DNA from: a virus
Lineage: Duplodnaviria > Caudoviricetes
Reading direction: 5' to 3' (one strand)
DNA length: 64,000 bases
IMG/VR virus record: IMGVR_UViG_3300022591_000002
Position 1 is the first letter of the stretch. Each line of letters begins with the position of its first letter. Shown piece after piece: positions 1 to 64,000 of this stretch. The notes beneath the pieces are model-generated. The model was given only the letters and a program-made list of their open reading frames with translations, was not told where the DNA came from and made no database searches. A program made the position numbers and the translations under genes.

Positions 1-1
1 A

Positions 2-1678
2 GGTGCAAATGGTACAACAGCTCAAGGATTAGTTGATGGTATTACTAATATTATTGCAACAGGTCCAAGTGCGGCACCTAGCCCAACAAGTATTGGTTTA
101 ACACAAGGCGATACAAACGCAGTTAATGCCGCTAAGATCTTAGAAGCTAACAGAACGTTTATCCAAGCACAGGTAGTCGCATATATTAATCAACTATATC
201 CAACTAGCTTTGTTTACGATAGAGCCAAGTGCTTCAGAGATGTTGGTTTCTTAACACAAGCATTGATTTATGACCTAACATATGGTGGTAATTCAATGAG
301 TGTTGATGCCGCATTACAGTATTTTGATAGTGCAAATAATAACGTTAGCACTATTCCTAATGAAAGACCACAGACTACTGCGGCTATCAATTATATTAAT
401 ACTGTTGCGCAAAAGATTATTAGAAATCTTGCACCAACAACTGTTTACACAACTGCTACACAGTACACTAACAATGCGTTGACTCTTGGATCTAATGCGG
501 CTGGTACTATTGCTACATTGGTTACAGACATGAGCAATATTGTTCAGAACGGTATTACTGCTACACCAACAATTCAACCAATTACAATTACTGCTCCAAC
601 TTATGCGCAGACTGCTGTAAACTCAATTGAATCTAGCAAGTACACTATTGCAAGTGAAACCATTACATGGATCAATCAAACTTACACCTTGTTTACATAC
701 AACAAGGCCACATGTAAGAGAGATACACAATTTATTGTTGAAGGTATGCTGTACGATTTAATGTATGGTGGTAACTGGCAATCTGTTGATGCTGGATTGA
801 ACTACTGGAAAGCTAAGACTGTTGGGTCAGTAAGTTTAATTCCAAATGAAATTACTCAAACAGTCGGTGCTATCAACTTTGTTAACACATTGTTTGGATA
901 CATTGCAACAAACACAGTTCCTTCTAGCTATTATCAAAATACAGTAGCACAATATATTAATCCTAGCTTGCTTGGAGGTGCAAACGCATTACCAACATTG
1001 GCTAACTTAACAAATATTGTTACTAAGATTATTGCTCAAGGCGCGTCTGGTGCTCCAGCTATTGTATATCCAACTGCTCCGGCACACGATAATACTGTAG
1101 CAGGTGTTCGTGCAATCATTACTGCAAATACAAACACATTGATTACAAATACATTGAGCTATATTGATACTAAGTACAACGGTTTTGAATATAATCAAGA
1201 AATTTGTAAACGTGACGTTGGATTGATTATTGATGCTATTGCTACAGACTTAGCAAGCGGCGGCAACTATCAAACTGTACTAGCAGGACAAAGTTATTAT
1301 GCTCGTGCAGGCACACACCATTTAGTTACAATTGAAGATAACGTTGCAGATGCTACACTATTCCCAGATAAGAATAGAATTAATTTCTACAGACGTTCAT
1401 ACATGTCAGCTTCTGGTTACTTGTTCGAATATGTAGGTGCAGGTTCTAACTATGGTGCTTTACCATATGTAGGTCGTGCCGATCCTGTTCAAGCACATGA
1501 AACTGTACAATTAAATAATGGTAAGGTGTTCTTTACATCAACTGACCAAAACGGTGACTTCCGTATTGGCCCAGGATTGGTAATTAGCCAGGCGACTGGT
1601 GTGTTATCAGGAAGAACATTTACTAAATCGCTATTTGCCAACTTGACACCGTTCGTATTGGCAATTGAAGGACTATAA
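2..1678 (+). CDS. Virion structural/fibre-associated repeat protein, 5'-truncated by the window edge
   Basis: The frame of ORF 263..1678 stays open back to base 2. It has three copies of a Y-(N/D)-x-x-x-C-x-R-D...D-L-x-x-G-G-N...A-x-x-x-Y repeat. The C-terminal motif ETVQLNNGKVFFTSTDQNGDFRIG is shared with the 4514-aa protein and resembles T4-like cyanophage structural proteins. Confidence 0.7.
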   Translation, partial: GANGTTAQGLVDGITNIIATGPSAAPSPTSIGLTQGDTNAVNAAKILEANRTFIQAQVVAYINQLYPTSFVYDRAKCFRDVGFLTQALIYDLTYGGNSMSVDAALQYFDSANNNVSTIPNERPQTTAAINYINTVAQKIIRNLAPTTVYTTATQYTNNALTLGSNAAGTIATLVTDMSNIVQNGITATPTIQPITITAPTYAQTAVNSIESSKYTIASETITWINQTYTLFTYNKATCKRDTQFIVEGMLYDLMYGGNWQSVDAGLNYWKAKTVGSVSLIPNEITQTVGAINFVNTLFGYIATNTVPSSYYQNTVAQYINPSLLGGANALPTLANLTNIVTKIIAQGASGAPAIVYPTAPAHDNTVAGVRAIITANTNTLITNTLSYIDTKYNGFEYNQEICKRDVGLIIDAIATDLASGGNYQTVLAGQSYYARAGTHHLVTIEDNVADATLFPDKNRINFYRRSYMSASGYLFEYVGAGSNYGALPYVGRADPVQAHETVQLNNGKVFFTSTDQNGDFRIGPGLVISQATGVLSGRTFTKSLFANLTPFVLAIEGL

Positions 1679-1690
1679 GGATAATATAAA

Positions 1691-2098
1691 ATGGCACTAA
1701 TTCCATTAAACACGTTTAAGACTAAAACAATAGTCTTAACAACAGCAACAAACTCAAGAGTTTATACAGCTCCCGTTGGAACTACGGCTATTATATTGAT
1801 GGCCAACATAGCCAACATTGACACATATACTACCGCAACAGAAGCACAAGGGATACACGCAGTAACTTTTGCGCACTATCGGAACTTACCAGTGTTGCCA
1901 GATGCACAGGGTAATGGAGGACAAGCAGGTAACGTGACTACTGAAATGGTAAGTCAGTTTCAGATCCCTCCAAATGACTCTGCAAACATGATACCGGGTA
2001 AGATGATTATCGAACAATTAGACAGTATTGTATGCTATGCAGATGCACCAAACACTTGCAAACTAACACTGAGCGTATTAGAAACAGCTAACCAATAA
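1691..2098 (+). CDS. Small conserved virion structural protein
   Basis: 135-aa ORF with AGGA upstream. It is beta-rich (RVYTAPVGTTAIILMANIAN...KLTLSVLETAN) and sits inside the fibre operon. Confidence 0.6.
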   Translation: MALIPLNTFKTKTIVLTTATNSRVYTAPVGTTAIILMANIANIDTYTTATEAQGIHAVTFAHYRNLPVLPDAQGNGGQAGNVTTEMVSQFQIPPNDSANMIPGKMIIEQLDSIVCYADAPNTCKLTLSVLETANQ

Positions 2099-2113
2099 TT
2101 TTAGGAATTAAAA

Positions 2114-5100
2114 ATGCCAGCACTACTAAGCGGATCAAAAGCTACAACCAAAAGTGGTAGTTTATCTCCATTAAGATATCAATTTATTACTCTTGCTCAA
2201 GCTCAGGCCGCTTTGGGCGCCACACCTAGCTTAACAACAGGTTATACGATTGTTGTAGGGGCTAATGGCGTTGCAACATTTACAAACAGTTTAGGAAATA
2301 TTGGGTTTACATCAGGTACAATTACAAGTCAAACAACAGATGGTAACTTAGTTTTAAATCCAAGCGGTACAGGTACTATTACACTTAACGGTCCTGTTAA
2401 TATTCCTCAAGGTATTATTGGTAACGGTTTTAAAACAGAAGCAAAAGTAGCAACTACCGGTCCTATTACAATTAACACAAGCACCAGCACAGTCACATAC
2501 GATGGTGTTGACCTAACCTATCTAGATCGTATTGTAGTTAGAGCACAGGTAGATCCAACAGAAAACGGCATTTATGTTGTTCAAACTGCTACACTAATTG
2601 GTGCCACAACAGCAAGCTCTGCAATTACTTTAGTACGTTCATCTGATGCAAACACAAATAATCAAATGGCACACGCGGCCATTCCTGTTATTGCTGGTAA
2701 CACATACGGTCGTACATTATTCTTTACAACATTTAGAAAAATTGATGCGCTTGGTACAGACCCTGTGTTCTGGTCAGAAATTATTGACGATGTATCAACA
2801 CAAACAATCTATAACAAAGTAATTGAAAATGCAAACATTGGCGTTCGCCAACCAGGCACCGGTCAATTTACAATTCTAACAGCAACAACATTTAATGTAA
2901 ACGCATTTACAGTTACTGGTGCATTTACTGTACTTGGTGCAGTTAAAATGGATCCAGTCAACGCCAACGTTGAAATTAGTCCAACAGGCACTGGCACAGT
3001 TACAATCAGCGCAGGAAATGTAGGTAATATTGATAACATGATTATCGGTAACAATGTTCCTCGCCCAGCAACATTTACAAACTTACAAGCAACAACACAA
3101 ATTTTTGTAGCATCAACTACCGACTCTACAAGCACAACAACTGGTGCAGTAGTAGTAACAGGTGGTGTTGGTATTGGTAAAAATTTAACCATTGGTGGTA
3201 ACTTAACCTTAAGTGGTGCCGGTGGTCAAGCGCAAGGCGGAATTGCGGCAGGTAGTATCACTACAACTAACTTAACTGTTACTGGACCATCAGTATTTTA
3301 CACAACAACTAATTCTACATCAACTACCACAGGCGCACTTGTTATTGCAGGTGGCGTTGGTATTGCACAAGATTTAGTTTTAGGCGGACAATTAGTATTC
3401 AGTGGACAAGGTAATCAATTACGGGTGTCTACATTAGGTGTCACTTCTAGCACAAATTCAACAAGCACAACAACTGGAGCCGCAGTAGTTACTGGCGGTG
3501 TTGGTATCGGTGGCGATGTTTGGATTGGTGGCCAGTTACACTTTGCAGGTAACGGCGGAGATTTAACACTTTCAACTCTTTCAGTAAGTTCTACAACAAA
3601 CTCTACATCAACAACTACAGGTGCTATTACAGTAGCAGGTGGTGTTGGCATTGCAAAAGATTTAGTGTTAGGTGGCAATTTAACATTTAGCGGAACAGCA
3701 GGCACAATTAACGCACAACAAGTTATTGTATCTGGAACACAAACATCAACAAGCACAACAACTGGAGCCTTAGTAGTAACTGGTGGTGTGGGCATTGGCA
3801 AAGATGTGTTCATTGGCGGCAATTTAAATTTAGGTGGCGCATTACAGTTTGGTAATTCTTTCACAGCAACATTTGTAAGTATTCACGTTACAAGTACAGC
3901 AAGCGATACAAGTAATTTCCTTAACAATGCTCTTTATGTTGAAGGCGGTATTAGTACTAAGAAAGATTTAAGCGTTTACGGTAATACTGTAATCAGCGGC
4001 AACCTGACAGTACTTGGTACACAAACTATTGTTGATAGTCAAAACACATACGTTATTGATCCAGTAATAGACATTGGTACAGGTATTAACAACACTCCAT
4101 TACCAAGCAATGATGGCTTAGACCGTGGTTTATTATTACACTATAACACAGGTGCTACTTCAGCAACAGACAATCACGCATTCTTAGGACGTGATGCATC
4201 AACTGGTTTCTTAGCCTATAAGGTAAACATCTATCCAGGCGGCTATGAAAACTTCCCAGCTACATTTGCCAGCACAGGCACATTTGGTACAGCACAGTTT
4301 GGTGGCTTACGTTTAGTAGGCGGAAGTGTTGCAGTATCAACAAACACAGGTGATCTACAAGTATTGGGTGGTATTGGTGTTACAGGAAATTCATACCTTG
4401 CAGGTAAGATTACTCTAGCAAACTCAAGTGCCAATTCAACACAAACACTTAACCATGCATTAATATTAACATCGGGTGGTGTTGGTGTTGCAGGTGATAG
4501 TTACTTTGGTGGTATTGTTGGTTTTGGTAATGCTACTGCAAGTAGCAGTCCATCAACTGGCGCAGTAACAGTAACTGGCGGTCTTGGTGTTGTAGGTAAT
4601 TCAAGTTTAGGCGGCCCAGTACGCATTTACGCAAGTACAAGTGCTACGTCAACAGGCACAGGTGCATTGATTGTTGCAGGCGGCGCAGGATTTAACGGCG
4701 ACATTTACGCTCACAAGATTTATACTGATGCTGGCTTAACACAATTAGCAAACTTTAACGGTGGTACAATTAGCGATCCGTTAATTCAATCAAATAGCAC
4801 AACAGCAACATCAACAAGCAACGCGGCACTGGTGGTGTATGGTGGTGTTGGCATTGGTCAAAACTTGATTGTTGGCGGAACCATTACAGCTAACATACTA
4901 TATTCAGGCGGAGCACAAGTACTTACAACTGCTACTCCAACAGGATTTGACGGTGGTGTTATTCACTATCCATTAGTTATTGGTGATCCAAATAACTTAC
5001 TAAACACAACAGCCTTAACTCTAAACTCTATTGTTGAATCATACAACACTCAAAGCGGTGCTATGATTTCGTATGGTGGACTTGGTGTTGCTAAGAGTGT

Positions 5101-8100
5101 TCATATTGGCGGTACATTAAGTCGTGAAGGCGATTATAAGACTTACAATTGGGCAGATCGTGGTGTAAGTTTAAATTTACCAAGTGCGTTATACTATGAC
5201 ATTGATGGTTTAGGTACCTACACATCATTGAACGCAACATTCATTGACGTTCCGGTGTTTGATAGTGCGTATACAACACTATACAGTACAGCGTCTACTG
5301 TTTATATTGGTGGCGCACCGGTTTCTAATTCAAGCAATTTACGTATCAGCAAAGCATATTCATTATATGTTAACAGCGGAACAGTTTATATTGGTGATAC
5401 TGCTACAAACGCTTTAACAATCGCAGGTGGTGTAAGTGTAGGCGGTAGTTTTGTTGTTACAGATACAATTCGAGCATCGGCAATTTACGACAATAACATT
5501 CGTGTTATTAGCACAGTTAACCTAACAGCTGGTACAGGGTTAAGTGGTGGTGGAACTGTAACAGGTCCAGTAGCAGTATTAACATTAACTAACGCCGGTG
5601 TATTAACTAACACAGCTGGCGCAGGCATCGCAGTTAACACAGCAACAGGTAATGTAACAATTACTAACACTGGTGTGTTGAGCGCAGTTGCTGGTACAGC
5701 TATCAATATTAATACTAGCACAGGCAACATTACAATTAGCAATATTGGTGTAACAAATGTTACAGCAGGTAGCGGAATTAGCTTATCAACAAGCACAGGT
5801 TCTGTTGCGATTGCAAGCATTGACACACTACAATTAGTAACAGCACGTGGCGCAGTAACTGATCGTCCACTCACTTTAACTTCAACTGGCACAGCTCTTA
5901 ACGTTTACAACACAGCAACAATTGGCGGTAGCTTAACCGTTGGCTCAAGTGCAACAGTTGGTACACTATTTGCTGGTACAAGTACATTAGGTAGTTTAAC
6001 AGTTAACGGAACTGCATTAATTTCAGGTAATTTGGTTGTTCAAGGTGCGCAGACAATCATCAATTCAACACAGACATCTTTAGAAGATCCTGTGATTGAC
6101 ATTGGTACTGGCGCAAATAACACAGCATTAACTACCGACGACGGTTACGATAAAGGTATTTTAGTACACTACAATACTGGTGCAAGTACAGCGGCTGACA
6201 ACCATGCATTTATTGGTATGGAACACGCTACACGCAAGTTAACTTTCCGTACAAATATCTATCCAGGCGGTTTTGAAAATGTTCCAAACCCATATTCAAG
6301 TACAGGTACTGTTGGCGGCGCAATATTCAGCGACTTACATCTAGTAGGCGGAGTTGCAAGTACAAGTCCAACTACTGGCGACCTAGTTGTAGACGGTGGC
6401 ATTGGTGTTGCAGGCAACTCAACATTTGGTGGACAAATTACGTTTGCCAATCCAACTAACACAATTAGTACACAAACAGGTGCTGTGCAAATTCAAGGCG
6501 GCCTTGGAATTAACAAAGACGTTTATATTGGCGGTAGCTTGATATTAAATGGTTTCTTAATTTCTACAGCAAGTAACTTTAACGGTGGTACTGTTTACAA
6601 AGATATTGTTAGCAACAGCTTAACACCATCAACAAGCACAACAACAGGTGCTATTGTAATTACAAGTCCAGGCGGTTTAGGTGTAGGTGGCGATGTTAAC
6701 GTTGGCGGATATATCAACGCAAGTGCTATCTATCAAAACGGTCAACCATTAAGTACAAATATCAGTCTAGCATTAGGTCCAGGTTTAAGCGGTGGTACAC
6801 GTACAACAGCTTCTGGTGTTACAATCGCATTGACTAACACTGGTTTAACAAACTTAGCGGCAGGTACCGGCATCCAATTGTCAACTACAACTGGTGCATT
6901 AGTAACAATTACTAACATTGGTGTTCAATCTATTACAGTTGGTGTAGGTATTGGTGCAATTGGTACTGTACCTGGTGCAAGCACCTCAACTGGTTCAGTA
7001 AGATTAGTTAACTTAGGTGTTACAAGTGCTACTGCTGGTACAGGTATTAATATTGATCAAAGCACTGGCAGTATTACAATCAGTAACATTGGTGTACAAT
7101 CTATCCAAGCAGTTGGATCAGGTATTACATTGTCTACAAGTACAGGTTCATTGTTTATTGCCAACGCTGGTGTAACTGCAATTAGCGCAGGTACCGACAC
7201 TTACGTAAGCGCGGCAACTGGTGCTGTTACAGTATGGAGTTATGCAACACTACAATCTGTAACTGATCACGGTAGTACAACAACCAATACTATTGTAATT
7301 AATAACGCAACATCTTCTACAAACGTTAACAACGGCGCATTAGTAGTAGGCGGTGGCGTTGGTATTGCACAAAACTTGTTTGTTGGTGCAAATGCAACTG
7401 TTATTGGTACATTAACTGCTCCAAACGCAGTAATTGCCGACTACACATTTACAGGCAGTTCAATTACTGCTCTTGCAAACGATGGCGCATTGTTTAATGT
7501 TCCAGGAAACGCAGGTAGCATTACATTACAGGCCGCAAGTGTTAATGTTAGTGCGGCAACAAGTGCAACAATTAGCTCTCCTAATGCTACAATTACAGGC
7601 ATTGCTAATTTTACAAACGTAACTACAGCCACAAGCACAACAACTGGTGCTGTTAAAATTGCTGGTGGCGTAAGTGTTGGCAACAACTTATATGTACACG
7701 GTACTATTTTAGCTGAAGGCGGATACTTAGGATTAAATCCTGACAAGATTTTTGCAAGTACATCCAGTGTAACCGTTGTTGATACTGGCTCAGCAGTACA
7801 GCAAGTATTTGTAAGTGTTGGCGGTACAACAAGTACGCAATTCTTTAAAGATAGCGTAAGTGTTAACGTACCATTGTACACAGGCAATATTATCAGTACA
7901 GGCACAATTACACGTTCCGGAACTGTAATTAGAGGCGCATGGGGTCAAAGTGGTGTAGGTTTAGCAGTATTAGATGCTACTTACAACGATACTAACTCAC
8001 AAGGTGTTGTTGGATCTGCACATATTAACGTGTTTGGCCAACCAACAATTAGTGCAACTAGCGGAATCTCAACAACCTATAACGATGTAGCTACATTATA

Positions 8101-8659
8101 CATTAAAAATGCTCCTGTAGCAGGTAACGGATTTACTAATATTACTCGTCCTTGGGCATTATATGTAAACAACGGTAAAGTGTATGTTGGCGATAGCTCT
8201 TCAAGTAGCGGTCCTTCAACAGGCGCATTGGTTGTTAACGGTGGTGCTGGTATTGGCGGCGATTTAAACGTACAAGGCAATGGCGATTTCAACGGAAACT
8301 ACTTAAACGTAGGCAACAGCGAAATCTACACTTACACAAGCCCAACTGTAAGTGCGCAAGCTCAGTTAAGTTTAGATAGTTTTGCTATTGCAAACTATCA
8401 AAGTGCCAAGTATTTTGTACAGGTTGCTGATGTAACAGCAGTTGGACAGCCTAACAAGATGTACGTTAGCGAGTTGATTGTGTTCCATGATGGACTAAAC
8501 AGCGTTTATATCACTGAATACGGCATGACATCAAACTTTGGAGATTTGGGATCATTTGACGCCCAACTAAGCGGAGCGATTGTAACCCTAACATTTACTC
8601 CGAATTATACTCCAACAGCCCTAACTGTTAAGGTGCATAGAACTACTCTAAGCAGATAA
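2114..8659 (+). CDS. Giant tail-fibre/adhesin-like protein (2181 aa)
   Basis: Rich in T/G/S/N/A/V. About 19 copies (my count) of STSTxTGALxVxGGxGxG, runs of AGxGIxxxxxTGxVTIxNxGV, two DPVIDIGTG...HYNTG...DNHAF modules and a C-terminal LDSF...SAKYFVQ...ITEYG domain of the type seen in T4-like fibre proteins. Confidence 0.75.
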   Translation: MPALLSGSKATTKSGSLSPLRYQFITLAQAQAALGATPSLTTGYTIVVGANGVATFTNSLGNIGFTSGTITSQTTDGNLVLNPSGTGTITLNGPVNIPQGIIGNGFKTEAKVATTGPITINTSTSTVTYDGVDLTYLDRIVVRAQVDPTENGIYVVQTATLIGATTASSAITLVRSSDANTNNQMAHAAIPVIAGNTYGRTLFFTTFRKIDALGTDPVFWSEIIDDVSTQTIYNKVIENANIGVRQPGTGQFTILTATTFNVNAFTVTGAFTVLGAVKMDPVNANVEISPTGTGTVTISAGNVGNIDNMIIGNNVPRPATFTNLQATTQIFVASTTDSTSTTTGAVVVTGGVGIGKNLTIGGNLTLSGAGGQAQGGIAAGSITTTNLTVTGPSVFYTTTNSTSTTTGALVIAGGVGIAQDLVLGGQLVFSGQGNQLRVSTLGVTSSTNSTSTTTGAAVVTGGVGIGGDVWIGGQLHFAGNGGDLTLSTLSVSSTTNSTSTTTGAITVAGGVGIAKDLVLGGNLTFSGTAGTINAQQVIVSGTQTSTSTTTGALVVTGGVGIGKDVFIGGNLNLGGALQFGNSFTATFVSIHVTSTASDTSNFLNNALYVEGGISTKKDLSVYGNTVISGNLTVLGTQTIVDSQNTYVIDPVIDIGTGINNTPLPSNDGLDRGLLLHYNTGATSATDNHAFLGRDASTGFLAYKVNIYPGGYENFPATFASTGTFGTAQFGGLRLVGGSVAVSTNTGDLQVLGGIGVTGNSYLAGKITLANSSANSTQTLNHALILTSGGVGVAGDSYFGGIVGFGNATASSSPSTGAVTVTGGLGVVGNSSLGGPVRIYASTSATSTGTGALIVAGGAGFNGDIYAHKIYTDAGLTQLANFNGGTISDPLIQSNSTTATSTSNAALVVYGGVGIGQNLIVGGTITANILYSGGAQVLTTATPTGFDGGVIHYPLVIGDPNNLLNTTALTLNSIVESYNTQSGAMISYGGLGVAKSVHIGGTLSREGDYKTYNWADRGVSLNLPSALYYDIDGLGTYTSLNATFIDVPVFDSAYTTLYSTASTVYIGGAPVSNSSNLRISKAYSLYVNSGTVYIGDTATNALTIAGGVSVGGSFVVTDTIRASAIYDNNIRVISTVNLTAGTGLSGGGTVTGPVAVLTLTNAGVLTNTAGAGIAVNTATGNVTITNTGVLSAVAGTAININTSTGNITISNIGVTNVTAGSGISLSTSTGSVAIASIDTLQLVTARGAVTDRPLTLTSTGTALNVYNTATIGGSLTVGSSATVGTLFAGTSTLGSLTVNGTALISGNLVVQGAQTIINSTQTSLEDPVIDIGTGANNTALTTDDGYDKGILVHYNTGASTAADNHAFIGMEHATRKLTFRTNIYPGGFENVPNPYSSTGTVGGAIFSDLHLVGGVASTSPTTGDLVVDGGIGVAGNSTFGGQITFANPTNTISTQTGAVQIQGGLGINKDVYIGGSLILNGFLISTASNFNGGTVYKDIVSNSLTPSTSTTTGAIVITSPGGLGVGGDVNVGGYINASAIYQNGQPLSTNISLALGPGLSGGTRTTASGVTIALTNTGLTNLAAGTGIQLSTTTGALVTITNIGVQSITVGVGIGAIGTVPGASTSTGSVRLVNLGVTSATAGTGINIDQSTGSITISNIGVQSIQAVGSGITLSTSTGSLFIANAGVTAISAGTDTYVSAATGAVTVWSYATLQSVTDHGSTTTNTIVINNATSSTNVNNGALVVGGGVGIAQNLFVGANATVIGTLTAPNAVIADYTFTGSSITALANDGALFNVPGNAGSITLQAASVNVSAATSATISSPNATITGIANFTNVTTATSTTTGAVKIAGGVSVGNNLYVHGTILAEGGYLGLNPDKIFASTSSVTVVDTGSAVQQVFVSVGGTTSTQFFKDSVSVNVPLYTGNIISTGTITRSGTVIRGAWGQSGVGLAVLDATYNDTNSQGVVGSAHINVFGQPTISATSGISTTYNDVATLYIKNAPVAGNGFTNITRPWALYVNNGKVYVGDSSSSSGPSTGALVVNGGAGIGGDLNVQGNGDFNGNYLNVGNSEIYTYTSPTVSAQAQLSLDSFAIANYQSAKYFVQVADVTAVGQPNKMYVSELIVFHDGLNSVYITEYGMTSNFGDLGSFDAQLSGAIVTLTFTPNYTPTALTVKVHRTTLSR
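5480..5510 (+). repeat. 31-nt near-perfect repeat shared between two fibre genes (copy 2 at 14650-14680)
   Basis: GCAATTTACGACAATAACA(T/A)TCGTGTTATTA, with one mismatch. Confidence 0.8.
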
Positions 8660-8683
8660 AACACCAAGTTTCCCTTTCTTTGG

Positions 8684-8689
8684 TAAATA
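8684..8689 (+). promoter_or_regulatory. Putative late promoter (TAAATA)
   Basis: GGTAAATAG in the intergenic gap before the 4514-aa gene, which has a GGAGAGGG Shine-Dalgarno (SD) site. The motif resembles the T4 late promoter TATAAATA. Confidence 0.55.
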
Positions 8690-8730
8690 GTTGATACAGC
8701 AATTATTGCCATACGTGGAGAGGGAAACTA

Positions 8731-11700
8731 ATGGCTTACAATGACGATTTCATAGTCAAGAATGGTCTTGTGGTTCGTGCCACAAACCTAGCAAACTACA
8801 ATTCAACTAGCACTCAAACAGGTGCAATCACTACACCAGGTGGAGCAGGCATTGGCGGAAACGTCTTTGTTGGCGGCCAGCTTAACGTTCTTACATCTGC
8901 TACATTAGCAGAATTACGAGTAAGTGACGTAGCTAAAGTCCTTAGCTCTGCAATTAACACAGCAACTATTTCCCCAGACGGTAACGCACTACAAGTTACT
9001 GGTGGTATCTACGCTGGCAGTATTAACATTGGTGGCTTGGGCTTTATTAAAGGCTCTCAGATTTTAACACAAGCTGACGGTTTCAAAGGTGGTGTCATCT
9101 CTGATCCGTTGGTTATTAACACAAATACCAACTCAACATCAACTACAACTGGTGCATTAAGTACACCGGGCGGTATTGGTATTGGACGAGATTTATGGGT
9201 TGGCGGATTTATCAGCGCAACCAACGCAATCTATAGCTTAGGCTATCAGGTTCCTACATTATTAACTGTACAAGCTGGTACAGGTTTAGCAGGTGGCGGC
9301 ACATTAAGTGCTACCAATGCTACAATTACTCTAAGCAACGCAGGTGTTCTAAGCCTAACTGGTGGCACAGGTATTAACGTTAATACCGCTACTGGTAATA
9401 TTACAATTACTAACATTGGTGTTCAGCAGGTCACAGCCGGTAGCGACATTCAATTAAGTAGTAACACTGGTAGCGTTTTAATCAGCGACATTAGCACACT
9501 ACAAAGTGTAACTACTCGCGGCAATAACACCAATCAGATTATAAATGTTCTTAACTGGACATCAAGCACCGGTGTTTATAACACAACATCAAACGCATTT
9601 AACGTTTTAGGTGGCGCAAGTTTTGGTAGCATTAACGTTGCTAATACTAGCTATCAGGGTGGCGCACAGATTGTTACAACAAGTACTATCAATCAGTTCA
9701 TTGGTGGTACAATTCAAAACCCATTACGTGTTGCTAACTCTACAACATCAGTAAGCACACAAACTGGTGCTCTAATTGTCGATGGTGGCGTTGGTATTGG
9801 TCAAGATGTTTACATTGGTAAAACATTAAACGTAGCAGGCAATGCTACTATATATGGAAGTCTAAGCGTATTAGGAACTTACACCGTTGTTACTGTTAAC
9901 TCTACAGAAACATTTATTGTAAGCCCGTTAGTTGATATTGGTACAGGCAGAGACAATGCACCATTAACAATTAATGATACATTTGATCGCGGTATTGTTG
10001 TTCACTATAACACAGGTTCAAATACAACATTTGATAACCACGCATTCTTTGGTCGTGTAAGTGCTAGTGGCGAATTTACATACTTAACAGATGTTCAGCC
10101 AGGCGGCCTAACAGAAATATTAACCAATCCACTTGCAGGCGGCAACTTAGGTACAGCTAAGTTTGGTCAATTAAAACTTGCAGGCGGAACACCTGCTACT
10201 GGTTATGGTACAGGTGACTTAATTGTTACAGGTGGCGGTAGCTTTAATGGCAGTTTATACTCTACTGCAATCTACGACTATGGTCGTAGAGTTTTAAACA
10301 ATGCAAGTATTGTTGGATCAGTTGGTGTTGGTGTTGGTGTAACAACTACTGCTAGCGGCGTTACAATATCTTTGACTAACACAGGTGTTACTTCTATTAT
10401 TCCTGGTACAGGAATTTTAGCTAATGGTACTGTTAATAGTCAGACAGGTGTTGTTACTATTGCTAACAGCGGTGTCCTAAGTATTTTACAAGCCGCCGGT
10501 CAAGACAGCGATATTGGTTTAACATGGTCAACAGGCAATGCTGGTAACGTTTTAATTACCAACCAAGCAACACTAGCAACAGTTACTCGTCGTGGAAATA
10601 CAAGCTCTTATCAAATCATTCTAAGCAATGCTGGTCAGAGTGTTACAAATTCATCTACTAACGCATTATATCTATCTGGCAAAGGTGGTATCTATGCTGG
10701 TAGCATTATGCTCGAAACTACCAGTACAATTAATGGTAGTGAAATTCTAACAACAGCTACAATTAATCAAAGTTTGGGCGGTATTATTCCAAACCCAATA
10801 CATATTACTAGTGCTGTTGGTTCTGTAAGTACACAAACTGGTGCTCTAATTGTTGACGGCGGCGTTGGCTTTGAGAAGAATTTAAATGTTCAAGGTCCAG
10901 TTGTTATCAACCAGAGCTTGTCAGTATTGGCAGGAGTTAGCTCATTTGCAGGCGACACCAGTGTAGGCGGAAATCTTTACACAACTGGTACACAATTTGT
11001 TGGAACTATTACAAGTCCTAATGCAAACTTGTATCTAAATACAGTTCCAGGCACAGGCAATGTTTATGCTAACAGCGTTAATTTAAATTATTCATTAGCT
11101 AACGTATACTATGTTCAATCTAACGGTAGTGACAGTAATGATGGTCTAAGAGCATCTACTGCATTCTTAACAGTAGCAAAAGCTCTAAGTGTTGTAACAA
11201 GCGGCGGAACTGTATTAATTGGTCCAGGTACGTTCACTGAAAACTTCCCATTAACTATTCCTCAAGGTGTAACAGTTAAGGGTGCAGGACTTCGTGCTAC
11301 AGTTATTCAACCAACAAGTGGTTCAAATACACAAGACGGTTTCTTACTAAATGGTGAAACTACTCTAAGCGACCTTGTAGTATCAGGATACTACAATCCA
11401 GGTTACGGTGTAAAATTTGCGACAAATGCAAAAATTACAACTAAGAGTCCATACGTTGAGCGTGTAAGTTTCATCACCAAAGGTACAACAACAAGTTCGA
11501 CCGACCCTTACGGCTATGCGGCTGGTAATGCTGGTAACGGTGCAAAATTAGACGGTAGCGTTTTAAATTCAAGTTCATTAGAACCAACAATGTTGTTCAA
11601 TGAAGTAACATTCATTGTTCCAAACGCAACTGGTATGTACATGACTAACGGTGTACGTGCAGAATTGCTAAACGGCTTCTTCTATTTTGCAAGCAAAGCA

Positions 11701-14700
11701 GTTAACGCAGTAGCAGGATCAACTGGTTACGGCGGTACAGGTAGAACAAGATTAAAATTATCTCAAGTTGCAGGCACATTTACTGCCGGCGACACAATGT
11801 ACTATTCAGATCCACAAGGCAACATTTTAGGTAGCGGAGTAATTGCGGCTAATGATGGCACATACGTTTATCTAAATGGTCCAGCTTGGGGCTTTAGAAC
11901 ATCGAGTAATGGTACAGCAAAAGTTGTTACTCCATTTGGAGCCGTACAAACATCAACTAGCAACTACAAATTCAGTACAGCTAGTGCATTGTTTAACAGC
12001 GCAACAAGCGACTATCTACAGATCCTTAGCGACAGTACAATGCAATTTGGTACTGGAGCATATACAGTTGAATGTTGGGTTTACGTAACATCAATTGGTG
12101 CTACACAAACAATTTTTCAAAAGGGAAATCCAAATACCCCAGCAACAAGTTTTGGTTTAAGAATCAGTGCATCGGGTGTGCTAGTAGGTACAGACGGTAG
12201 TGCAGTATTAACTGGTTCAACTACACTAACAACAGGTGCATGGCACCATGTTGCCCTTGTTCGTGATACAAACAGCAACAAGGCTACTGTATTCTTAGAC
12301 GGTAATATTGAAGCAAGTCAAACTGGAGTTACTTACAGCGTAAGCAACACAGATCCATTTGACATTGGTGGTGATTCTACAAATGGCCAATGGTACTTCA
12401 CTGGTAACATTGATGAATTCCGTGTAAGTAGTGTTGTTCGTTATACAAGTTCCTTTACACTAGCAAGTAATCCGTTTGGATATGATTCTGTTACTGTGTT
12501 CTTAATGCACATGAACGGCGCCAACGGCGGCACACAGTTTGATACTGATGCTACAGAAACACAAAATGTTTACTCTATTGGTAACAGTCCTGCAAGTGCT
12601 AAAAATATTGCTCTAGCAGACTACCATCAGTTTGGTGCTGAACTACGTTGTATTGGTAGTGCGGCAGTCTTTGGTAACCAAGGTGTTATTGCCAATGGTA
12701 CTGGTACAGACTTAAAACTAATCAGCTTCAACATGAGCTTTGTTGGAGCAGGCGGCGACATTACAGATGATGCAAGTTTAACAGTACAAGCCAACGAAGT
12801 ATTACAACAAAACGGAGGTAAAGTATTCTATCAAACAGTTGACCAAAGCGGTGACTTCCGTGTTGGCAATAGTTTCTATGTTAACCAAAACACAGGTGCA
12901 GTTAGCTTTGGTAATGCAAACTTAAACTTAACAAGTTTAGCAAGCCTATTGATTAGCAACGGCACAAACTCAACAAGTATTTTACCAGGTAGCGTACAAG
13001 CCGGTGAAATGTTAATCAGTGGTAACACACTAGGTAGTGCGGCTGGTAACATTAATATCAACCCAGCTGGTACAATGACTATTGTACAAAGTAACTTACA
13101 AGTTAACGGCAATTTTAGTGTTCAAAATTTAGTAGTTCCAGGTAGTGCAGATTCAACATCAACAACTACTGGTGCTATTCAAGTTGTAGGTGGTATTGGT
13201 GTTGGTCAAAGTATATTTGTTGGAAGCACATTATCAAGCACAACAACTGTAGCCGGTAACGCAATCACAGTTAATACCGGTGGTATCGGTGCGCAAACAT
13301 TATACATTGCTAGCTATGGTTACATCGGCAATGCTAAGATTGTTACAACAGCTACCATTGGTTCAGCACTTGGTGGTATTGTTCCTAATGCATTACACAT
13401 TACAAACTTAGGCCAGTCAACTAGCACAACAACTGGTGCATTGGTTGTAGATGGTGGCGTAGGTATTGGTGGCAATTTAACAATTGGTGGTAACTTAAAT
13501 CTATTAGGCGGTGGTTCTGTATTAACAAACATCACTGCTACTACTGACAACTACATTGGTGCAAGTGTAACTAAATCAGGTACTACTTCAACAATCAACA
13601 TTGTTAACTTAGGTGTTCAATCGTTGTTTGGTGGCTCTGATATTTCTTTATCATCAAACACTGGTACTATTACTGTTAACAACGTAAGTACACTTGATAC
13701 AGTTCTTGGCAGAGGTAGTTCGTCAGCTCAAGCTGTTTCATTAACAAATGCAAGCGTTAGCACAACTACTATTGCAGGTAATGCATTAGCAGTAACTGGC
13801 GGCATTGGTGCATCAAACTTATATATTAGTAATGCTGGTTTCATTGGCGGATCACAAATTGTAACATCTTCTACAATTGGTACACTAGTTGGCGGGCAAG
13901 CAATTACCAATCCGTTACAAATTACTAGCACATCATCGACTGCATTAAATATTCCTAACGGCGGCGCCTATGTTGGCGGCAACGTTGTAATTGGCGGCAG
14001 TTTAAACGTTGCAGGTACTGTTACAAGTATCAACAGCACAAGTGTTGACATTGGTAACAAAGTTGTATTCTTAAGCACATTATCTGCAAGTTCGATATTA
14101 GCACAAGGTGCTGGTATTGTTATAGGTAAAGATGACGGCATTGAAGCCGACCGTTGGGCAAGTTTATTATTTGATGGTCAAGGTGGCGGTTATGGTGGTA
14201 ACTGGATTAGTAAAGGCGGATTTGTTCCGTCCGCAGACAACTACTTTGATTTAGGTTCTAATGCTACTCAATGGCAGAATCTATATGTTAAGACTGTAAA
14301 CTTTAACGCCGCAGTATCTACAAGTACAGTATTCAACACCGCAACTATTGCAGGCAACAGCATTGCAACAACTGGTGGTATCAGTGCGGCGCACTTATAC
14401 TTGAGTCAAGACGGTTGGATTGGTACAGCACGTATTATTACAACTGCTAACTTAGGTAGCTACACAACCGTATTTGATGGCGGCACAATTCATAGTCCGT
14501 TAATTGAACTAGACCCAACACAGTCTGCAAGTACAGCAACAGGCGCCCTACAAGTAGTAGGTGGTGCAGGTATTGGTAAGAATTTATATGTTGGTGGCAA
14601 CTCAATCCACTTAGGTAACGTATACACAACTGGTACAACATTTGCTTCTGCAATTTACGACAATAACAATCGTGTTATTACTGCTATCAACGTAAATGCA

Positions 14701-17700
14701 GGTACAGGTATTAGTTTAAGTACAGCACAGTTAACAGGTCCGTCTGCTACATTAACAATAACAAACGTTGGTGTAACAGCAATCACAGTAGGTGCTGGTC
14801 TAAGTGTAAATCAATCAACCGGTACAGTTAACATTGTTAACACTGGTGTTACAAGTATTACCGCAGGAACAGATATTGTAGTTTCAGCAAGTGCTGGCGA
14901 TATTACAATCTCAGATACAAGTACACTTGATTCAGTAACACAGCGCGGTGCTACTACAACTGCTACTGTTGTATTCAACAACGCGGCATTTACAACTACA
15001 AGTATTGCAGGCAACGCAGTTCAAGTAACAGGCGGCCTTGGTGTTAATAACTTGTATGTACAAACAAGCGGTTATATCAACGGCGCACAAATTGTTACAA
15101 CATCAACATTGAACAGTTTCAGTGGCGGTGATATTAACAACGCACTACGTATTACTAATGCAACAGAAGCATCAAGCACACAAACAGGTGCATTCCAAGT
15201 TGTTGGTGGTGCTGGTTTTGGTAAGAGCGTATGGGTAGGCAAAGACCTACACGTATTAGGTGATCTATACATTGACGGAGTTAACACAATCGTTAACTCA
15301 ACTAGCATCCAGACTGGCGATAAGACAATTAGTCTAAGTACAGCTTCATTAGTATCTGGAAATGCTACAGGTGCTGGTATCAAGATTGGTCCAAGCACAA
15401 GTTCATATGCTACATTCTTGTTTGACGGTAATTCAAGCTGGTCATCAGGTGCATCAGTAGTTCCTGCAACAAGTCTAAACTATAACTTAGGTTCTCCAAG
15501 TCTAGTTTGGAGTAACGTATATTCAGCTAACGCAATTATTTCAGCAAATACACAAGCTACTACAACGCAAACCGGTTCATTACAGCTTGCAGGCGGCGCA
15601 GGTATTGGTAAACAAGTAGTTGTTGGTGAAACAGTTAACATCCTTGGCAACTATTCTAACACAACAACACAAGCTGGTAACAGTTTAGGTGTTGCAGGTG
15701 GCGGTTACTTTGGTGGAACATTGAATGTTCAACAAGGTGCATGGGTTGGTGGATCACAAGTTGTTACAACTTACAACCCATTTGACACAATCTTCATAAG
15801 TCAAACACAATCAACAAACACACAAAGTGGTGCATTCCAAGTTGTAGGCGGTGTTGGTATTGGCGCTAACTTAAACGTTGGTGGCCTAGTAAGTATTGCC
15901 AATAATACAGAAAGTACAACTACACCTAGTTCTAACGCACTTGTAGTTACCGGTGGTATCTACGCTGACATGATCAACATCAATACAATTGGTGTTATCA
16001 ACGGTGGTATAATTATCACAACAGCAACCATTGGTAACTTTGCGTTCAACGGTGGTGTAATCAATAAACCAATTAACATTACTACAACTACCGTAGCATC
16101 TAGCAGTATTACTGGTGCGTTAACTGTAACAGGTGGTGTTGGTATTGGTGGCGCAACATTTGCTTACGGTACATTTACAAGTCAGACAACAGCATCATTT
16201 AGATATATCCAAATGAGTACTGCCACAATTACTGGCGTGTTCTCAAGCACAAGTGCTTTATCTAATACATCAACTATTGTTGGTAACGCAATTCAAGTTG
16301 CTGGCGGTATTGGTACAAACTACCTAAACATCAAGACAGCAGGTTGGTTAAATGGTAGCCCAATTCTAACAGCTAACACATTGAATAGTTACTCTGGTGG
16401 TACTATTAACAATGCGTTGATTATCAACACAGCAACACAATCTCTAAACACAACAACTGGTGCTTTACAAGTTGTTGATGGTGGTGTTGGTGTTGGCGGC
16501 AATATGTGGATTGGCGGAAGCTATAACTTTATTGATCCAACATTTACTGCACAAGGTTACTTTGGTCCATCAGTTGATTTGTCAACTGTACAGATGGGTG
16601 CGTTTGCAAACTTACCAGCAGTTATCCTTTCTAATAACGCAGAAGTAGCAAGATTCAAAACTGGCTTAACTGGATTTGGTAATAACAATCCAGTCTTTGG
16701 TTTAGACTTAGTTTCTCCTAGCGCACAAGCAGGTTCTGCAAATACAATCAGTAACATGTTGAGCTTAGTTTCAACTAACTGGCAAGCTAACTTCAGTGCA
16801 GATGTACCAACATTTGAAATTACACAAACAAGTCGCGATAGTGGCAACACATTTGAAAACTGGATTTCAGTTGGTGAACAAGCCGCAGGTGTTGCACAGG
16901 CATTAGTATTTGCAGGCGGTAACTATTATAACAATGGTGGAACTCCAACTGTAACTGAATGGGCAAGATTTACTCCTGCTGGCAACTTTGTTGCACAGAA
17001 TCAAATTCAAGCACAAACAGAAGTTATTAACAGCTCTAACAACAGCACAAGTACAATCGCAGGTAATGCGTTACAAGTTACTGGTGGTATTGGAGCCGCA
17101 AAACTATATCTAAGTCAAGAAGGTTGGATTGCTGGTGGTAAGATTATTACAACAGCAAATGCTAGCTCTATTGCGTTCAACGGCGGAACAATTACAACTC
17201 CGTTGTACATTAATACAACAACACAATCTAGTTCAAACATCACAGGTGCTTTAAGAGTACAAGGTGGTGCAGGTATACTACTAAACTTGAACGTTGGCGG
17301 TGTTGCATCAATGAACGGTGGTTTAGTAAGTGTCAACAACACATTTACTAACATTAACACTATTACATTAGGTAGCTTAAACGTTGGCGGTAACGTAACA
17401 TTTACAACTAGCACAGCGGCCGCAGGCGTTACAGCAGGTAATGCAGGCGTTGTAGTAACCGGCGGTGTTGGTATCAACAAGAACTTAATTGTAAACGATA
17501 CTGCAACAGTATTAAGCTCAATAGCAAGCACAACAACTATTGCAGGTAACGCATTACAAGTTACTGGCGGTATTGGTGGTAAGAGCATTTACTTAACAGA
17601 CGTTGGTTATATCAACGGCGCACAAATTGTTACAAGTTCTACAATCAATGCATTCAGCGGTGGATCAATTTCTAATGCATTGAACCTATCTAACTTAACA

Positions 17701-20700
17701 AATGCAGTTAACACATCAACTGGTGCGTTAACAGTAGCAGGCGGTGTTGGTATTGGTCAGGACCTATGGGTAGGTGGAGGTTTACACCTATTAGGCGATC
17801 TATTTGTAGATGGCACACAGACTATCATTGACAGCACACGTATTCAAACTGGTGACAAAGTAATTTATCTAAGCACTGGTTCGGCAAACGCTACTCTTGC
17901 AAGTGGTTCAGGTCTTGCAATTGGTGCTCCGGGTACTGTATTTGCAAGTTTACAATTTGACGGTATTAGCACATGGCAATCTGGTGCAAACTTATCTCCA
18001 ACAACAAGTGGCGGATTTAACTTAGGTAGCGCATCACTTCCATGGAACACAGAATACGTTCAATTCTCAAGAATTAACGGCGGTACACAATCGACAACTG
18101 CAACCAACGGTACACTAGTTGTAACTGGAGGTGTTGGTGTAAGTGGAAACTTAAACATTGGTACAAGTGCTACAATCGCAAGTCAATTGTTTAACCTAGC
18201 ACAAGCTAACGTAACACAGAACGCATTATATGTAGCAGGCGGCATTGGCGCACAATACTTAAACATTGCTAATACTGGTTATGTTGCAGGTAGCCCAATT
18301 ATTACAGCGGCTAACATTGCAGGCTATCAGTTCAGCGGTGGTACAATCACTGGTATCTTAACAAGTACAAACACAACAAGTTCGTTATCAACACAAACTG
18401 GTGCTGTACAAATTAGAGGTGGTATTGCTACAGGCGACAACTTATGGGTTGGCAATGCCGCAATGATCTTAGGCACAACATCAAGTGCAGTATCAACAAC
18501 AAGCAACGCATTGCAAGTTGTAGGTGGCATTGGTGCTTACAGTATCTATCTAGCAAACAACGGTTACATTAACGGATCACAAATTGTTACAGCGGCAACA
18601 ATTAACAATTTCTCCGGCGGTACAATTAACAGTTCATTAACAGTTAATAGTTCTACACAAGCAGTAAGCACAACAACTGGTGCCTTCCAAGTCACAAACG
18701 GTGGTATTGGTATTGGTGGTAACATTTGGGCAGGTGGCTACATTAACGTTGGCGGAACTGCTAACCAAGCAGTTACACTAGGTACAACAGCTACAGGTAG
18801 CTTACAAGTCTTAGGTGGCGCAAGTATTACTGGTGGTATGAACATTGGTGGTTCAACTTACTTTGCACAGAAAGTAGGTATTGGTACAATTACTCCAGGT
18901 GTAAGCCCAGGTGCCGCAACATTAGAAGTTAACGGTGACGCAGTATTTGGCGCAGGCAACAGCTCACGTGTACAAATTACTAACGGTGGCGGCTCAAACG
19001 CAATTTACGAAGTTCAAGGTAGTGAAACAGGCTATCGTTGGCAAATTGGTAGTAACCTAGTTACTATTGGTGTTGCCGGTATGGGCTTCATGAACCAGAA
19101 CCAAACACTATCAGGTGGTGGTGTTGCAATTGGTGCAGTAAGTGGTGCATCTGGCAACTTAGGTTTATATACATCAAACGGTAGTGCGTTAACATTACGT
19201 GTACAAGTTGATACTTCTGGTAAGATGATTATTGGCGGTAGTGGTCCAACTACTCCGTTAGCTAAGTTAGACGTTCGCGGTGATTTACGTTTACAATCTG
19301 GAAATACAGAACACGTTATCCTATCAAACGGTGCAAGCCAGTACGTTGCTGTTGACTTTACAAGAACTAACACAGGTAACTCAGCAGACTTCCGTGTTGC
19401 AATTAACGGTAGCGCAGGTAACTTTAGTCCTAACGCACAAGCAGGCGATGCAACATTAAGCTTCTCTAGCAACATTTATTTTGCTAACCAGAACACATAC
19501 GAAGTAGCTAAAATTACTCCAACAGGATTAGTAATTACAACAGCTACAGTAGCAAGTTCTGCAAGCTCAGGTGCTTTGCAAGTACAAGGTGGTGCAGGTG
19601 TAACAGGTAACTTCTACGTAGGTTCTGCTTCAAGCTTCACTGGCGCAGTTTATGTTGCGTCAGCAGTTGCTACTACAAGTAGTAAATCACCTAACGCATT
19701 AGTTGTTGCTGGTGGTATTGGTGCCGCAAGTCTATGGTTAGATAACCCAGGTTGGATTAACGGCTATCAAATTGTTACAACAGCTAACATTGGTTCGTTT
19801 ACTGGTGCGTTCAACGGCGGTACTGTAACTAACCCAATTTACATTAACAACACAACTAACGCAACATCAACAAGCACAGGTGCGTTATACACAGTAGGTG
19901 GTATTGCATCATCTAAAGATTTGTGGGTCGGCGGCAATGCCACAGTAGTTGGTTCAACAACACTACAATCTACATTAGGTGTAAGCGGTGTTGCAACCGT
20001 TTACAGCACAGCGTCTAGCACAGTTGGTACAGCAAGCAACGCATTAGTTGTTATTGGTGGACTAGGTGTTGCAAGTACAATTTACTCAACAGGCGACCAT
20101 TACATTGGTGGTATGCGTGTTGGTTTAGGTGGGGGCGCAGTAGCAAGTAACGTTGCAATTGGTGCTGGTGCAATGACATCAGCGGCCAGCGGAACATATA
20201 ACATTGGTATTGGTTCTAACGCTTTAACAAGTTTAAGCTCTGGTAACTACAACATTGGTATTGGCTTACAAGCCCTACAAAATGCTGGTGCTACAGTTAA
20301 TAACGTAGCAATCGGTACACAGGCAATGAACGGTGGTTCACCAGGTAGCTCAGGTGTTGCAGTTGGTTACCAAGCAGGTCAGTATGCACAAGGTAACTAT
20401 ATTGTTGCTATTGGTCAAGGCGCACTAGCTGGTGCTGGTGTAACTAACGCAGGTTCAAGCAACATTGGTATTGGTTATCAAGCAGGTAACGTTATTACTA
20501 GCGGTGGCAGAAACATAATTCTTGGTTATCAAGCTGGTCTAACATTAGCTGGCGGATCACAGAACGTATTAGTCGGTTACCAAGCTGGTCAATCAATTAC
20601 ATCGGGTGGCAACAACGTTGTTATTGGTGGCAACAATGGTAGCGGTATTAGTTCAAGTAATAACAACGTTATTATTTCCGACGGTTCTGGCAACATTGTA

Positions 20701-22275
20701 TTCAGCGCAAACAGCTCACAAGTTGTAACAGTTCCTGGCGTAACTAACTTTACAAATGCTACAACAGCAAGCTCAACAATTACTGGTGCAGTTATTATTA
20801 CTGGCGATATGGGTGTACGTGATATCTATGCACGTAACATCTATGCTAACGGATCATTAGTTGGTTCTGGCGGCGGCGGCAGTGGCGGTTCTTCAACAAG
20901 TACCCCATACATTGCAGTAACAAGTGGCACTATTGCTACATCAACTGGTACTGGCGCACTACAAGTATACGGTGGTGGTTCATTATATGGTAACTTGTTT
21001 GTTGGACAAAAACTAATTGTTAACAAACTGTACGACGACAGCGGTTCTTACGTACAAGTTGGCGGACCAATTGAAAGCACAAATAACGTATCTGGTGCGG
21101 CACTATATGCGGCAGGCGGCAATAACTTATTGTACTACTCACAAGACTGGTCAGTAAGTAACAGCAACTGGACTAAGGTAAACAGTTCAGCAGGTTTAAA
21201 TGCTACAACAAGCCCAGATGGTACAACTAACGCTACGTTATTAACAGAATCAGGTGCAACAGGTAACCACTACTTTAACCAAGCGTTAACTGGTGTAACA
21301 GGTCCTGTAACATTTAGTATCTATGCTAAGGCAAATACACGTACTTACATTGCGCTGTATGTAAACGCAGGCGGTTCACAACACGGTGTTTACTTTAATC
21401 TAAGCACTGGTGCATACCAAGTTGGCCCAGCACCGTTGTACAACACAACTGGTAAGATCGAGGCAGTTGGTTACAACGGTTGGTATCGTTGTTCTATTAC
21501 AGTTTGGGCAATACCAGGTGCGGCAATTACTACATTTGGTGTATACTCTGCACAGGGTTACGACACATTAATCAGTGGAACTAATACAAGTTTCACAGGT
21601 ACAGGCGGTGCGGGTGCTTACATTTGGGGCGCACAAGGTGATCCAGGGTACCTAGCAGGTCCATACCAAGTTACAACTAACGCATTAGTAACAGCAAATA
21701 ATAACATTTATGCTGGTGGTAGTTTATATATTGCTAACACAGCAACAGTTAATAACGCACAAGTTGTTACTACTGCTACATTGATGACTAACTTAGGATT
21801 GTATGGCTCAACTCCAAACACTCTAATTATCAACAATGCAACAAACTCAACAAGTACCAACACAGGTGCTCTACAGGTTGTTAACGGTGGTATTGGTATT
21901 GGTGGCAATGCTTATGTTGGCGGAACACTATATGCTACTGCTAAGAGCTTCTTAATTGATCACCCAACTAAGAAAGGATATAAATTACAGTATGGTAGTT
22001 TAGAAGGTCCAGAAAACGGCGTATATGTACGCGGTAAGTTAAATGGTCGAGTAATTGAACTACCAGACTACTGGAACTCATTAGTTGATATGGACACTAT
22101 TACAGTTGACCTAACACCAATTGGTAAGTTCCAGAAACTATACGTTGAGAAGATTGAAGGCAACAAGATTTATGTTGATAACGACAGCATGTTTAGCGGC
22201 AATGTTCAATGCTTCTACACAGTATGGGCTGAACGTAAAGATATTGATAAACTCAACACAGAGTTCAAAGGATAA
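8731..22275 (+). CDS. Giant multidomain tail-fibre/adhesin protein (4514 aa)
   Basis: Starts with DFIVKNGLVV and has dozens of TGAL-x-V-x-GG-x-G repeats. Pectin-lyase/beta-helix-like segment (NVYYVQSNGSDSNDG, from ~11101), LamG/concanavalin-like domain (~11920-12540), YadA/Hep-Hag-like NxAIGxxA repeats (~20140-20700), carbohydrate-binding-like domain (~21121-21680) and a C-terminal KSFLIDHPTK...LEGPE...LPDYW domain. Confidence 0.8.
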   Translation: MAYNDDFIVKNGLVVRATNLANYNSTSTQTGAITTPGGAGIGGNVFVGGQLNVLTSATLAELRVSDVAKVLSSAINTATISPDGNALQVTGGIYAGSINIGGLGFIKGSQILTQADGFKGGVISDPLVINTNTNSTSTTTGALSTPGGIGIGRDLWVGGFISATNAIYSLGYQVPTLLTVQAGTGLAGGGTLSATNATITLSNAGVLSLTGGTGINVNTATGNITITNIGVQQVTAGSDIQLSSNTGSVLISDISTLQSVTTRGNNTNQIINVLNWTSSTGVYNTTSNAFNVLGGASFGSINVANTSYQGGAQIVTTSTINQFIGGTIQNPLRVANSTTSVSTQTGALIVDGGVGIGQDVYIGKTLNVAGNATIYGSLSVLGTYTVVTVNSTETFIVSPLVDIGTGRDNAPLTINDTFDRGIVVHYNTGSNTTFDNHAFFGRVSASGEFTYLTDVQPGGLTEILTNPLAGGNLGTAKFGQLKLAGGTPATGYGTGDLIVTGGGSFNGSLYSTAIYDYGRRVLNNASIVGSVGVGVGVTTTASGVTISLTNTGVTSIIPGTGILANGTVNSQTGVVTIANSGVLSILQAAGQDSDIGLTWSTGNAGNVLITNQATLATVTRRGNTSSYQIILSNAGQSVTNSSTNALYLSGKGGIYAGSIMLETTSTINGSEILTTATINQSLGGIIPNPIHITSAVGSVSTQTGALIVDGGVGFEKNLNVQGPVVINQSLSVLAGVSSFAGDTSVGGNLYTTGTQFVGTITSPNANLYLNTVPGTGNVYANSVNLNYSLANVYYVQSNGSDSNDGLRASTAFLTVAKALSVVTSGGTVLIGPGTFTENFPLTIPQGVTVKGAGLRATVIQPTSGSNTQDGFLLNGETTLSDLVVSGYYNPGYGVKFATNAKITTKSPYVERVSFITKGTTTSSTDPYGYAAGNAGNGAKLDGSVLNSSSLEPTMLFNEVTFIVPNATGMYMTNGVRAELLNGFFYFASKAVNAVAGSTGYGGTGRTRLKLSQVAGTFTAGDTMYYSDPQGNILGSGVIAANDGTYVYLNGPAWGFRTSSNGTAKVVTPFGAVQTSTSNYKFSTASALFNSATSDYLQILSDSTMQFGTGAYTVECWVYVTSIGATQTIFQKGNPNTPATSFGLRISASGVLVGTDGSAVLTGSTTLTTGAWHHVALVRDTNSNKATVFLDGNIEASQTGVTYSVSNTDPFDIGGDSTNGQWYFTGNIDEFRVSSVVRYTSSFTLASNPFGYDSVTVFLMHMNGANGGTQFDTDATETQNVYSIGNSPASAKNIALADYHQFGAELRCIGSAAVFGNQGVIANGTGTDLKLISFNMSFVGAGGDITDDASLTVQANEVLQQNGGKVFYQTVDQSGDFRVGNSFYVNQNTGAVSFGNANLNLTSLASLLISNGTNSTSILPGSVQAGEMLISGNTLGSAAGNININPAGTMTIVQSNLQVNGNFSVQNLVVPGSADSTSTTTGAIQVVGGIGVGQSIFVGSTLSSTTTVAGNAITVNTGGIGAQTLYIASYGYIGNAKIVTTATIGSALGGIVPNALHITNLGQSTSTTTGALVVDGGVGIGGNLTIGGNLNLLGGGSVLTNITATTDNYIGASVTKSGTTSTINIVNLGVQSLFGGSDISLSSNTGTITVNNVSTLDTVLGRGSSSAQAVSLTNASVSTTTIAGNALAVTGGIGASNLYISNAGFIGGSQIVTSSTIGTLVGGQAITNPLQITSTSSTALNIPNGGAYVGGNVVIGGSLNVAGTVTSINSTSVDIGNKVVFLSTLSASSILAQGAGIVIGKDDGIEADRWASLLFDGQGGGYGGNWISKGGFVPSADNYFDLGSNATQWQNLYVKTVNFNAAVSTSTVFNTATIAGNSIATTGGISAAHLYLSQDGWIGTARIITTANLGSYTTVFDGGTIHSPLIELDPTQSASTATGALQVVGGAGIGKNLYVGGNSIHLGNVYTTGTTFASAIYDNNNRVITAINVNAGTGISLSTAQLTGPSATLTITNVGVTAITVGAGLSVNQSTGTVNIVNTGVTSITAGTDIVVSASAGDITISDTSTLDSVTQRGATTTATVVFNNAAFTTTSIAGNAVQVTGGLGVNNLYVQTSGYINGAQIVTTSTLNSFSGGDINNALRITNATEASSTQTGAFQVVGGAGFGKSVWVGKDLHVLGDLYIDGVNTIVNSTSIQTGDKTISLSTASLVSGNATGAGIKIGPSTSSYATFLFDGNSSWSSGASVVPATSLNYNLGSPSLVWSNVYSANAIISANTQATTTQTGSLQLAGGAGIGKQVVVGETVNILGNYSNTTTQAGNSLGVAGGGYFGGTLNVQQGAWVGGSQVVTTYNPFDTIFISQTQSTNTQSGAFQVVGGVGIGANLNVGGLVSIANNTESTTTPSSNALVVTGGIYADMININTIGVINGGIIITTATIGNFAFNGGVINKPINITTTTVASSSITGALTVTGGVGIGGATFAYGTFTSQTTASFRYIQMSTATITGVFSSTSALSNTSTIVGNAIQVAGGIGTNYLNIKTAGWLNGSPILTANTLNSYSGGTINNALIINTATQSLNTTTGALQVVDGGVGVGGNMWIGGSYNFIDPTFTAQGYFGPSVDLSTVQMGAFANLPAVILSNNAEVARFKTGLTGFGNNNPVFGLDLVSPSAQAGSANTISNMLSLVSTNWQANFSADVPTFEITQTSRDSGNTFENWISVGEQAAGVAQALVFAGGNYYNNGGTPTVTEWARFTPAGNFVAQNQIQAQTEVINSSNNSTSTIAGNALQVTGGIGAAKLYLSQEGWIAGGKIITTANASSIAFNGGTITTPLYINTTTQSSSNITGALRVQGGAGILLNLNVGGVASMNGGLVSVNNTFTNINTITLGSLNVGGNVTFTTSTAAAGVTAGNAGVVVTGGVGINKNLIVNDTATVLSSIASTTTIAGNALQVTGGIGGKSIYLTDVGYINGAQIVTSSTINAFSGGSISNALNLSNLTNAVNTSTGALTVAGGVGIGQDLWVGGGLHLLGDLFVDGTQTIIDSTRIQTGDKVIYLSTGSANATLASGSGLAIGAPGTVFASLQFDGISTWQSGANLSPTTSGGFNLGSASLPWNTEYVQFSRINGGTQSTTATNGTLVVTGGVGVSGNLNIGTSATIASQLFNLAQANVTQNALYVAGGIGAQYLNIANTGYVAGSPIITAANIAGYQFSGGTITGILTSTNTTSSLSTQTGAVQIRGGIATGDNLWVGNAAMILGTTSSAVSTTSNALQVVGGIGAYSIYLANNGYINGSQIVTAATINNFSGGTINSSLTVNSSTQAVSTTTGAFQVTNGGIGIGGNIWAGGYINVGGTANQAVTLGTTATGSLQVLGGASITGGMNIGGSTYFAQKVGIGTITPGVSPGAATLEVNGDAVFGAGNSSRVQITNGGGSNAIYEVQGSETGYRWQIGSNLVTIGVAGMGFMNQNQTLSGGGVAIGAVSGASGNLGLYTSNGSALTLRVQVDTSGKMIIGGSGPTTPLAKLDVRGDLRLQSGNTEHVILSNGASQYVAVDFTRTNTGNSADFRVAINGSAGNFSPNAQAGDATLSFSSNIYFANQNTYEVAKITPTGLVITTATVASSASSGALQVQGGAGVTGNFYVGSASSFTGAVYVASAVATTSSKSPNALVVAGGIGAASLWLDNPGWINGYQIVTTANIGSFTGAFNGGTVTNPIYINNTTNATSTSTGALYTVGGIASSKDLWVGGNATVVGSTTLQSTLGVSGVATVYSTASSTVGTASNALVVIGGLGVASTIYSTGDHYIGGMRVGLGGGAVASNVAIGAGAMTSAASGTYNIGIGSNALTSLSSGNYNIGIGLQALQNAGATVNNVAIGTQAMNGGSPGSSGVAVGYQAGQYAQGNYIVAIGQGALAGAGVTNAGSSNIGIGYQAGNVITSGGRNIILGYQAGLTLAGGSQNVLVGYQAGQSITSGGNNVVIGGNNGSGISSSNNNVIISDGSGNIVFSANSSQVVTVPGVTNFTNATTASSTITGAVIITGDMGVRDIYARNIYANGSLVGSGGGGSGGSSTSTPYIAVTSGTIATSTGTGALQVYGGGSLYGNLFVGQKLIVNKLYDDSGSYVQVGGPIESTNNVSGAALYAAGGNNLLYYSQDWSVSNSNWTKVNSSAGLNATTSPDGTTNATLLTESGATGNHYFNQALTGVTGPVTFSIYAKANTRTYIALYVNAGGSQHGVYFNLSTGAYQVGPAPLYNTTGKIEAVGYNGWYRCSITVWAIPGAAITTFGVYSAQGYDTLISGTNTSFTGTGGAGAYIWGAQGDPGYLAGPYQVTTNALVTANNNIYAGGSLYIANTATVNNAQVVTTATLMTNLGLYGSTPNTLIINNATNSTSTNTGALQVVNGGIGIGGNAYVGGTLYATAKSFLIDHPTKKGYKLQYGSLEGPENGVYVRGKLNGRVIELPDYWNSLVDMDTITVDLTPIGKFQKLYVEKIEGNKIYVDNDSMFSGNVQCFYTVWAERKDIDKLNTEFKG
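15070..15100 (+). repeat. Perfect 31-nt direct repeat, copy 1 (copy 2 at 17605-17635)
   Basis: GGTTATATCAACGGCGCACAAATTGTTACAA is identical at both sites within the 4514-aa gene. Confidence 0.85.
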
Positions 22276-22278
22276 AAA

Positions 22279-22932
22279 ATGGCATCAACATTCGGACCAC
22301 AGATTCCCTTAACTAACCTAGCGTACTACCTAGATCCGTATAACTCTAAAAGTTATAGTGGATCGGGCAGTACTGCTTACAACTTAGTGGATAATCTACC
22401 TTCAACACTATCTTCTATTACCTATTCAGGTGGTAGCTTTAGTAATGCTACAGCAGGTGCTATTGTTAGTGGTGCAAGTTACAACTTAAACCTTGCTACA
22501 GGATTTACTGTAATGCAATTTTTAAACTTAAACAGTAGAACCGGCGGCTTCTTTAACTATGTTTCTGGTTCTAACAGCGTTAACTTGTACGCAGGTAACT
22601 TAACACAGATGCGTTGGGAAACATACAGTACCAACGGTGACTTATATTCAAATACAACAATTCCATTGAATCAGTGGCATTGCTGGACTGGAACATTTGC
22701 CGGAACATCATCTGGCGGTAGTACTGCATTAAGCAGTCTTTATTACAACGGAGTATTAGACAACTCAGGAACTGTAAGCGGTCCATCGAGTAACAATGCT
22801 ACATTCCAAGTTGGTGTACAATCTGGCCCATGTAACGGCCTAATTGGTCCTACACTTTTCTGGAATACTGCGCTATCTGCTTCCCAAGTACGTGCGGCTT
22901 ATGTAGCACTAAAGGGCAGATACGGACTATAA
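22279..22932 (+). CDS. LamG/concanavalin A-like lectin-domain virion protein
   Basis: Motifs LAYYLDPYNSKSYSGSG, NQWHCWTGT, LYYNGVL and FWNTALSASQV are typical of LamG-like jelly-roll proteins in phage fibre clusters. Confidence 0.7.
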   Translation: MASTFGPQIPLTNLAYYLDPYNSKSYSGSGSTAYNLVDNLPSTLSSITYSGGSFSNATAGAIVSGASYNLNLATGFTVMQFLNLNSRTGGFFNYVSGSNSVNLYAGNLTQMRWETYSTNGDLYSNTTIPLNQWHCWTGTFAGTSSGGSTALSSLYYNGVLDNSGTVSGPSSNNATFQVGVQSGPCNGLIGPTLFWNTALSASQVRAAYVALKGRYGL

Positions 22933-22939
22933 TTTAAGG

Positions 22940-22945
22940 TAAATA
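22940..22945 (+). promoter_or_regulatory. Putative late promoter (TAAATA)
   Basis: GGTAAATATT lies 10 nt before the ATG at 22956. Confidence 0.55.
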
Positions 22946-22955
22946 TTGGAATACT

Positions 22956-25616
22956 ATGGCATACAGTAATCGTAACATTTTAATAACCCCAAATATAGGA
23001 TCTGCATCAGCTGAGCCTATAATTGCGTACCAGGGCGGTAGCGCAAGCACATCTGCGACTCTGTATGCACGTGTGCTAGATGCTGGTACACTAAGTTGGG
23101 AAGCAACAGCAGGCCAAGTTCATACTATTGGCGACGGTATGACTGGACAATTTTTCTCAGTCAATGACGTTAGCGGTATCCCAAGTATTACTGTAAACAG
23201 CACAGGACAAATTCAATTAGCACCATATCAAGGTTTTGTAACCATTGGTGGTAATACTCAATCAACAACTACAGGTACTGGTTCACTACAAGTTTTAGGT
23301 GGTGTTGGTATCAGTGGTAACTTAAACATTGGTGGTTCATTTAACCTAAGTGCTAACTTAGCAGTTGGCGGTGCGGCTAGTACATACGGTTTATCAGTTA
23401 ATACAACTACAAACATTGCGGCATATTTAACTACTAACTCTGCAACTGGTCTTGCACTTCAAACTGGTTCTTACAGAGGTATTGGATTCAACAGTTATAC
23501 ATTAGACGGATCTACATATACTGTAATGGGCACTGGCTTTAACGGTCAAATTCAATTACAAGATTCAAACGGATTTAAATTTTTAGTATCAGCGGCTTCA
23601 CAAAGTGCTAACGCAGTAGCAACACAATTTAATGCACTAAACATTAACTCAACACAAATTATTGTTCCGCAATCAACAGCGGCTACAAGTACATCAACTG
23701 GTGCTATTACAACATATGGTGGTATTTCATCAGGTGGCGCTCACTGGGCGGGTGCTGATAGTTATTTTAACGGTGTGCGTATTGGTCAAGGTAACTTACT
23801 TGCTACATCAAATACAGTAGTTGGTTTTAACTCAGGTGGTGCATTAACAACTGGCGGCACCTCAAACACATTCTTAGGTAACTTATCAGGTAACGGTGTA
23901 ACAACTGGTGCAAGTAATACATTGGTTGGTTACAACAGTGGTAACGCATTAGCGGCAGGCGGTAGCAATACTGCACTTGGAGCATCTACACTGGCATTTG
24001 CGGCAGGCGCATCAGTACAAAATAATACCGCTGTCGGTTATCGTGCAATGGGTATTAATGCTCTTGCAACTGGCGGTAACACAGGTATTGGCGCTAACGC
24101 ATTACTACAAATGACCAGCGGTCAAAATAATACTGCTATCGGTTATGGCGCAGGTTCTGGTACAGCTACAAACAACAACGGTGTGTTTATTGGATACAAC
24201 TCAGGTAACTCTGTTGCATACGATAACTGTGTTGTTATCGGTAACAACAGTGGCGGCACAATGAGTGCGGCTGGACAAATTATTATTGCCAACGGTGCTG
24301 GTACACAGCGTATTTTTATTGATGCTACTGGTAACGTTACAATTAGCGCAACAACAGCGGCAAGCACAACAGCAGGCGTAGGATCATTAATTGTATCAGG
24401 CGGCGCGGCAATTGCTTCTGGTTTAAACTTAGCTGGTGCGCTATACGCAAACAATTCTGCAGGTACTAACGGTTATTTCTTACAAACAACTGGTTCTGGT
24501 ATTCAGTGGGCGCAGGCCGCATCTTCAATATCTAACATTACAACATCTGGTACTTATTACCCAATGTTCACTAGCTCAGTTAGCGGAACAATTACAGTTG
24601 ACTATGTTGACTCTTCACACTTAGTATACAATCCAGCTACTGGCGCACTATCTGTAACAGGTAACATTAGTGGCGGTACTGGTGGTCAAATGTTTGCAGG
24701 TACAATGGGTATTGGTGTTGGAACAACTAACGCAGTTGGCTCAGGTGGTGCAGTACTACAAATTGGCTATAAAGATGGTAGTACAAACTTATTACGTATT
24801 GGTGACGGTTCTAACTCAGCTAACTCAAGCTATAGATGGCGTGTTGATCAAACCTATAACTGGATCGCCAACAGCGGCACAGCTGATAACTTCTCTGTAG
24901 CTAGCTCAACAGGTAACGTATCAACTCCAGGTACTATTCAAGGTGGTGGTAGCTCTACTAGCGTTGTTGGTGCATTGAGAGCTGGTGCAGGAGGTGGTGG
25001 TACTGGTGGTGATGTACAGATTAATACAGCATATCCAACTATTTGGTTTAATCACACAACACAGATGCCGGCGTATTTGCATAATAACAGTAACTTGTTA
25101 TATGTGCTACGTGGCGCAGTAGGAGCAGGTGCAGGTTCTTGGACACAGGTTAACGGTCAGTGGCCATTAATTAGTGACTTATCTAACAACAACCTTACAG
25201 TTGGTGGTACGTTATATGTTGTAGGTGATGCTTATACAGCTACATCAGACGAAAGATTAAAAAATATTGAAGGGCCAATTACTGATGCAATAGCAAAAAT
25301 AATGACCCTAGACGGTTTCTACTATACTGATAACGAAATTGCTACATCGTTAGGTGTGCAAGGCGGTCGTAGAAAACTAGGTTTAAGTGCTCAGAAATTG
25401 AAAGCAGTGGTTCCAGAAGTTGTAGTTCCGGCACCGTTTGATAGAAATGAGAAAACAGGCGAATCACGCTCTGGAGAAAACTATCTAACAGCACAATATG
25501 AACGTGTGGTTCCTCTACTAGTAGAAGGTATCAAAGAACATGAGCGTACAATACAAGCGCAAGCCGCGCAAATAGACGAATTAAAAGCGTTGGTACAACA
25601 ACTGCTTAATAAATAA
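22956..25616 (+). CDS. Tail fibre with YadA-like repeats and C-terminal peptidase S74 intramolecular chaperone
   Basis: NTxxGxxA repeats in the middle. The C-terminus has TSDERLKNIEGPI...KI..L.G.YY..N followed by a coiled coil, the pattern of S74 autocleaving chaperones. Confidence 0.85.
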   Translation: MAYSNRNILITPNIGSASAEPIIAYQGGSASTSATLYARVLDAGTLSWEATAGQVHTIGDGMTGQFFSVNDVSGIPSITVNSTGQIQLAPYQGFVTIGGNTQSTTTGTGSLQVLGGVGISGNLNIGGSFNLSANLAVGGAASTYGLSVNTTTNIAAYLTTNSATGLALQTGSYRGIGFNSYTLDGSTYTVMGTGFNGQIQLQDSNGFKFLVSAASQSANAVATQFNALNINSTQIIVPQSTAATSTSTGAITTYGGISSGGAHWAGADSYFNGVRIGQGNLLATSNTVVGFNSGGALTTGGTSNTFLGNLSGNGVTTGASNTLVGYNSGNALAAGGSNTALGASTLAFAAGASVQNNTAVGYRAMGINALATGGNTGIGANALLQMTSGQNNTAIGYGAGSGTATNNNGVFIGYNSGNSVAYDNCVVIGNNSGGTMSAAGQIIIANGAGTQRIFIDATGNVTISATTAASTTAGVGSLIVSGGAAIASGLNLAGALYANNSAGTNGYFLQTTGSGIQWAQAASSISNITTSGTYYPMFTSSVSGTITVDYVDSSHLVYNPATGALSVTGNISGGTGGQMFAGTMGIGVGTTNAVGSGGAVLQIGYKDGSTNLLRIGDGSNSANSSYRWRVDQTYNWIANSGTADNFSVASSTGNVSTPGTIQGGGSSTSVVGALRAGAGGGGTGGDVQINTAYPTIWFNHTTQMPAYLHNNSNLLYVLRGAVGAGAGSWTQVNGQWPLISDLSNNNLTVGGTLYVVGDAYTATSDERLKNIEGPITDAIAKIMTLDGFYYTDNEIATSLGVQGGRRKLGLSAQKLKAVVPEVVVPAPFDRNEKTGESRSGENYLTAQYERVVPLLVEGIKEHERTIQAQAAQIDELKALVQQLLNK

Positions 25617-25639
25617 GAATACACAAGGAATTTACCAAA

Positions 25640-26752
25640 ATGGCAATTTACAGCAACGGATTATTAGTTATTGATAACACAGGAAACGTTATTCCTGCAA
25701 AGTACACCACACGTGGTAGTTTAGCGGCTACGTCAACTCCGGGTTACATCGGTTACGTAAGTGATGTTAACGACTTTGTATTTTCGACTAACAGATATCC
25801 ATCAACCGGCCCATCCGGTAACACATACCCTCCAATTACACAAGGTGGTACTCAAGCCTACTACGCATGGTACAAGTTTGTTGCTAAACCAAGCGATTAC
25901 AAAAACGAAATTGTTATTCAACAAGGTTCAGTATCTGGCGGTTATGTAGGTGGTAGCATATGGTCGAACATTCTTCACGTTCACCATAGCTGTGACGTTG
26001 CATTAGAGCAACCACAAACACTAAACTTTGCAACATATTATGGCGGTTGGCACTCTTCAGAATGGTATGCTTACCATCACCAAGGTAACTCAAGCGTTCA
26101 AGCTAACAAACAAGACTGGGCGTCTTGGACAGTTACAACAATTAGTAACCGCCCAACAGGTTCTTACTCACCTAACTCATGGCACAACGGTACTAAAGTT
26201 GGTTCAAACAACAACTACGCTATGATTCAAATTGGTGGTACAGGTAACTACATTAACTACAACACAGACTCATGGGGCACTGGTTACGCAACTCCAGGTT
26301 CACACTCTTATGGTTCTGGTGTTCCTGCAGAAGGTAACTATGGTTACAACTTTACTCCAGGTCAAGGTGGTGCATACAAGTGGAACTTTACTACTATGAC
26401 ATCATCCGGTGGTTTAGCAGGTGAAGCACCGTTTGGTGGCGGTACTGCTGGTAAGGCTATGATGACCAAGTATTACAAGTGGTATCATAATCCAAACGCA
26501 TCATCTGCATTCTCTCGTTATAACGTATCAAGCGACAGCTGGTCTGGTTCTCCAAGCTCACAGTATAACAACGGTGAACAATGTTCAGTTATGGGACAAG
26601 ACTACGGTTATATGATTGCTGGTTATAATGGCGCACAGAACAACGTTAGCCAAAAAACTTATTACCCATCGGATAGTCACCAAGTGTTGGGTTCAGTTTA
26701 CAGTCAACGTAACCAATCTTCAGGAAATGCTTGTTACGGACCTCTACCTTAA
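25640..26752 (+). CDS. Aromatic/Gly/Asn-rich putative beta-propeller (Kelch-like) receptor-binding or virion protein
   Basis: TAAATA at 25610-25615 and an AAGGA SD. Repeated GYVGG / GYMIAGYNG / xxWSxxP motifs and very high Y/W/N/S/G content. Confidence 0.5.
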   Translation: MAIYSNGLLVIDNTGNVIPAKYTTRGSLAATSTPGYIGYVSDVNDFVFSTNRYPSTGPSGNTYPPITQGGTQAYYAWYKFVAKPSDYKNEIVIQQGSVSGGYVGGSIWSNILHVHHSCDVALEQPQTLNFATYYGGWHSSEWYAYHHQGNSSVQANKQDWASWTVTTISNRPTGSYSPNSWHNGTKVGSNNNYAMIQIGGTGNYINYNTDSWGTGYATPGSHSYGSGVPAEGNYGYNFTPGQGGAYKWNFTTMTSSGGLAGEAPFGGGTAGKAMMTKYYKWYHNPNASSAFSRYNVSSDSWSGSPSSQYNNGEQCSVMGQDYGYMIAGYNGAQNNVSQKTYYPSDSHQVLGSVYSQRNQSSGNACYGPLP

Positions 26753-26763
26753 TAAGTAGACAC

Positions 26764-28131
26764 ATGAAAACAATATGCATAGTAGGCGGTGGGACAGCTG
26801 GTTGGCTATCCGCCGCTTATCTTATTAATAAGCTACCCGATTACCAAATCCAATTAATAGAAAGTCCTAACATTCCTACTATTGGCGTGGGCGAAGGAAC
26901 ATGGCCTAGCATTATGAAAATGCTAAATGATCTAGGAATTAAGGCTACTGAATTAGTTGCACTAACCGGTGGCGGTGTTAAACTAGGCATTAAATTTATT
27001 GACTTTGCTGAAACTCCGTTTTGGTTGTCTACAGACCCAGACTGGGAAACGTGGGGCAGTGATTTAACAGCGGCCGTTGGCAATAATAATAAATGTCCGT
27101 GGCTACAAGATAACAGTATGCACGGTTGTCATTTTGTTGCGTCTGAATTAGCTAACCTATTACAACAACGTAGTGTTGAAAAAGGTGTTCAACTAGTTAA
27201 CGCAGAACTTGTAAATGTTGAGATGGACGGTGATAATTGTAAGAGTGTAACTTTAGATAACGGCGCTCAAGTAACTGCTGATTGGTTTGTAGATTGTTCA
27301 GGGTTTAAGAGATTACTAATTGGTAAAACAGACAGCGAATTTCAAAGCTACGATAAAGAGTTACTAGTTGATACAGCTATTGTAGGACAAAAGCCTTACA
27401 CAGATCCTGAAAAAGAGTACGAGCCATTTACATCTAGTATAGGAATGACGTCTGGTTGGCGATTTAAAATTCCAGTCTACGAGCGCACAGGCAACGGATA
27501 CATCTATAGCAGTCAGTTTATCAGTGATGAAGACGCTAGGGTAGAGTTTGCTAATGCAACTGGTATTGAAAATCCTAGAAAAATTGTAATGAAACCTGGA
27601 TACTACAAAGAAATTATCAAAGGTAACATTATTGCGGCAGGAATGAGTAGCGGGTTTATAGAACCATTAGAAGCCACAGCAATTCATTTAGCAGGAAAAA
27701 CTATTGAATATGCAGTTGAAGTTATAAAAAGGCGCAAAAATCATACTTGGGCAAACGCAGAAATACAAGAAAGAATACGTTATATTAAAATTGTGGTGCT
27801 TAGTCACTATGCTTTTAGCAAGAGAAAAGAGCCATTTTGGGTAGCGGCAAGCGAAGCCGCACGTAACTCAAAAGACTTCCAGGATTTCTGGCGCTCTCTT
27901 AAATATAAATATCCAACGAAGGAAGATAACCTCGATAACGGTTACCCTTATTTTCAATGGAACGAACTGCTAAAAGGGTTTGGTGAAGAACATTACTATC
28001 CTAAGATATCAAAGGATGCTAAAGTACAAGTTTATCTTGCACAAAAAACATTACCAAATCATTACAGGCACATAACAGAGATAAGGATTAAAAATGGAAT
28101 CGACAGAAAAGAAAGTTTGGCAAATAGCTGA
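26764..28131 (+). CDS. Flavin-dependent tryptophan-halogenase-family protein (PrnA-like)
   Basis: The likely start is MKTICIVGGGTAGW at 26764 (GxGxxG FAD motif). Further motifs: IGVGEGT, KLGIKF (catalytic Lys position), FVDCSGF, GWRFKIP (WxWxIP variant) and FIEPLEATAI (FxEPLESxG variant). Confidence 0.85.
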   Translation: MKTICIVGGGTAGWLSAAYLINKLPDYQIQLIESPNIPTIGVGEGTWPSIMKMLNDLGIKATELVALTGGGVKLGIKFIDFAETPFWLSTDPDWETWGSDLTAAVGNNNKCPWLQDNSMHGCHFVASELANLLQQRSVEKGVQLVNAELVNVEMDGDNCKSVTLDNGAQVTADWFVDCSGFKRLLIGKTDSEFQSYDKELLVDTAIVGQKPYTDPEKEYEPFTSSIGMTSGWRFKIPVYERTGNGYIYSSQFISDEDARVEFANATGIENPRKIVMKPGYYKEIIKGNIIAAGMSSGFIEPLEATAIHLAGKTIEYAVEVIKRRKNHTWANAEIQERIRYIKIVVLSHYAFSKRKEPFWVAASEAARNSKDFQDFWRSLKYKYPTKEDNLDNGYPYFQWNELLKGFGEEHYYPKISKDAKVQVYLAQKTLPNHYRHITEIRIKNGIDRKESLANS

Positions 28132-28780
28132 TTTAGTAGAAGCTCTACCACGTGGTATGAGTGACTTCCAGATGAAGCAATTTGTTATCAATGCACAACT
28201 TACACCAGTTAAGCAACTGCAACAAGTTACAATGGAAGCAGAAGTGCGTGAAGAAAACTTACGCAAAGCAGAATACGAAGATAAAAAGAATCAGCTTAAG
28301 ATTGAAATCTTAAAGAAGAAGCGTGATCGCGAAGTTGATCCTTTATATCAGATGGAAATTGATTTAGAAATCCATCAACTAGAAGAAAAGATTTACTTAA
28401 ACGTAAAAGAAGTTAAACGTATCAAAAATGAATTAAATACTTTTTACGAAGTACTACAGTATTTTAATGACAATTATGATATTGGCGAGATGTTGGCTAT
28501 GAAAGACACTCTCGAAATTGATTACTGGGTCAAACGTCTAGGTCGTCAAGCAGGTTTAGATATTGTATCTACAGGTAGAATTTCTACAGGTAACTTGCAA
28601 GCGATGTTAGACTTACCAGAAGAGATTTTCCATGTAACCTTACAGGAAGCATTGAAGATTACAAACGAAATGGCCGCTTATATTCCTGTGCCACAGCTAG
28701 GTTCAGCTCAAGATCAAGAAACAATGATCAAGTTTAACGTAGATGGAACACAAGACAAGATTGAAAGAGCGCCACAATAA
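28094..28780 (+). CDS. Coiled-coil hypothetical protein
   Basis: 228 aa, charged heptad-rich central region, overlapping the halogenase stop by 38 nt. Confidence 0.6.
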   Translation: MESTEKKVWQIADLVEALPRGMSDFQMKQFVINAQLTPVKQLQQVTMEAEVREENLRKAEYEDKKNQLKIEILKKKRDREVDPLYQMEIDLEIHQLEEKIYLNVKEVKRIKNELNTFYEVLQYFNDNYDIGEMLAMKDTLEIDYWVKRLGRQAGLDIVSTGRISTGNLQAMLDLPEEIFHVTLQEALKITNEMAAYIPVPQLGSAQDQETMIKFNVDGTQDKIERAPQ

Positions 28781-28805
28781 CGCTTTTTAGCAAGGTCTTA
28801 CTAAT

Positions 28806-29468
28806 ATGCTTTTAATGAAAATTGATTGGAACCAAGCACTTACGTTCCAACTACCGCCAAATACAAAATACACTACTCACGGATGGGTAGTTGTAGATCT
28901 TCCAATTGTAAATTTTAATGCTGATCAAATTGCAAAATACAAAATTGTGCAATTAACTGATCCGCAAGTGATTGCAGAAATGGAACATATCAACTATACT
29001 GTACTCGATGATGGTACTGTTGCGTATGTTACAACTGTTGCTGATCATACACCAAATGATATTGTTGACGGTCATCTACAACATTTCCCTACTCTAACAT
29101 CACACGAAGATATTGAGTTGTTCTTGAAAGGTTACAAGTATCTAAGCATATTAGAAATTCAAGCAGAGTACGATGTTAAGTTTGCTAACTTAAATGTAAC
29201 TACAAGTTCTTTAGAAGCAAGTACATTTAATCAACAGCTTGCAGAAGCACAAGCATTACAAGCCAACCCTAACTATCCAACTCCGTTGTTGTCTGCATTG
29301 TCAGCCGCAAGTGGAATTAGTACTGGTGATTTAGCTAGTCAAGCACTTGCTAAGAATGCGGCATTCCAAGCACAACAAGCAACATTGTTAGGCGAAATGC
29401 TAGCAGACAAAAAAGCAGTTAATGACTGCACAACTCCTTTACAGGTAAAACAACTTGGCTGGATCTGA
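28806..29468 (+). CDS. Hypothetical protein, C-terminus resembling tail-fibre assembly (DUF4376-like) helical domains
   Basis: The C-terminal EASTFNQQLAEAQAL...TPLLSALSAASGIS...LA segment resembles phage tail-fibre chaperone-like proteins. Confidence 0.45.
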   Translation: MLLMKIDWNQALTFQLPPNTKYTTHGWVVVDLPIVNFNADQIAKYKIVQLTDPQVIAEMEHINYTVLDDGTVAYVTTVADHTPNDIVDGHLQHFPTLTSHEDIELFLKGYKYLSILEIQAEYDVKFANLNVTTSSLEASTFNQQLAEAQALQANPNYPTPLLSALSAASGISTGDLASQALAKNAAFQAQQATLLGEMLADKKAVNDCTTPLQVKQLGWI

Positions 29469-30045
29469 TCTCACCTTAAGTAACATCTTCCCCACTCCGG
29501 TGTGGACAATTAAGAACGAAATTTCTGAAGAAGATTTAAAAGAGTTAGAAAGATTTGCGTATGAGATGATTAAAGCTCAACCAAATCTAGATATATCAAG
29601 TAAACGTGGCGGTGGTGGCAGTAGTAAAGTTCTTACTATTGCACACCCTGTCTTAATGCCTATCATTGAAAAGTGTACTAGTGCATTAGTCAAAGACTAC
29701 GAATCTGTCACTAAACTAAAATTAAAAAACTATTGGGTCAACGTAAACCCACCAGGTGCATATATGATTCCGCACCTGCATCCACGTAGCGTATTTGCAT
29801 GTACACTATATGTTAAGACTCCGCCTCGCAGTGGAAAAATAACATTCATCAATCCAAATCTTGCCGCCCGTCAACACTTCTATAGTGCCAAGGATGTAGA
29901 TTATAATTATAAGAGTTATAGTTTTCAACCAGTACCTGGGCTATTCATTGCTTTCCCAAGCTGGTTAGATCACGGTGTAGAAGAAAATCTATCGGAAGAA
30001 GATAGAATCAGTATTAGTTTTAATCTAATAGCCGACGACATTTAA
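29455..30045 (+). CDS. 2OG-Fe(II) oxygenase (TIGR02466-like)
   Basis: IFPTPVW at the N-terminus, WVNVNPPGAYMIPHLHP (HxH), FPSWLDHGV (distal His) and DRISISFN (2OG-binding Arg). TTG start. Confidence 0.85.
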   Translation: MAGSDLTLSNIFPTPVWTIKNEISEEDLKELERFAYEMIKAQPNLDISSKRGGGGSSKVLTIAHPVLMPIIEKCTSALVKDYESVTKLKLKNYWVNVNPPGAYMIPHLHPRSVFACTLYVKTPPRSGKITFINPNLAARQHFYSAKDVDYNYKSYSFQPVPGLFIAFPSWLDHGVEENLSEEDRISISFNLIADDI

Positions 30046-30467
30046 CTAATTAAATCAAATATAGTATCAATTTTTGCTTTATTTGTTTTACTACTCAACG
30101 TAGTTCTTAAACCAGAGTGTAATGGTTTAGGTAAACTGTCTTTAGATACCCAAGCATACCCAGAATGTTCGTGATTGAGTTTAGGAATAAACTCATCGCC
30201 GACTAACAACACGTAGGTGTGGTAGTAAAACTCACCGTCTTTGCTTTCATATTGTTCTAAGGGAATTGTTTTTTCTATATTAGGTAAGAATCCAATTTCT
30301 TCTTGGATCTCTCTACATAGTGCTTCATATGGGGTTTGATCAGTAGGCTCGTGTTTGCCACCTACGATTCCCCACGTGCCTGCGGTTTTACCTTCTGATC
30401 GATTTAGTAATAAAAATCGTTTTGTTGATTTACTTAAAAATATTCCGCCACTACAAATTATGTTCAT
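30042..30467 (-). CDS. Nudix hydrolase
   Basis: Nudix box GGKHEPTDQTPYEALCREIQEEIGF. The probable ATG at 30467 forms an ATGA overlap with the gp15-like stop. Confidence 0.9.
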   Translation of the reverse strand: MNIICSGGIFLSKSTKRFLLLNRSEGKTAGTWGIVGGKHEPTDQTPYEALCREIQEEIGFLPNIEKTIPLEQYESKDGEFYYHTYVLLVGDEFIPKLNHEHSGYAWVSKDSLPKPLHSGLRTTLSSKTNKAKIDTIFDLIS

Positions 30468-31957
30468 AACAATAAACGCCAATATCCAGGAGTGTACTCG
30501 CCCTCGTAACTAGATGTCCACTGTTGGCCATCCCATACGTATTGTGAACCAGTACGTATATTAGTTATGTAAGTAGGAGCAACGCCGGCTAAAGAGTCGA
30601 ATATGACTGACCATTTAGTTCCGTCCCATGTGATAATGTCGTTTGCGTTAGCTGAGAATATTGTGTTGTCTGCGTTTCTAAAATTAGTAACAGCGTATCC
30701 TGCGTCCGGATACATTGTTTGATATACTGGATTACCGTTAGCATCTAATTTTACAATCTGTTGAGGACTAGCCGGATCACCTGAATTGTAACCGGGATTA
30801 GCTACATACTGCACTTGTCTGTATGCAGGATTGATATCTTCTAATATCAAATAGCGAATGCCTACGTTATTTGAATCAGTTGTAAATTTAGTTGGATCTA
30901 TAATAGCATCAACATACGTTTTTCCGCTATTGGGCGGTACTTGACTGTTAGTTGGTAATGTTGATGAGTCTATACTTAAGATCATCTGTGTTTCGTCAAC
31001 TGGATTTAACGTCATTGTAGCAACAACTTCTATGTTTAGATCTTTTGTAAATCTAATTTGACTTAGGCCAGCAGTAAATGTTCCAGGATACGCATCAAGT
31101 ATCTTGTACCAACTGACGCCTGGTCCTAATGTTGCAGTATTATCCATAACAATAACATTATGATTTTTCAAGTTATGACCTGCAACAGCAGTAGGTGTAC
31201 GACCATTAAAGAATGCACCGTCATCATATTTGCTATCACTGAGTGTACCAGTTGGTTCTACAAAAATGTTAGCAATAATATCTGTAATAATGCCTAATTG
31301 TTTTACCTTAACAGGAGTACTGATCCAAATTGGTGCATTGAATGATAAGTTTGCAATATCAATATCTTGTTCAACTCCTTGTGGAATTGCTCGAGTGGAC
31401 CATGTTAGGTCTGACAATTCTAAATAACTTAAACTAGTCCAGTCAACAAAGTTGCTGGTCGTTTGTATTTCCATTGCAGGGCGAAATAAAACTAAAATCT
31501 GTTCAAGGATTTGTAATTTTTGATCTGTATTAGAACTCCAAATATCTGCTTGAAACTCTAAATCGTAAGGTGTTGGCATTAAGCGATTAATAGTATAATT
31601 ACCACCTTGTAAATTACCATAGTCTTGTATTGTTTGTCCGTAGGTTGGACTGCTAGGATCTTGGTCAACATAATGTGTTTCACGTTCTCTAACATTTAGA
31701 GTATTTTCGTAATAGGGATTTTGTAATCTATCACGAGCAATTTTTAAATTCTTAATGTAGCAACTGATAAAAGGTGCAGACGGCATTGTGTTTTCAGAGT
31801 TCTTAGTTAGTATCTGTGCTACTTGACGACTCATGTCACCGTATCGTACAGGAACCTGTGTTAGATTACCCTTTGCATCTTTGTATGCAAAGTTACTCAT
31901 AACTCTCATAAACTGAGTTAGGTATCTTCGTATCTGCCCGTCGTAAAAATGATCCAT
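30464..31957 (-). CDS. Tail sheath stabiliser/completion protein (T4 gp15-like) with C-terminal extension
   Basis: N-terminal FYDGQIRRYLTQF...VPVRYGD, MPTPYDLEFQADIW and QILEQILVLFRP. It lies next to the gp14/gp13-like genes. Confidence 0.75.
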   Translation of the reverse strand: MDHFYDGQIRRYLTQFMRVMSNFAYKDAKGNLTQVPVRYGDMSRQVAQILTKNSENTMPSAPFISCYIKNLKIARDRLQNPYYENTLNVRERETHYVDQDPSSPTYGQTIQDYGNLQGGNYTINRLMPTPYDLEFQADIWSSNTDQKLQILEQILVLFRPAMEIQTTSNFVDWTSLSYLELSDLTWSTRAIPQGVEQDIDIANLSFNAPIWISTPVKVKQLGIITDIIANIFVEPTGTLSDSKYDDGAFFNGRTPTAVAGHNLKNHNVIVMDNTATLGPGVSWYKILDAYPGTFTAGLSQIRFTKDLNIEVVATMTLNPVDETQMILSIDSSTLPTNSQVPPNSGKTYVDAIIDPTKFTTDSNNVGIRYLILEDINPAYRQVQYVANPGYNSGDPASPQQIVKLDANGNPVYQTMYPDAGYAVTNFRNADNTIFSANANDIITWDGTKWSVIFDSLAGVAPTYITNIRTGSQYVWDGQQWTSSYEGEYTPGYWRLLL

Positions 31958-33180
31958 TAATTATCTGCCTTTGGTTTTAGAGCGTTACTTAAACTTTGGC
32001 GCTCTGTTACAGTAACACCTGCAATAGTAGAGGTATTTGCGTTATTGATATACCCTGTTAGTTGTGTTCTTCTTACTTGTTTACCTGCGTGTGCGGTTCC
32101 TGGGGCAACATCTTGAGTGCCAAACTCATCTAATGTCATACGTACATTGTCTTCAAACTTGACCCAAATTGCGCCATCGAATCTAAACAAGGTATTGGGC
32201 AAATAGTCTACTCTCAAATAGAATTGACCTTTAACAGCGTTACTTGGAAACTCAATACCGGCACCGTACTTGGCACCGTTAGGAGGAACACCTCCCATTT
32301 GTGTACCACTTTGCACAAAGTAAGTGTGGTCTGGAGAACGCAACACAATAGAAGCGTCAATATTGTCCCAGTTAGTGTTATCTATAGATGTGTCACTAAC
32401 GTCTTGTGTGTCAACTGTACCATCTGGCGCCCAAGGTACAACGTATAAATTAGAATCATCAACCCCACTTGCCGGACTGTCTGCTTCCGCTTGTGCGAGT
32501 ATTTGATTGTTGATATCAATACTAACTTTATATTGAGATACAACATCTCTTAGTGTAGTTCCGTTAGGATCTAGTACACCGTTAGAATCAGTATTAACCG
32601 CATCAAGGATTTCTTTAAACTCTTGTGTATCAACTAACGGAGCACATTTTGCACGGATTAAGTGCGGGAACCATGTTTGGCTAAAGCCGTTTGATGGACG
32701 CATCACTTCTTGAATAACGTAGAATCGCTTGATAGCCGATACGTTATCTAACGCATACTCATCACGTAGGTGAGGTAGTTCTACAACGTCACCTGCCATC
32801 ATTTTACGGCCTAGTGTTTCTACACATCCACGTAAGTGAAAATGTATCATAATATTGTCATTGTTTAAAAACAATCCAAATTGACTCAGATTAAAATCTA
32901 AGTCCTGCATCTGATAAATGCCACGCATGATGTAAACATCAGGAGCATAGTGCCTATCGCGATTTTCCATTAGTAATACGTCTTGTATTCCTAGTTCTGC
33001 AATAGGGTTAGAACTAACTGGTTGCGAAGGACTTGCATTTCCATCAGCTGGATTTACATACCCTAAATATTTGTGGACATAAATGTCAGTTCCGCCCACT
33101 TGAAATTGCTCGTTAATTACACGATCTAAAAACTTAAAATCATTGCCTTTTTCAGGGCGGTAAAGGGATAGTCTTGGCAT
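31957..33180 (-). CDS. Neck protein (T4 gp14-like, head closure)
   Basis: EQFQVGGTDIYVH, LSQFGLFL, GRKMMAGDVVELPHL and FYVIQEV motifs, and gene context. Confidence 0.7.
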   Translation of the reverse strand: MPRLSLYRPEKGNDFKFLDRVINEQFQVGGTDIYVHKYLGYVNPADGNASPSQPVSSNPIAELGIQDVLLMENRDRHYAPDVYIMRGIYQMQDLDFNLSQFGLFLNNDNIMIHFHLRGCVETLGRKMMAGDVVELPHLRDEYALDNVSAIKRFYVIQEVMRPSNGFSQTWFPHLIRAKCAPLVDTQEFKEILDAVNTDSNGVLDPNGTTLRDVVSQYKVSIDINNQILAQAEADSPASGVDDSNLYVVPWAPDGTVDTQDVSDTSIDNTNWDNIDASIVLRSPDHTYFVQSGTQMGGVPPNGAKYGAGIEFPSNAVKGQFYLRVDYLPNTLFRFDGAIWVKFEDNVRMTLDEFGTQDVAPGTAHAGKQVRRTQLTGYINNANTSTIAGVTVTERQSLSNALKPKADN

Positions 33181-33187
33181 AGTAGTG

Positions 33188-33204
33188 TATTTATAGGCTA
33201 AATA
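33188..33204. promoter_or_regulatory. Back-to-back divergent late promoters (TATTTA-N5-TAAATA)
   Basis: The minus-strand TATAAATA (33188-33195) is 7 nt before the gp14 ATG. The plus-strand TAAATA (33199-33204) is 5 nt before the gp13 ATG. The whole gap is 29 nt. Confidence 0.7.
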
Positions 33205-33209
33205 TCATT

Positions 33210-33995
33210 ATGAGCACAGCAAATACCCCATCCCCAGTAAACGATACAACACCTGCCCGCCAGCAGATAATTGACTATGTTAAGTCATTACTAGGCGGAA
33301 GCATGGTTGATGTAGAACTTGAGCCAAAAGACTACCATATAGCTATTGACCGTTCGTTGGCACGATATCGTCAACGTAGTGCTAACTCTGTAGAAGAGAG
33401 CTTTGGCTACTTGACTTTAGAGCAGGATCAAAACGAGTACATACTTGGTAACGAAGTTATTGAAGTTCGCGATGTATTCCGCAGAAGTATTGGTAGTAGA
33501 ACGGGCGGCGGCGATGGCGGATCATTATTTGAACCGTTTAACTTAGCCTACACAAACACCTATTTGCTATCATCTAGTAACATGGGCGGCTTAGGTACTT
33601 ACTATGCATTTGCCCAATATCAAAAGATGGTTGGTAAAATGTTCGGTAGCTACATCCAGTTTACATATCATCCACAAACTCGCAAGTTAACAATCATGCA
33701 ACGTCCACGTGGCGAAGAAACTGTATTGTTATGGTTGTATAATCACCGTCCTGACTTTGCTTTATTAGACGACCCATACGCAGGTTTATGGATTAAGGAC
33801 TACGCACTTGCTACCTGCAAGTTAATGTTAGGTGAAGCTCGTGAAAAATTCAATCAAATTACCAGCCCACAAGGTGGTACAACACTTAACGGTTCACAGT
33901 TAAAATCAGAAGCAACTGCAATGATTGAAAAACTTGACACTGAAATTAACAACTACGGCACTGGTGAAAAACCAATGTGGTTTGTAGTTGGCTAA
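33210..33995 (+). CDS. Neck protein (T4 gp13-like, head-tail adaptor)
   Basis: Motifs LLGGSMVDVELE, WIKDYALATCKLMLGEAREKF and PQGGTTLNG. Confidence 0.75.
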   Translation: MSTANTPSPVNDTTPARQQIIDYVKSLLGGSMVDVELEPKDYHIAIDRSLARYRQRSANSVEESFGYLTLEQDQNEYILGNEVIEVRDVFRRSIGSRTGGGDGGSLFEPFNLAYTNTYLLSSSNMGGLGTYYAFAQYQKMVGKMFGSYIQFTYHPQTRKLTIMQRPRGEETVLLWLYNHRPDFALLDDPYAGLWIKDYALATCKLMLGEAREKFNQITSPQGGTTLNGSQLKSEATAMIEKLDTEINNYGTGEKPMWFVVG

Positions 33996-34004
33996 CCAAA
34001 CTTA

Positions 34005-34033
34005 TTGACTTTGTAACAACGCTGTAATAAAAT
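34005..34033 (+). promoter_or_regulatory. sigma70-type early promoter
   Basis: TTGACT (34005-34010), a 17-nt spacer, then TAAAAT (34028-34033), upstream of the dNMP kinase. Confidence 0.75.
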
Positions 34034-34055
34034 ATAGTATCGAATGGGAGATACT

Positions 34056-34751
34056 ATGATTATTGGCGTGTGCGGTTTTATTGGGTCAGGCAAAGATACT
34101 ATTGCCGACTATCTAACAAATTTCCACGGATTTAGACGAGAAAGTTTTGCCAACAGTTTAAAAGATGCTGTGGCACAAGTATTTGGTTGGGACCGTACTA
34201 TGCTAGAAGGGCGAACTAAATCAGCCCGCGAATGGCGTGAACAAGTAGATCCGTGGTGGGCAGAACGCCTGGGCATGCCACATTTAACTCCACGCTGGGT
34301 ACTTCAATACTGGGGTACAGAAGTATGCCGTAAATCATTCCACGATGACATCTGGATTGCCAGTTTAGAAAACAAACTCCGTAATAGTACCGATGATATT
34401 GTCATTAGTGACTGTCGTTTTCCTAACGAAATTAAATCAATCAAAGCCGCAGGCGGTATTGTTATCCGTGTAGTCCGTGGTGCAGAACCAGAATGGTACG
34501 AAGTAGCAAAATACGCTAATGACGGAATAGAGATGTTCAAAGAAAAGCTAGATAGCTACGGAGTCCACGCTAGCGAAACTGCTTGGGTAGGTACTAATTT
34601 TGACTACGTGCTAGATAACAACGAAACAATTGAAGACCTGTTTACACAGGTTAAAAGTCTGGTGTTAAATCCCCACGCTTCCAAGGCAGTTTTAGAAGGT
34701 GCAGGATTCGCTGGCAGTTTGAGCATACCGTTTTTAGATTTGCCAGCTTAG
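34056..34751 (+). CDS. Deoxynucleoside monophosphate kinase (T4 gp1-like)
   Basis: MIIGVCGFIGSGKDT P-loop, SFANSLKD, LQYWGTEVCR and VISDCRFPNE. A GGAG SD precedes the ATG at 34056. Confidence 0.9.
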   Translation: MIIGVCGFIGSGKDTIADYLTNFHGFRRESFANSLKDAVAQVFGWDRTMLEGRTKSAREWREQVDPWWAERLGMPHLTPRWVLQYWGTEVCRKSFHDDIWIASLENKLRNSTDDIVISDCRFPNEIKSIKAAGGIVIRVVRGAEPEWYEVAKYANDGIEMFKEKLDSYGVHASETAWVGTNFDYVLDNNETIEDLFTQVKSLVLNPHASKAVLEGAGFAGSLSIPFLDLPA

Positions 34752-34986
34752 TATTTGACGGTTCCCCGTCGATATAAAATACATCAAACTGCTCTGGGTA
34801 CTTGCTCGTGTACCCACAGCGGTCGCACTTGTCTTTCTTCTTGTATCCTGCCTGTTGCCATTTAGGACGGCCAATCTCTCTGCGCCTGGCACAATGGTCG
34901 CAAGTTTTGCGATAAAACACTCTATCGTCTTTGTGGTAATTAATTGCCACCGGCCTTTTGCCGCATGTTTTGCATAATGGTCTCAT
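34651..34986 (-). CDS. Zinc-binding HNH-like protein, probably catalytically degenerate
   Basis: Four CxxC pairs. FDVFYIDGEPSNTKLANLKTVCSNC resembles the HNH signature HHxDGxxxNNxxxNLxxLCxxCH but lacks the catalytic His. Minus-strand TAAATA at 35017-35022. Confidence 0.6.
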   Translation of the reverse strand: MRPLCKTCGKRPVAINYHKDDRVFYRKTCDHCARRREIGRPKWQQAGYKKKDKCDRCGYTSKYPEQFDVFYIDGEPSNTKLANLKTVCSNCQRILHLLKLPWKRGDLTPDF

Positions 34987-35047
34987 AGTAAGCCCTTTTT
35001 GGTGCCCTTTTCCATGTATTTAACTCGATAAAATTTGGAGTATACGC

Positions 35048-35053
35048 TAAATA
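35048..35053 (+). promoter_or_regulatory. Putative late promoter for the tail sheath gene
   Basis: GCTAAATATT followed by a GGGAG SD. Confidence 0.6.
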
Positions 35054-35087
35054 TTACTGATAAAACCATTATTGGGAGAGTTAGTAA

Positions 35088-38000
35088 ATGGCAAAAACAT
35101 TACAATCACCAGGCGTAAGCGTATCAGTTATTGATGAGAGTTTCTATACGCCTGCCGCACCTGGAACAGTACCCCTAGTTATTGTGGCAAGTGCCTCAAA
35201 CAAAGCAAATGCCTCAAATACAGGCCTAGCAAAAGGAACAGATCCTGCAAACGCTGGAAAAGTATACACAATTACAAGTCAACGTGATTTGACAGATACC
35301 TTTGGAACACCATTGTTCTACACAGATACACAAGGTAATCCAATCCACGGTGGCGAATTAAACGAATACGGTTTACAAGCCGCTTACTCACTATTAGGTG
35401 TAAGCTCAAAGGCATACGTAGCTCGTGCAAACATTGACCTAGGTCAATTGACTGCTAAGTCAGACGCACCAGCAGGTCCTCCAACAGATGGATCATACTG
35501 GTTAGACACTTCAAACACGCTATTTGGTCTGTTTGAATGGAATTCTGCAACAGGCACATTTGCTAACAAATCTCCAATCGTTATCGACGGTTCAAACCGC
35601 GCAAATAACACAGTTAACTCAGATGGCGTAACACCAAAACCAAGTTTAGGTGCTAACGGTTCATATTGTATCGTCTTAGACAATACTGATATGAACAACA
35701 CATATTTCAAGAACAGTAATGGTAACTGGGTTCAAGTTGGTTCAAGCAATGAAACAGCATTTGCTTCAAACGCTAACAATTCAACATTTGTATCAACAAC
35801 ATGGCAAACAAGTTGGCCAGCAGTAGTTGGTACAACAAGCAATCCAGCATTTACAGCTTCTCCAGGTGCTATTACAATTAACGGTAACTCAATTACTGTT
35901 ACAACAGCATCTACAGTAGCAAGTATTTCTGCAAGTATTAACTCAGCATTGCACATCAAAGGTATTGGTGCTAAGGCTAATACATCAGGTAAGCTAGAAC
36001 TATACACAGACTTGTATCCAGGTAGTTTAACAGTTGCTGGTAATGCAACAACATTGAATTCACTAGGTATTCCAGCAGGTACATATAGCGGTCCTCAAAT
36101 GACTGTTGCTCCTCATACACAATATCCTAACTACGGTACTGCACCTAGCGGATCTGTATACCTAAAGACTACAAGTCCTAACAGTGGTGCTCATTGGATT
36201 GTTAAACAATACTCTGCATCAACACAAGCATTTACACAAATTGCGGCTCCATTGTATAACAACTCTGCATCTGCATTGTATAACATTGACAAAACAGGCG
36301 GTGGTGCAAACATTCCAGTTGGCACATTGTTTATTGAAGCAAGCTACGACCACGGTGATGGTTTTGCATCAACATCAACACAACGTCCAATCACATTGAA
36401 CTTTGAAATTCAAAGACGTGCCGCAGTTAGCCCAACAACTATTACAAGTAAAGCACTAAGTAGCTCTCCTACACTAGTTAATGGCACAACACTACAACTA
36501 AAAGAAAGTTTAGTTGGCCAGTTGAATTATGGTAACGCAGTTACAGTAACAGTTCAAACTCCTAGTGCAGGCGATACATGGATTGGTGCGTTAGTAACAG
36601 CAATTAATTCTGCAGGTTTAACAAACGTTACAGCACAGCACAACAGTGATGACACAATTACAATCACTCACGCAACTGGTGGCGACATTAAATTTAATGA
36701 CCCTAACAACGTACTAGGTACAGTTGGCTTTACAGCATGGAATCAAAGTGCTCCAACAACTGCTTATACAACAAACTTCTACGCACTAGGCGAATACGAA
36801 CCAGATGCTTTTGACTACAGAGCAAGTAACTGGGCTCCGTTAATCACAACAGCAAGCCCAAGCGAGCCAGTAACTTCCCCTGAAGATGGTACATTATGGT
36901 ACAGCAGTATCACTGACCAAGTTGATATTATGTACAATGATGGTACACATTGGAAAGGTTATAGAAATGCATTCCCAAGTACAGATCCAAATGGCCCGAT
37001 CATCAGTTCTACTCGTCCAACAACACAAAGCGATGGACGTACAGCTCTTGCAGATGGCGACATCTGGATTGATCGTTCAGACATTGAAATGTACGGCTTA
37101 AACATCTATGTTTACAACGGCAATACATTGAAGTGGGTTAAACAAGATCCAGCAGATCAAACAAGTCCAACAGGTTGGGTGTTTGCTGATGCACGTTGGG
37201 CAACAAACGGTTACTCAACAGCGCAATCATCAATTGCATCACTACTACGTTCAGACTTCTTAGACCCAGACGCACCAGATCCAGGCGGTTATCCACGTGG
37301 TACACGTCTATGGAACTTACGTCGTTCAGGTTTCAACGTAAAACGTTACGAAGCAAACTATATCAATATCTATGCTAACAACGGTGTAAACCCACGTTAC
37401 ACAGAGCCAATGGATGGTTCAAACTCAACAACAGCATACGCAACATCACGTTGGGTAACTGTAAGTCCAAATCGTCCAGACGGTGCAGGTTCATTTGGTC
37501 GTCACGCACAACGTGGCTTTGTAGTATCAGCACTAAAAGCGTTGATTGATACAAACCAAACTATCCGCGATACAGACAGTTTAGTATTCAACTTGATTGC
37601 TTGCCCTGGTTATCCAGAAGCAGTACAGAATCTAGTTGCTCTAAACACAGACCGTGGACAAACAGCATTCGTTATTGGTGATACTCCATTCCGCTTACCT
37701 GCAAACGGTACAGCATTACAAGCATGGGGCTTAAACACTAACGGCGCATTTGACAACGGCGATACAGGTGCTACAAGTTATGACGACTACATGGCATTCT
37801 TCTATCCAAGTGGTTTCACAAACGACAACACAGGAAACTATATTGTTGTTCCACCAAGCCACATGATGTTACGTACATTCATCAACAGTGATGCTAAATC
37901 ATACGAATGGTTTGCTCCAGCTGGTGTACGTCGTGGTAATGTAGATAACGCTACATCAGTAGGTTACATCGACGGCACAACCGGCGAGTTCCACACAACA

Positions 38001-38465
38001 GCGTTACCACAAGCATTACGTGATGTGTTAGCAAAAACTAAGGTTAACCCAATTCCAACTCTAACAGGTTCTGGCATTGTTAACTTTGGTAACTATACTC
38101 GTGCTCCTGCGGCAAGTGCGTTAGATCGTATCAACGTTGCTCGTCTAGTTGCATATCTACGTAGACAGTTGGGCATTTTAGTAAGTCCATACTTATTTGA
38201 ACCAAACGATCAAATTACACGTAGCGAAGTTAAAAACGCAGTAGACAGTTTCTTGTTAGAACTTGTCGGACAACGTGCAATCTATGACTACTTGGTAGTT
38301 TGCGATACTAGCAACAATACACCTGCTAGAATTGACAGATCAGAGTTATGGATCGACATAGCAATTGAGCCAGTTAAGGCAGTGGAATTCATTTATGTTC
38401 CAGTTCGCTTATTGAACACAGGTGCAATTGCCGCTGGTAATTTAGGCGATATGTCAAAAGGTTAA
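35088..38465 (+). CDS. Contractile tail sheath protein (T4 gp18-like) with large insertion
   Basis: N-terminal LQSPGVSVSVIDES. C-terminal FNLIACPGYPE, WFAPAGVRRG, ALDRINVARL, LFEPND and IEPVKAVEFIYVP. Confidence 0.95.
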   Translation: MAKTLQSPGVSVSVIDESFYTPAAPGTVPLVIVASASNKANASNTGLAKGTDPANAGKVYTITSQRDLTDTFGTPLFYTDTQGNPIHGGELNEYGLQAAYSLLGVSSKAYVARANIDLGQLTAKSDAPAGPPTDGSYWLDTSNTLFGLFEWNSATGTFANKSPIVIDGSNRANNTVNSDGVTPKPSLGANGSYCIVLDNTDMNNTYFKNSNGNWVQVGSSNETAFASNANNSTFVSTTWQTSWPAVVGTTSNPAFTASPGAITINGNSITVTTASTVASISASINSALHIKGIGAKANTSGKLELYTDLYPGSLTVAGNATTLNSLGIPAGTYSGPQMTVAPHTQYPNYGTAPSGSVYLKTTSPNSGAHWIVKQYSASTQAFTQIAAPLYNNSASALYNIDKTGGGANIPVGTLFIEASYDHGDGFASTSTQRPITLNFEIQRRAAVSPTTITSKALSSSPTLVNGTTLQLKESLVGQLNYGNAVTVTVQTPSAGDTWIGALVTAINSAGLTNVTAQHNSDDTITITHATGGDIKFNDPNNVLGTVGFTAWNQSAPTTAYTTNFYALGEYEPDAFDYRASNWAPLITTASPSEPVTSPEDGTLWYSSITDQVDIMYNDGTHWKGYRNAFPSTDPNGPIISSTRPTTQSDGRTALADGDIWIDRSDIEMYGLNIYVYNGNTLKWVKQDPADQTSPTGWVFADARWATNGYSTAQSSIASLLRSDFLDPDAPDPGGYPRGTRLWNLRRSGFNVKRYEANYINIYANNGVNPRYTEPMDGSNSTTAYATSRWVTVSPNRPDGAGSFGRHAQRGFVVSALKALIDTNQTIRDTDSLVFNLIACPGYPEAVQNLVALNTDRGQTAFVIGDTPFRLPANGTALQAWGLNTNGAFDNGDTGATSYDDYMAFFYPSGFTNDNTGNYIVVPPSHMMLRTFINSDAKSYEWFAPAGVRRGNVDNATSVGYIDGTTGEFHTTALPQALRDVLAKTKVNPIPTLTGSGIVNFGNYTRAPAASALDRINVARLVAYLRRQLGILVSPYLFEPNDQITRSEVKNAVDSFLLELVGQRAIYDYLVVCDTSNNTPARIDRSELWIDIAIEPVKAVEFIYVPVRLLNTGAIAAGNLGDMSKG

Positions 38466-38499
38466 TAGGTTAAATAATAAGGAATAAGGAGCATTTAAG

Positions 38500-39126
38500 A
38501 TGGCAATCGCAAGTTTAAGCAAATTATCAGTTCCATTACCAGCAGGCCAAAGTGCAAGCAGTCAAGGCTTGTTGATGCCAAAACTGAAGTATCGCTTCAG
38601 AGTGCAACTACAGAATTTTGGTGTAACAAAGCCAACTACTGAAGTTACAAAGCAGGTAATGAACGTAACTCGTCCAAAGGTTACTTTTGAAAACATGGAA
38701 CTTCATGTTTACAACTCAAAGGTTAACTATGCTGGCAAGTACACATGGGATCCGATCACACTAGTAATTCGTGATGATCAATCTAGTGCAGTAAGCAAGC
38801 TATGTGGCGAACAGATCCAGAAGCAATTCGACTTCTATGAACAAGCATCTGCAAGTTCAGGTATCGACTACAAGTTCACAACTGTAATTGAAATCCTAGA
38901 CGGTGGTAATGGAGCATTTGATCCAACAGTTTTAGAAACATTCCAATTAATTGGTTGTTACGTAACTGATATTACATACCAACAAGTAGACTACTCAAGT
39001 TCAGAGGCGTTAGATATTAGCTTGTCTATCAAGTTTGACAACGCAATCCAAACAGATACTGCTGGCAATCCAGTTGGTATTGGTACAAACGTTGGACGTA
39101 CATTAGGTACATTGGCTTCGGGTTAA
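38500..39126 (+). CDS. Tail tube protein (T4 gp19-like)
   Basis: Follows the sheath gene. Motifs KYRFRV, VTRPKVTFE, AGKYTWDPITLVIRDD and LIGCYVT. TAAATA at 38471-38476 and an AAGGAG SD. Confidence 0.85.
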   Translation: MAIASLSKLSVPLPAGQSASSQGLLMPKLKYRFRVQLQNFGVTKPTTEVTKQVMNVTRPKVTFENMELHVYNSKVNYAGKYTWDPITLVIRDDQSSAVSKLCGEQIQKQFDFYEQASASSGIDYKFTTVIEILDGGNGAFDPTVLETFQLIGCYVTDITYQQVDYSSSEALDISLSIKFDNAIQTDTAGNPVGIGTNVGRTLGTLASG

Positions 39127-39140
39127 TCCTAAGCAAACAC

Positions 39141-39172
39141 AAAAAGGCCTGGTTTTTTCTAGGCCTTTTTTT
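39141..39172 (+). terminator. Rho-independent terminator
   Basis: AAAAAGGCCTGG-tttttt-CTAGGCCTTTTTTT: a 12-bp stem including one G-U pair, then a T-tract, right after the tube gene. Confidence 0.85.
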
Positions 39173-39187
39173 ACGGCTAAATACTTC

Positions 39188-40939
39188 ATGCCAAACATTA
39201 CCGACTTTTTATCTGGTGTCTTTTCAGGTGCTACCCATCCTAAAGGGACAATGGGCGACTTCCAGCATGCCGCTAGGTTATATACTGATAACTTATATGC
39301 TCTTACTCCAAAAGCAGGCTGGATGTACTATGCGTACTTTGTTATAAATCCCAAAGCGCAAACAGCAATTTCTGCAGGCGCTGATAAAACATCTAGCAGT
39401 TTATTAGGTACTATAGGACAAGTCCTTGGTGGCGCTAATGTAAAAGGAATTATTTCCAACGGCAAGAATCAAAATCTTGAAGCAGGTATGTTAGTAAAAG
39501 CCGCAGACTTACCTAAGTTTCAAATACAAACAGAACAACTAAATCAGTACAACCGTCGTACTAATATTCAAACAAAAATAAATTATCAGCCAGTGACAAT
39601 TAATTTTCACGATGATATGAGTAACACCACAAACGAGTTGTGGCAAAGTTATTTTAGATATTATTACGCAGATACAACTTACGGTAGTGCATCAAGTCCT
39701 ACTACTGACTCTGCTAACCTTGCAACTAATCCTGCATACGGAAACACAAAATACTCAGCAACAACACCTGTACCTCCTAATGCATACGGTTTAAACAATA
39801 ATCAAGGTGAGCCTTTTTTCCGTGCAATTATATTATATCAGTTGAATAGATCTGTATTCAATTCTTATATAATGATCAATCCATTAGTAACACAATGGGA
39901 TCACGCACACTTAGATCAATCGCAAAACAGTTTTTCAGAAAATAAAATGAGCTTTCAATACGAAACAGTATTTTATGGCAAGGGCAAAGTTAAACGAGAT
40001 CAACCTCCTGGATTTGCTACATTTCACTATGACACAACTCCAAGTCCATTAAGTATTCAAGGCGGCGGCACTGGAACACTATTTGGTCCAGGTGGAGTTA
40101 TTTCAGGAGCTCAAGAATTATTTGGCGGTAGCGACACAGGTCCTACAAGTATCTTAGGTACAGCTCTAGGTGTAGCTAACCTAGTAGGTAATGCAGGTAA
40201 ACTTAATGCGGCTGGTATTAAAGCAGAAGGATATAGTATGCTTGGCGGAGTATTAGGCACTATTGGTAACAAAGGAAATATACCAGAAGGCTCGTACGGT
40301 GGCATCGGCGGCGGAATAGTCGGCGGAGCACTTAGCATCTTTAAGGGCGGCAATTCTAGTACTAACGGACAGACAAGTGCTAGTCAAAAATCAATAACCG
40401 GACAAGCGTCTAATCAGGATAATCCAGCGGGAACTACTACACAGCCTGCACTAGCGGCCGCGGCAGTGGCCACAATTACTCCATTAAATTCTGCACTCTT
40501 ACCAACAGACGTTGCAGATTTAGAGTCGCTATCTGCTAGCAACACTGATCAAATTTCATTGTTAAACTCTAAAATTGCAGATGCTAAAACATTACAACCA
40601 AGCTATCTAGCAGAATTTGGTGCGGCGGCCGCAAGTGGCGGACAAGATGCAGTGGACGCAGTGAATTCTAAATATGCATCATTGGGCTATCAGGATCCTA
40701 ATAAGTTACAGGCTAACTTAACAGTATTACAATCAAATCAAACAACAATTGATACTGCATTAAAAACAGCAAATCAAATATCAGCTCCAAATCAAACGTT
40801 GGCAAAAGATGATAACACTACAGGTCCTCAGGATCCAAGTGCCGCTCTTAACACAGCAAAAAATCAAGATACAAATATAACTCAACAACCAGTTATACAA
40901 ACAGCATCGGCTAATACAGCAGATTCATGGTACGAATAA
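39188..40939 (+). CDS. Tube-fold baseplate/tail-tube initiator-like protein (gp48/gp54-like) with Gly/Ala/Thr-rich C-terminal extension
   Basis: LPKFQIQTEQLNQYNR...INYQPVTINFHDD...W..Y..YY is a gp19-superfamily pattern. TAAATA lies 4 nt before the ATG. Confidence 0.6.
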   Translation: MPNITDFLSGVFSGATHPKGTMGDFQHAARLYTDNLYALTPKAGWMYYAYFVINPKAQTAISAGADKTSSSLLGTIGQVLGGANVKGIISNGKNQNLEAGMLVKAADLPKFQIQTEQLNQYNRRTNIQTKINYQPVTINFHDDMSNTTNELWQSYFRYYYADTTYGSASSPTTDSANLATNPAYGNTKYSATTPVPPNAYGLNNNQGEPFFRAIILYQLNRSVFNSYIMINPLVTQWDHAHLDQSQNSFSENKMSFQYETVFYGKGKVKRDQPPGFATFHYDTTPSPLSIQGGGTGTLFGPGGVISGAQELFGGSDTGPTSILGTALGVANLVGNAGKLNAAGIKAEGYSMLGGVLGTIGNKGNIPEGSYGGIGGGIVGGALSIFKGGNSSTNGQTSASQKSITGQASNQDNPAGTTTQPALAAAAVATITPLNSALLPTDVADLESLSASNTDQISLLNSKIADAKTLQPSYLAEFGAAAASGGQDAVDAVNSKYASLGYQDPNKLQANLTVLQSNQTTIDTALKTANQISAPNQTLAKDDNTTGPQDPSAALNTAKNQDTNITQQPVIQTASANTADSWYE

Positions 40940-40940
40940 T

Positions 40941-41318
40941 ATGACAACAACTTATAATAATATTCCACAAGAAAAAGTTACAGACAGCGCACTAGCTACT
41001 GTACAGATGTTTAATCAGTACGGCAGTCCTGTTGTTGCCTTAGATGCGGCAACTATAGATGCGGCTGTTGGATTTTTTACAAGTCGTGGCTTTGATAAGA
41101 ATAGTGCAGAATCTATTGCCTACATTATTATGAAGCAGGCAAAACTAGACGGCTATAAACCTTTTCAAATTATTGACACACTTGGTGGATTAGATAATGT
41201 TCAAATATCTGCACTAGTTACAGAACTACTAAACTATAACAGATACAAATCAAGCAGTCTTGGAATGGCACAAACGTTTATTCCTGTAGCAACTGTACAA
41301 AGAAATATTTTAGCCTAA
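40941..41318 (+). CDS. Hypothetical protein (tail/baseplate cluster)
   Basis: 125-aa ORF tightly packed between structural genes. Confidence 0.55.
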   Translation: MTTTYNNIPQEKVTDSALATVQMFNQYGSPVVALDAATIDAAVGFFTSRGFDKNSAESIAYIIMKQAKLDGYKPFQIIDTLGGLDNVQISALVTELLNYNRYKSSSLGMAQTFIPVATVQRNILA

Positions 41319-41758
41319 TGAGAAACACAGCAAAGGGTCCTTATCTATTAAAGAACCCAGAAAAATATATTGGTGGTGGTACACCTTATTATCGCAGTAG
41401 TTGGGAAGCCGCAGTTATGAAGATGTGTGACGAAAATGCATCTATAGAACAGTGGGCTAGCGAAGCAGTTAAGATTCCTTATCGTGATCCGTTAACTGGT
41501 AAAAACACAGTTTACGTACCTGACTTTCTTGTAGTCTTTACAGATCGTAAAAATAAAAAGCATACAGAGTTATGGGAAGTAAAACCTATTAATCAAACTA
41601 TGCTAGAAAGCGTTGGTAAAAATCCCTACAACCAAGGGCAGTATGTACGAAATCAAGTAAAGTGGGAAATGGCCAGACAGTGGGCTAGAGGTAGGGGAAT
41701 ACACTTTAGGATCCTCACAGAGGCCGATATTTTCCATACTGGTAAGAAAAAGCGATAA
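41318..41758 (+). CDS. Head completion nuclease (T4 gp4-like, TnsA/PD-(D/E)xK)
   Basis: Motifs YRSSWE, QWASE..KIPY.DP and YVPDF...EVKP. Confidence 0.9.
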   Translation: MRNTAKGPYLLKNPEKYIGGGTPYYRSSWEAAVMKMCDENASIEQWASEAVKIPYRDPLTGKNTVYVPDFLVVFTDRKNKKHTELWEVKPINQTMLESVGKNPYNQGQYVRNQVKWEMARQWARGRGIHFRILTEADIFHTGKKKR

Positions 41759-41766
41759 GTAAAGTT

Positions 41767-42255
41767 ATGACTAAAAAGCTAGAAGAACTGTTGGATATAG
41801 AACCTACTAAAAAAGTAGAACCTGTAACCAAACCCGAATCTGTAGAAATAGCAGAAGTTCAGCACGTTGACCTACAGCAGAACTTAGAGCAGTTTGATAA
41901 GATCAGTGCCGCCCTCCCTCAGGTAAAAGGCCTGGGCGATATGAGCGATACAGAGTTAGATGGCCTAGCGGCAAAGGCAGAATCTGCATACGATGATCTA
42001 ATGGATCTAGGTATGAACGTAGAAGCACGTTACGGAGCACGTATGTTTGAAGTAGCAGGTACAATGCTACAGGCCGCAATTAACGCTAAATCAGCTAAAA
42101 TTGACAAAAAATTAAAAATGGTAGAATTACAGCTGAAAAAGCTGGCTATTGATAAGAAGAACGGCCCTGCCGAAGATGGCATGGTTGAGGGGGAAGGTTA
42201 CGTGATTTCTGACCGTAATAGTCTCCTGGAAAAACTTAAAAATATGAATAAATAA
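41767..42255 (+). CDS. Probable terminase small subunit (T4 gp16-like)
   Basis: 162 aa and helical. ARMFEVAGTML...K..LK resembles the gp16 PRAYEVAGQL motif. It is near the large terminase gene. Confidence 0.55.
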   Translation: MTKKLEELLDIEPTKKVEPVTKPESVEIAEVQHVDLQQNLEQFDKISAALPQVKGLGDMSDTELDGLAAKAESAYDDLMDLGMNVEARYGARMFEVAGTMLQAAINAKSAKIDKKLKMVELQLKKLAIDKKNGPAEDGMVEGEGYVISDRNSLLEKLKNMNK

Positions 42256-42277
42256 TATACCAGGGAACTGATATAAC

Positions 42278-42868
42278 ATGAGATCATTTAAAGAATACTT
42301 AACAGAAAGCAAACGCACATTTGACTTCAAAGTCAAGATTGCAGGAGACGTATCTGCTGACAGCGAAAAAATGCTAGAAACACTTTTACAGAAGTTTCAA
42401 ATAGCTAGTTTCAAGAAAGCGGGCAAAACTCCTATTCAATCAGTTCCATTAGACTTTCCACTAATCAAACACGCAGAAGTTAATATCTACGAAGTAAGTT
42501 TAGATTACCCAACAACACAATGGGAACTTCACGAGTACCTATCTAGCAATTTAAGAATAGGCAGAGACCAAATAGTAGTTCGCAATCCTTTTGAACCTAC
42601 AGAAGAATACCAAGCTCCTAAAGCGGCACATGAAGGCACACTACTACAAGATCCTAATTTTACAGAAGTACCTAGCGTAGACAGCAAGAAGTACTACGGC
42701 ACCGAATACAATTTGAGCTTTGTAAAAGCATTGAATGACACAATTAAGGCCCAACGTAAAGAACAAGGCCAACAAATTCCCACAGAGTCAGCCGCAACAT
42801 ATAATGTTGACTCCAAAGAAAACACAACCAGTCCGATACAACAATCTGACTATGATCCAAGGAAATAA
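42278..42868 (+). CDS. Putative internal head protein
   Basis: The N-terminus MRSFKEYLTE resembles the T4 internal-protein capsid-targeting sequence MKTYQEFIAE. TAAATA at 42249-42254. Confidence 0.5.
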   Translation: MRSFKEYLTESKRTFDFKVKIAGDVSADSEKMLETLLQKFQIASFKKAGKTPIQSVPLDFPLIKHAEVNIYEVSLDYPTTQWELHEYLSSNLRIGRDQIVVRNPFEPTEEYQAPKAAHEGTLLQDPNFTEVPSVDSKKYYGTEYNLSFVKALNDTIKAQRKEQGQQIPTESAATYNVDSKENTTSPIQQSDYDPRK

Positions 42869-42870
42869 TT

Positions 42871-43752
42871 ATGCAAATGATCGACGTAATGAAACGCCTA
42901 GCAGAGTTGGATTCTACAAATCCTAACGTTGTAAAGGCTGACTCAAAAGAACAAGAGTTCAATGCAGGTAACGCTGTTACTGGCATGAACAACTACACAG
43001 GCGAAACAGTTATCGCAGAAACTTTAAGTGTTGCCGAACTACAAAAATTATCTGGCTTGAACGAAAGTTTAGCAGAATGTGGTCCAATGGGTATGATGGG
43101 TGCCGGTCCAATGGGCATGGCATCTGCAAAACCAACTGCAAACTTTAGCCTAAACGCTTCAGCCGCGACAGGCGATGAAGTAGCAAGTATGCTTACACAA
43201 ATCATGAACCTAGCAGGCGTTAAAGATGCAGGTCATCATTTAGGTACTCCAGATTCATTAACAGGCGAACCTCCAGCAGGTAGTCATCACGGCGCAGACG
43301 GCATGTCAGCACAAAGCGACATTGCTAAGGCATTAGGTCACATTGATAGCATCGAAGACGAAGAAGCAGAAATGGGTGCGGATATGGGCGCAGACTTCAG
43401 CGGTCAAATTGGTCACGAAGTTGATACTAAGTCTCCAACAAACGGTGACGTTGGTGCAATGGCTGACCAAGTTCGCGGTATGGCAGATGAGCTAAGTGAA
43501 AAAGATCCAGAAGATTTTGACGTTGCTGAAGAACTACGTTTATTTGACAATAGTCCAAAAGAGCAAACACGTGCTTACGATCCAAACGCATTTGCTGATG
43601 TAATTAACAGACTACGTGACTTTGACACAGTTCCAGCACGTGGTGGTGATAATCCACTAAAGGCACACGCAACTGAGGCAGTTAAATCGGCAGACGACAC
43701 AGGCTCACTAGCAGAACAACTAATGGCAGAATTTCAACAGTTTAAAGGCTAA
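42871..43752 (+). CDS. Acidic putative scaffold/internal head protein
   Basis: Very acidic and low complexity, with many (I/L/V)-x-E sites (IAE, LNE, LAE, LSE) of the T4 gp21 protease type. Confidence 0.45.
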   Translation: MQMIDVMKRLAELDSTNPNVVKADSKEQEFNAGNAVTGMNNYTGETVIAETLSVAELQKLSGLNESLAECGPMGMMGAGPMGMASAKPTANFSLNASAATGDEVASMLTQIMNLAGVKDAGHHLGTPDSLTGEPPAGSHHGADGMSAQSDIAKALGHIDSIEDEEAEMGADMGADFSGQIGHEVDTKSPTNGDVGAMADQVRGMADELSEKDPEDFDVAEELRLFDNSPKEQTRAYDPNAFADVINRLRDFDTVPARGGDNPLKAHATEAVKSADDTGSLAEQLMAEFQQFKG

Positions 43753-43768
43753 TCAAATATAGCTTTCC

Positions 43769-43797
43769 AAATAGGCTCTTCGGAGCCTATTTTTTTC
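43769..43797 (+). terminator. Rho-independent terminator with C(UUCG)G tetraloop
   Basis: AAATAGGCTC-TTCG-GAGCCTATTT followed by more Ts. Confidence 0.92.
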
Positions 43798-43810
43798 ATT
43801 AAATAAACGC

Positions 43811-45397
43811 ATGTCATTAAACAAAGATACAACGTTAATTAAGACAGCTCATAAAACTGTAAAGTTTAGTGAGCAAGACTTACTTGACCTGCAAGAATGT
43901 TCTAATTTAGAAACTGGACACAAATATTTCTTAAAACATTTCTTTGCAATCCAACATCCTACTCGTGGTAAAATACAGTACGAAGCATACGGTTATCAAG
44001 AAGCACTTGTAGATAGTCTACACAACTATCGCTTCAACGTAAACATGTTGCCACGACAGTCGGGTAAGACCACAACGGCCGTAGGCTACTTGTTGTGGTA
44101 CGCTATGTTCAATCCAGATCAAACATTGTTAATTGCGGCGCACAAATACACTGGTGCTCAAGAAATTATGCAACGTATTCGTTACGCATATGAATTGTGT
44201 CCTGATCATATTCGTTGTGGTGTTACAAGTTATAATAAACAGTCAATTGAATTTGATAACGGCTCGCGTATTGTTGCACAAACAACAACTGAAAACACAG
44301 GTCGTGGTATGTCTATATCACTACTATACTGTGACGAGTTTGCGTTCGTTCCGCCAAACATTGCCACTGAATTCTGGACTTCAATTTCACCTACACTAGC
44401 TACTGGTGGTAAGGCAATTATTACATCGACACCTAACTCAGACGAAGATCAGTTTGCTGAAATTTGGTTTGGTGCTAACCGTAAGTTCAACGAGTACGGA
44501 GATGAACAAGAAGTAGGGGAAAATGGTTTCCACCCTTACATTAGCCATTGGTCCGATCATCCAGATCGTGATGATGCATGGGCTAAGGTAGAAATGGGAC
44601 GCATTGGAGAAGAAAGATTCCGACGTGAATATGGTTGTGAATTCTTGATCTACGATGAAACACTGATCAGCAGTTTAGCACTTGCAGAAATGTCAGGTGT
44701 AGATCCTAAATACAGACAAGGGCAGGTACGTTGGTACAAGAACATTGACCCACGTATGACCTACATAGTAGCCCATGACCCTAGTCTAGGTACAGGTGGA
44801 GATCACGCTGGTATTCAAATTATAGAAATTCCAACATTTGAACAAGCGGGAGAATGGCAACACAATCTAACCCCTGTACAAGCACAAGTTCGTATCTTGC
44901 GAGACATTTGTAAGTTTATTAACGAAGAATGTCAAAAAGTAGGATCAACGGCCAACATATATTATTCAGTTGAAAACAACACGCTAGGTGAAGCGGCCTT
45001 AATAGCAATTAGCGAAATAGGTGAAGAAAGTATTCCAGGTATGTTCTTAAGTGAGCCACTAAAGAAAGGACATGTTCGCCGTTTCCGTAAGGGCTTTAAC
45101 ACAACCCAAAAAGCTAAGATCAGTGCCTGTGCCAAACTAAAACATCTAGTTGAGCACAAAACACTCAAGATATACAGCAAGCCCTTAATTACAGAACTTA
45201 AAGGTTTTATTGCAGGTGGTGCAAGTTTTGAAGCAAAAACAGGACAACATGACGACCTAGTGCTGGCATTATTGCTAGCTGTACGTATGATTATGATGTT
45301 ACAAGACTGGGATCCTGCAATCTACGAGAAATTTAACGAACATGCAGACGATGATGCGGTTATGCCAATGCCCATATACATCAGCGGTATAGCATAA
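43811..45397 (+). CDS. Terminase large subunit (T4 gp17-like)
   Basis: Walker A LPRQSGKTT, Walker B LLYCDEFAF, TSTPN, and nuclease motifs AHDPSLGTGGD and HDDLV. Confidence 0.95.
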   Translation: MSLNKDTTLIKTAHKTVKFSEQDLLDLQECSNLETGHKYFLKHFFAIQHPTRGKIQYEAYGYQEALVDSLHNYRFNVNMLPRQSGKTTTAVGYLLWYAMFNPDQTLLIAAHKYTGAQEIMQRIRYAYELCPDHIRCGVTSYNKQSIEFDNGSRIVAQTTTENTGRGMSISLLYCDEFAFVPPNIATEFWTSISPTLATGGKAIITSTPNSDEDQFAEIWFGANRKFNEYGDEQEVGENGFHPYISHWSDHPDRDDAWAKVEMGRIGEERFRREYGCEFLIYDETLISSLALAEMSGVDPKYRQGQVRWYKNIDPRMTYIVAHDPSLGTGGDHAGIQIIEIPTFEQAGEWQHNLTPVQAQVRILRDICKFINEECQKVGSTANIYYSVENNTLGEAALIAISEIGEESIPGMFLSEPLKKGHVRRFRKGFNTTQKAKISACAKLKHLVEHKTLKIYSKPLITELKGFIAGGASFEAKTGQHDDLVLALLLAVRMIMMLQDWDPAIYEKFNEHADDDAVMPMPIYISGIA

Positions 45398-45406
45398 ATA
45401 TACTTT

Positions 45407-47467
45407 ATGAACGCTCTAGAAATTATAGCCCAAGATTTATTCGACAAAGTACGTAGTCGCTTTTCTAACCTGCAAATGGGTGATGAAACTGGCGCCGTTA
45501 CACTAGACCCTAAAGAAGCAAGAATGTTTGACTTCGATTTTATTCTAGAGGGTAATAACTTAGGGCGTGTTAGTATCAGTATTAACAATATCGGCAGTTT
45601 AAAAGTATTTTACAGCCAAGGAATTGTAGAAGGCATTGACCATGTGTCAGCAGGACAATGGTATGACTTCTTAAAAGAAATGAGAGGATTTGCTAAACGT
45701 AGATTATTACGTTTTGATGCACGAGACATCAGCAAAGATTTCTTAGACCAAAACGACTTTCAGTTTTTAGCACAAAACGGATCACCACAGGAAAACGCTA
45801 TGCAAGAATCAAACTACTATGGTAGCTCAATGAGCAGTTACCGCAAACTAGAAAACACAAAATTAATTTTGCGCCATTCTAAGGCGGTTGACGAAAATGC
45901 AGTTGGTGGCCGTAGCCGCAACGTCAAAGCAATCTTCATCGAAAATGAAGCAGGCGAGCGTTTTAAATATCCATTCATTCATTTAGCAGGTGCTAAGGCA
46001 ATGCAACGTCACGTAGCTAATGGCGGTAACCCATTTGATGCGGCTGGTAATGCTATCACAACAATGAGCGAACACATTATCAAATTAGGTTCATTCAAAC
46101 GTCATGTTGGTAATGCTCAGAACTTAACAACAGAAGCTGTTGGCATTTTAGATCGTGCAAGTGGCAAGTTAACTCAGCTACGTAACACAATGGAAGCTAT
46201 CAGCAAGCAAAAGAATTATGAAGCATGGAGAGAGTCAGTTGATGCTACTCCGTTATCACAAATTGAAGAACTAGATGAAACAACTCTAGCAGATTTTAAA
46301 TCCAAATTTACAGTTAGCTCATTTAAAGATGACCTAGCACAATACTTCCCACTATTGAACAGCATCATGCACGAGTCGGGCGAAGTTGATTTAGAAGACT
46401 ACGTTGGCGAAGGTAAAGACGTTTGCACTTGCGATCAAGAAGGTGGCGAAGATGAGTGTCCAGTACACGGCGACTCAGTCGAAGAAAATACAGATCATCT
46501 AAAGAATCCAAACACTCCTGCATACTTACGTAAGAAAGCTGGTTACAAATTAAGCAAAGACGATGTCAAGAACGATGCTAATAAACACAAGTACGATTTC
46601 CATAAACGTGCTCACGGTGAAAAGCATCCAGAAGACACACGTGAAAGTTTCTCAGCATTTGAAGCATGGGCAGATGATTTAGATCCATTTAGTCCTAGCA
46701 AGTTAGTACGTGAAGGTGGAGATCAAAGCCCAGAAGAACGTCAACAATCTATGAAGTATATCATTGATTTAAACAAGGCTGTTAAATCAGGACAAGTACA
46801 ACCTACTCCAGAACTTAAACAAGAGTTTGAACAACAACTAGGTGTTTATGGCTTTGGTATGCGTGATGACGAAATTGATCGTGCATGGCAACGCATTACT
46901 GGCGAGAAGGCTACTCCATCAGTAGATCCAAAGCTACGCCGTCCAGCTCCTCCAATGGACATGCACGGTGACGATAGCGATGATGAAGTTGATCCAGACG
47001 TGAGCAAATACAAAGGTATGGCAAAACGTGGTAGCATTGGCACAGATGACTTTGGTGCAGAGCTAGGTGAAGAAGATGGTGAAATGTCTCCAAAGGGTAA
47101 ACCACCAATCAAAGAAATTGCCGAAGTAGTTAAGTCAATGTTTGACCCAATTGCAGGTGCGTTCCCAAGAGGCGAAACAGGTGTAAAAACTCATATCGCA
47201 GTTAAGTATGGTGACGAAGCAGGTGACCTTGCAGAAAGACTATGTAGCTATTTGATACAAAAGCACGGCGACAACAAGCAAATGGAAGCTATCCGCAGAT
47301 TAAGCGGGTTACCTACTCTATCAGAAGCTGAAAAGAAGACTATGAGCAAGGCCGCTAAGGGTGTAATGAAGTACGGTAAAAAGGGTATGCAGGCATTAGC
47401 CAAGGCTGGTAAAGAAGGCAAGAGCCTTGATAAAGTCCGCGACAAGTATAACAAGTACAAAGACTAA
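45407..47467 (+). CDS. Large hypothetical, probably virion/internal head protein
   Basis: 686 aa with TAAATA 6 nt before the ATG. Ordered N-terminal ~330 aa, then alternating acidic and basic blocks bounded by x-x-E sites. Confidence 0.5.
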   Translation: MNALEIIAQDLFDKVRSRFSNLQMGDETGAVTLDPKEARMFDFDFILEGNNLGRVSISINNIGSLKVFYSQGIVEGIDHVSAGQWYDFLKEMRGFAKRRLLRFDARDISKDFLDQNDFQFLAQNGSPQENAMQESNYYGSSMSSYRKLENTKLILRHSKAVDENAVGGRSRNVKAIFIENEAGERFKYPFIHLAGAKAMQRHVANGGNPFDAAGNAITTMSEHIIKLGSFKRHVGNAQNLTTEAVGILDRASGKLTQLRNTMEAISKQKNYEAWRESVDATPLSQIEELDETTLADFKSKFTVSSFKDDLAQYFPLLNSIMHESGEVDLEDYVGEGKDVCTCDQEGGEDECPVHGDSVEENTDHLKNPNTPAYLRKKAGYKLSKDDVKNDANKHKYDFHKRAHGEKHPEDTRESFSAFEAWADDLDPFSPSKLVREGGDQSPEERQQSMKYIIDLNKAVKSGQVQPTPELKQEFEQQLGVYGFGMRDDEIDRAWQRITGEKATPSVDPKLRRPAPPMDMHGDDSDDEVDPDVSKYKGMAKRGSIGTDDFGAELGEEDGEMSPKGKPPIKEIAEVVKSMFDPIAGAFPRGETGVKTHIAVKYGDEAGDLAERLCSYLIQKHGDNKQMEAIRRLSGLPTLSEAEKKTMSKAAKGVMKYGKKGMQALAKAGKEGKSLDKVRDKYNKYKD

Positions 47468-47503
47468 TTGGCTAAAATAACCAGTTTTTCCTGCTGGTAA
47501 AAG

Positions 47504-47532
47504 TTGACAGGATAAATAAAAACGCATACAAT
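47504..47532 (+). promoter_or_regulatory. sigma70-type early promoter for the gp32-UvsX-UvsY-UvsW operon
   Basis: TTGACA (47504-47509), a 17-nt spacer, then TACAAT (47527-47532). TAAATA also occurs inside the spacer. Confidence 0.85.
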
Positions 47533-47549
47533 TACAGTATGCGTTTTTT
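47518..47549. terminator. Perfect 12-bp inverted repeat / bidirectional terminator overlapping the -10 box
   Basis: AAAAACGCATAC-aattaca-GTATGCGTTTTT(T). Confidence 0.7.
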
Positions 47550-47612
47550 CTTTAGTGTAGTTGCATTAAAGAATTAGGCAAACAAAGGCATAACAATTAA
47601 GGAGAATATATT

Positions 47613-48635
47613 ATGGCATCTTTGGCAGAAATCAGAGCAAAACTTCAAGCAAGTTCACAACAAAACACCGGTGGCTCAACAGGTGGTGACAACGCAATTT
47701 ACCCCCATTGGAACGCCGCAGAAGGCACAACTACAACAGTTCGCTTCCTTCCAGACGGTGACGCAAACAACACATTTTTCTGGGTTGAACGTGCAATGAT
47801 CAAACTTCCATTCGCTGGAATTAAGGGTGAAACAAACTCAAAACCCGTAACAGTACAAGTACCTTGCATGGAAATGTACGGCGAAACTTGTCCAATTCTA
47901 ACTGAGGTTCGTCCTTGGTTCAAAGACAAGAGCTTGGAAGAAATGGGTCGTAAGTATTGGAAAAAGCGTTCATACTTGTTCCAAGGTTTTGTAACAACAT
48001 CTGAACTTAAAGAAGACAAAACCCCTGAGAATCCAATTCGTCGATTCATCATCGGTAGTCAAATCCACAACATCATCAAGAACGCATTGATGGACTCAGA
48101 AATTGAAGAATTGCCAACCGACTATGTTCGCGGTCTAGATTTTAAGATCGTTAAAACAAGCAAAGGCGGTTACGCAGATTACTCAACATCAAACTGGGCT
48201 CGTCGTGAACGTGCGATCAGTGCAGATGAACAAGCCGCTATTGATCAATATGGTTTGTTTGATCTTAAGAGCTTCCTTCCTAAGAAGCCAGGTGAAGTTG
48301 AACTCAAGGTTATCAAAGAAATGTTCGAAGCGTCAGTAGACGGCGAAGCATTTGATATGGACCGTTGGGGTCAGTACTTCAAACCAGCTGGTATGGGTGG
48401 TAGCGGTCAAGCAACTGGCTCAGCACCACGTGCGGCAGTAGCTACTCCAGCGCCAGCAGGGGAAGATGATGACGTCCCTTTTGAGAGTGCGGCATCAGCA
48501 CCCGCAGTTAAAGTTGCTGAATCAACTCCTGTGGCAGAGAAAACTGCACCAGCGGCTGAATCATCAAGCGGCAGTGAAGCAAGTGCAAGAGCGCAAGACA
48601 TTCTTGCAATGATCCGTAACCGTCAAAAAGCATAA
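47613..48635 (+). CDS. Single-stranded DNA-binding protein (T4 gp32-like)
   Basis: VRFLPDGD...FFWVER, VQVPCMEMYGETCPI and YWKKRSYLFQGFV, with an acidic C-terminal region. AAGGAG SD. Confidence 0.9.
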   Translation: MASLAEIRAKLQASSQQNTGGSTGGDNAIYPHWNAAEGTTTTVRFLPDGDANNTFFWVERAMIKLPFAGIKGETNSKPVTVQVPCMEMYGETCPILTEVRPWFKDKSLEEMGRKYWKKRSYLFQGFVTTSELKEDKTPENPIRRFIIGSQIHNIIKNALMDSEIEELPTDYVRGLDFKIVKTSKGGYADYSTSNWARRERAISADEQAAIDQYGLFDLKSFLPKKPGEVELKVIKEMFEASVDGEAFDMDRWGQYFKPAGMGGSGQATGSAPRAAVATPAPAGEDDDVPFESAASAPAVKVAESTPVAEKTAPAAESSSGSEASARAQDILAMIRNRQKA

Positions 48636-48650
48636 TTTAGGAGATAGACT

Positions 48651-49715
48651 ATGGGAAAAGCCTTCGATATTTCGAAGTTCCGTAAGTCTATCACTAAGTC
48701 GATTGACGGCTTAGGTATAGGCTTTAATGATCCAACAGATTGGATCTCAACGGGCAATTACGCACTCAATTACCTTATTTCAGGTGACTTCTTCAAAGGA
48801 GTTCCACTGGGCAAAGTAACGGTATTTGCGGGCGAATCAGGAGCAGGTAAGAGTTATATCTGTTCAGGTAACATTATTAAAGCGGCACAAGAACAAGGTA
48901 TTTTTGTTGTCTTAGTTGACTCAGAAAACGCTTTGGACAAGCAGTGGTTAATTGATTTGGGTGTTGATATTTCAGAAGATAAACTTTTGAAACTTAACAT
49001 GGCAATGATTGATGACGTGGCAAAAACCATTTCAGAATTCATGAAAGAATACAAAGCAATGCCAACTGAAGAACGTACAAAGGTCTTGTTTGTAATTGAC
49101 TCGCTAGGTATGTTGCTTACTCCTACTGACGTTAATCAGTTCGAAGCAGGTGAAATGAAAGGTGATATGGGCCGTAAGCCTAAAGCACTTACATCACTAG
49201 TTCGTAACTGTGTTAATATGTTTGGTAGTTATAATGTAGGTATGGTTTGTACAAATCACACTTACGCATCGCAAGATATGTTTGACCCAGATGACAAGAT
49301 TTCAGGTGGTCAAGGTTTCGTTTACGCATCATCAATTGTTGTTGCTATGAAGAAACTTAAACTGAAAACTGATGCAGATGGTAACAAAGTATCTGACGTA
49401 TTAGGTATCCGTTCAGCATGTAAAATCATGAAGACACGTTATGCAAAACCTTTTGAAAGTGTTCAAGTTGAGATTCCATATTCAACTGGTATGAGCCCTA
49501 CATCCGGTTTGGTTGACATGTTCGAGAAAATGGGTGTATTATCTAAAGTCGGGAATAAATTAGCATACACCAGTAAAGAAACTGGTGAGATTGTTGCAGA
49601 GTTCCGTAAGAATTGGACTGAAGATAAACTACACGTTATCATGAACGAGTGGGATGCCAAGGCGGCAGAATCTTTAACTACAACAGAAACTACTACTGAG
49701 GATGAAGAAGCATAA
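48651..49715 (+). CDS. uvsX: RecA-like recombinase UvsX
   Basis: WISTGNYALNYLISG, Walker A FAGESGAGKS, VIDSLGML, SGGQGFVYASSIVV and KTRYAKPF. Confidence 0.93.
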   Translation: MGKAFDISKFRKSITKSIDGLGIGFNDPTDWISTGNYALNYLISGDFFKGVPLGKVTVFAGESGAGKSYICSGNIIKAAQEQGIFVVLVDSENALDKQWLIDLGVDISEDKLLKLNMAMIDDVAKTISEFMKEYKAMPTEERTKVLFVIDSLGMLLTPTDVNQFEAGEMKGDMGRKPKALTSLVRNCVNMFGSYNVGMVCTNHTYASQDMFDPDDKISGGQGFVYASSIVVAMKKLKLKTDADGNKVSDVLGIRSACKIMKTRYAKPFESVQVEIPYSTGMSPTSGLVDMFEKMGVLSKVGNKLAYTSKETGEIVAEFRKNWTEDKLHVIMNEWDAKAAESLTTTETTTEDEEA

Positions 49716-49966
49716 TGGATGAAAATCTAATTATTACACTTTGGGATACTTTTAAAGAGTATATCCCAGAAAAGAATCGTGACATGGCCGCAAATCATTA
49801 CGTTGATTTTTTGCTAGGTAACGATATCGATGCAAGTACATTGTCTGGATACATGGGCTACGACCCACATCTTGATGATGCCATCAAAACGGTTGTTGAC
49901 GAAGAAAGCGGCGATGATGACGACTACGACGAAGACAATTCAGGGTACGAAGACGAGGATTATTAA
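49715..49966 (+). CDS. Small acidic hypothetical protein
   Basis: 83 aa with a D/E-rich tail, coupled between uvsX and uvsY. Confidence 0.6.
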   Translation: MDENLIITLWDTFKEYIPEKNRDMAANHYVDFLLGNDIDASTLSGYMGYDPHLDDAIKTVVDEESGDDDDYDEDNSGYEDEDY

Positions 49967-50418
49967 TGTGGTATAGTAAGGTTAGTAGAGATATCTCGCA
50001 CTTGCCTGACTGTATAGAATATTATTATTCTCAGTTAGACGATGCTAGAAAGGAAGTTAAGGTATACGGCAATCTTGAGAAAGCCAGTGCCTCACTTCCT
50101 GGCATCGTCGAACAACGTTTCAATCAACTCCAGGAAATAGAAGCAATCCTGGAGTATTTGAACATAGAATTACGTAGAACACGTAGTAAAGCATTTAAGA
50201 AGTATCTGGAAAATTATCAACGAGCTTTGAGTAGCAGAGACTGCGAAAAGTATGTTGACGGTGAGGCCGACGTAGTCGATCTAGAGAAAATTGTTAACGA
50301 GTTTGCCTTGTTACGCAATCAATGGCTAGGGATTATTAAAGGTCTTGATATTAAACAATGGCAAATGAGTAATATTATCAAATTACGAACTGCCGGAATG
50401 GAAGATGTACAGATCTAA
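49966..50418 (+). CDS. uvsY: Recombination mediator UvsY
   Basis: 150-aa helical protein (ALSSRDCEKYVDGEADVV...KGLDIKQWQMSNIIKLRTAGMED) downstream of uvsX. Confidence 0.75.
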   Translation: MWYSKVSRDISHLPDCIEYYYSQLDDARKEVKVYGNLEKASASLPGIVEQRFNQLQEIEAILEYLNIELRRTRSKAFKKYLENYQRALSSRDCEKYVDGEADVVDLEKIVNEFALLRNQWLGIIKGLDIKQWQMSNIIKLRTAGMEDVQI

Positions 50419-51635
50419 TGTATATAGAAGATTTGATATTGCGAACTGCCGGTCACGGCAAGTGGTTGTTTGAACCAGCCTTCACACTTTCTACTGATTT
50501 TGAAAAACGTTTTATCGAAAGCGTTGCAGAACAGATAGATAGAGGCGAAGCACTGACTGAAAAGCAGGCAAATCTTGCACTCAAGCTACTAGGTAAGGTT
50601 GAACCACAACTTGTTGCCTACTTCAAAACCAAGACTTGGGATTTATTGAATCCAAGTTTCAAAAAACAATTTAGAACACTACTGCCTGTGTCAAGCATTG
50701 AGGTTGACAAGTCAGAAATTCCAGGAAAAATTGTTGTACGATTCCCATACCACGAAGCAACCATCAAAGATATCAAAGATTTCAAAAATCAAAACACTGG
50801 GTTTAACGCAGATTGGCATCCTGACAAAAAAGCATGGATTTTTGCTCTACGTGAAGACTGTATTAAATTTTTACAGACAAAAGTTGTACCGCGTGGTTTT
50901 ACAACCGACGAAAATTTCAAGGAATTAGTCGTACAAGTTGAAAATATTGAAAATAACCTAGAAAGTTATTTGCCTATGGTTGTGCTTGAAGAAGGCAAAC
51001 CAAAATTTATCAATGTTTTTGACAATGTCCCTCAACCAGCAGGCAATGATATTGTTCACGCATTATTTTTAGCCCGTCAATTTGGCATTACAACCTACAG
51101 TGATGAAATTAGTCAGTGGATTGAGGGAAATATTGAAAATCCCATCACAAAATCCTTGATCAACGCAACCTACTCAAAACAGGGGTTGTGGGTAGATTCA
51201 AAAACTCACACAGTTGACACGTTTAAGGACATTGTTGACTACGGACAACCTTTATTGATTGTTGTTCCAGGTGGTAGTGAATACAAGAGTCTTAAAGAAT
51301 GGCACGAATTTGTAAAATCTTGTGGAATTGAGGACAAAGACATCAGTGTCATGTTTAGACTGCCAAATGAAGGCAAGGGCGATTTCAATCTCTACGTCAA
51401 AGAACATAATTTGAATAATGAAATTGCTGGCAATACCAAAGTAGTGTTTGTTAGTGTAAAAATTCCTAAGCCATTAGTGAAGACAAACATCAAATTTAAT
51501 GCTATAATAAATTTAGGGTTCTATTTGAATACACATTACACGATGGAGACGTTAATTCGTTCAAGTTCAACGTTATTTTTCTATACAGATACAGAACCAA
51601 AGGTGAACAGATACAATACATATGGCTACCGCTAA
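50418..51635 (+). CDS. Hypothetical protein with HARP-like segment, upstream of UvsW
   Basis: IVVRFPYHEATIKDIK...WHPDKKAWIF resembles HARP-type domains. Overlaps the uvsW start. Confidence 0.45.
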   Translation: MYIEDLILRTAGHGKWLFEPAFTLSTDFEKRFIESVAEQIDRGEALTEKQANLALKLLGKVEPQLVAYFKTKTWDLLNPSFKKQFRTLLPVSSIEVDKSEIPGKIVVRFPYHEATIKDIKDFKNQNTGFNADWHPDKKAWIFALREDCIKFLQTKVVPRGFTTDENFKELVVQVENIENNLESYLPMVVLEEGKPKFINVFDNVPQPAGNDIVHALFLARQFGITTYSDEISQWIEGNIENPITKSLINATYSKQGLWVDSKTHTVDTFKDIVDYGQPLLIVVPGGSEYKSLKEWHEFVKSCGIEDKDISVMFRLPNEGKGDFNLYVKEHNLNNEIAGNTKVVFVSVKIPKPLVKTNIKFNAIINLGFYLNTHYTMETLIRSSSTLFFYTDTEPKVNRYNTYGYR

Positions 51636-53082
51636 AATAATAATTAAAGACGAAGTCAACGTAAAGATAGAAGGTCTTGATTTAGACACTAGGAAAGACC
51701 TAGTGAAGAAATTTAAGTATTTTGACCAAAAAGCACGTTACATGCCTGCCTACAAATTAGGTCGGTGGGATGGGTGTACGGCATTTTTTGGTCTTGGCGG
51801 TACTACCTATGTCAGCTTGTTAGACCGAGTGCTTCCACTTTTAACACAGTGGGGTTACTACATCGAAGTTGAAGATCAACGTCATCCAGTTAGCCTAGAA
51901 TTCCCCAAGATTTCTGAAGATTTTTGGGGTGACACAGTCTGGCCAGAAGGACATCGGTTTGCTGGCGAGAAGATTAGACTACGTGATGACCAAGTTGATG
52001 TTGTCAACAAGTTCCTTGAGAATCCACAATGCATACAAGAAATTGCCACTGGCTTTGGTAAGACAATTACCACCGCAACTTTGGCAAAAATCTGTGAAAA
52101 ATATGGTCGAACTGTAACCATTGTGCCAAACAAGAGTCTAGTTGAACAAACAGAAGAAGACTTTATCAACTGCGGATTAGACGTTGGTGTTTACTACGGC
52201 GACAGAAAAGACCTAGACAAAACACACACAATATGCACTTGGCAAAGTTTGAATATTTTAGATAAAAAAGGCAAAAATGCCGAAGAAAATGCTGAAATTT
52301 TAACCGTGGCAGAATTGCTTGAAAACGTACAAACTGTAATGGTTGACGAAGTTCATATGGCCAAGGCGGAAGTGTTGAAAAATTTATTAACACGCAATCT
52401 AGCAAATACTCCAATCCGTTGGGGACTTACAGGTACCATACCAAAAGAGGATATTGACTTCGAAAATATCCGTGCTAGCCTGGGCGAAGTAGTAAATCGT
52501 GTTAAGGCACATGAATTACAAGAACAGGGCGTACTAAGTGACTGCCACGTTAATATTGTACAAACACAAGAGTGGAAAGAATTTGAAAGCTACCCTGCAG
52601 AATTAAAATACTTGGTAACAGATGACACTAGAATGGAGTGGATCGCCAAGTTAATCAACAAAATTTCTGAAGCAGGAAACACACTAGTATTAGTTGATAG
52701 AATTGAGTCAGGAAAGTTTTTAATAAACGAATTACCCGAAGCAGTTTTTATTAGCGGTGCTGTAAAAACTAAAGATAGGAAAGAAGAATATGACGAAATT
52801 AAAACTGCTGACAACAAGATTATTGTGGCGACTTACGGTGTGGCCGCTGTGGGTATTAATATTCCTAGGATCTTCAATATGGTGCTTCTGGAACCCGGAA
52901 AGAGCTTTGTCCGCGTTATCCAATCTATTGGACGAGGCATTCGCAAAGCAGACGACAAAGACTTCGTCCAAATCTGGGACATAACTGCAAGTTCCAAATA
53001 TGCCAAGCGTCACTTAACAGAACGCAAGAAATATTACAAAGAAGCCAAATACCCATTTACAATTGAAAAGGTGAAATACTAA
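51622..53082 (+). CDS. uvsW: SF2 DNA helicase UvsW
   Basis: IATGFGKT, IVPNKSLVEQT, VDEVH, GLTGT and QSIGRGIRK. Confidence 0.9.
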   Translation: MATAKIIIKDEVNVKIEGLDLDTRKDLVKKFKYFDQKARYMPAYKLGRWDGCTAFFGLGGTTYVSLLDRVLPLLTQWGYYIEVEDQRHPVSLEFPKISEDFWGDTVWPEGHRFAGEKIRLRDDQVDVVNKFLENPQCIQEIATGFGKTITTATLAKICEKYGRTVTIVPNKSLVEQTEEDFINCGLDVGVYYGDRKDLDKTHTICTWQSLNILDKKGKNAEENAEILTVAELLENVQTVMVDEVHMAKAEVLKNLLTRNLANTPIRWGLTGTIPKEDIDFENIRASLGEVVNRVKAHELQEQGVLSDCHVNIVQTQEWKEFESYPAELKYLVTDDTRMEWIAKLINKISEAGNTLVLVDRIESGKFLINELPEAVFISGAVKTKDRKEEYDEIKTADNKIIVATYGVAAVGINIPRIFNMVLLEPGKSFVRVIQSIGRGIRKADDKDFVQIWDITASSKYAKRHLTERKKYYKEAKYPFTIEKVKY

Positions 53083-53586
53083 ATGCAAATACTTACGCTA
53101 GATAACAAGACATTCTATTTGAATGACTTGCCTGAGGAAATCGATGAAGACATGCGATTTGCTGTCATGGATAATAGTGATCCACAAAATCCTGACTATT
53201 TTTACCTCCCGCTGGTATTTTTAGAGTCATTCACAGGACCTGCCGCGGTACTAAAAATTGGTCCACACGAAATTACTATGCCACTCGATTGGTGTTGTAT
53301 TGTTGGAGATCCAACTGGACCAGAGATGGAAGTTCTTCCGTTGACTAGTTTAAATGACAGAGGATTTAAGACATTCTGCTTTAATCCATTAAGTAGTTTT
53401 CGACCAGAATTTCATGACATTGACATCATCAATGTTTACCAAGATGTCAAGTGGTATTTCCCTAAGATGAAGCCGGGGCAGTTACTTGCTACACCTTTAC
53501 ACGCAGGCGAGAAGCCAACGTGTGCTTACTTTGTTAAAGAAGTTAGTCGTCAAAGCGAAATAGTAAATTATACACTTTGCTGGTAA
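53083..53586 (+). CDS. Conserved hypothetical beta-rich protein
   Basis: 167-aa ORF starting immediately after the uvsW stop. Confidence 0.65.
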   Translation: MQILTLDNKTFYLNDLPEEIDEDMRFAVMDNSDPQNPDYFYLPLVFLESFTGPAAVLKIGPHEITMPLDWCCIVGDPTGPEMEVLPLTSLNDRGFKTFCFNPLSSFRPEFHDIDIINVYQDVKWYFPKMKPGQLLATPLHAGEKPTCAYFVKEVSRQSEIVNYTLCW

Positions 53587-53591
53587 AAAAA

Positions 53592-53876
53592 ATGGGAAAT
53601 CTTAAGCCAGGCGCAACCTACGTATACGAACGACAAGGCGGTACTGTGTATGCTCGTGAGATGGGCGCACCGGCCGCTGATAGATTTCCTATAGGTTGGG
53701 ATTGGGAACCAGAAAACAATCCCTCCAGAGTTAAAGGCGCAAGTCCAGATAGTATTTTGGAAGCACAACTTTGGTATAGAATTAAAGAAGCATCACTTAC
53801 CAATCCCACTTTACACGAAGCTATTGAACGTGTTAAACTGTTATATTACTTGAGCAAAGAAAAAGATGGCACTTGA
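53592..53876 (+). CDS. Hypothetical protein
   Basis: The probable ATG at 53592 (MGNLKPGATYVYER) follows the previous stop. Confidence 0.55.
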   Translation: MGNLKPGATYVYERQGGTVYAREMGAPAADRFPIGWDWEPENNPSRVKGASPDSILEAQLWYRIKEASLTNPTLHEAIERVKLLYYLSKEKDGT

Positions 53877-54321
53877 TATCAAACGTGAATTGAATGCAGT
53901 AGACAAGAAGATCTATGACTTCTATGATAAACTAACTCCTGAAGAACAGAAGGAGTTTAGCCCCTATGTATTGATGCGATACGTTGCTAACGTTCAAGGA
54001 GATCCAGATATTCAAGCATGGTTCTTAGAAATGACCAATGAGTTAATTAACAAGAATCATTGGGACCTCAGTAAGAATCACAAGGCATTGTTGTGGAAAC
54101 TGTTTGCGGCATGTGGTGCAGGAGTGCCATGTTATCATCCTTATCTTAAAGCAGGATCAAAAGAAAAAGCAGTTAAGATTGAAAAGTTATTGGCAGAATT
54201 ATATCCAGCATACAAGCTAGAAGATATTAAAATGATGGCCAAGATGATGACAAAAGAAGACAAGAACGAACTATTTGATAAGATGGGCTTTGACAAAAAG
54301 CAACGGAAAGAATACGAGTGA
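53866..54321 (+). CDS. Probable clamp-loader small subunit (T4 gp62-like)
   Basis: The FSPYVLMRY...NE..N...L...HPYLK pattern and length fit gp62-like proteins, and it lies in the replication operon. Confidence 0.5.
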   Translation: MALDIKRELNAVDKKIYDFYDKLTPEEQKEFSPYVLMRYVANVQGDPDIQAWFLEMTNELINKNHWDLSKNHKALLWKLFAACGAGVPCYHPYLKAGSKEKAVKIEKLLAELYPAYKLEDIKMMAKMMTKEDKNELFDKMGFDKKQRKEYE

Positions 54322-55013
54322 TGCAATTAGCTGACCAGCCTTTTGTTTGTACACATTGTGGTAAAAGATTCATGCAGGAAAAAACTCTGTATGCCCACAT
54401 GTGCGAGCCTAAGCGTAGGTTTATGCAACGAGATGAAAAACGAGTACAGGCAGGCTTCTTTGCGTTCAACAGATATTACAGACTAGTACAAGGTGCAAAG
54501 AAAGACAAAACATATGAAGAGTTCTGTAAGAGTGCTTACTACAACGCTTTCGTTAAATTTGGCAGTTTTGTCAACAATGTTAATCCCCTATATGCTGATA
54601 AGTTTATTGATTACGTTATTAAGAGCGGAGTAAAACTTGACCATTGGTGTAGAGATGAATTGTATGAAACATATCTATACGAGATGCTTAAGGTTGAACC
54701 TGTTGAAAGTGCAATACAACGAGCATTAACAACAATGATGGATTGGGGTGAAGCAACAGACGCTCGATGGAACCATTATTTTAGATACGCTAGTCAAAGT
54801 AGAATTGTACAAAATATACGTGATGGCAAAATTAGTCCTTGGATATTCTTAAACTGTGAATCCGGTAAGGAACTTCTTACAAGTTTAAATCAGGATCAAA
54901 TGGAACTTATTACAAGTGCCATTGACTTGCAGTGGTGGGTAGGACATATTAAGAAATTCAAAGCAGATGCAAATGTAGTCAAGGAAGTTTGTAGGGAAGC
55001 AGATATACCATGA
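54318..55013 (+). CDS. Hypothetical replication-operon protein with N-terminal classical zinc finger
   Basis: FVCTHCGKRFMQEKTLYAHMC fits C-x2-C-x3-F-x5-L-x2-H-x-C. Confidence 0.65.
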   Translation: MMQLADQPFVCTHCGKRFMQEKTLYAHMCEPKRRFMQRDEKRVQAGFFAFNRYYRLVQGAKKDKTYEEFCKSAYYNAFVKFGSFVNNVNPLYADKFIDYVIKSGVKLDHWCRDELYETYLYEMLKVEPVESAIQRALTTMMDWGEATDARWNHYFRYASQSRIVQNIRDGKISPWIFLNCESGKELLTSLNQDQMELITSAIDLQWWVGHIKKFKADANVVKEVCREADIP

Positions 55014-55351
55014 GTAAGCCACTTCCATATTCAAACGCTCTTGCAAATTTTTGTAAAGCATTTGAAGCTATTCCTGAGCCTAGCCAAAGAAGATTTCGTA
55101 GAATGGTCAGTAGTCCAATTAATTGGGAACAAGATTCGAGCATTCCATACGGGTCTGCAAAATATGAAGAAGTCGAAGCCGTAGCAATACATATTCCAAT
55201 TTATAAGTTAGATGAATTTGTAAATTCTATTCCAGAACAACATTATAAAGAAATGGAGATACGTATGCGTGTACCAGCAGTTAAGCTAGCATATGAGCGT
55301 TATCAAATGTTGTTAAAGATGTGTGGTGGAGATTACGATGCCGGATATTGA
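55010..55351 (+). CDS. Hypothetical protein coupled to the mini-DnaE gene
   Basis: 113 aa, overlapping both neighbours. Confidence 0.55.
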   Translation: MSKPLPYSNALANFCKAFEAIPEPSQRRFRRMVSSPINWEQDSSIPYGSAKYEEVEAVAIHIPIYKLDEFVNSIPEQHYKEMEIRMRVPAVKLAYERYQMLLKMCGGDYDAGY

Positions 55352-55913
55352 TATTGACTTTGCTGATAGAAATTTAATCTTAGATAAGATTAAACACATC
55401 CCTGCGGCAAGAATTGATGGTGACATCAAGAAGCACAATACAGGAGTTTACTGTCATCAAATTCCAATGAATCCGCTAACAGGACTTGCCAGCATTGACT
55501 ATGAAGAAGCAGAAGAACGTCAGTACTTCAAAATAGACTTTCTAAATGTAAACATATATGCAGGTGTTAAAAATGAAGAACACCTTAAAAAACTAATGGA
55601 GACGGAACCGCTATGGGATCTACTGGAACAGGACGACTTTACGAATCTGCTCTTTCACGTGAATGGGCACGGGAGCGTATTGAGAAAAATGAAGCCGAGA
55701 AGTATAGAACAGCTTGCGGCCGTACTGGCCGTCATAAGACCAGCAAAGAGACATTTGATAGGGAAACCGTGGGACGAAGTACTACAGGATGTTTGGATCA
55801 AGCCAACGACTGATGAATATTACTTTAAGAAGGCTCACGCAGTTGCTTATGCGGCGGCCATTGTAGTGCAGATGAATTTAATTTGCGAAGGTATTAGCTA
55901 CGGGTTTTCTTAG
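55338..55913 (+). CDS. Minimal DNA polymerase III alpha (DnaE/family C)-like catalytic core
   Basis: After a GGAG SD the ORF starts MPDIDIDF (DnaE PDxDxDF, two catalytic Asp). Then KHNTGVY (HAAGVV), FKIDFLNV (third Asp, KxDFLG), PRSIEQLAAVLAVIRP (P..FEDM.AL.AL.RP) and YFKKAHAVAY (GFNKSHSAAY). Only 191 aa. Confidence 0.85.
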   Translation: MPDIDIDFADRNLILDKIKHIPAARIDGDIKKHNTGVYCHQIPMNPLTGLASIDYEEAEERQYFKIDFLNVNIYAGVKNEEHLKKLMETEPLWDLLEQDDFTNLLFHVNGHGSVLRKMKPRSIEQLAAVLAVIRPAKRHLIGKPWDEVLQDVWIKPTTDEYYFKKAHAVAYAAAIVVQMNLICEGISYGFS

Positions 55914-56292
55914 GAGCACGTACTAATTGTATTGATTTGCGTTTGATACGCTTTTCTGCTATTTCGCTCAAATTTACACTTGGCCCAAATATTAGTGTTA
56001 CATCTTTGCTGTTAAAAGTTTTGATGTAGGGCCTAAAAATAGTCATTTCTGCTTTTAGGAAAATGTTGATAGGAATCTTACGATTACTTTCCCACCACCA
56101 TGTATCACCTAATTCTAAGAAACTTTGCTTTTCAAAATCTGTACGGATTATGCCGAAATCGTAAATGCTAGTAACGTTATTATCTAAGTTTAAGATGATG
56201 CCGATATACTCTTCTTCGTTGCATTTTATACAACTGATAAAGGGAAAATTCTTCTGAAATTCTTGGTCTTTGTTACTCTTTGATATCGCCAT
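55894..56292 (-). CDS. Conserved hypothetical protein
   Basis: 132 aa (FPFISC...EYIGII.N.D..VTSIYD...WWWESNRKIPI). Minus-strand TATAAATA at 56321-56328. Confidence 0.65.
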   Translation of the reverse strand: MAISKSNKDQEFQKNFPFISCIKCNEEEYIGIILNLDNNVTSIYDFGIIRTDFEKQSFLELGDTWWWESNRKIPINIFLKAEMTIFRPYIKTFNSKDVTLIFGPSVNLSEIAEKRIKRKSIQLVRAPKKTRS

Positions 56293-56302
56293 AAATATGT
56301 AT

Positions 56303-57244
56303 ATGTTAAAACTACCAGTCTATTTATATACCAACCGTTACCAGATATTACTAGATTTGGACACAAATCAAGGAGTTAACCGCGTCATGTACCAAAGAAA
56401 CTTAACAATTCAAAAAGGATTGAAAAATAGCATTCAAATCCAATTTAAAAACAGTGATCAAAAGGCTGTGCCTGTTCACAACATGACATTCATGTTCAAC
56501 ATGTTCAACTCTTTAGACAACACTCAATTGTTAAGCAAGCGATTAGAAATACTTGATGACGGTGCAACAACTAACACACGTGGTTTGGCATTATTGACAA
56601 TTACAGAAAGCGATACACTCGACTTACAGGCATCTGCATACAACTTCAGCGTAACGGCACTAGATGAAGATGGCGCATACACTCCTGCATATTCAAACAC
56701 CTACTATGGCGTCAGCGGTACAGCTGAAGTTAGAAATGATGTTAATCCAGTTCTAAAGCCAACAGCAGAAATTACTAATTTTCAAGTGTTTAGAAACCCT
56801 AATCCAGATGCACTACGTTATGAATTCTATAGCGGAGACATTCCAGCTAACGCAGGATTTAAGAGCAATGAAGGCTTACATACTGCGGCAATCTACATGG
56901 ACGGATTTTCAGGCACGTTAGAAGTGCAGGTTAGTTTATCCAATAGTCCTGCCAATCCAGGTAACGCCAATCAGAATTTTACCAGCATACAGAGTTTAGA
57001 CTCTGGTGCAATCAACAATGATTTTGTCACAGTGAATTCACTAACATACGACAACTTCACTGGCATTGATTACGTCAATTGGACAGGTAACTGGACCTAT
57101 GTACAGTTCAAATGGGTACCAATGCCAACTACTGAATTTGGTAATCTAAACAACTTTATACCACCAGGTGGTATCAACAACCCACTAATTAATCAACCGT
57201 TTTATCCAACCGGAAAGATTGACAAGATCCTCTACAGAAGCTAA
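56303..57244 (+). CDS. Putative virion structural protein (BppU/Ig-like N-terminal domain)
   Basis: LTIQKGLKNSIQIQFKNSDQK...GLALLTITESDTLDL...YNFSV resembles baseplate upper-protein N-domains. TAAATA lies 5 nt before the ATG at 56303. Confidence 0.5.
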   Translation: MLKLPVYLYTNRYQILLDLDTNQGVNRVMYQRNLTIQKGLKNSIQIQFKNSDQKAVPVHNMTFMFNMFNSLDNTQLLSKRLEILDDGATTNTRGLALLTITESDTLDLQASAYNFSVTALDEDGAYTPAYSNTYYGVSGTAEVRNDVNPVLKPTAEITNFQVFRNPNPDALRYEFYSGDIPANAGFKSNEGLHTAAIYMDGFSGTLEVQVSLSNSPANPGNANQNFTSIQSLDSGAINNDFVTVNSLTYDNFTGIDYVNWTGNWTYVQFKWVPMPTTEFGNLNNFIPPGGINNPLINQPFYPTGKIDKILYRS

Positions 57245-57247
57245 AAT
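57219..57247 (+). promoter_or_regulatory. sigma70-type promoter for primase-helicase
   Basis: TTGACA (57219-57224), a 17-nt spacer, then TAAAAT (57242-57247). The ATG is 6 nt after the -10 box and there is no SD. Confidence 0.8.
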
Positions 57248-57253
57248 AGTTGC

Positions 57254-58246
57254 ATGAATCTGATTCAGGCAACCTTAACAGCATCCTTACCATCAAAAAG
57301 AAAACAAACTCCTAGCGGGTGGATTTCTTTCAATGCGCCTTGCTGTCATCACAGAGGTGAGAAAGCAGACAAACGTAAACGTGGCGGCATTTTAATGAAC
57401 GCTGATGGTTTCCAGTTTCACTGTTTCAACTGCGGATTCAAGGCAGGATGGCAACCTGGAAAATTACTGAGCAAGAACACAAAAGATCTATTCCGCTGGA
57501 TTGGTGTTGCTGACTCAGATGTATCGAAATGTGCAATGGAAGCACTCAAGAGTAGAGATGAGATCCAACAAGCACCAGTACCAAAGCATTTTGTAATTGA
57601 GCCTAGAGAGTTACCTCCTAACTCAATGCCAATGTTAGAATTGCTTGAAAATGGTTGTACAGAAACAGAATTTTTAGATGCTGTCGAATATCTAATAAAC
57701 AGAAAAATTGACCTAGACTGGTTTGACTTTCACTGGACTGATGAAGCAGGATACAAAGACCGAGTGATTGTGCCTTTTTACTTAGAAGGCAAGGTTGTAG
57801 GCTACACAGGCAGAAAAATTCGTGAAGGCACACCAAAATATTTGACTCACGTTAGTCCAGGCTATGTGTTCAACTTAGACAATCAAACCGATGACAGGCA
57901 GTATGTGATTGTAGTCGAAGGACAATTTGATGCTATTGCCGTCGATGGAGTGGCCATTGGTCATAATGAACCAAATGAGGCACAAATTGCCAGAATTAAC
58001 CAACTAGGTAAGACCGTGATTGTTGTTCCTGATCAAGACAAGCCAGGTGCTACAATGATTAAGATTGCACTGGAACAAAACTGGTTAGTAAGTTTGCCCG
58101 AGTGGGGAGACGATGTTAAAGACGTTGCAGACGCTGTTAAGAAATATGGCAGAATTTACACACTTTTCACGATTTTGCAGTACCGTGAGACGAATGAGAT
58201 AAAAATACAACTACTAAAGAAAAAACTAGAGAAACACAATGGCTGA
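57254..58246 (+). CDS. DNA primase (T4 gp61/DnaG-like)
   Basis: Zn-binding CCHH...HCFNC, then RVIVPF...GYTGR, PKYL and TOPRIM motifs VVEGQFDA and VPDQD. Confidence 0.9.
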   Translation: MNLIQATLTASLPSKRKQTPSGWISFNAPCCHHRGEKADKRKRGGILMNADGFQFHCFNCGFKAGWQPGKLLSKNTKDLFRWIGVADSDVSKCAMEALKSRDEIQQAPVPKHFVIEPRELPPNSMPMLELLENGCTETEFLDAVEYLINRKIDLDWFDFHWTDEAGYKDRVIVPFYLEGKVVGYTGRKIREGTPKYLTHVSPGYVFNLDNQTDDRQYVIVVEGQFDAIAVDGVAIGHNEPNEAQIARINQLGKTVIVVPDQDKPGATMIKIALEQNWLVSLPEWGDDVKDVADAVKKYGRIYTLFTILQYRETNEIKIQLLKKKLEKHNG

Positions 58247-59678
58247 TCAAATTACCAACTATACCTACGACATTCAAAAACTTTATATCGAAATGTTTAT
58301 GAGCGATGCTGACACGTTCATGCGTTGTGCAAACATCTTTGAGCCTGAGAATTTTGACAGAAAATTGCAGGAACCTGCGAGCTTTATTAAAAAGTATGTA
58401 GACGAATATAAGGTAATGCCGGAGCCGCAGATTGTTAATGCCAGCTGTGGATTGGACTTGAATCCAGCGGCATTGCCAAAAGAAAACTACGAATGGCTGA
58501 TGAATGAATTTGAGAATTTTTCACGTCATAAGGGGTTAGAAAGGGCAATTTTAAAATCAGCTGACTTGCTGGAAAAAGGCGAGTACTTTCCAGTTGAGAA
58601 ATTAATCAAAGACGCAATTCAGATTAGTTTGAACAAGGACATGGGTACAAACTACTTTGAAGATCCGAGACAGCGACTTGAAAGTTTGAAGAACTCAAAC
58701 GGTCAAATTAGCACTGGTTGGCCATCAATTGACAAGAAATTGTATGGTGGATTTAATCGAGGTGAATTGAACATTTGGTGTGCGGCGTCAGGTGGCGGTA
58801 AGTCATTGTTCCTTGCAAACTTAGGATGTAACTGGGCCTGTAACGGTTTAAATGTTTTATACTTAACATTCGAATTGAGTGAAAATTTAGTGGCGATGCG
58901 TATGGATAGTATGATGACTGACATTCCAACTCGCGAAATTTTTAAGAGTCTTGATGACGTTGAACTTAAGGTTAAGATGCTGGGCAAGAAGTCTGGTAGC
59001 GTACAAATCAAGTATATGCCATCAGGTAAAAATGCAAATGACATCCGTGCATATTTGAAAGAATATCACGTGAAAAAAGGCTATGAGCCAGACATTATTT
59101 TGATTGACTATTTGGACTTGATGATGCCTATGTCAGTTAAAGTTAGTCCAAGTGACTTGTTCGTTAAGGACAAATATGTGTCAGAAGAGTTGCGTAACTT
59201 GGCAATGGAAACACAGGCAATTGTGTGTACTGCTAGTCAGTTAAATCGCTCGGCTGTTGAAGAAATTGAATTTGATCACAGTCATATCTCAGGTGGCTTA
59301 TCTAAGATTCAAACAGCAGATAACGTGATTGGTATTTTTACAAGTCGTGCAATGAAGGAACGTGGACGCTATCAAATCCAGTTTATGAAGACACGTAACT
59401 CATCAGGTGTAGGTCAGAAAGTTGACTTGGAATTTGACGTTGATACACTGAAAATTAAAGACTTGGGTGATGATGAGCAGGGTAATGCAGGTAGTGGATT
59501 TAAATCACAGGGCTCAACTATCTATGAAAACCTAAAGAGAACTTCTGCAAATATTGATCAATCTACTGGGGAAATTAAAGATCCTAATGAAGGCGTATCA
59601 GTAAACAAGATTAAGACTAAAACTGGACAGGCAGGCATTCACGCTATCCTAGCAGGCTTAAATTCTGAGAAAGATTAA
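58239..59678 (+). CDS. Replicative DnaB-like helicase (T4 gp41-like)
   Basis: STGWPSIDKKLYGG, Walker A ASGGGKS, LIDYLDL, TASQLNR and KTRN. Confidence 0.93.
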   Translation: MADQITNYTYDIQKLYIEMFMSDADTFMRCANIFEPENFDRKLQEPASFIKKYVDEYKVMPEPQIVNASCGLDLNPAALPKENYEWLMNEFENFSRHKGLERAILKSADLLEKGEYFPVEKLIKDAIQISLNKDMGTNYFEDPRQRLESLKNSNGQISTGWPSIDKKLYGGFNRGELNIWCAASGGGKSLFLANLGCNWACNGLNVLYLTFELSENLVAMRMDSMMTDIPTREIFKSLDDVELKVKMLGKKSGSVQIKYMPSGKNANDIRAYLKEYHVKKGYEPDIILIDYLDLMMPMSVKVSPSDLFVKDKYVSEELRNLAMETQAIVCTASQLNRSAVEEIEFDHSHISGGLSKIQTADNVIGIFTSRAMKERGRYQIQFMKTRNSSGVGQKVDLEFDVDTLKIKDLGDDEQGNAGSGFKSQGSTIYENLKRTSANIDQSTGEIKDPNEGVSVNKIKTKTGQAGIHAILAGLNSEKD

Positions 59679-60259
59679 AATAGTTCAGCTATTTTATTAT
59701 TAACACATTCTTCAATGGCACGTTGCCATTGCTCTTCGCCGGATCCAGACAATACTAGTTCAGTGGTTGCTTTCGTAGTTAACCATTGATGGTCTGGAGT
59801 CCACGGCGGAATTCCACTTTGTTCGCCATCTAGTTGCCCAGCACTCCAAGCCGCTAATCCAACCCCAATGCGCCACATTTCTGGACCTTCATCTGCGGCT
59901 ATTGCGGCCAACACACTCATCTCGCCCGTAATACCTAAATCTTCAGTAATTTGAATAGTACTGCTGGAAAACCAATCCATCGTGTGTACTACGTGTACAC
60001 GAGTTTGTTCTACAGGGCCACCTAAATAAACTGGTCCGCCCTTACCCGGAATTTTTAACAAACGTTCTGGATAATCTATACCTGCCGCACTCATAACTGT
60101 TTGCATGCCAACTTGTGATGCTTCTTTGTTGACCACAACTCCCCACGCTCCGGCTGGTCCGTGTTGTGCTATTATTACTACTGATTTTTGAAAGTGTCCG
60201 TTACTATTTTTAGGTTGTGAAACTAACACTTGTCCCGCTAGGCTTTTAAATGTACTCAT
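59675..60259 (-). CDS. YqgE/AlgH (DUF179) family protein
   Basis: F.KSVVII.QH...GAWGVVVNK, YLGGPVEQ and G.A.WSAGQL..E motifs. Confidence 0.85.
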   Translation of the reverse strand: MSTFKSLAGQVLVSQPKNSNGHFQKSVVIIAQHGPAGAWGVVVNKEASQVGMQTVMSAAGIDYPERLLKIPGKGGPVYLGGPVEQTRVHVVHTMDWFSSSTIQITEDLGITGEMSVLAAIAADEGPEMWRIGVGLAAWSAGQLDGEQSGIPPWTPDHQWLTTKATTELVLSGSGEEQWQRAIEECVNNKIAELF

Positions 60260-60264
60260 AACAA

Positions 60265-60281
60265 TATTTAACCCATAAATA
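60265..60281. promoter_or_regulatory. Back-to-back divergent late promoters (TATTTA-N5-TAAATA)
   Basis: The motifs lie 5 nt before the YqgE ATG (minus strand) and 7 nt before the nucleotidyltransferase ATG (plus strand). The geometry matches 33188-33204. Confidence 0.65.
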
Positions 60282-60288
60282 CATTATC

Positions 60289-60975
60289 ATGAACATCTTT
60301 GAGTTTCAACCGCCCGTAGCAGTACACAATAGACTTAATCCTAAACTATGGATTAATCGTCGTCTACGTAAAGACGTATACAAAGCCCTAATGCGTATTG
60401 CAGGCGAGTTTTACAAGAGCCTAAACATCAATGTCAAGCCCGTTGATATATTAATTACAGGAAGCCAAGTTAACTATAACTACGGCCCGGATTCGGACTT
60501 AGACCTTCACCTAGTAGTAGACTTTAGAAGCGTAGACTGCGAAGGTGGAGCACGTGAACTGTTTGATACAAAGCGCAATATTTGGAACCAGGATCACGAT
60601 ATTACTATTCACGATATAGATGTAGAATGCTATGTCGAGGATATCAACGATAAGACTGTTAGTGCTACATATAGCCTACTGCACAATCGTTGGTTAGAAG
60701 AGCCCCCAGAACCTGAAACGGATTTTGATGAAGATCTAATCAAGAACTATACTCAGCACTGGGAACATAAAATTGATCAAGCTGTTGAAACCGGTAGCTT
60801 GAGCAAGTGTCGTAAAACACGCATGGACCTGAAGAAGTTTAGAGTTAAAAGTCTAGCCAAGGGCGGCGAGTATGATGAGGGCAATCTTGCTTTCAAAGCA
60901 CTTCGCAACTCGGGCTATATTGAAAAACTAATGTCAGCTATTCGTCACTACGATGATAAACGTTTAAGTATATAA
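60289..60975 (+). CDS. Pol-beta superfamily nucleotidyltransferase
   Basis: ITGSQVNYNYGPDSDLDLH (GS...DxD) and VECYVED, followed by a helical C-terminal domain (NLAFKALRNSGYIEKL). Confidence 0.8.
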   Translation: MNIFEFQPPVAVHNRLNPKLWINRRLRKDVYKALMRIAGEFYKSLNINVKPVDILITGSQVNYNYGPDSDLDLHLVVDFRSVDCEGGARELFDTKRNIWNQDHDITIHDIDVECYVEDINDKTVSATYSLLHNRWLEEPPEPETDFDEDLIKNYTQHWEHKIDQAVETGSLSKCRKTRMDLKKFRVKSLAKGGEYDEGNLAFKALRNSGYIEKLMSAIRHYDDKRLSI

Positions 60976-60987
60976 AAAGGAAAAACC

Positions 60988-61209
60988 ATGAAAAAGTTTT
61001 TAATCGCATTAAACATTGTAATTTGGAGTCTTGTTGCGTTTGAAGTGGCACACGCTGAACCAGCGAAAAAACCAGTAGCCGCTAAGAAGGCCGCTAAGAA
61101 AGCAGAAGCACCTAAAAAGGAGCATCCAAAATACGAACACCAGAAAGCAGAAAAGAAGAAAGTTCCATTGCGCGATAACAGCCCAATGCCAACTCCTCCA
61201 GGAAAATAA
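60988..61209 (+). CDS. Small secreted Lys/Ala/Pro-rich protein with signal peptide
   Basis: MKK, a hydrophobic core and an AHA cleavage motif, then a basic low-complexity tail. AAGGA SD. Confidence 0.65.
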   Translation: MKKFLIALNIVIWSLVAFEVAHAEPAKKPVAAKKAAKKAEAPKKEHPKYEHQKAEKKKVPLRDNSPMPTPPGK

Positions 61210-61225
61210 TCCTGCAATTCAAAAG

Positions 61226-61254
61226 AAAAGCACAGTTAACGCTGTGCTTTTTTT
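61226..61254. terminator. Bidirectional rho-independent terminator
   Basis: AAAAGCACAG-ttaacg-CTGTGCTTTT(TTT), between convergent genes. Confidence 0.85.
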
Positions 61255-61286
61255 ACGGCTAAGCATAGACCTAGCTAAAATTCTTG

Positions 61287-61356
61287 AGGTTCAAAACTGT
61301 TCTTTTTGACGTCATTTAGGTTCAATTTTGATGTCTTTTTGAACCTAAACGGTTCA
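61287..61356. repeat. Cluster of short direct/inverted repeats (AGGTTCAA)
   Basis: AGGTTCAA at 61287 and 61318, its inverse TTGAACCT at 61339 and GGTTCA at 61351. There is a perfect 11-bp inverted repeat at 61315-61325 / 61339-61349. Confidence 0.7.
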
Positions 61357-61359
61357 GTT

Positions 61360-61710
61360 TTAAGTGGTTTGATGCCAGGGCGGCGCAACGTTAGCATTGA
61401 CCGTAGACTGCATATCTGCCTGGTTTAGCTGTACAATTAGTCGATCTGTAATTGTAGTAATAGCATCTTCATCTATTTGCTCTTCTACCCATTGTAGAGC
61501 CTGTTCTGGTGTAATTGATTCAAAGGGCACAAACTCGCCAGGCACAGGTGCTGGAAAATCCACATAACCGTAGAATGGTGCAGAGTTGCCCAAGTTGTCC
61601 TTGCCTATGATTGTAAAGAATGCTTTGGTTACTACGTTTTCAAATCCGTTCAATTCCGGAGTACGTTCAAAACGTTCGATAACCCATTCAAATGTATACT
61701 GTTTGTCCAT
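61360..61710 (-). CDS. Small phage protein of the type found beside fibre genes
   Basis: YTFEW.I..FE....NG..NVV......G.D....F..F..IT.EQ...WV pattern. GAGG SD and minus-strand TAAATA at 61728-61733. Confidence 0.6.
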   Translation of the reverse strand: MDKQYTFEWVIERFERTPELNGFENVVTKAFFTIIGKDNLGNSAPFYGYVDFPAPVPGEFVPFESITPEQALQWVEEQIDEDAITTITDRLIVQLNQADMQSTVNANVAPPWHQTT

Positions 61711-61745
61711 AATATATCCTCTTCCAATATTTAGTTAAATATAAG

Positions 61746-62177
61746 ATGTTCCCAACAACTATTATTTCAGCTTTCAGCAACAATGCCAATCGTCTAGTCG
61801 AAACCGAACCTTTTGTGCTTACAGAAGCGGCATTGGCAGAATTTGGTATTGAAGTCAACCGCCGTCACATGCCACAAGACGGACGCACAGGGCGTTCAGT
61901 GCTAGTAGGACAAGTTGAAATGGATTTCCTACAAAAGGCTTGGGACGTACTATTAGAGTTTCAACACTTTAAACAAATGGATGATCTAATGCGCCGTCGC
62001 TATCAGTGGCACGGGCATGTCTGCTTAGATCAAACGGTCAAAATCCGCTTGGATATGGTTCGCTACGAGCCAGCTCTAGGTTGTGTCAATGTATGGTGGG
62101 ATTGCAGTCTGGTTGACGCAGACACCGACTCTGTGTTATGCTCATATCAACGATGCCAGCGTTGGTATACAGAGTAA
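61746..62177 (+). CDS. Hypothetical protein, possibly hotdog (thioesterase/dehydratase) fold
   Basis: TAAATA 4 nt before the ATG. A central helix is followed by alternating beta-strands (YQWHGHVCLDQTVKIRLD). The fold call is weak. Confidence 0.4.
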   Translation: MFPTTIISAFSNNANRLVETEPFVLTEAALAEFGIEVNRRHMPQDGRTGRSVLVGQVEMDFLQKAWDVLLEFQHFKQMDDLMRRRYQWHGHVCLDQTVKIRLDMVRYEPALGCVNVWWDCSLVDADTDSVLCSYQRCQRWYTE

Positions 62178-62209
62178 ATATACGCACTTAATTACAACTA
62201 GAGGATACT

Positions 62210-63034
62210 ATGGATTTACAGCCTTTGGGCCCTTATCAGCCCGCACCTTGGAAGCCAGGACAACCTGCAACATTTAGCCAAACATGGACATTTGGCGATA
62301 TCATCTACTCACTAATTCCTATTAAACTATTAGGTGGCGGTGAATTCTACTTGCGCCTAGAAAACCTAGACACACTTTGCCGTGATGTTATTGGATGGCC
62401 CGATGGTGGTACGCACTCAGGTCGTATGACCCAAAAAGACTTTGATCTTCTAGCACCGCTTATCGAAGCACAGCCATACATTAAAAAGTGGGCTCCATGG
62501 AACGGTGAAGCTATCACTCATCCACTGGACAACATCTGCTGTTGGTTCTACGGTAACGTACATGACAAAGGTCACTATGGACGCATCTACGCACACGCTG
62601 TGGGCCTAGATCCAGATCAGTGGGAACCAGCTGTTACCCAGCCTTGGTTGTACAATGTCAAGCCCAGAGACTTGGGTAGCAAGCGTATGGTTATCAGTAA
62701 AACTGATCGCTATGGTAACGGACAAATTGCTCCAGCATGGCAACGTTTCAAAGAGTCAGGTTGGAATGAGCAGGCCTACTTTGTAGGTACAGCTGAAGAA
62801 CACTCAAACTTCCAAGACGACTTTAAACTAAAGATTGAGCACTACAAGACCAACGACTTGCTAGAGCTAGCAGAAGTAATTGCAGGCTCACAGTTATATA
62901 TTGCTAACCAATCAGTGGGTATGGCAATTGCTCAAGGATTGGGAGTAGCGTTCTGGTGTGATTATCGTAAAGATAACTGTACGCTAGAAGGTTGCGAAAC
63001 TTACTTTAAACGAGATAATGGATTTTATTTCTAA
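62210..63034 (+). CDS. GT-B glycosyltransferase (family 9/heptosyltransferase-like)
   Basis: N-terminal FGDIIYSL and C-terminal LLELAEVIAGSQLYIANQSVGMAIAQGLG (GT9-like L..L..II..A..FIGNDS...H.A.ALG). TAAATA at 62175-62180 and a GAGG SD. Confidence 0.65.
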   Translation: MDLQPLGPYQPAPWKPGQPATFSQTWTFGDIIYSLIPIKLLGGGEFYLRLENLDTLCRDVIGWPDGGTHSGRMTQKDFDLLAPLIEAQPYIKKWAPWNGEAITHPLDNICCWFYGNVHDKGHYGRIYAHAVGLDPDQWEPAVTQPWLYNVKPRDLGSKRMVISKTDRYGNGQIAPAWQRFKESGWNEQAYFVGTAEEHSNFQDDFKLKIEHYKTNDLLELAEVIAGSQLYIANQSVGMAIAQGLGVAFWCDYRKDNCTLEGCETYFKRDNGFYF

Positions 63035-63096
63035 ACACGACATTTGGGTACTGTACATGTTCATAGTGGTGTTTGCCATTACACGTGCAGTACACT

Positions 63097-63360
63097 ATGG
63101 TCTTATCTGAAATCCCTTGGATAGAAATCAACGGACTAGGGTTTTATCAAGAAGTTGTTGATGGAGACCCTAGAGATCCACGCTGTTGGTTGTATATTAG
63201 AGGACCCAAGGGCACAGTCCGTGCTTGGGATATCGGCTACATTACTCCAGGCTACTATGAAGAGCGTCCCGGCTATCTATGGGGATTATACGAACTTATC
63301 TTAACCACCATAGACGGGCACTATCACTGTTGCTTGTCTGGTAAAGTTTGGAATCTCTGA
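63097..63360 (+). CDS. Hypothetical protein (doubtful)
   Basis: The first ATG of the ORF is at 63097. I found no competing long ORF on the minus strand and no clear SD. Confidence 0.3.
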   Translation: MVLSEIPWIEINGLGFYQEVVDGDPRDPRCWLYIRGPKGTVRAWDIGYITPGYYEERPGYLWGLYELILTTIDGHYHCCLSGKVWNL

Positions 63361-63551
63361 AGATCACGTTGCTGGTACCACGCTAGCCAAGGACTCACGT
63401 GAGCAAACGCCATAACGAACCACATGGCGGGCATTTCCCAAGTGGTAAACCCACATACACTAGAGCCACCCATTAACACACTATACACTCCGCCCAAGAA
63501 GAACAAGGGTGCCGGTGATAGGCTAAAAAATAAATTAACTCGTCTACGCAT
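63324..63551 (-). CDS. Small two-helix membrane protein
   Basis: Two hydrophobic segments (SPAPLFFLGGVYSVL and MPAMWFVMAFAHVSPW), overlapping the oxygenase stop. Confidence 0.5.
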   Translation of the reverse strand: MRRRVNLFFSLSPAPLFFLGGVYSVLMGGSSVCGFTTWEMPAMWFVMAFAHVSPWLAWYQQRDLQRFQTLPDKQQ

Positions 63552-63999
63552 TGTGTAACCTCACTGGTGGCATGCCCAAACCCGGTCTAAGATCGTAGGC
63601 ATCACTAGCATACGGACCGTTACGATCAACCCAATGTAGAGTCATGATCAAACAACTGGTGCCCTCAAAGGGTTCACGCCAATGTTCTACTTCTCCGCCC
63701 TTGTAGGTGTAAGCATCACCGGGTGCTAGTGTAACTGCTTGGCCCGCCATATAGATGGGCCACGCTGTGGGTTCACAGTGGATCATGACTGTTGCAGAGT
63801 ATTCACAGCTAGGTCTATCACGATGCGGTTTAAGTTCAGCACCAGACCAGTGATAACGAGCGTAGCTGTAACTAGGCACTAGATCACAGGCCCATACTGT
63901 ACTAAAACGTGGAGTCAGTAGTGCCAACATGGCTTCTGTTATGTGATTACCATATGAGTCCCAACAGTTGTTGACCATAGTGGGATCAGGCGAGTAATG
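63544..63999 (-). CDS. 2OG-Fe(II) oxygenase, 5'-truncated by the window edge
   Basis: LVPSYSYAR.H..GAELKPHRDRPSCEYSAT (HxD), GGEVEHWREPF and LHWV. The frame stays open past 63978 to the window end. Confidence 0.85.
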   Translation of the reverse strand, partial: HYSPDPTMVNNCWDSYGNHITEAMLALLTPRFSTVWACDLVPSYSYARYHWSGAELKPHRDRPSCEYSATVMIHCEPTAWPIYMAGQAVTLAPGDAYTYKGGEVEHWREPFEGTSCLIMTLHWVDRNGPYASDAYDLRPGLGMPPVRLHNA

Positions 64000-64000
64000 A

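Follow-up and report, generated by a model that had tools for sequence, protein, structure and literature searches.

A probable split Pol III α in jumbo phages

Jumbo phages of group 2.2 encode a split minimal Pol III α, which was recognized from sequence by Iyer, Anantharaman, Krishnan, Burroughs and Aravind in the passages of their survey that deal with this enzyme (Iyer et al., 2021, Viruses 13:63; PMC7824862). In these passages, the split enzyme is proposed to cooperate with the phage family B polymerase (PolB) or to act in repair (Iyer et al., 2021). GenBank records of relatives of the phage considered here carry the name ‘DnaE-like DNA polymerase III alpha’ on both halves; the remark in the initial annotation of our locus, that short DnaE-like annotations may already exist in some jumbo phages, was correct. 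In the literature searched, there is no experimental work on the split Pol III α family, only genome annotations.

Here, we describe a member of this family from an uncultured phage, encoded within a 64,000-nucleotide stretch of DNA that we refer to as the window. With a probability of about 0.88, the ORF at 55338-55913 is subunit B, the aspartate-bearing C-terminal part of a two-subunit split minimal Pol III α of group 2.2 jumbo phages (Rak2/121Q/PA5oct/Atu_ph07-type); its N-terminal partner is called A below. The gene belongs to a family already described in 2021, and only this member, not the kind, is new.

A drastically reduced DnaE

The 191-aa B protein is a genuine, intact and drastically reduced derivative of DnaE that retains the catalytic triad. 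It matches PHROG 11778 (‘DNA polymerase’) at E 3.7e-66, with residues 3-184 aligned to profile positions 8-193 of 197; from Pfam, DNA_pol3_finger alone is found, at 14.9 bits and under the cut-off of 22. Single-sequence searches of the PDB, for B and for A alike, give placements that are correct but weak (E 0.18-2.3), and a profile search was needed. With a profile of 82 B homologues, E. coli DnaE is retrieved at E 4e-5 through collinear pieces of the bacterial enzyme, residues 399-418 (PDFDVDF), 539-641 (KFDFL through FRPG) and 743-768 (FNKSH).

The fold agrees with the profiles. AlphaFold2 models B with a mean pLDDT of 96 and a pTM of 0.88, and a Foldseek search with this model returns Pol III α in each of the first 14 PDB hits, in line with the DnaE likeness that the initial annotation had read from the motifs. 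In VIA-align, the B model scores Z 9.8 against Taq Pol III α residues 461-841 (rmsd 3.6 Å over 187 residues), 9.4 against Geobacillus PolC, 9.3 against M. tuberculosis DnaE1 and 8.6 against E. coli DnaE residues 400-781; 184-187 of the 191 residues are placed (184 on the E. coli enzyme), and the first unrelated chain scores Z 3.3. About 185 residues of B correspond in the structural alignment to about 380 residues of DnaE, and the thumb and much of the fingers are therefore deleted. B starts at the catalytic motif and ends where the match to E. coli DnaE stops, at about residue 781; neither Pfam nor the structural alignment reveals in B a counterpart of the PHP, HhH, clamp-binding or OB/tau regions. 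Profiles, fold and conservation thus bear out the initial description of a 191-aa stripped-down DnaE which has five ordered motifs and the catalytic aspartates yet is devoid of PHP, thumb, most of the fingers, HhH, clamp-binding and OB parts.

The five DnaE motifs follow one another in the order originally reported: PDIDIDF (residues 2-8), KHNTGVY (32-38), FKIDFLNV (64-71), PRSIEQLAAVLAVIRP (120-135) and FKKAHAVAY (163-171). In an alignment of 82 diverse B homologues, reaching down to 28% identity, D3, D5, K65, D67 and P135 are invariant, and D7, H33, G36, R134, K137, K164 and H167 are conserved in at least 90% of sequences. The DxD segment aligns with M. tuberculosis DnaE1 413-424 as well as with the E. 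coli segment given above. H33-N-T-G36 of KHNTGVY is taken here to be the DnaE HAAG, an equation that we base on the order of the motifs in DnaE. Ala takes the place of the FNKSH Ser in the window protein. In Pol III, structures and the sugar-selectivity mutants of E. coli dnaE indicate that the RP and KxH motifs contact the template and the dNTP and act as a steric gate. E. coli H760 marks the steric-gate region for sugar selection; the presence of its counterpart in B argues for the use of dNTPs.

Gene and genomic setting

The features of the locus are listed in Table 1. The first 14 nt of the B ORF are shared with the end of ORF 55010-55351, stop codon included, and at the 3' end 20 nt are shared with the convergent downstream ORF. 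An in-frame stop lies seven codons 5' of the ATG, and an alternative in-frame GTG at 55323 would add only five residues. Gene callers choose the ATG and the same 191-aa product on 24 public metagenome contigs that encode the exact protein. Contigs with this exact protein reach 317,687 bp. A six-frame search of the window with the B profile finds a single copy of B, and megablast with the 10 kb around the gene finds no nucleotide match among isolated phages.

Table 1. Features of the B locus, in coordinates of the 64,000-nt window.
Feature	Position	Strand	Basis
C2H2 zinc finger (N-terminal) protein, 231 aa, PHROG 11058; conserved upstream neighbour, not a DnaE piece	54318..55013	+	
GGAG Shine-Dalgarno element, 6 nt 5' of the ATG, within the end of ORF 55010-55351 (translational coupling)	55328..55331	+	Sequence reading
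Gene for the probable C-terminal (aspartate-bearing) subunit B of a split minimal Pol III α, 191 aa	55338..55913	+	ORF; PHROG 11778; AlphaFold2; VIA-align; dN/dS
Codons D3-I-D5-I-D7: DxD metal-binding pair (E. coli D401/D403) and third Asp of PDxDxD	55344..55358	+	Alignment
Codons H33-N-T-G36: presumed HAAG counterpart	55434..55445	+	H33 and G36 at least 90% conserved
Codons K65-I-D67: D67 as the third catalytic Asp (E. coli D555) and K65 as the lysine before it (E. coli K553)	55530..55538	+	Aligned to E. coli 539-641
Codons R134-P135: ‘RP(G)’ finger motif (E. coli R640-P641)	55737..55742	+	Conservation and alignment
Codons K164-A-H167 of FKKAH: FNKSH finger motif (E. coli K758/H760)	55827..55838	+	Aligned to E. 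coli 743-768
Convergent ORF of 132 aa (PHROG 11637), a conserved neighbour	55894..56292	-	

The window encodes a terminase and tail, sheath and giant structural proteins, with a myovirus tail module, and, for replication, a gp32-type SSB, RecA/UvsX, a UvsW-type helicase, a primase and DnaB; the T4-type replisome context noted at the outset is therefore real. Around B, the isolated phages Phosso and PAC2 show the gene order UvsW, small ORFs, C2H2 protein, B, convergent small ORF, structural gene, primase, DnaB, and the synteny around B is kept from Pseudomonas to Sinorhizobium phages. PAC2 has an annotated C2H2 protein of similar size directly upstream of B, and Phosso has an ORF sized like the C2H2 gene upstream of B; the family of this protein is phage-wide. 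Both phages also have, in the same position, an ORF sized like the convergent neighbour.

Conservation and selection

The B family comprises at least 8000 clusters at 90% identity in public metagenomes, with lengths of 187-202 aa among the 120 clusters listed, and 433 representatives at 50% identity (E 1e-3 or better). Among isolated phages, homologues at 42-55% identity occur in 96 records, only of large jumbo phages (Rak2/121Q/PBECO4, PA5oct, Atu_ph07, Phosso and XacN1 types); no isolate exceeds 55% protein identity to the window B. Conservation of the family extends over jumbo phages from both Gamma- and Alphaproteobacteria.

The piece is fragment-sized relative to a large gene, and the Pfam score barely registers it, as might be expected of a functionless pseudogene, the decaying remnant of a captured host dnaE. 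Such decay, or a loss of the aspartates in homologues, had been raised by the initial annotation as an outcome that would undermine its reading; what is found is the opposite. D3, D5 and D67 are unchanged in all 82 homologues, pairwise dN/dS among close homologues on IMG/VR contigs is 0.02-0.14, thousands of clusters share the same length and ends, the gene order persists between phages of Pseudomonas and of Sinorhizobium, and the gene has its own ribosome-binding site. The chance that B is a pseudogene is practically negligible. Judging by these sequence comparisons, B is under purifying selection and appears to be a functional gene, not a decaying fragment.

The missing half of the palm

We examined four relatives: two isolates, Phosso and PAC2, and, from IMG/VR, the two largest metagenomic contigs among relatives that are near-complete. 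A search of the whole Phosso and PAC2 records with Pfam DNA_pol3_alpha (PF07733) finds, at profile positions 21-97, a second small gene far from B. The A protein that it encodes is 169-177 aa long in these phages and ends ...GVGRGSSVASYVLFLIG...EFL(N/K), just before PDxDxD would begin. In the 364.5-kb metagenomic relative (CheckV 100% complete), B is 72% identical to the window B and a 161-aa A lies about 180 kb off; in the 270-kb relative, B is 74% identical and A has 168 aa. The two genes are separated by 224 kb in Phosso, by 44 kb in PAC2 and by about 180 kb in both metagenomic relatives. Across relatives, A spans about 160-177 aa and PF07733 is its sole match.

Residues 88-160 of A align with E. 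coli DnaE 320-392, the segment that directly precedes PDxDxD, and a GVGRGSS loop is invariant in the A family. The A model has a pLDDT of 86, and Pol III α ranks first in a structure search with it. The A family equals B in abundance, numbering at least 7940 clusters, and the two co-occur: counts of A and B per genus of isolated phage are 34/34 for Escherichia, 11/11 for Pseudomonas, 10/11 for Klebsiella, 8/8 for Erwinia, 8/8 for Salmonella and 4/4 for Xanthomonas, with the proviso that the A search also matches phages with a canonical DnaE or PolC. One abundant A protein (P0210) proved to be the A of a relative (G001) and has no link to the samples of the window. A is found next to genes for an RFC-like AAA ATPase, MazG and dCMP deaminase, and B adjoins those for primase and DnaB.

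Within the 64-kb window, neither tblastn with the relatives’ A proteins nor a six-frame search with the A profile detects an A half, and tblastn with a relative’s PolB detects no PolB. The initial annotation noted that a family B polymerase would be expected in such an operon; in the relatives none is missing, as all four encode PolB. Both A and PolB can accordingly be expected elsewhere in the genome of this phage, if it resembles its relatives. The possibility that the missing DnaE domains lie elsewhere in the genome was partly realized, in the relatives, for the N-terminal palm alone: searched with the DNA_pol3_alpha profile, the relatives yield no DnaE pieces beyond A and B, and so no PHP, no C-terminal domains and nothing to make up for the lost bulk of the thumb and fingers.

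The discovery of A also bears on the identity of the partner. The initial annotation suggested that a split polymerase might be completed by the coupled ORFs at 54318 and 55010; in a weaker form of this proposal, the C2H2 neighbour would be an accessory DNA-binding subunit of A+B. The overlap of the B start with the stop of ORF 55010 and the recurrence of a C2H2-type protein, or of an ORF of its size, upstream of B in other phages speak for it. Yet neither ORF resembles DnaE by Pfam, PHROG or six-frame profile search, the 113-aa product of ORF 55010 belongs to no PHROG or Pfam family, it has no counterpart in PAC2, whose C2H2 gene abuts B directly, and the missing DnaE segment is encoded elsewhere in relatives and ends precisely at the split point. 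A partner next door is therefore quite unlikely. The idea of a split stands; in the relatives, the probable partner is encoded by a distant gene for 160-177 aa.

Evidence that A and B may act together

That the two halves work together is suggested by the split point, by natural fusions and by complex prediction. The split separates the GS loop from the DxD strand within a single Pol-β-type nucleotidyltransferase core, and neither half consequently has a complete active site.

Three natural fusions (P0342, P0391 and P0392), from separate assemblies and 78-81% identical to each other, carry A followed by B in one chain of 375-376 aa. The A part of the fusion is 37% identical to a stand-alone A (E 7e-28), and PF07733 crosses the junction, covering residues 97-207. 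The nearest B relatives of the fused forms are stand-alone proteins of 206-222 aa.

For a complex prediction, the window B was paired with A from the relative whose B is 72% identical. The pair scores an ipSAE of 0.90, whereas none of three controls rises above 0.00; the mark it passes is reached by 58 of 80 solved complexes and by 2 of 110 mismatched pairs. Contacts agree by 95% between runs, and the partners have a pLDDT of at least 89. In the predicted interface, A residues 122-135, with the GVGRGSS loop, pack on B residues 2-9, with PDIDIDF. Since A and B are pieces of a fold for which single-chain structures have been solved, this pass may simply stem from the resemblance to single-chain DnaE, and it is best read as showing likeness, not binding.

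The same evidence speaks against the proposal that B is a minimal nucleotidyltransferase sufficient for catalysis on its own. B does hold all three catalytic aspartates and its model folds confidently alone, but the GS loop and the helices of the N-terminal palm belong to another protein that co-occurs with B, the two are found joined in natural fusions, and PDIDIDF is predicted to lie buried in the interface, against the GVGRGSS loop of the partner. B is not a complete nucleotidyltransferase because the N-terminal palm, with the GS motif of the Pol-β-type fold, the GRGS arginine and the helices packed against the PDIDIDF strand, is elsewhere. Stand-alone action of B, as the initial annotation had considered, is very unlikely.

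A working model of the split enzyme

We propose that B acts as one of two subunits. B would bring the three metal-binding aspartates (D3, D5 and D67), a remnant of the thumb and, from the fingers, the RP and KxH elements. A would bring the N-terminal portion of the palm, with the GVGRGSS loop that is invariant and binds the nucleotide, and would end, at ...EFLR, where DnaE enters PDxDxD. Docking non-covalently and without an intein, the two proteins would form a single Pol-β-type nucleotidyltransferase site across both chains. The resulting heterodimer would have about 350 residues and would lack PHP, clamp-binding, HhH, OB and tau-binding modules as well as a proofreader.

A heterodimer devoid of clamp-binding, tau-binding and proofreading modules, in phages whose relatives encode PolB, points to PolB as the replicase and to A+B as an accessory enzyme; the view of the initial annotation that the DnaE-like protein is not a processive replicase is thereby supported. 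A+B would most likely be a distributive, template-dependent DNA polymerase used in primer extension, gap filling or repair synthesis. An accessory role would fit the genomic setting, in which B is placed by the primase and helicase and A by the RFC-like ATPase, MazG and dCMP deaminase genes. Efficient templated synthesis is not assured, since the enzyme has lost about 200 thumb and finger residues with which Pol III holds the primer-template and the incoming dNTP.

This truncation of the thumb and fingers could also mean that A+B is some other Pol-β-fold transferase and does not copy a template: a terminal transferase, a primer-independent synthase or a synthase of nucleotide signals. The Pol-β fold supports many non-templated transferases, which lends the idea some weight. 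Against it, B has kept the RP and KxH motifs of the fingers almost without variation, and both A and B reside among genes for replication and nucleotide metabolism; we regard non-templated transfer as unlikely. The most specific form of the split-polymerase proposal is tentative and falls somewhat short of even odds: A+B would be a working C-family polymerase of about 350 residues, with the GS loop on one chain and the three aspartates on the other, that shares labour with PolB, e.g., by elongating the products of the primase and then handing them over.

An active heterodimer would set the minimal catalytic core for the family of bacterial replicases, exemplify an active site split over two chains without inteins, and give a reason why a second polymerase, unrelated to PolB, persists in phages with a T4-type PolB replisome. 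Among C-family polymerases, it would be the smallest known and could serve as a model for the ancestral bacterial replicase, and the division of labour would resemble that of DnaE and PolC in Bacillus and of Pol α and Pol δ in eukaryotes.

Comparison with known systems

As far as the relevant passages of Iyer et al. (2021) describe it, the group 2.2 system shares the main features of the locus studied here. Its C-terminal unit, PHROG 11778, is likewise about 190 aa long from PDxDxD and has the same conserved residues; the neighbourhood is the same (UvsW ... C2H2, B, convergent ORF, structural gene, primase, DnaB); the phage group is probably the same, with the window B 42-55% identical to the proteins of Phosso, PA5oct-like phages, Atu_ph07, 121Q and PBECO4; and an N-terminal partner gene and PolB are present in the examined relatives. 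The window B differs from the members described there in coming from an uncultured phage, and the rare A-B fusions, the size of the metagenome family and the complex prediction extend what these passages contain.

The palm of B is homologous to that of bacterial DnaE/Pol III α and PolC (PDB 2HNH, 3E0D, 5LEW and 3F2B), with the same three aspartates and with the K-x-D, RP and KxH motifs in collinear order. Unlike these enzymes, A+B is without the PHP, clamp-binding motif, HhH, OB and tau-binding domain, its thumb and fingers are about 200 residues shorter, its active site is divided over two polypeptides, and, in relatives, a family B replicase is encoded alongside.

A dnaE-derived enzyme made from two distant genes has a precedent in the cyanobacterial DnaE-n and DnaE-c, which are split by an intein and joined by protein trans-splicing. 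An intein-split reading of A and B was rejected: A ends ...EFLR and B begins M-P-D, leaving no space for an N- or C-intein. In contrast to the cyanobacterial proteins, A and B are split within the palm, between the GS loop and DxD, and not in the fingers, and they would act as a non-covalent heterodimer.

In function, the nearest analogy may be with family X polymerases such as Pol β (about 335 aa): a Pol-β-type palm, a size of about 350 residues and the lack of proofreading and clamp modules make up the profile of a short-patch gap-filler. A+B is nonetheless no member of family X, as it follows the C family both in sequence and in the elements of its fingers and thumb.

Natural fusions of the two mini-DnaE halves

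The A half, a DnaE segment that carries GVGRGSS and ends before PDxDxD, and the aspartate-bearing B half of the split minimal Pol III alpha also occur naturally as a single chain, in three metagenomic proteins of 375-376 aa (P0342, P0391 and P0392). These fusions come from separate assemblies, each on a short metagenome contig of at most 5.9 kb, and the nearest B relatives of their B parts are stand-alone proteins of 206-222 aa.

In relatives (L103, L097 and L098), the A half lies in a conserved block that it shares with a GroES/Cpn10-like gene and MazG. The block extends to an RFC-like AAA ATPase in L103 and in the isolated jumbo phages Phosso and PAC2, and it also holds dCMP deaminase and PhoH in L103 and PAC2.

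Gene neighborhood in the window

Upstream of the B gene, the window encodes a protein that carries a C2H2 zinc finger at its N-terminus and could be an accessory factor; in PAC2, a similar C2H2-annotated protein is encoded immediately upstream of the mini-DnaE B gene. The 405-aa ORF matches no Pfam or PHROG family and is found on all contigs of the window phage.

The AlgH-like gene immediately follows the DnaB helicase gene on the opposite strand, a position kept on all public contigs that carry the window phage. PF22600, which describes the MTPAP-like central palm domain found in poly(A) polymerases, matches the adjacent 228-aa ORF weakly and below threshold (19 bits, where the cut-off is 27; E 0.0014). 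This ORF may encode a second nucleotidyltransferase of the Pol-beta fold in the replisome region. The two giant ORFs presumably encode structural or fibre proteins.

Features in the window and in relatives
Feature	Location	Strand	Remarks
Giant ORF, 2181 aa	window 2114-8659	+	upstream of tail-fibre-like genes
Giant ORF, 4514 aa	window 8731-22275	+	upstream of tail-fibre-like genes
405-aa ORF	window 50418-51635	+	between UvsY-position gene and UvsW
C2H2 protein, 231 aa	window 54318-55013	+	PHROG 11058
AlgH-like (DUF179) protein gene	window 59675-60259	-	match E 1e-31
228-aa ORF	window 60289-60975	+	directly downstream of DnaB/AlgH-like pair
P0342 (A-B fusion)	L104:1066-2193
PAC2 PolB matches	PP408249.1 202949-206726		L005, L007, L009

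Family B polymerase of the relatives

The family B polymerase (PolB) of Phosso and of the metagenomic relatives is encoded in one frame of 890-1013 aa. In PAC2, a PA5oct-like phage, the matches are spread over two open frames (825 and 379 aa), and the PAC2 enzyme is possibly split or interrupted by an intron or intein.
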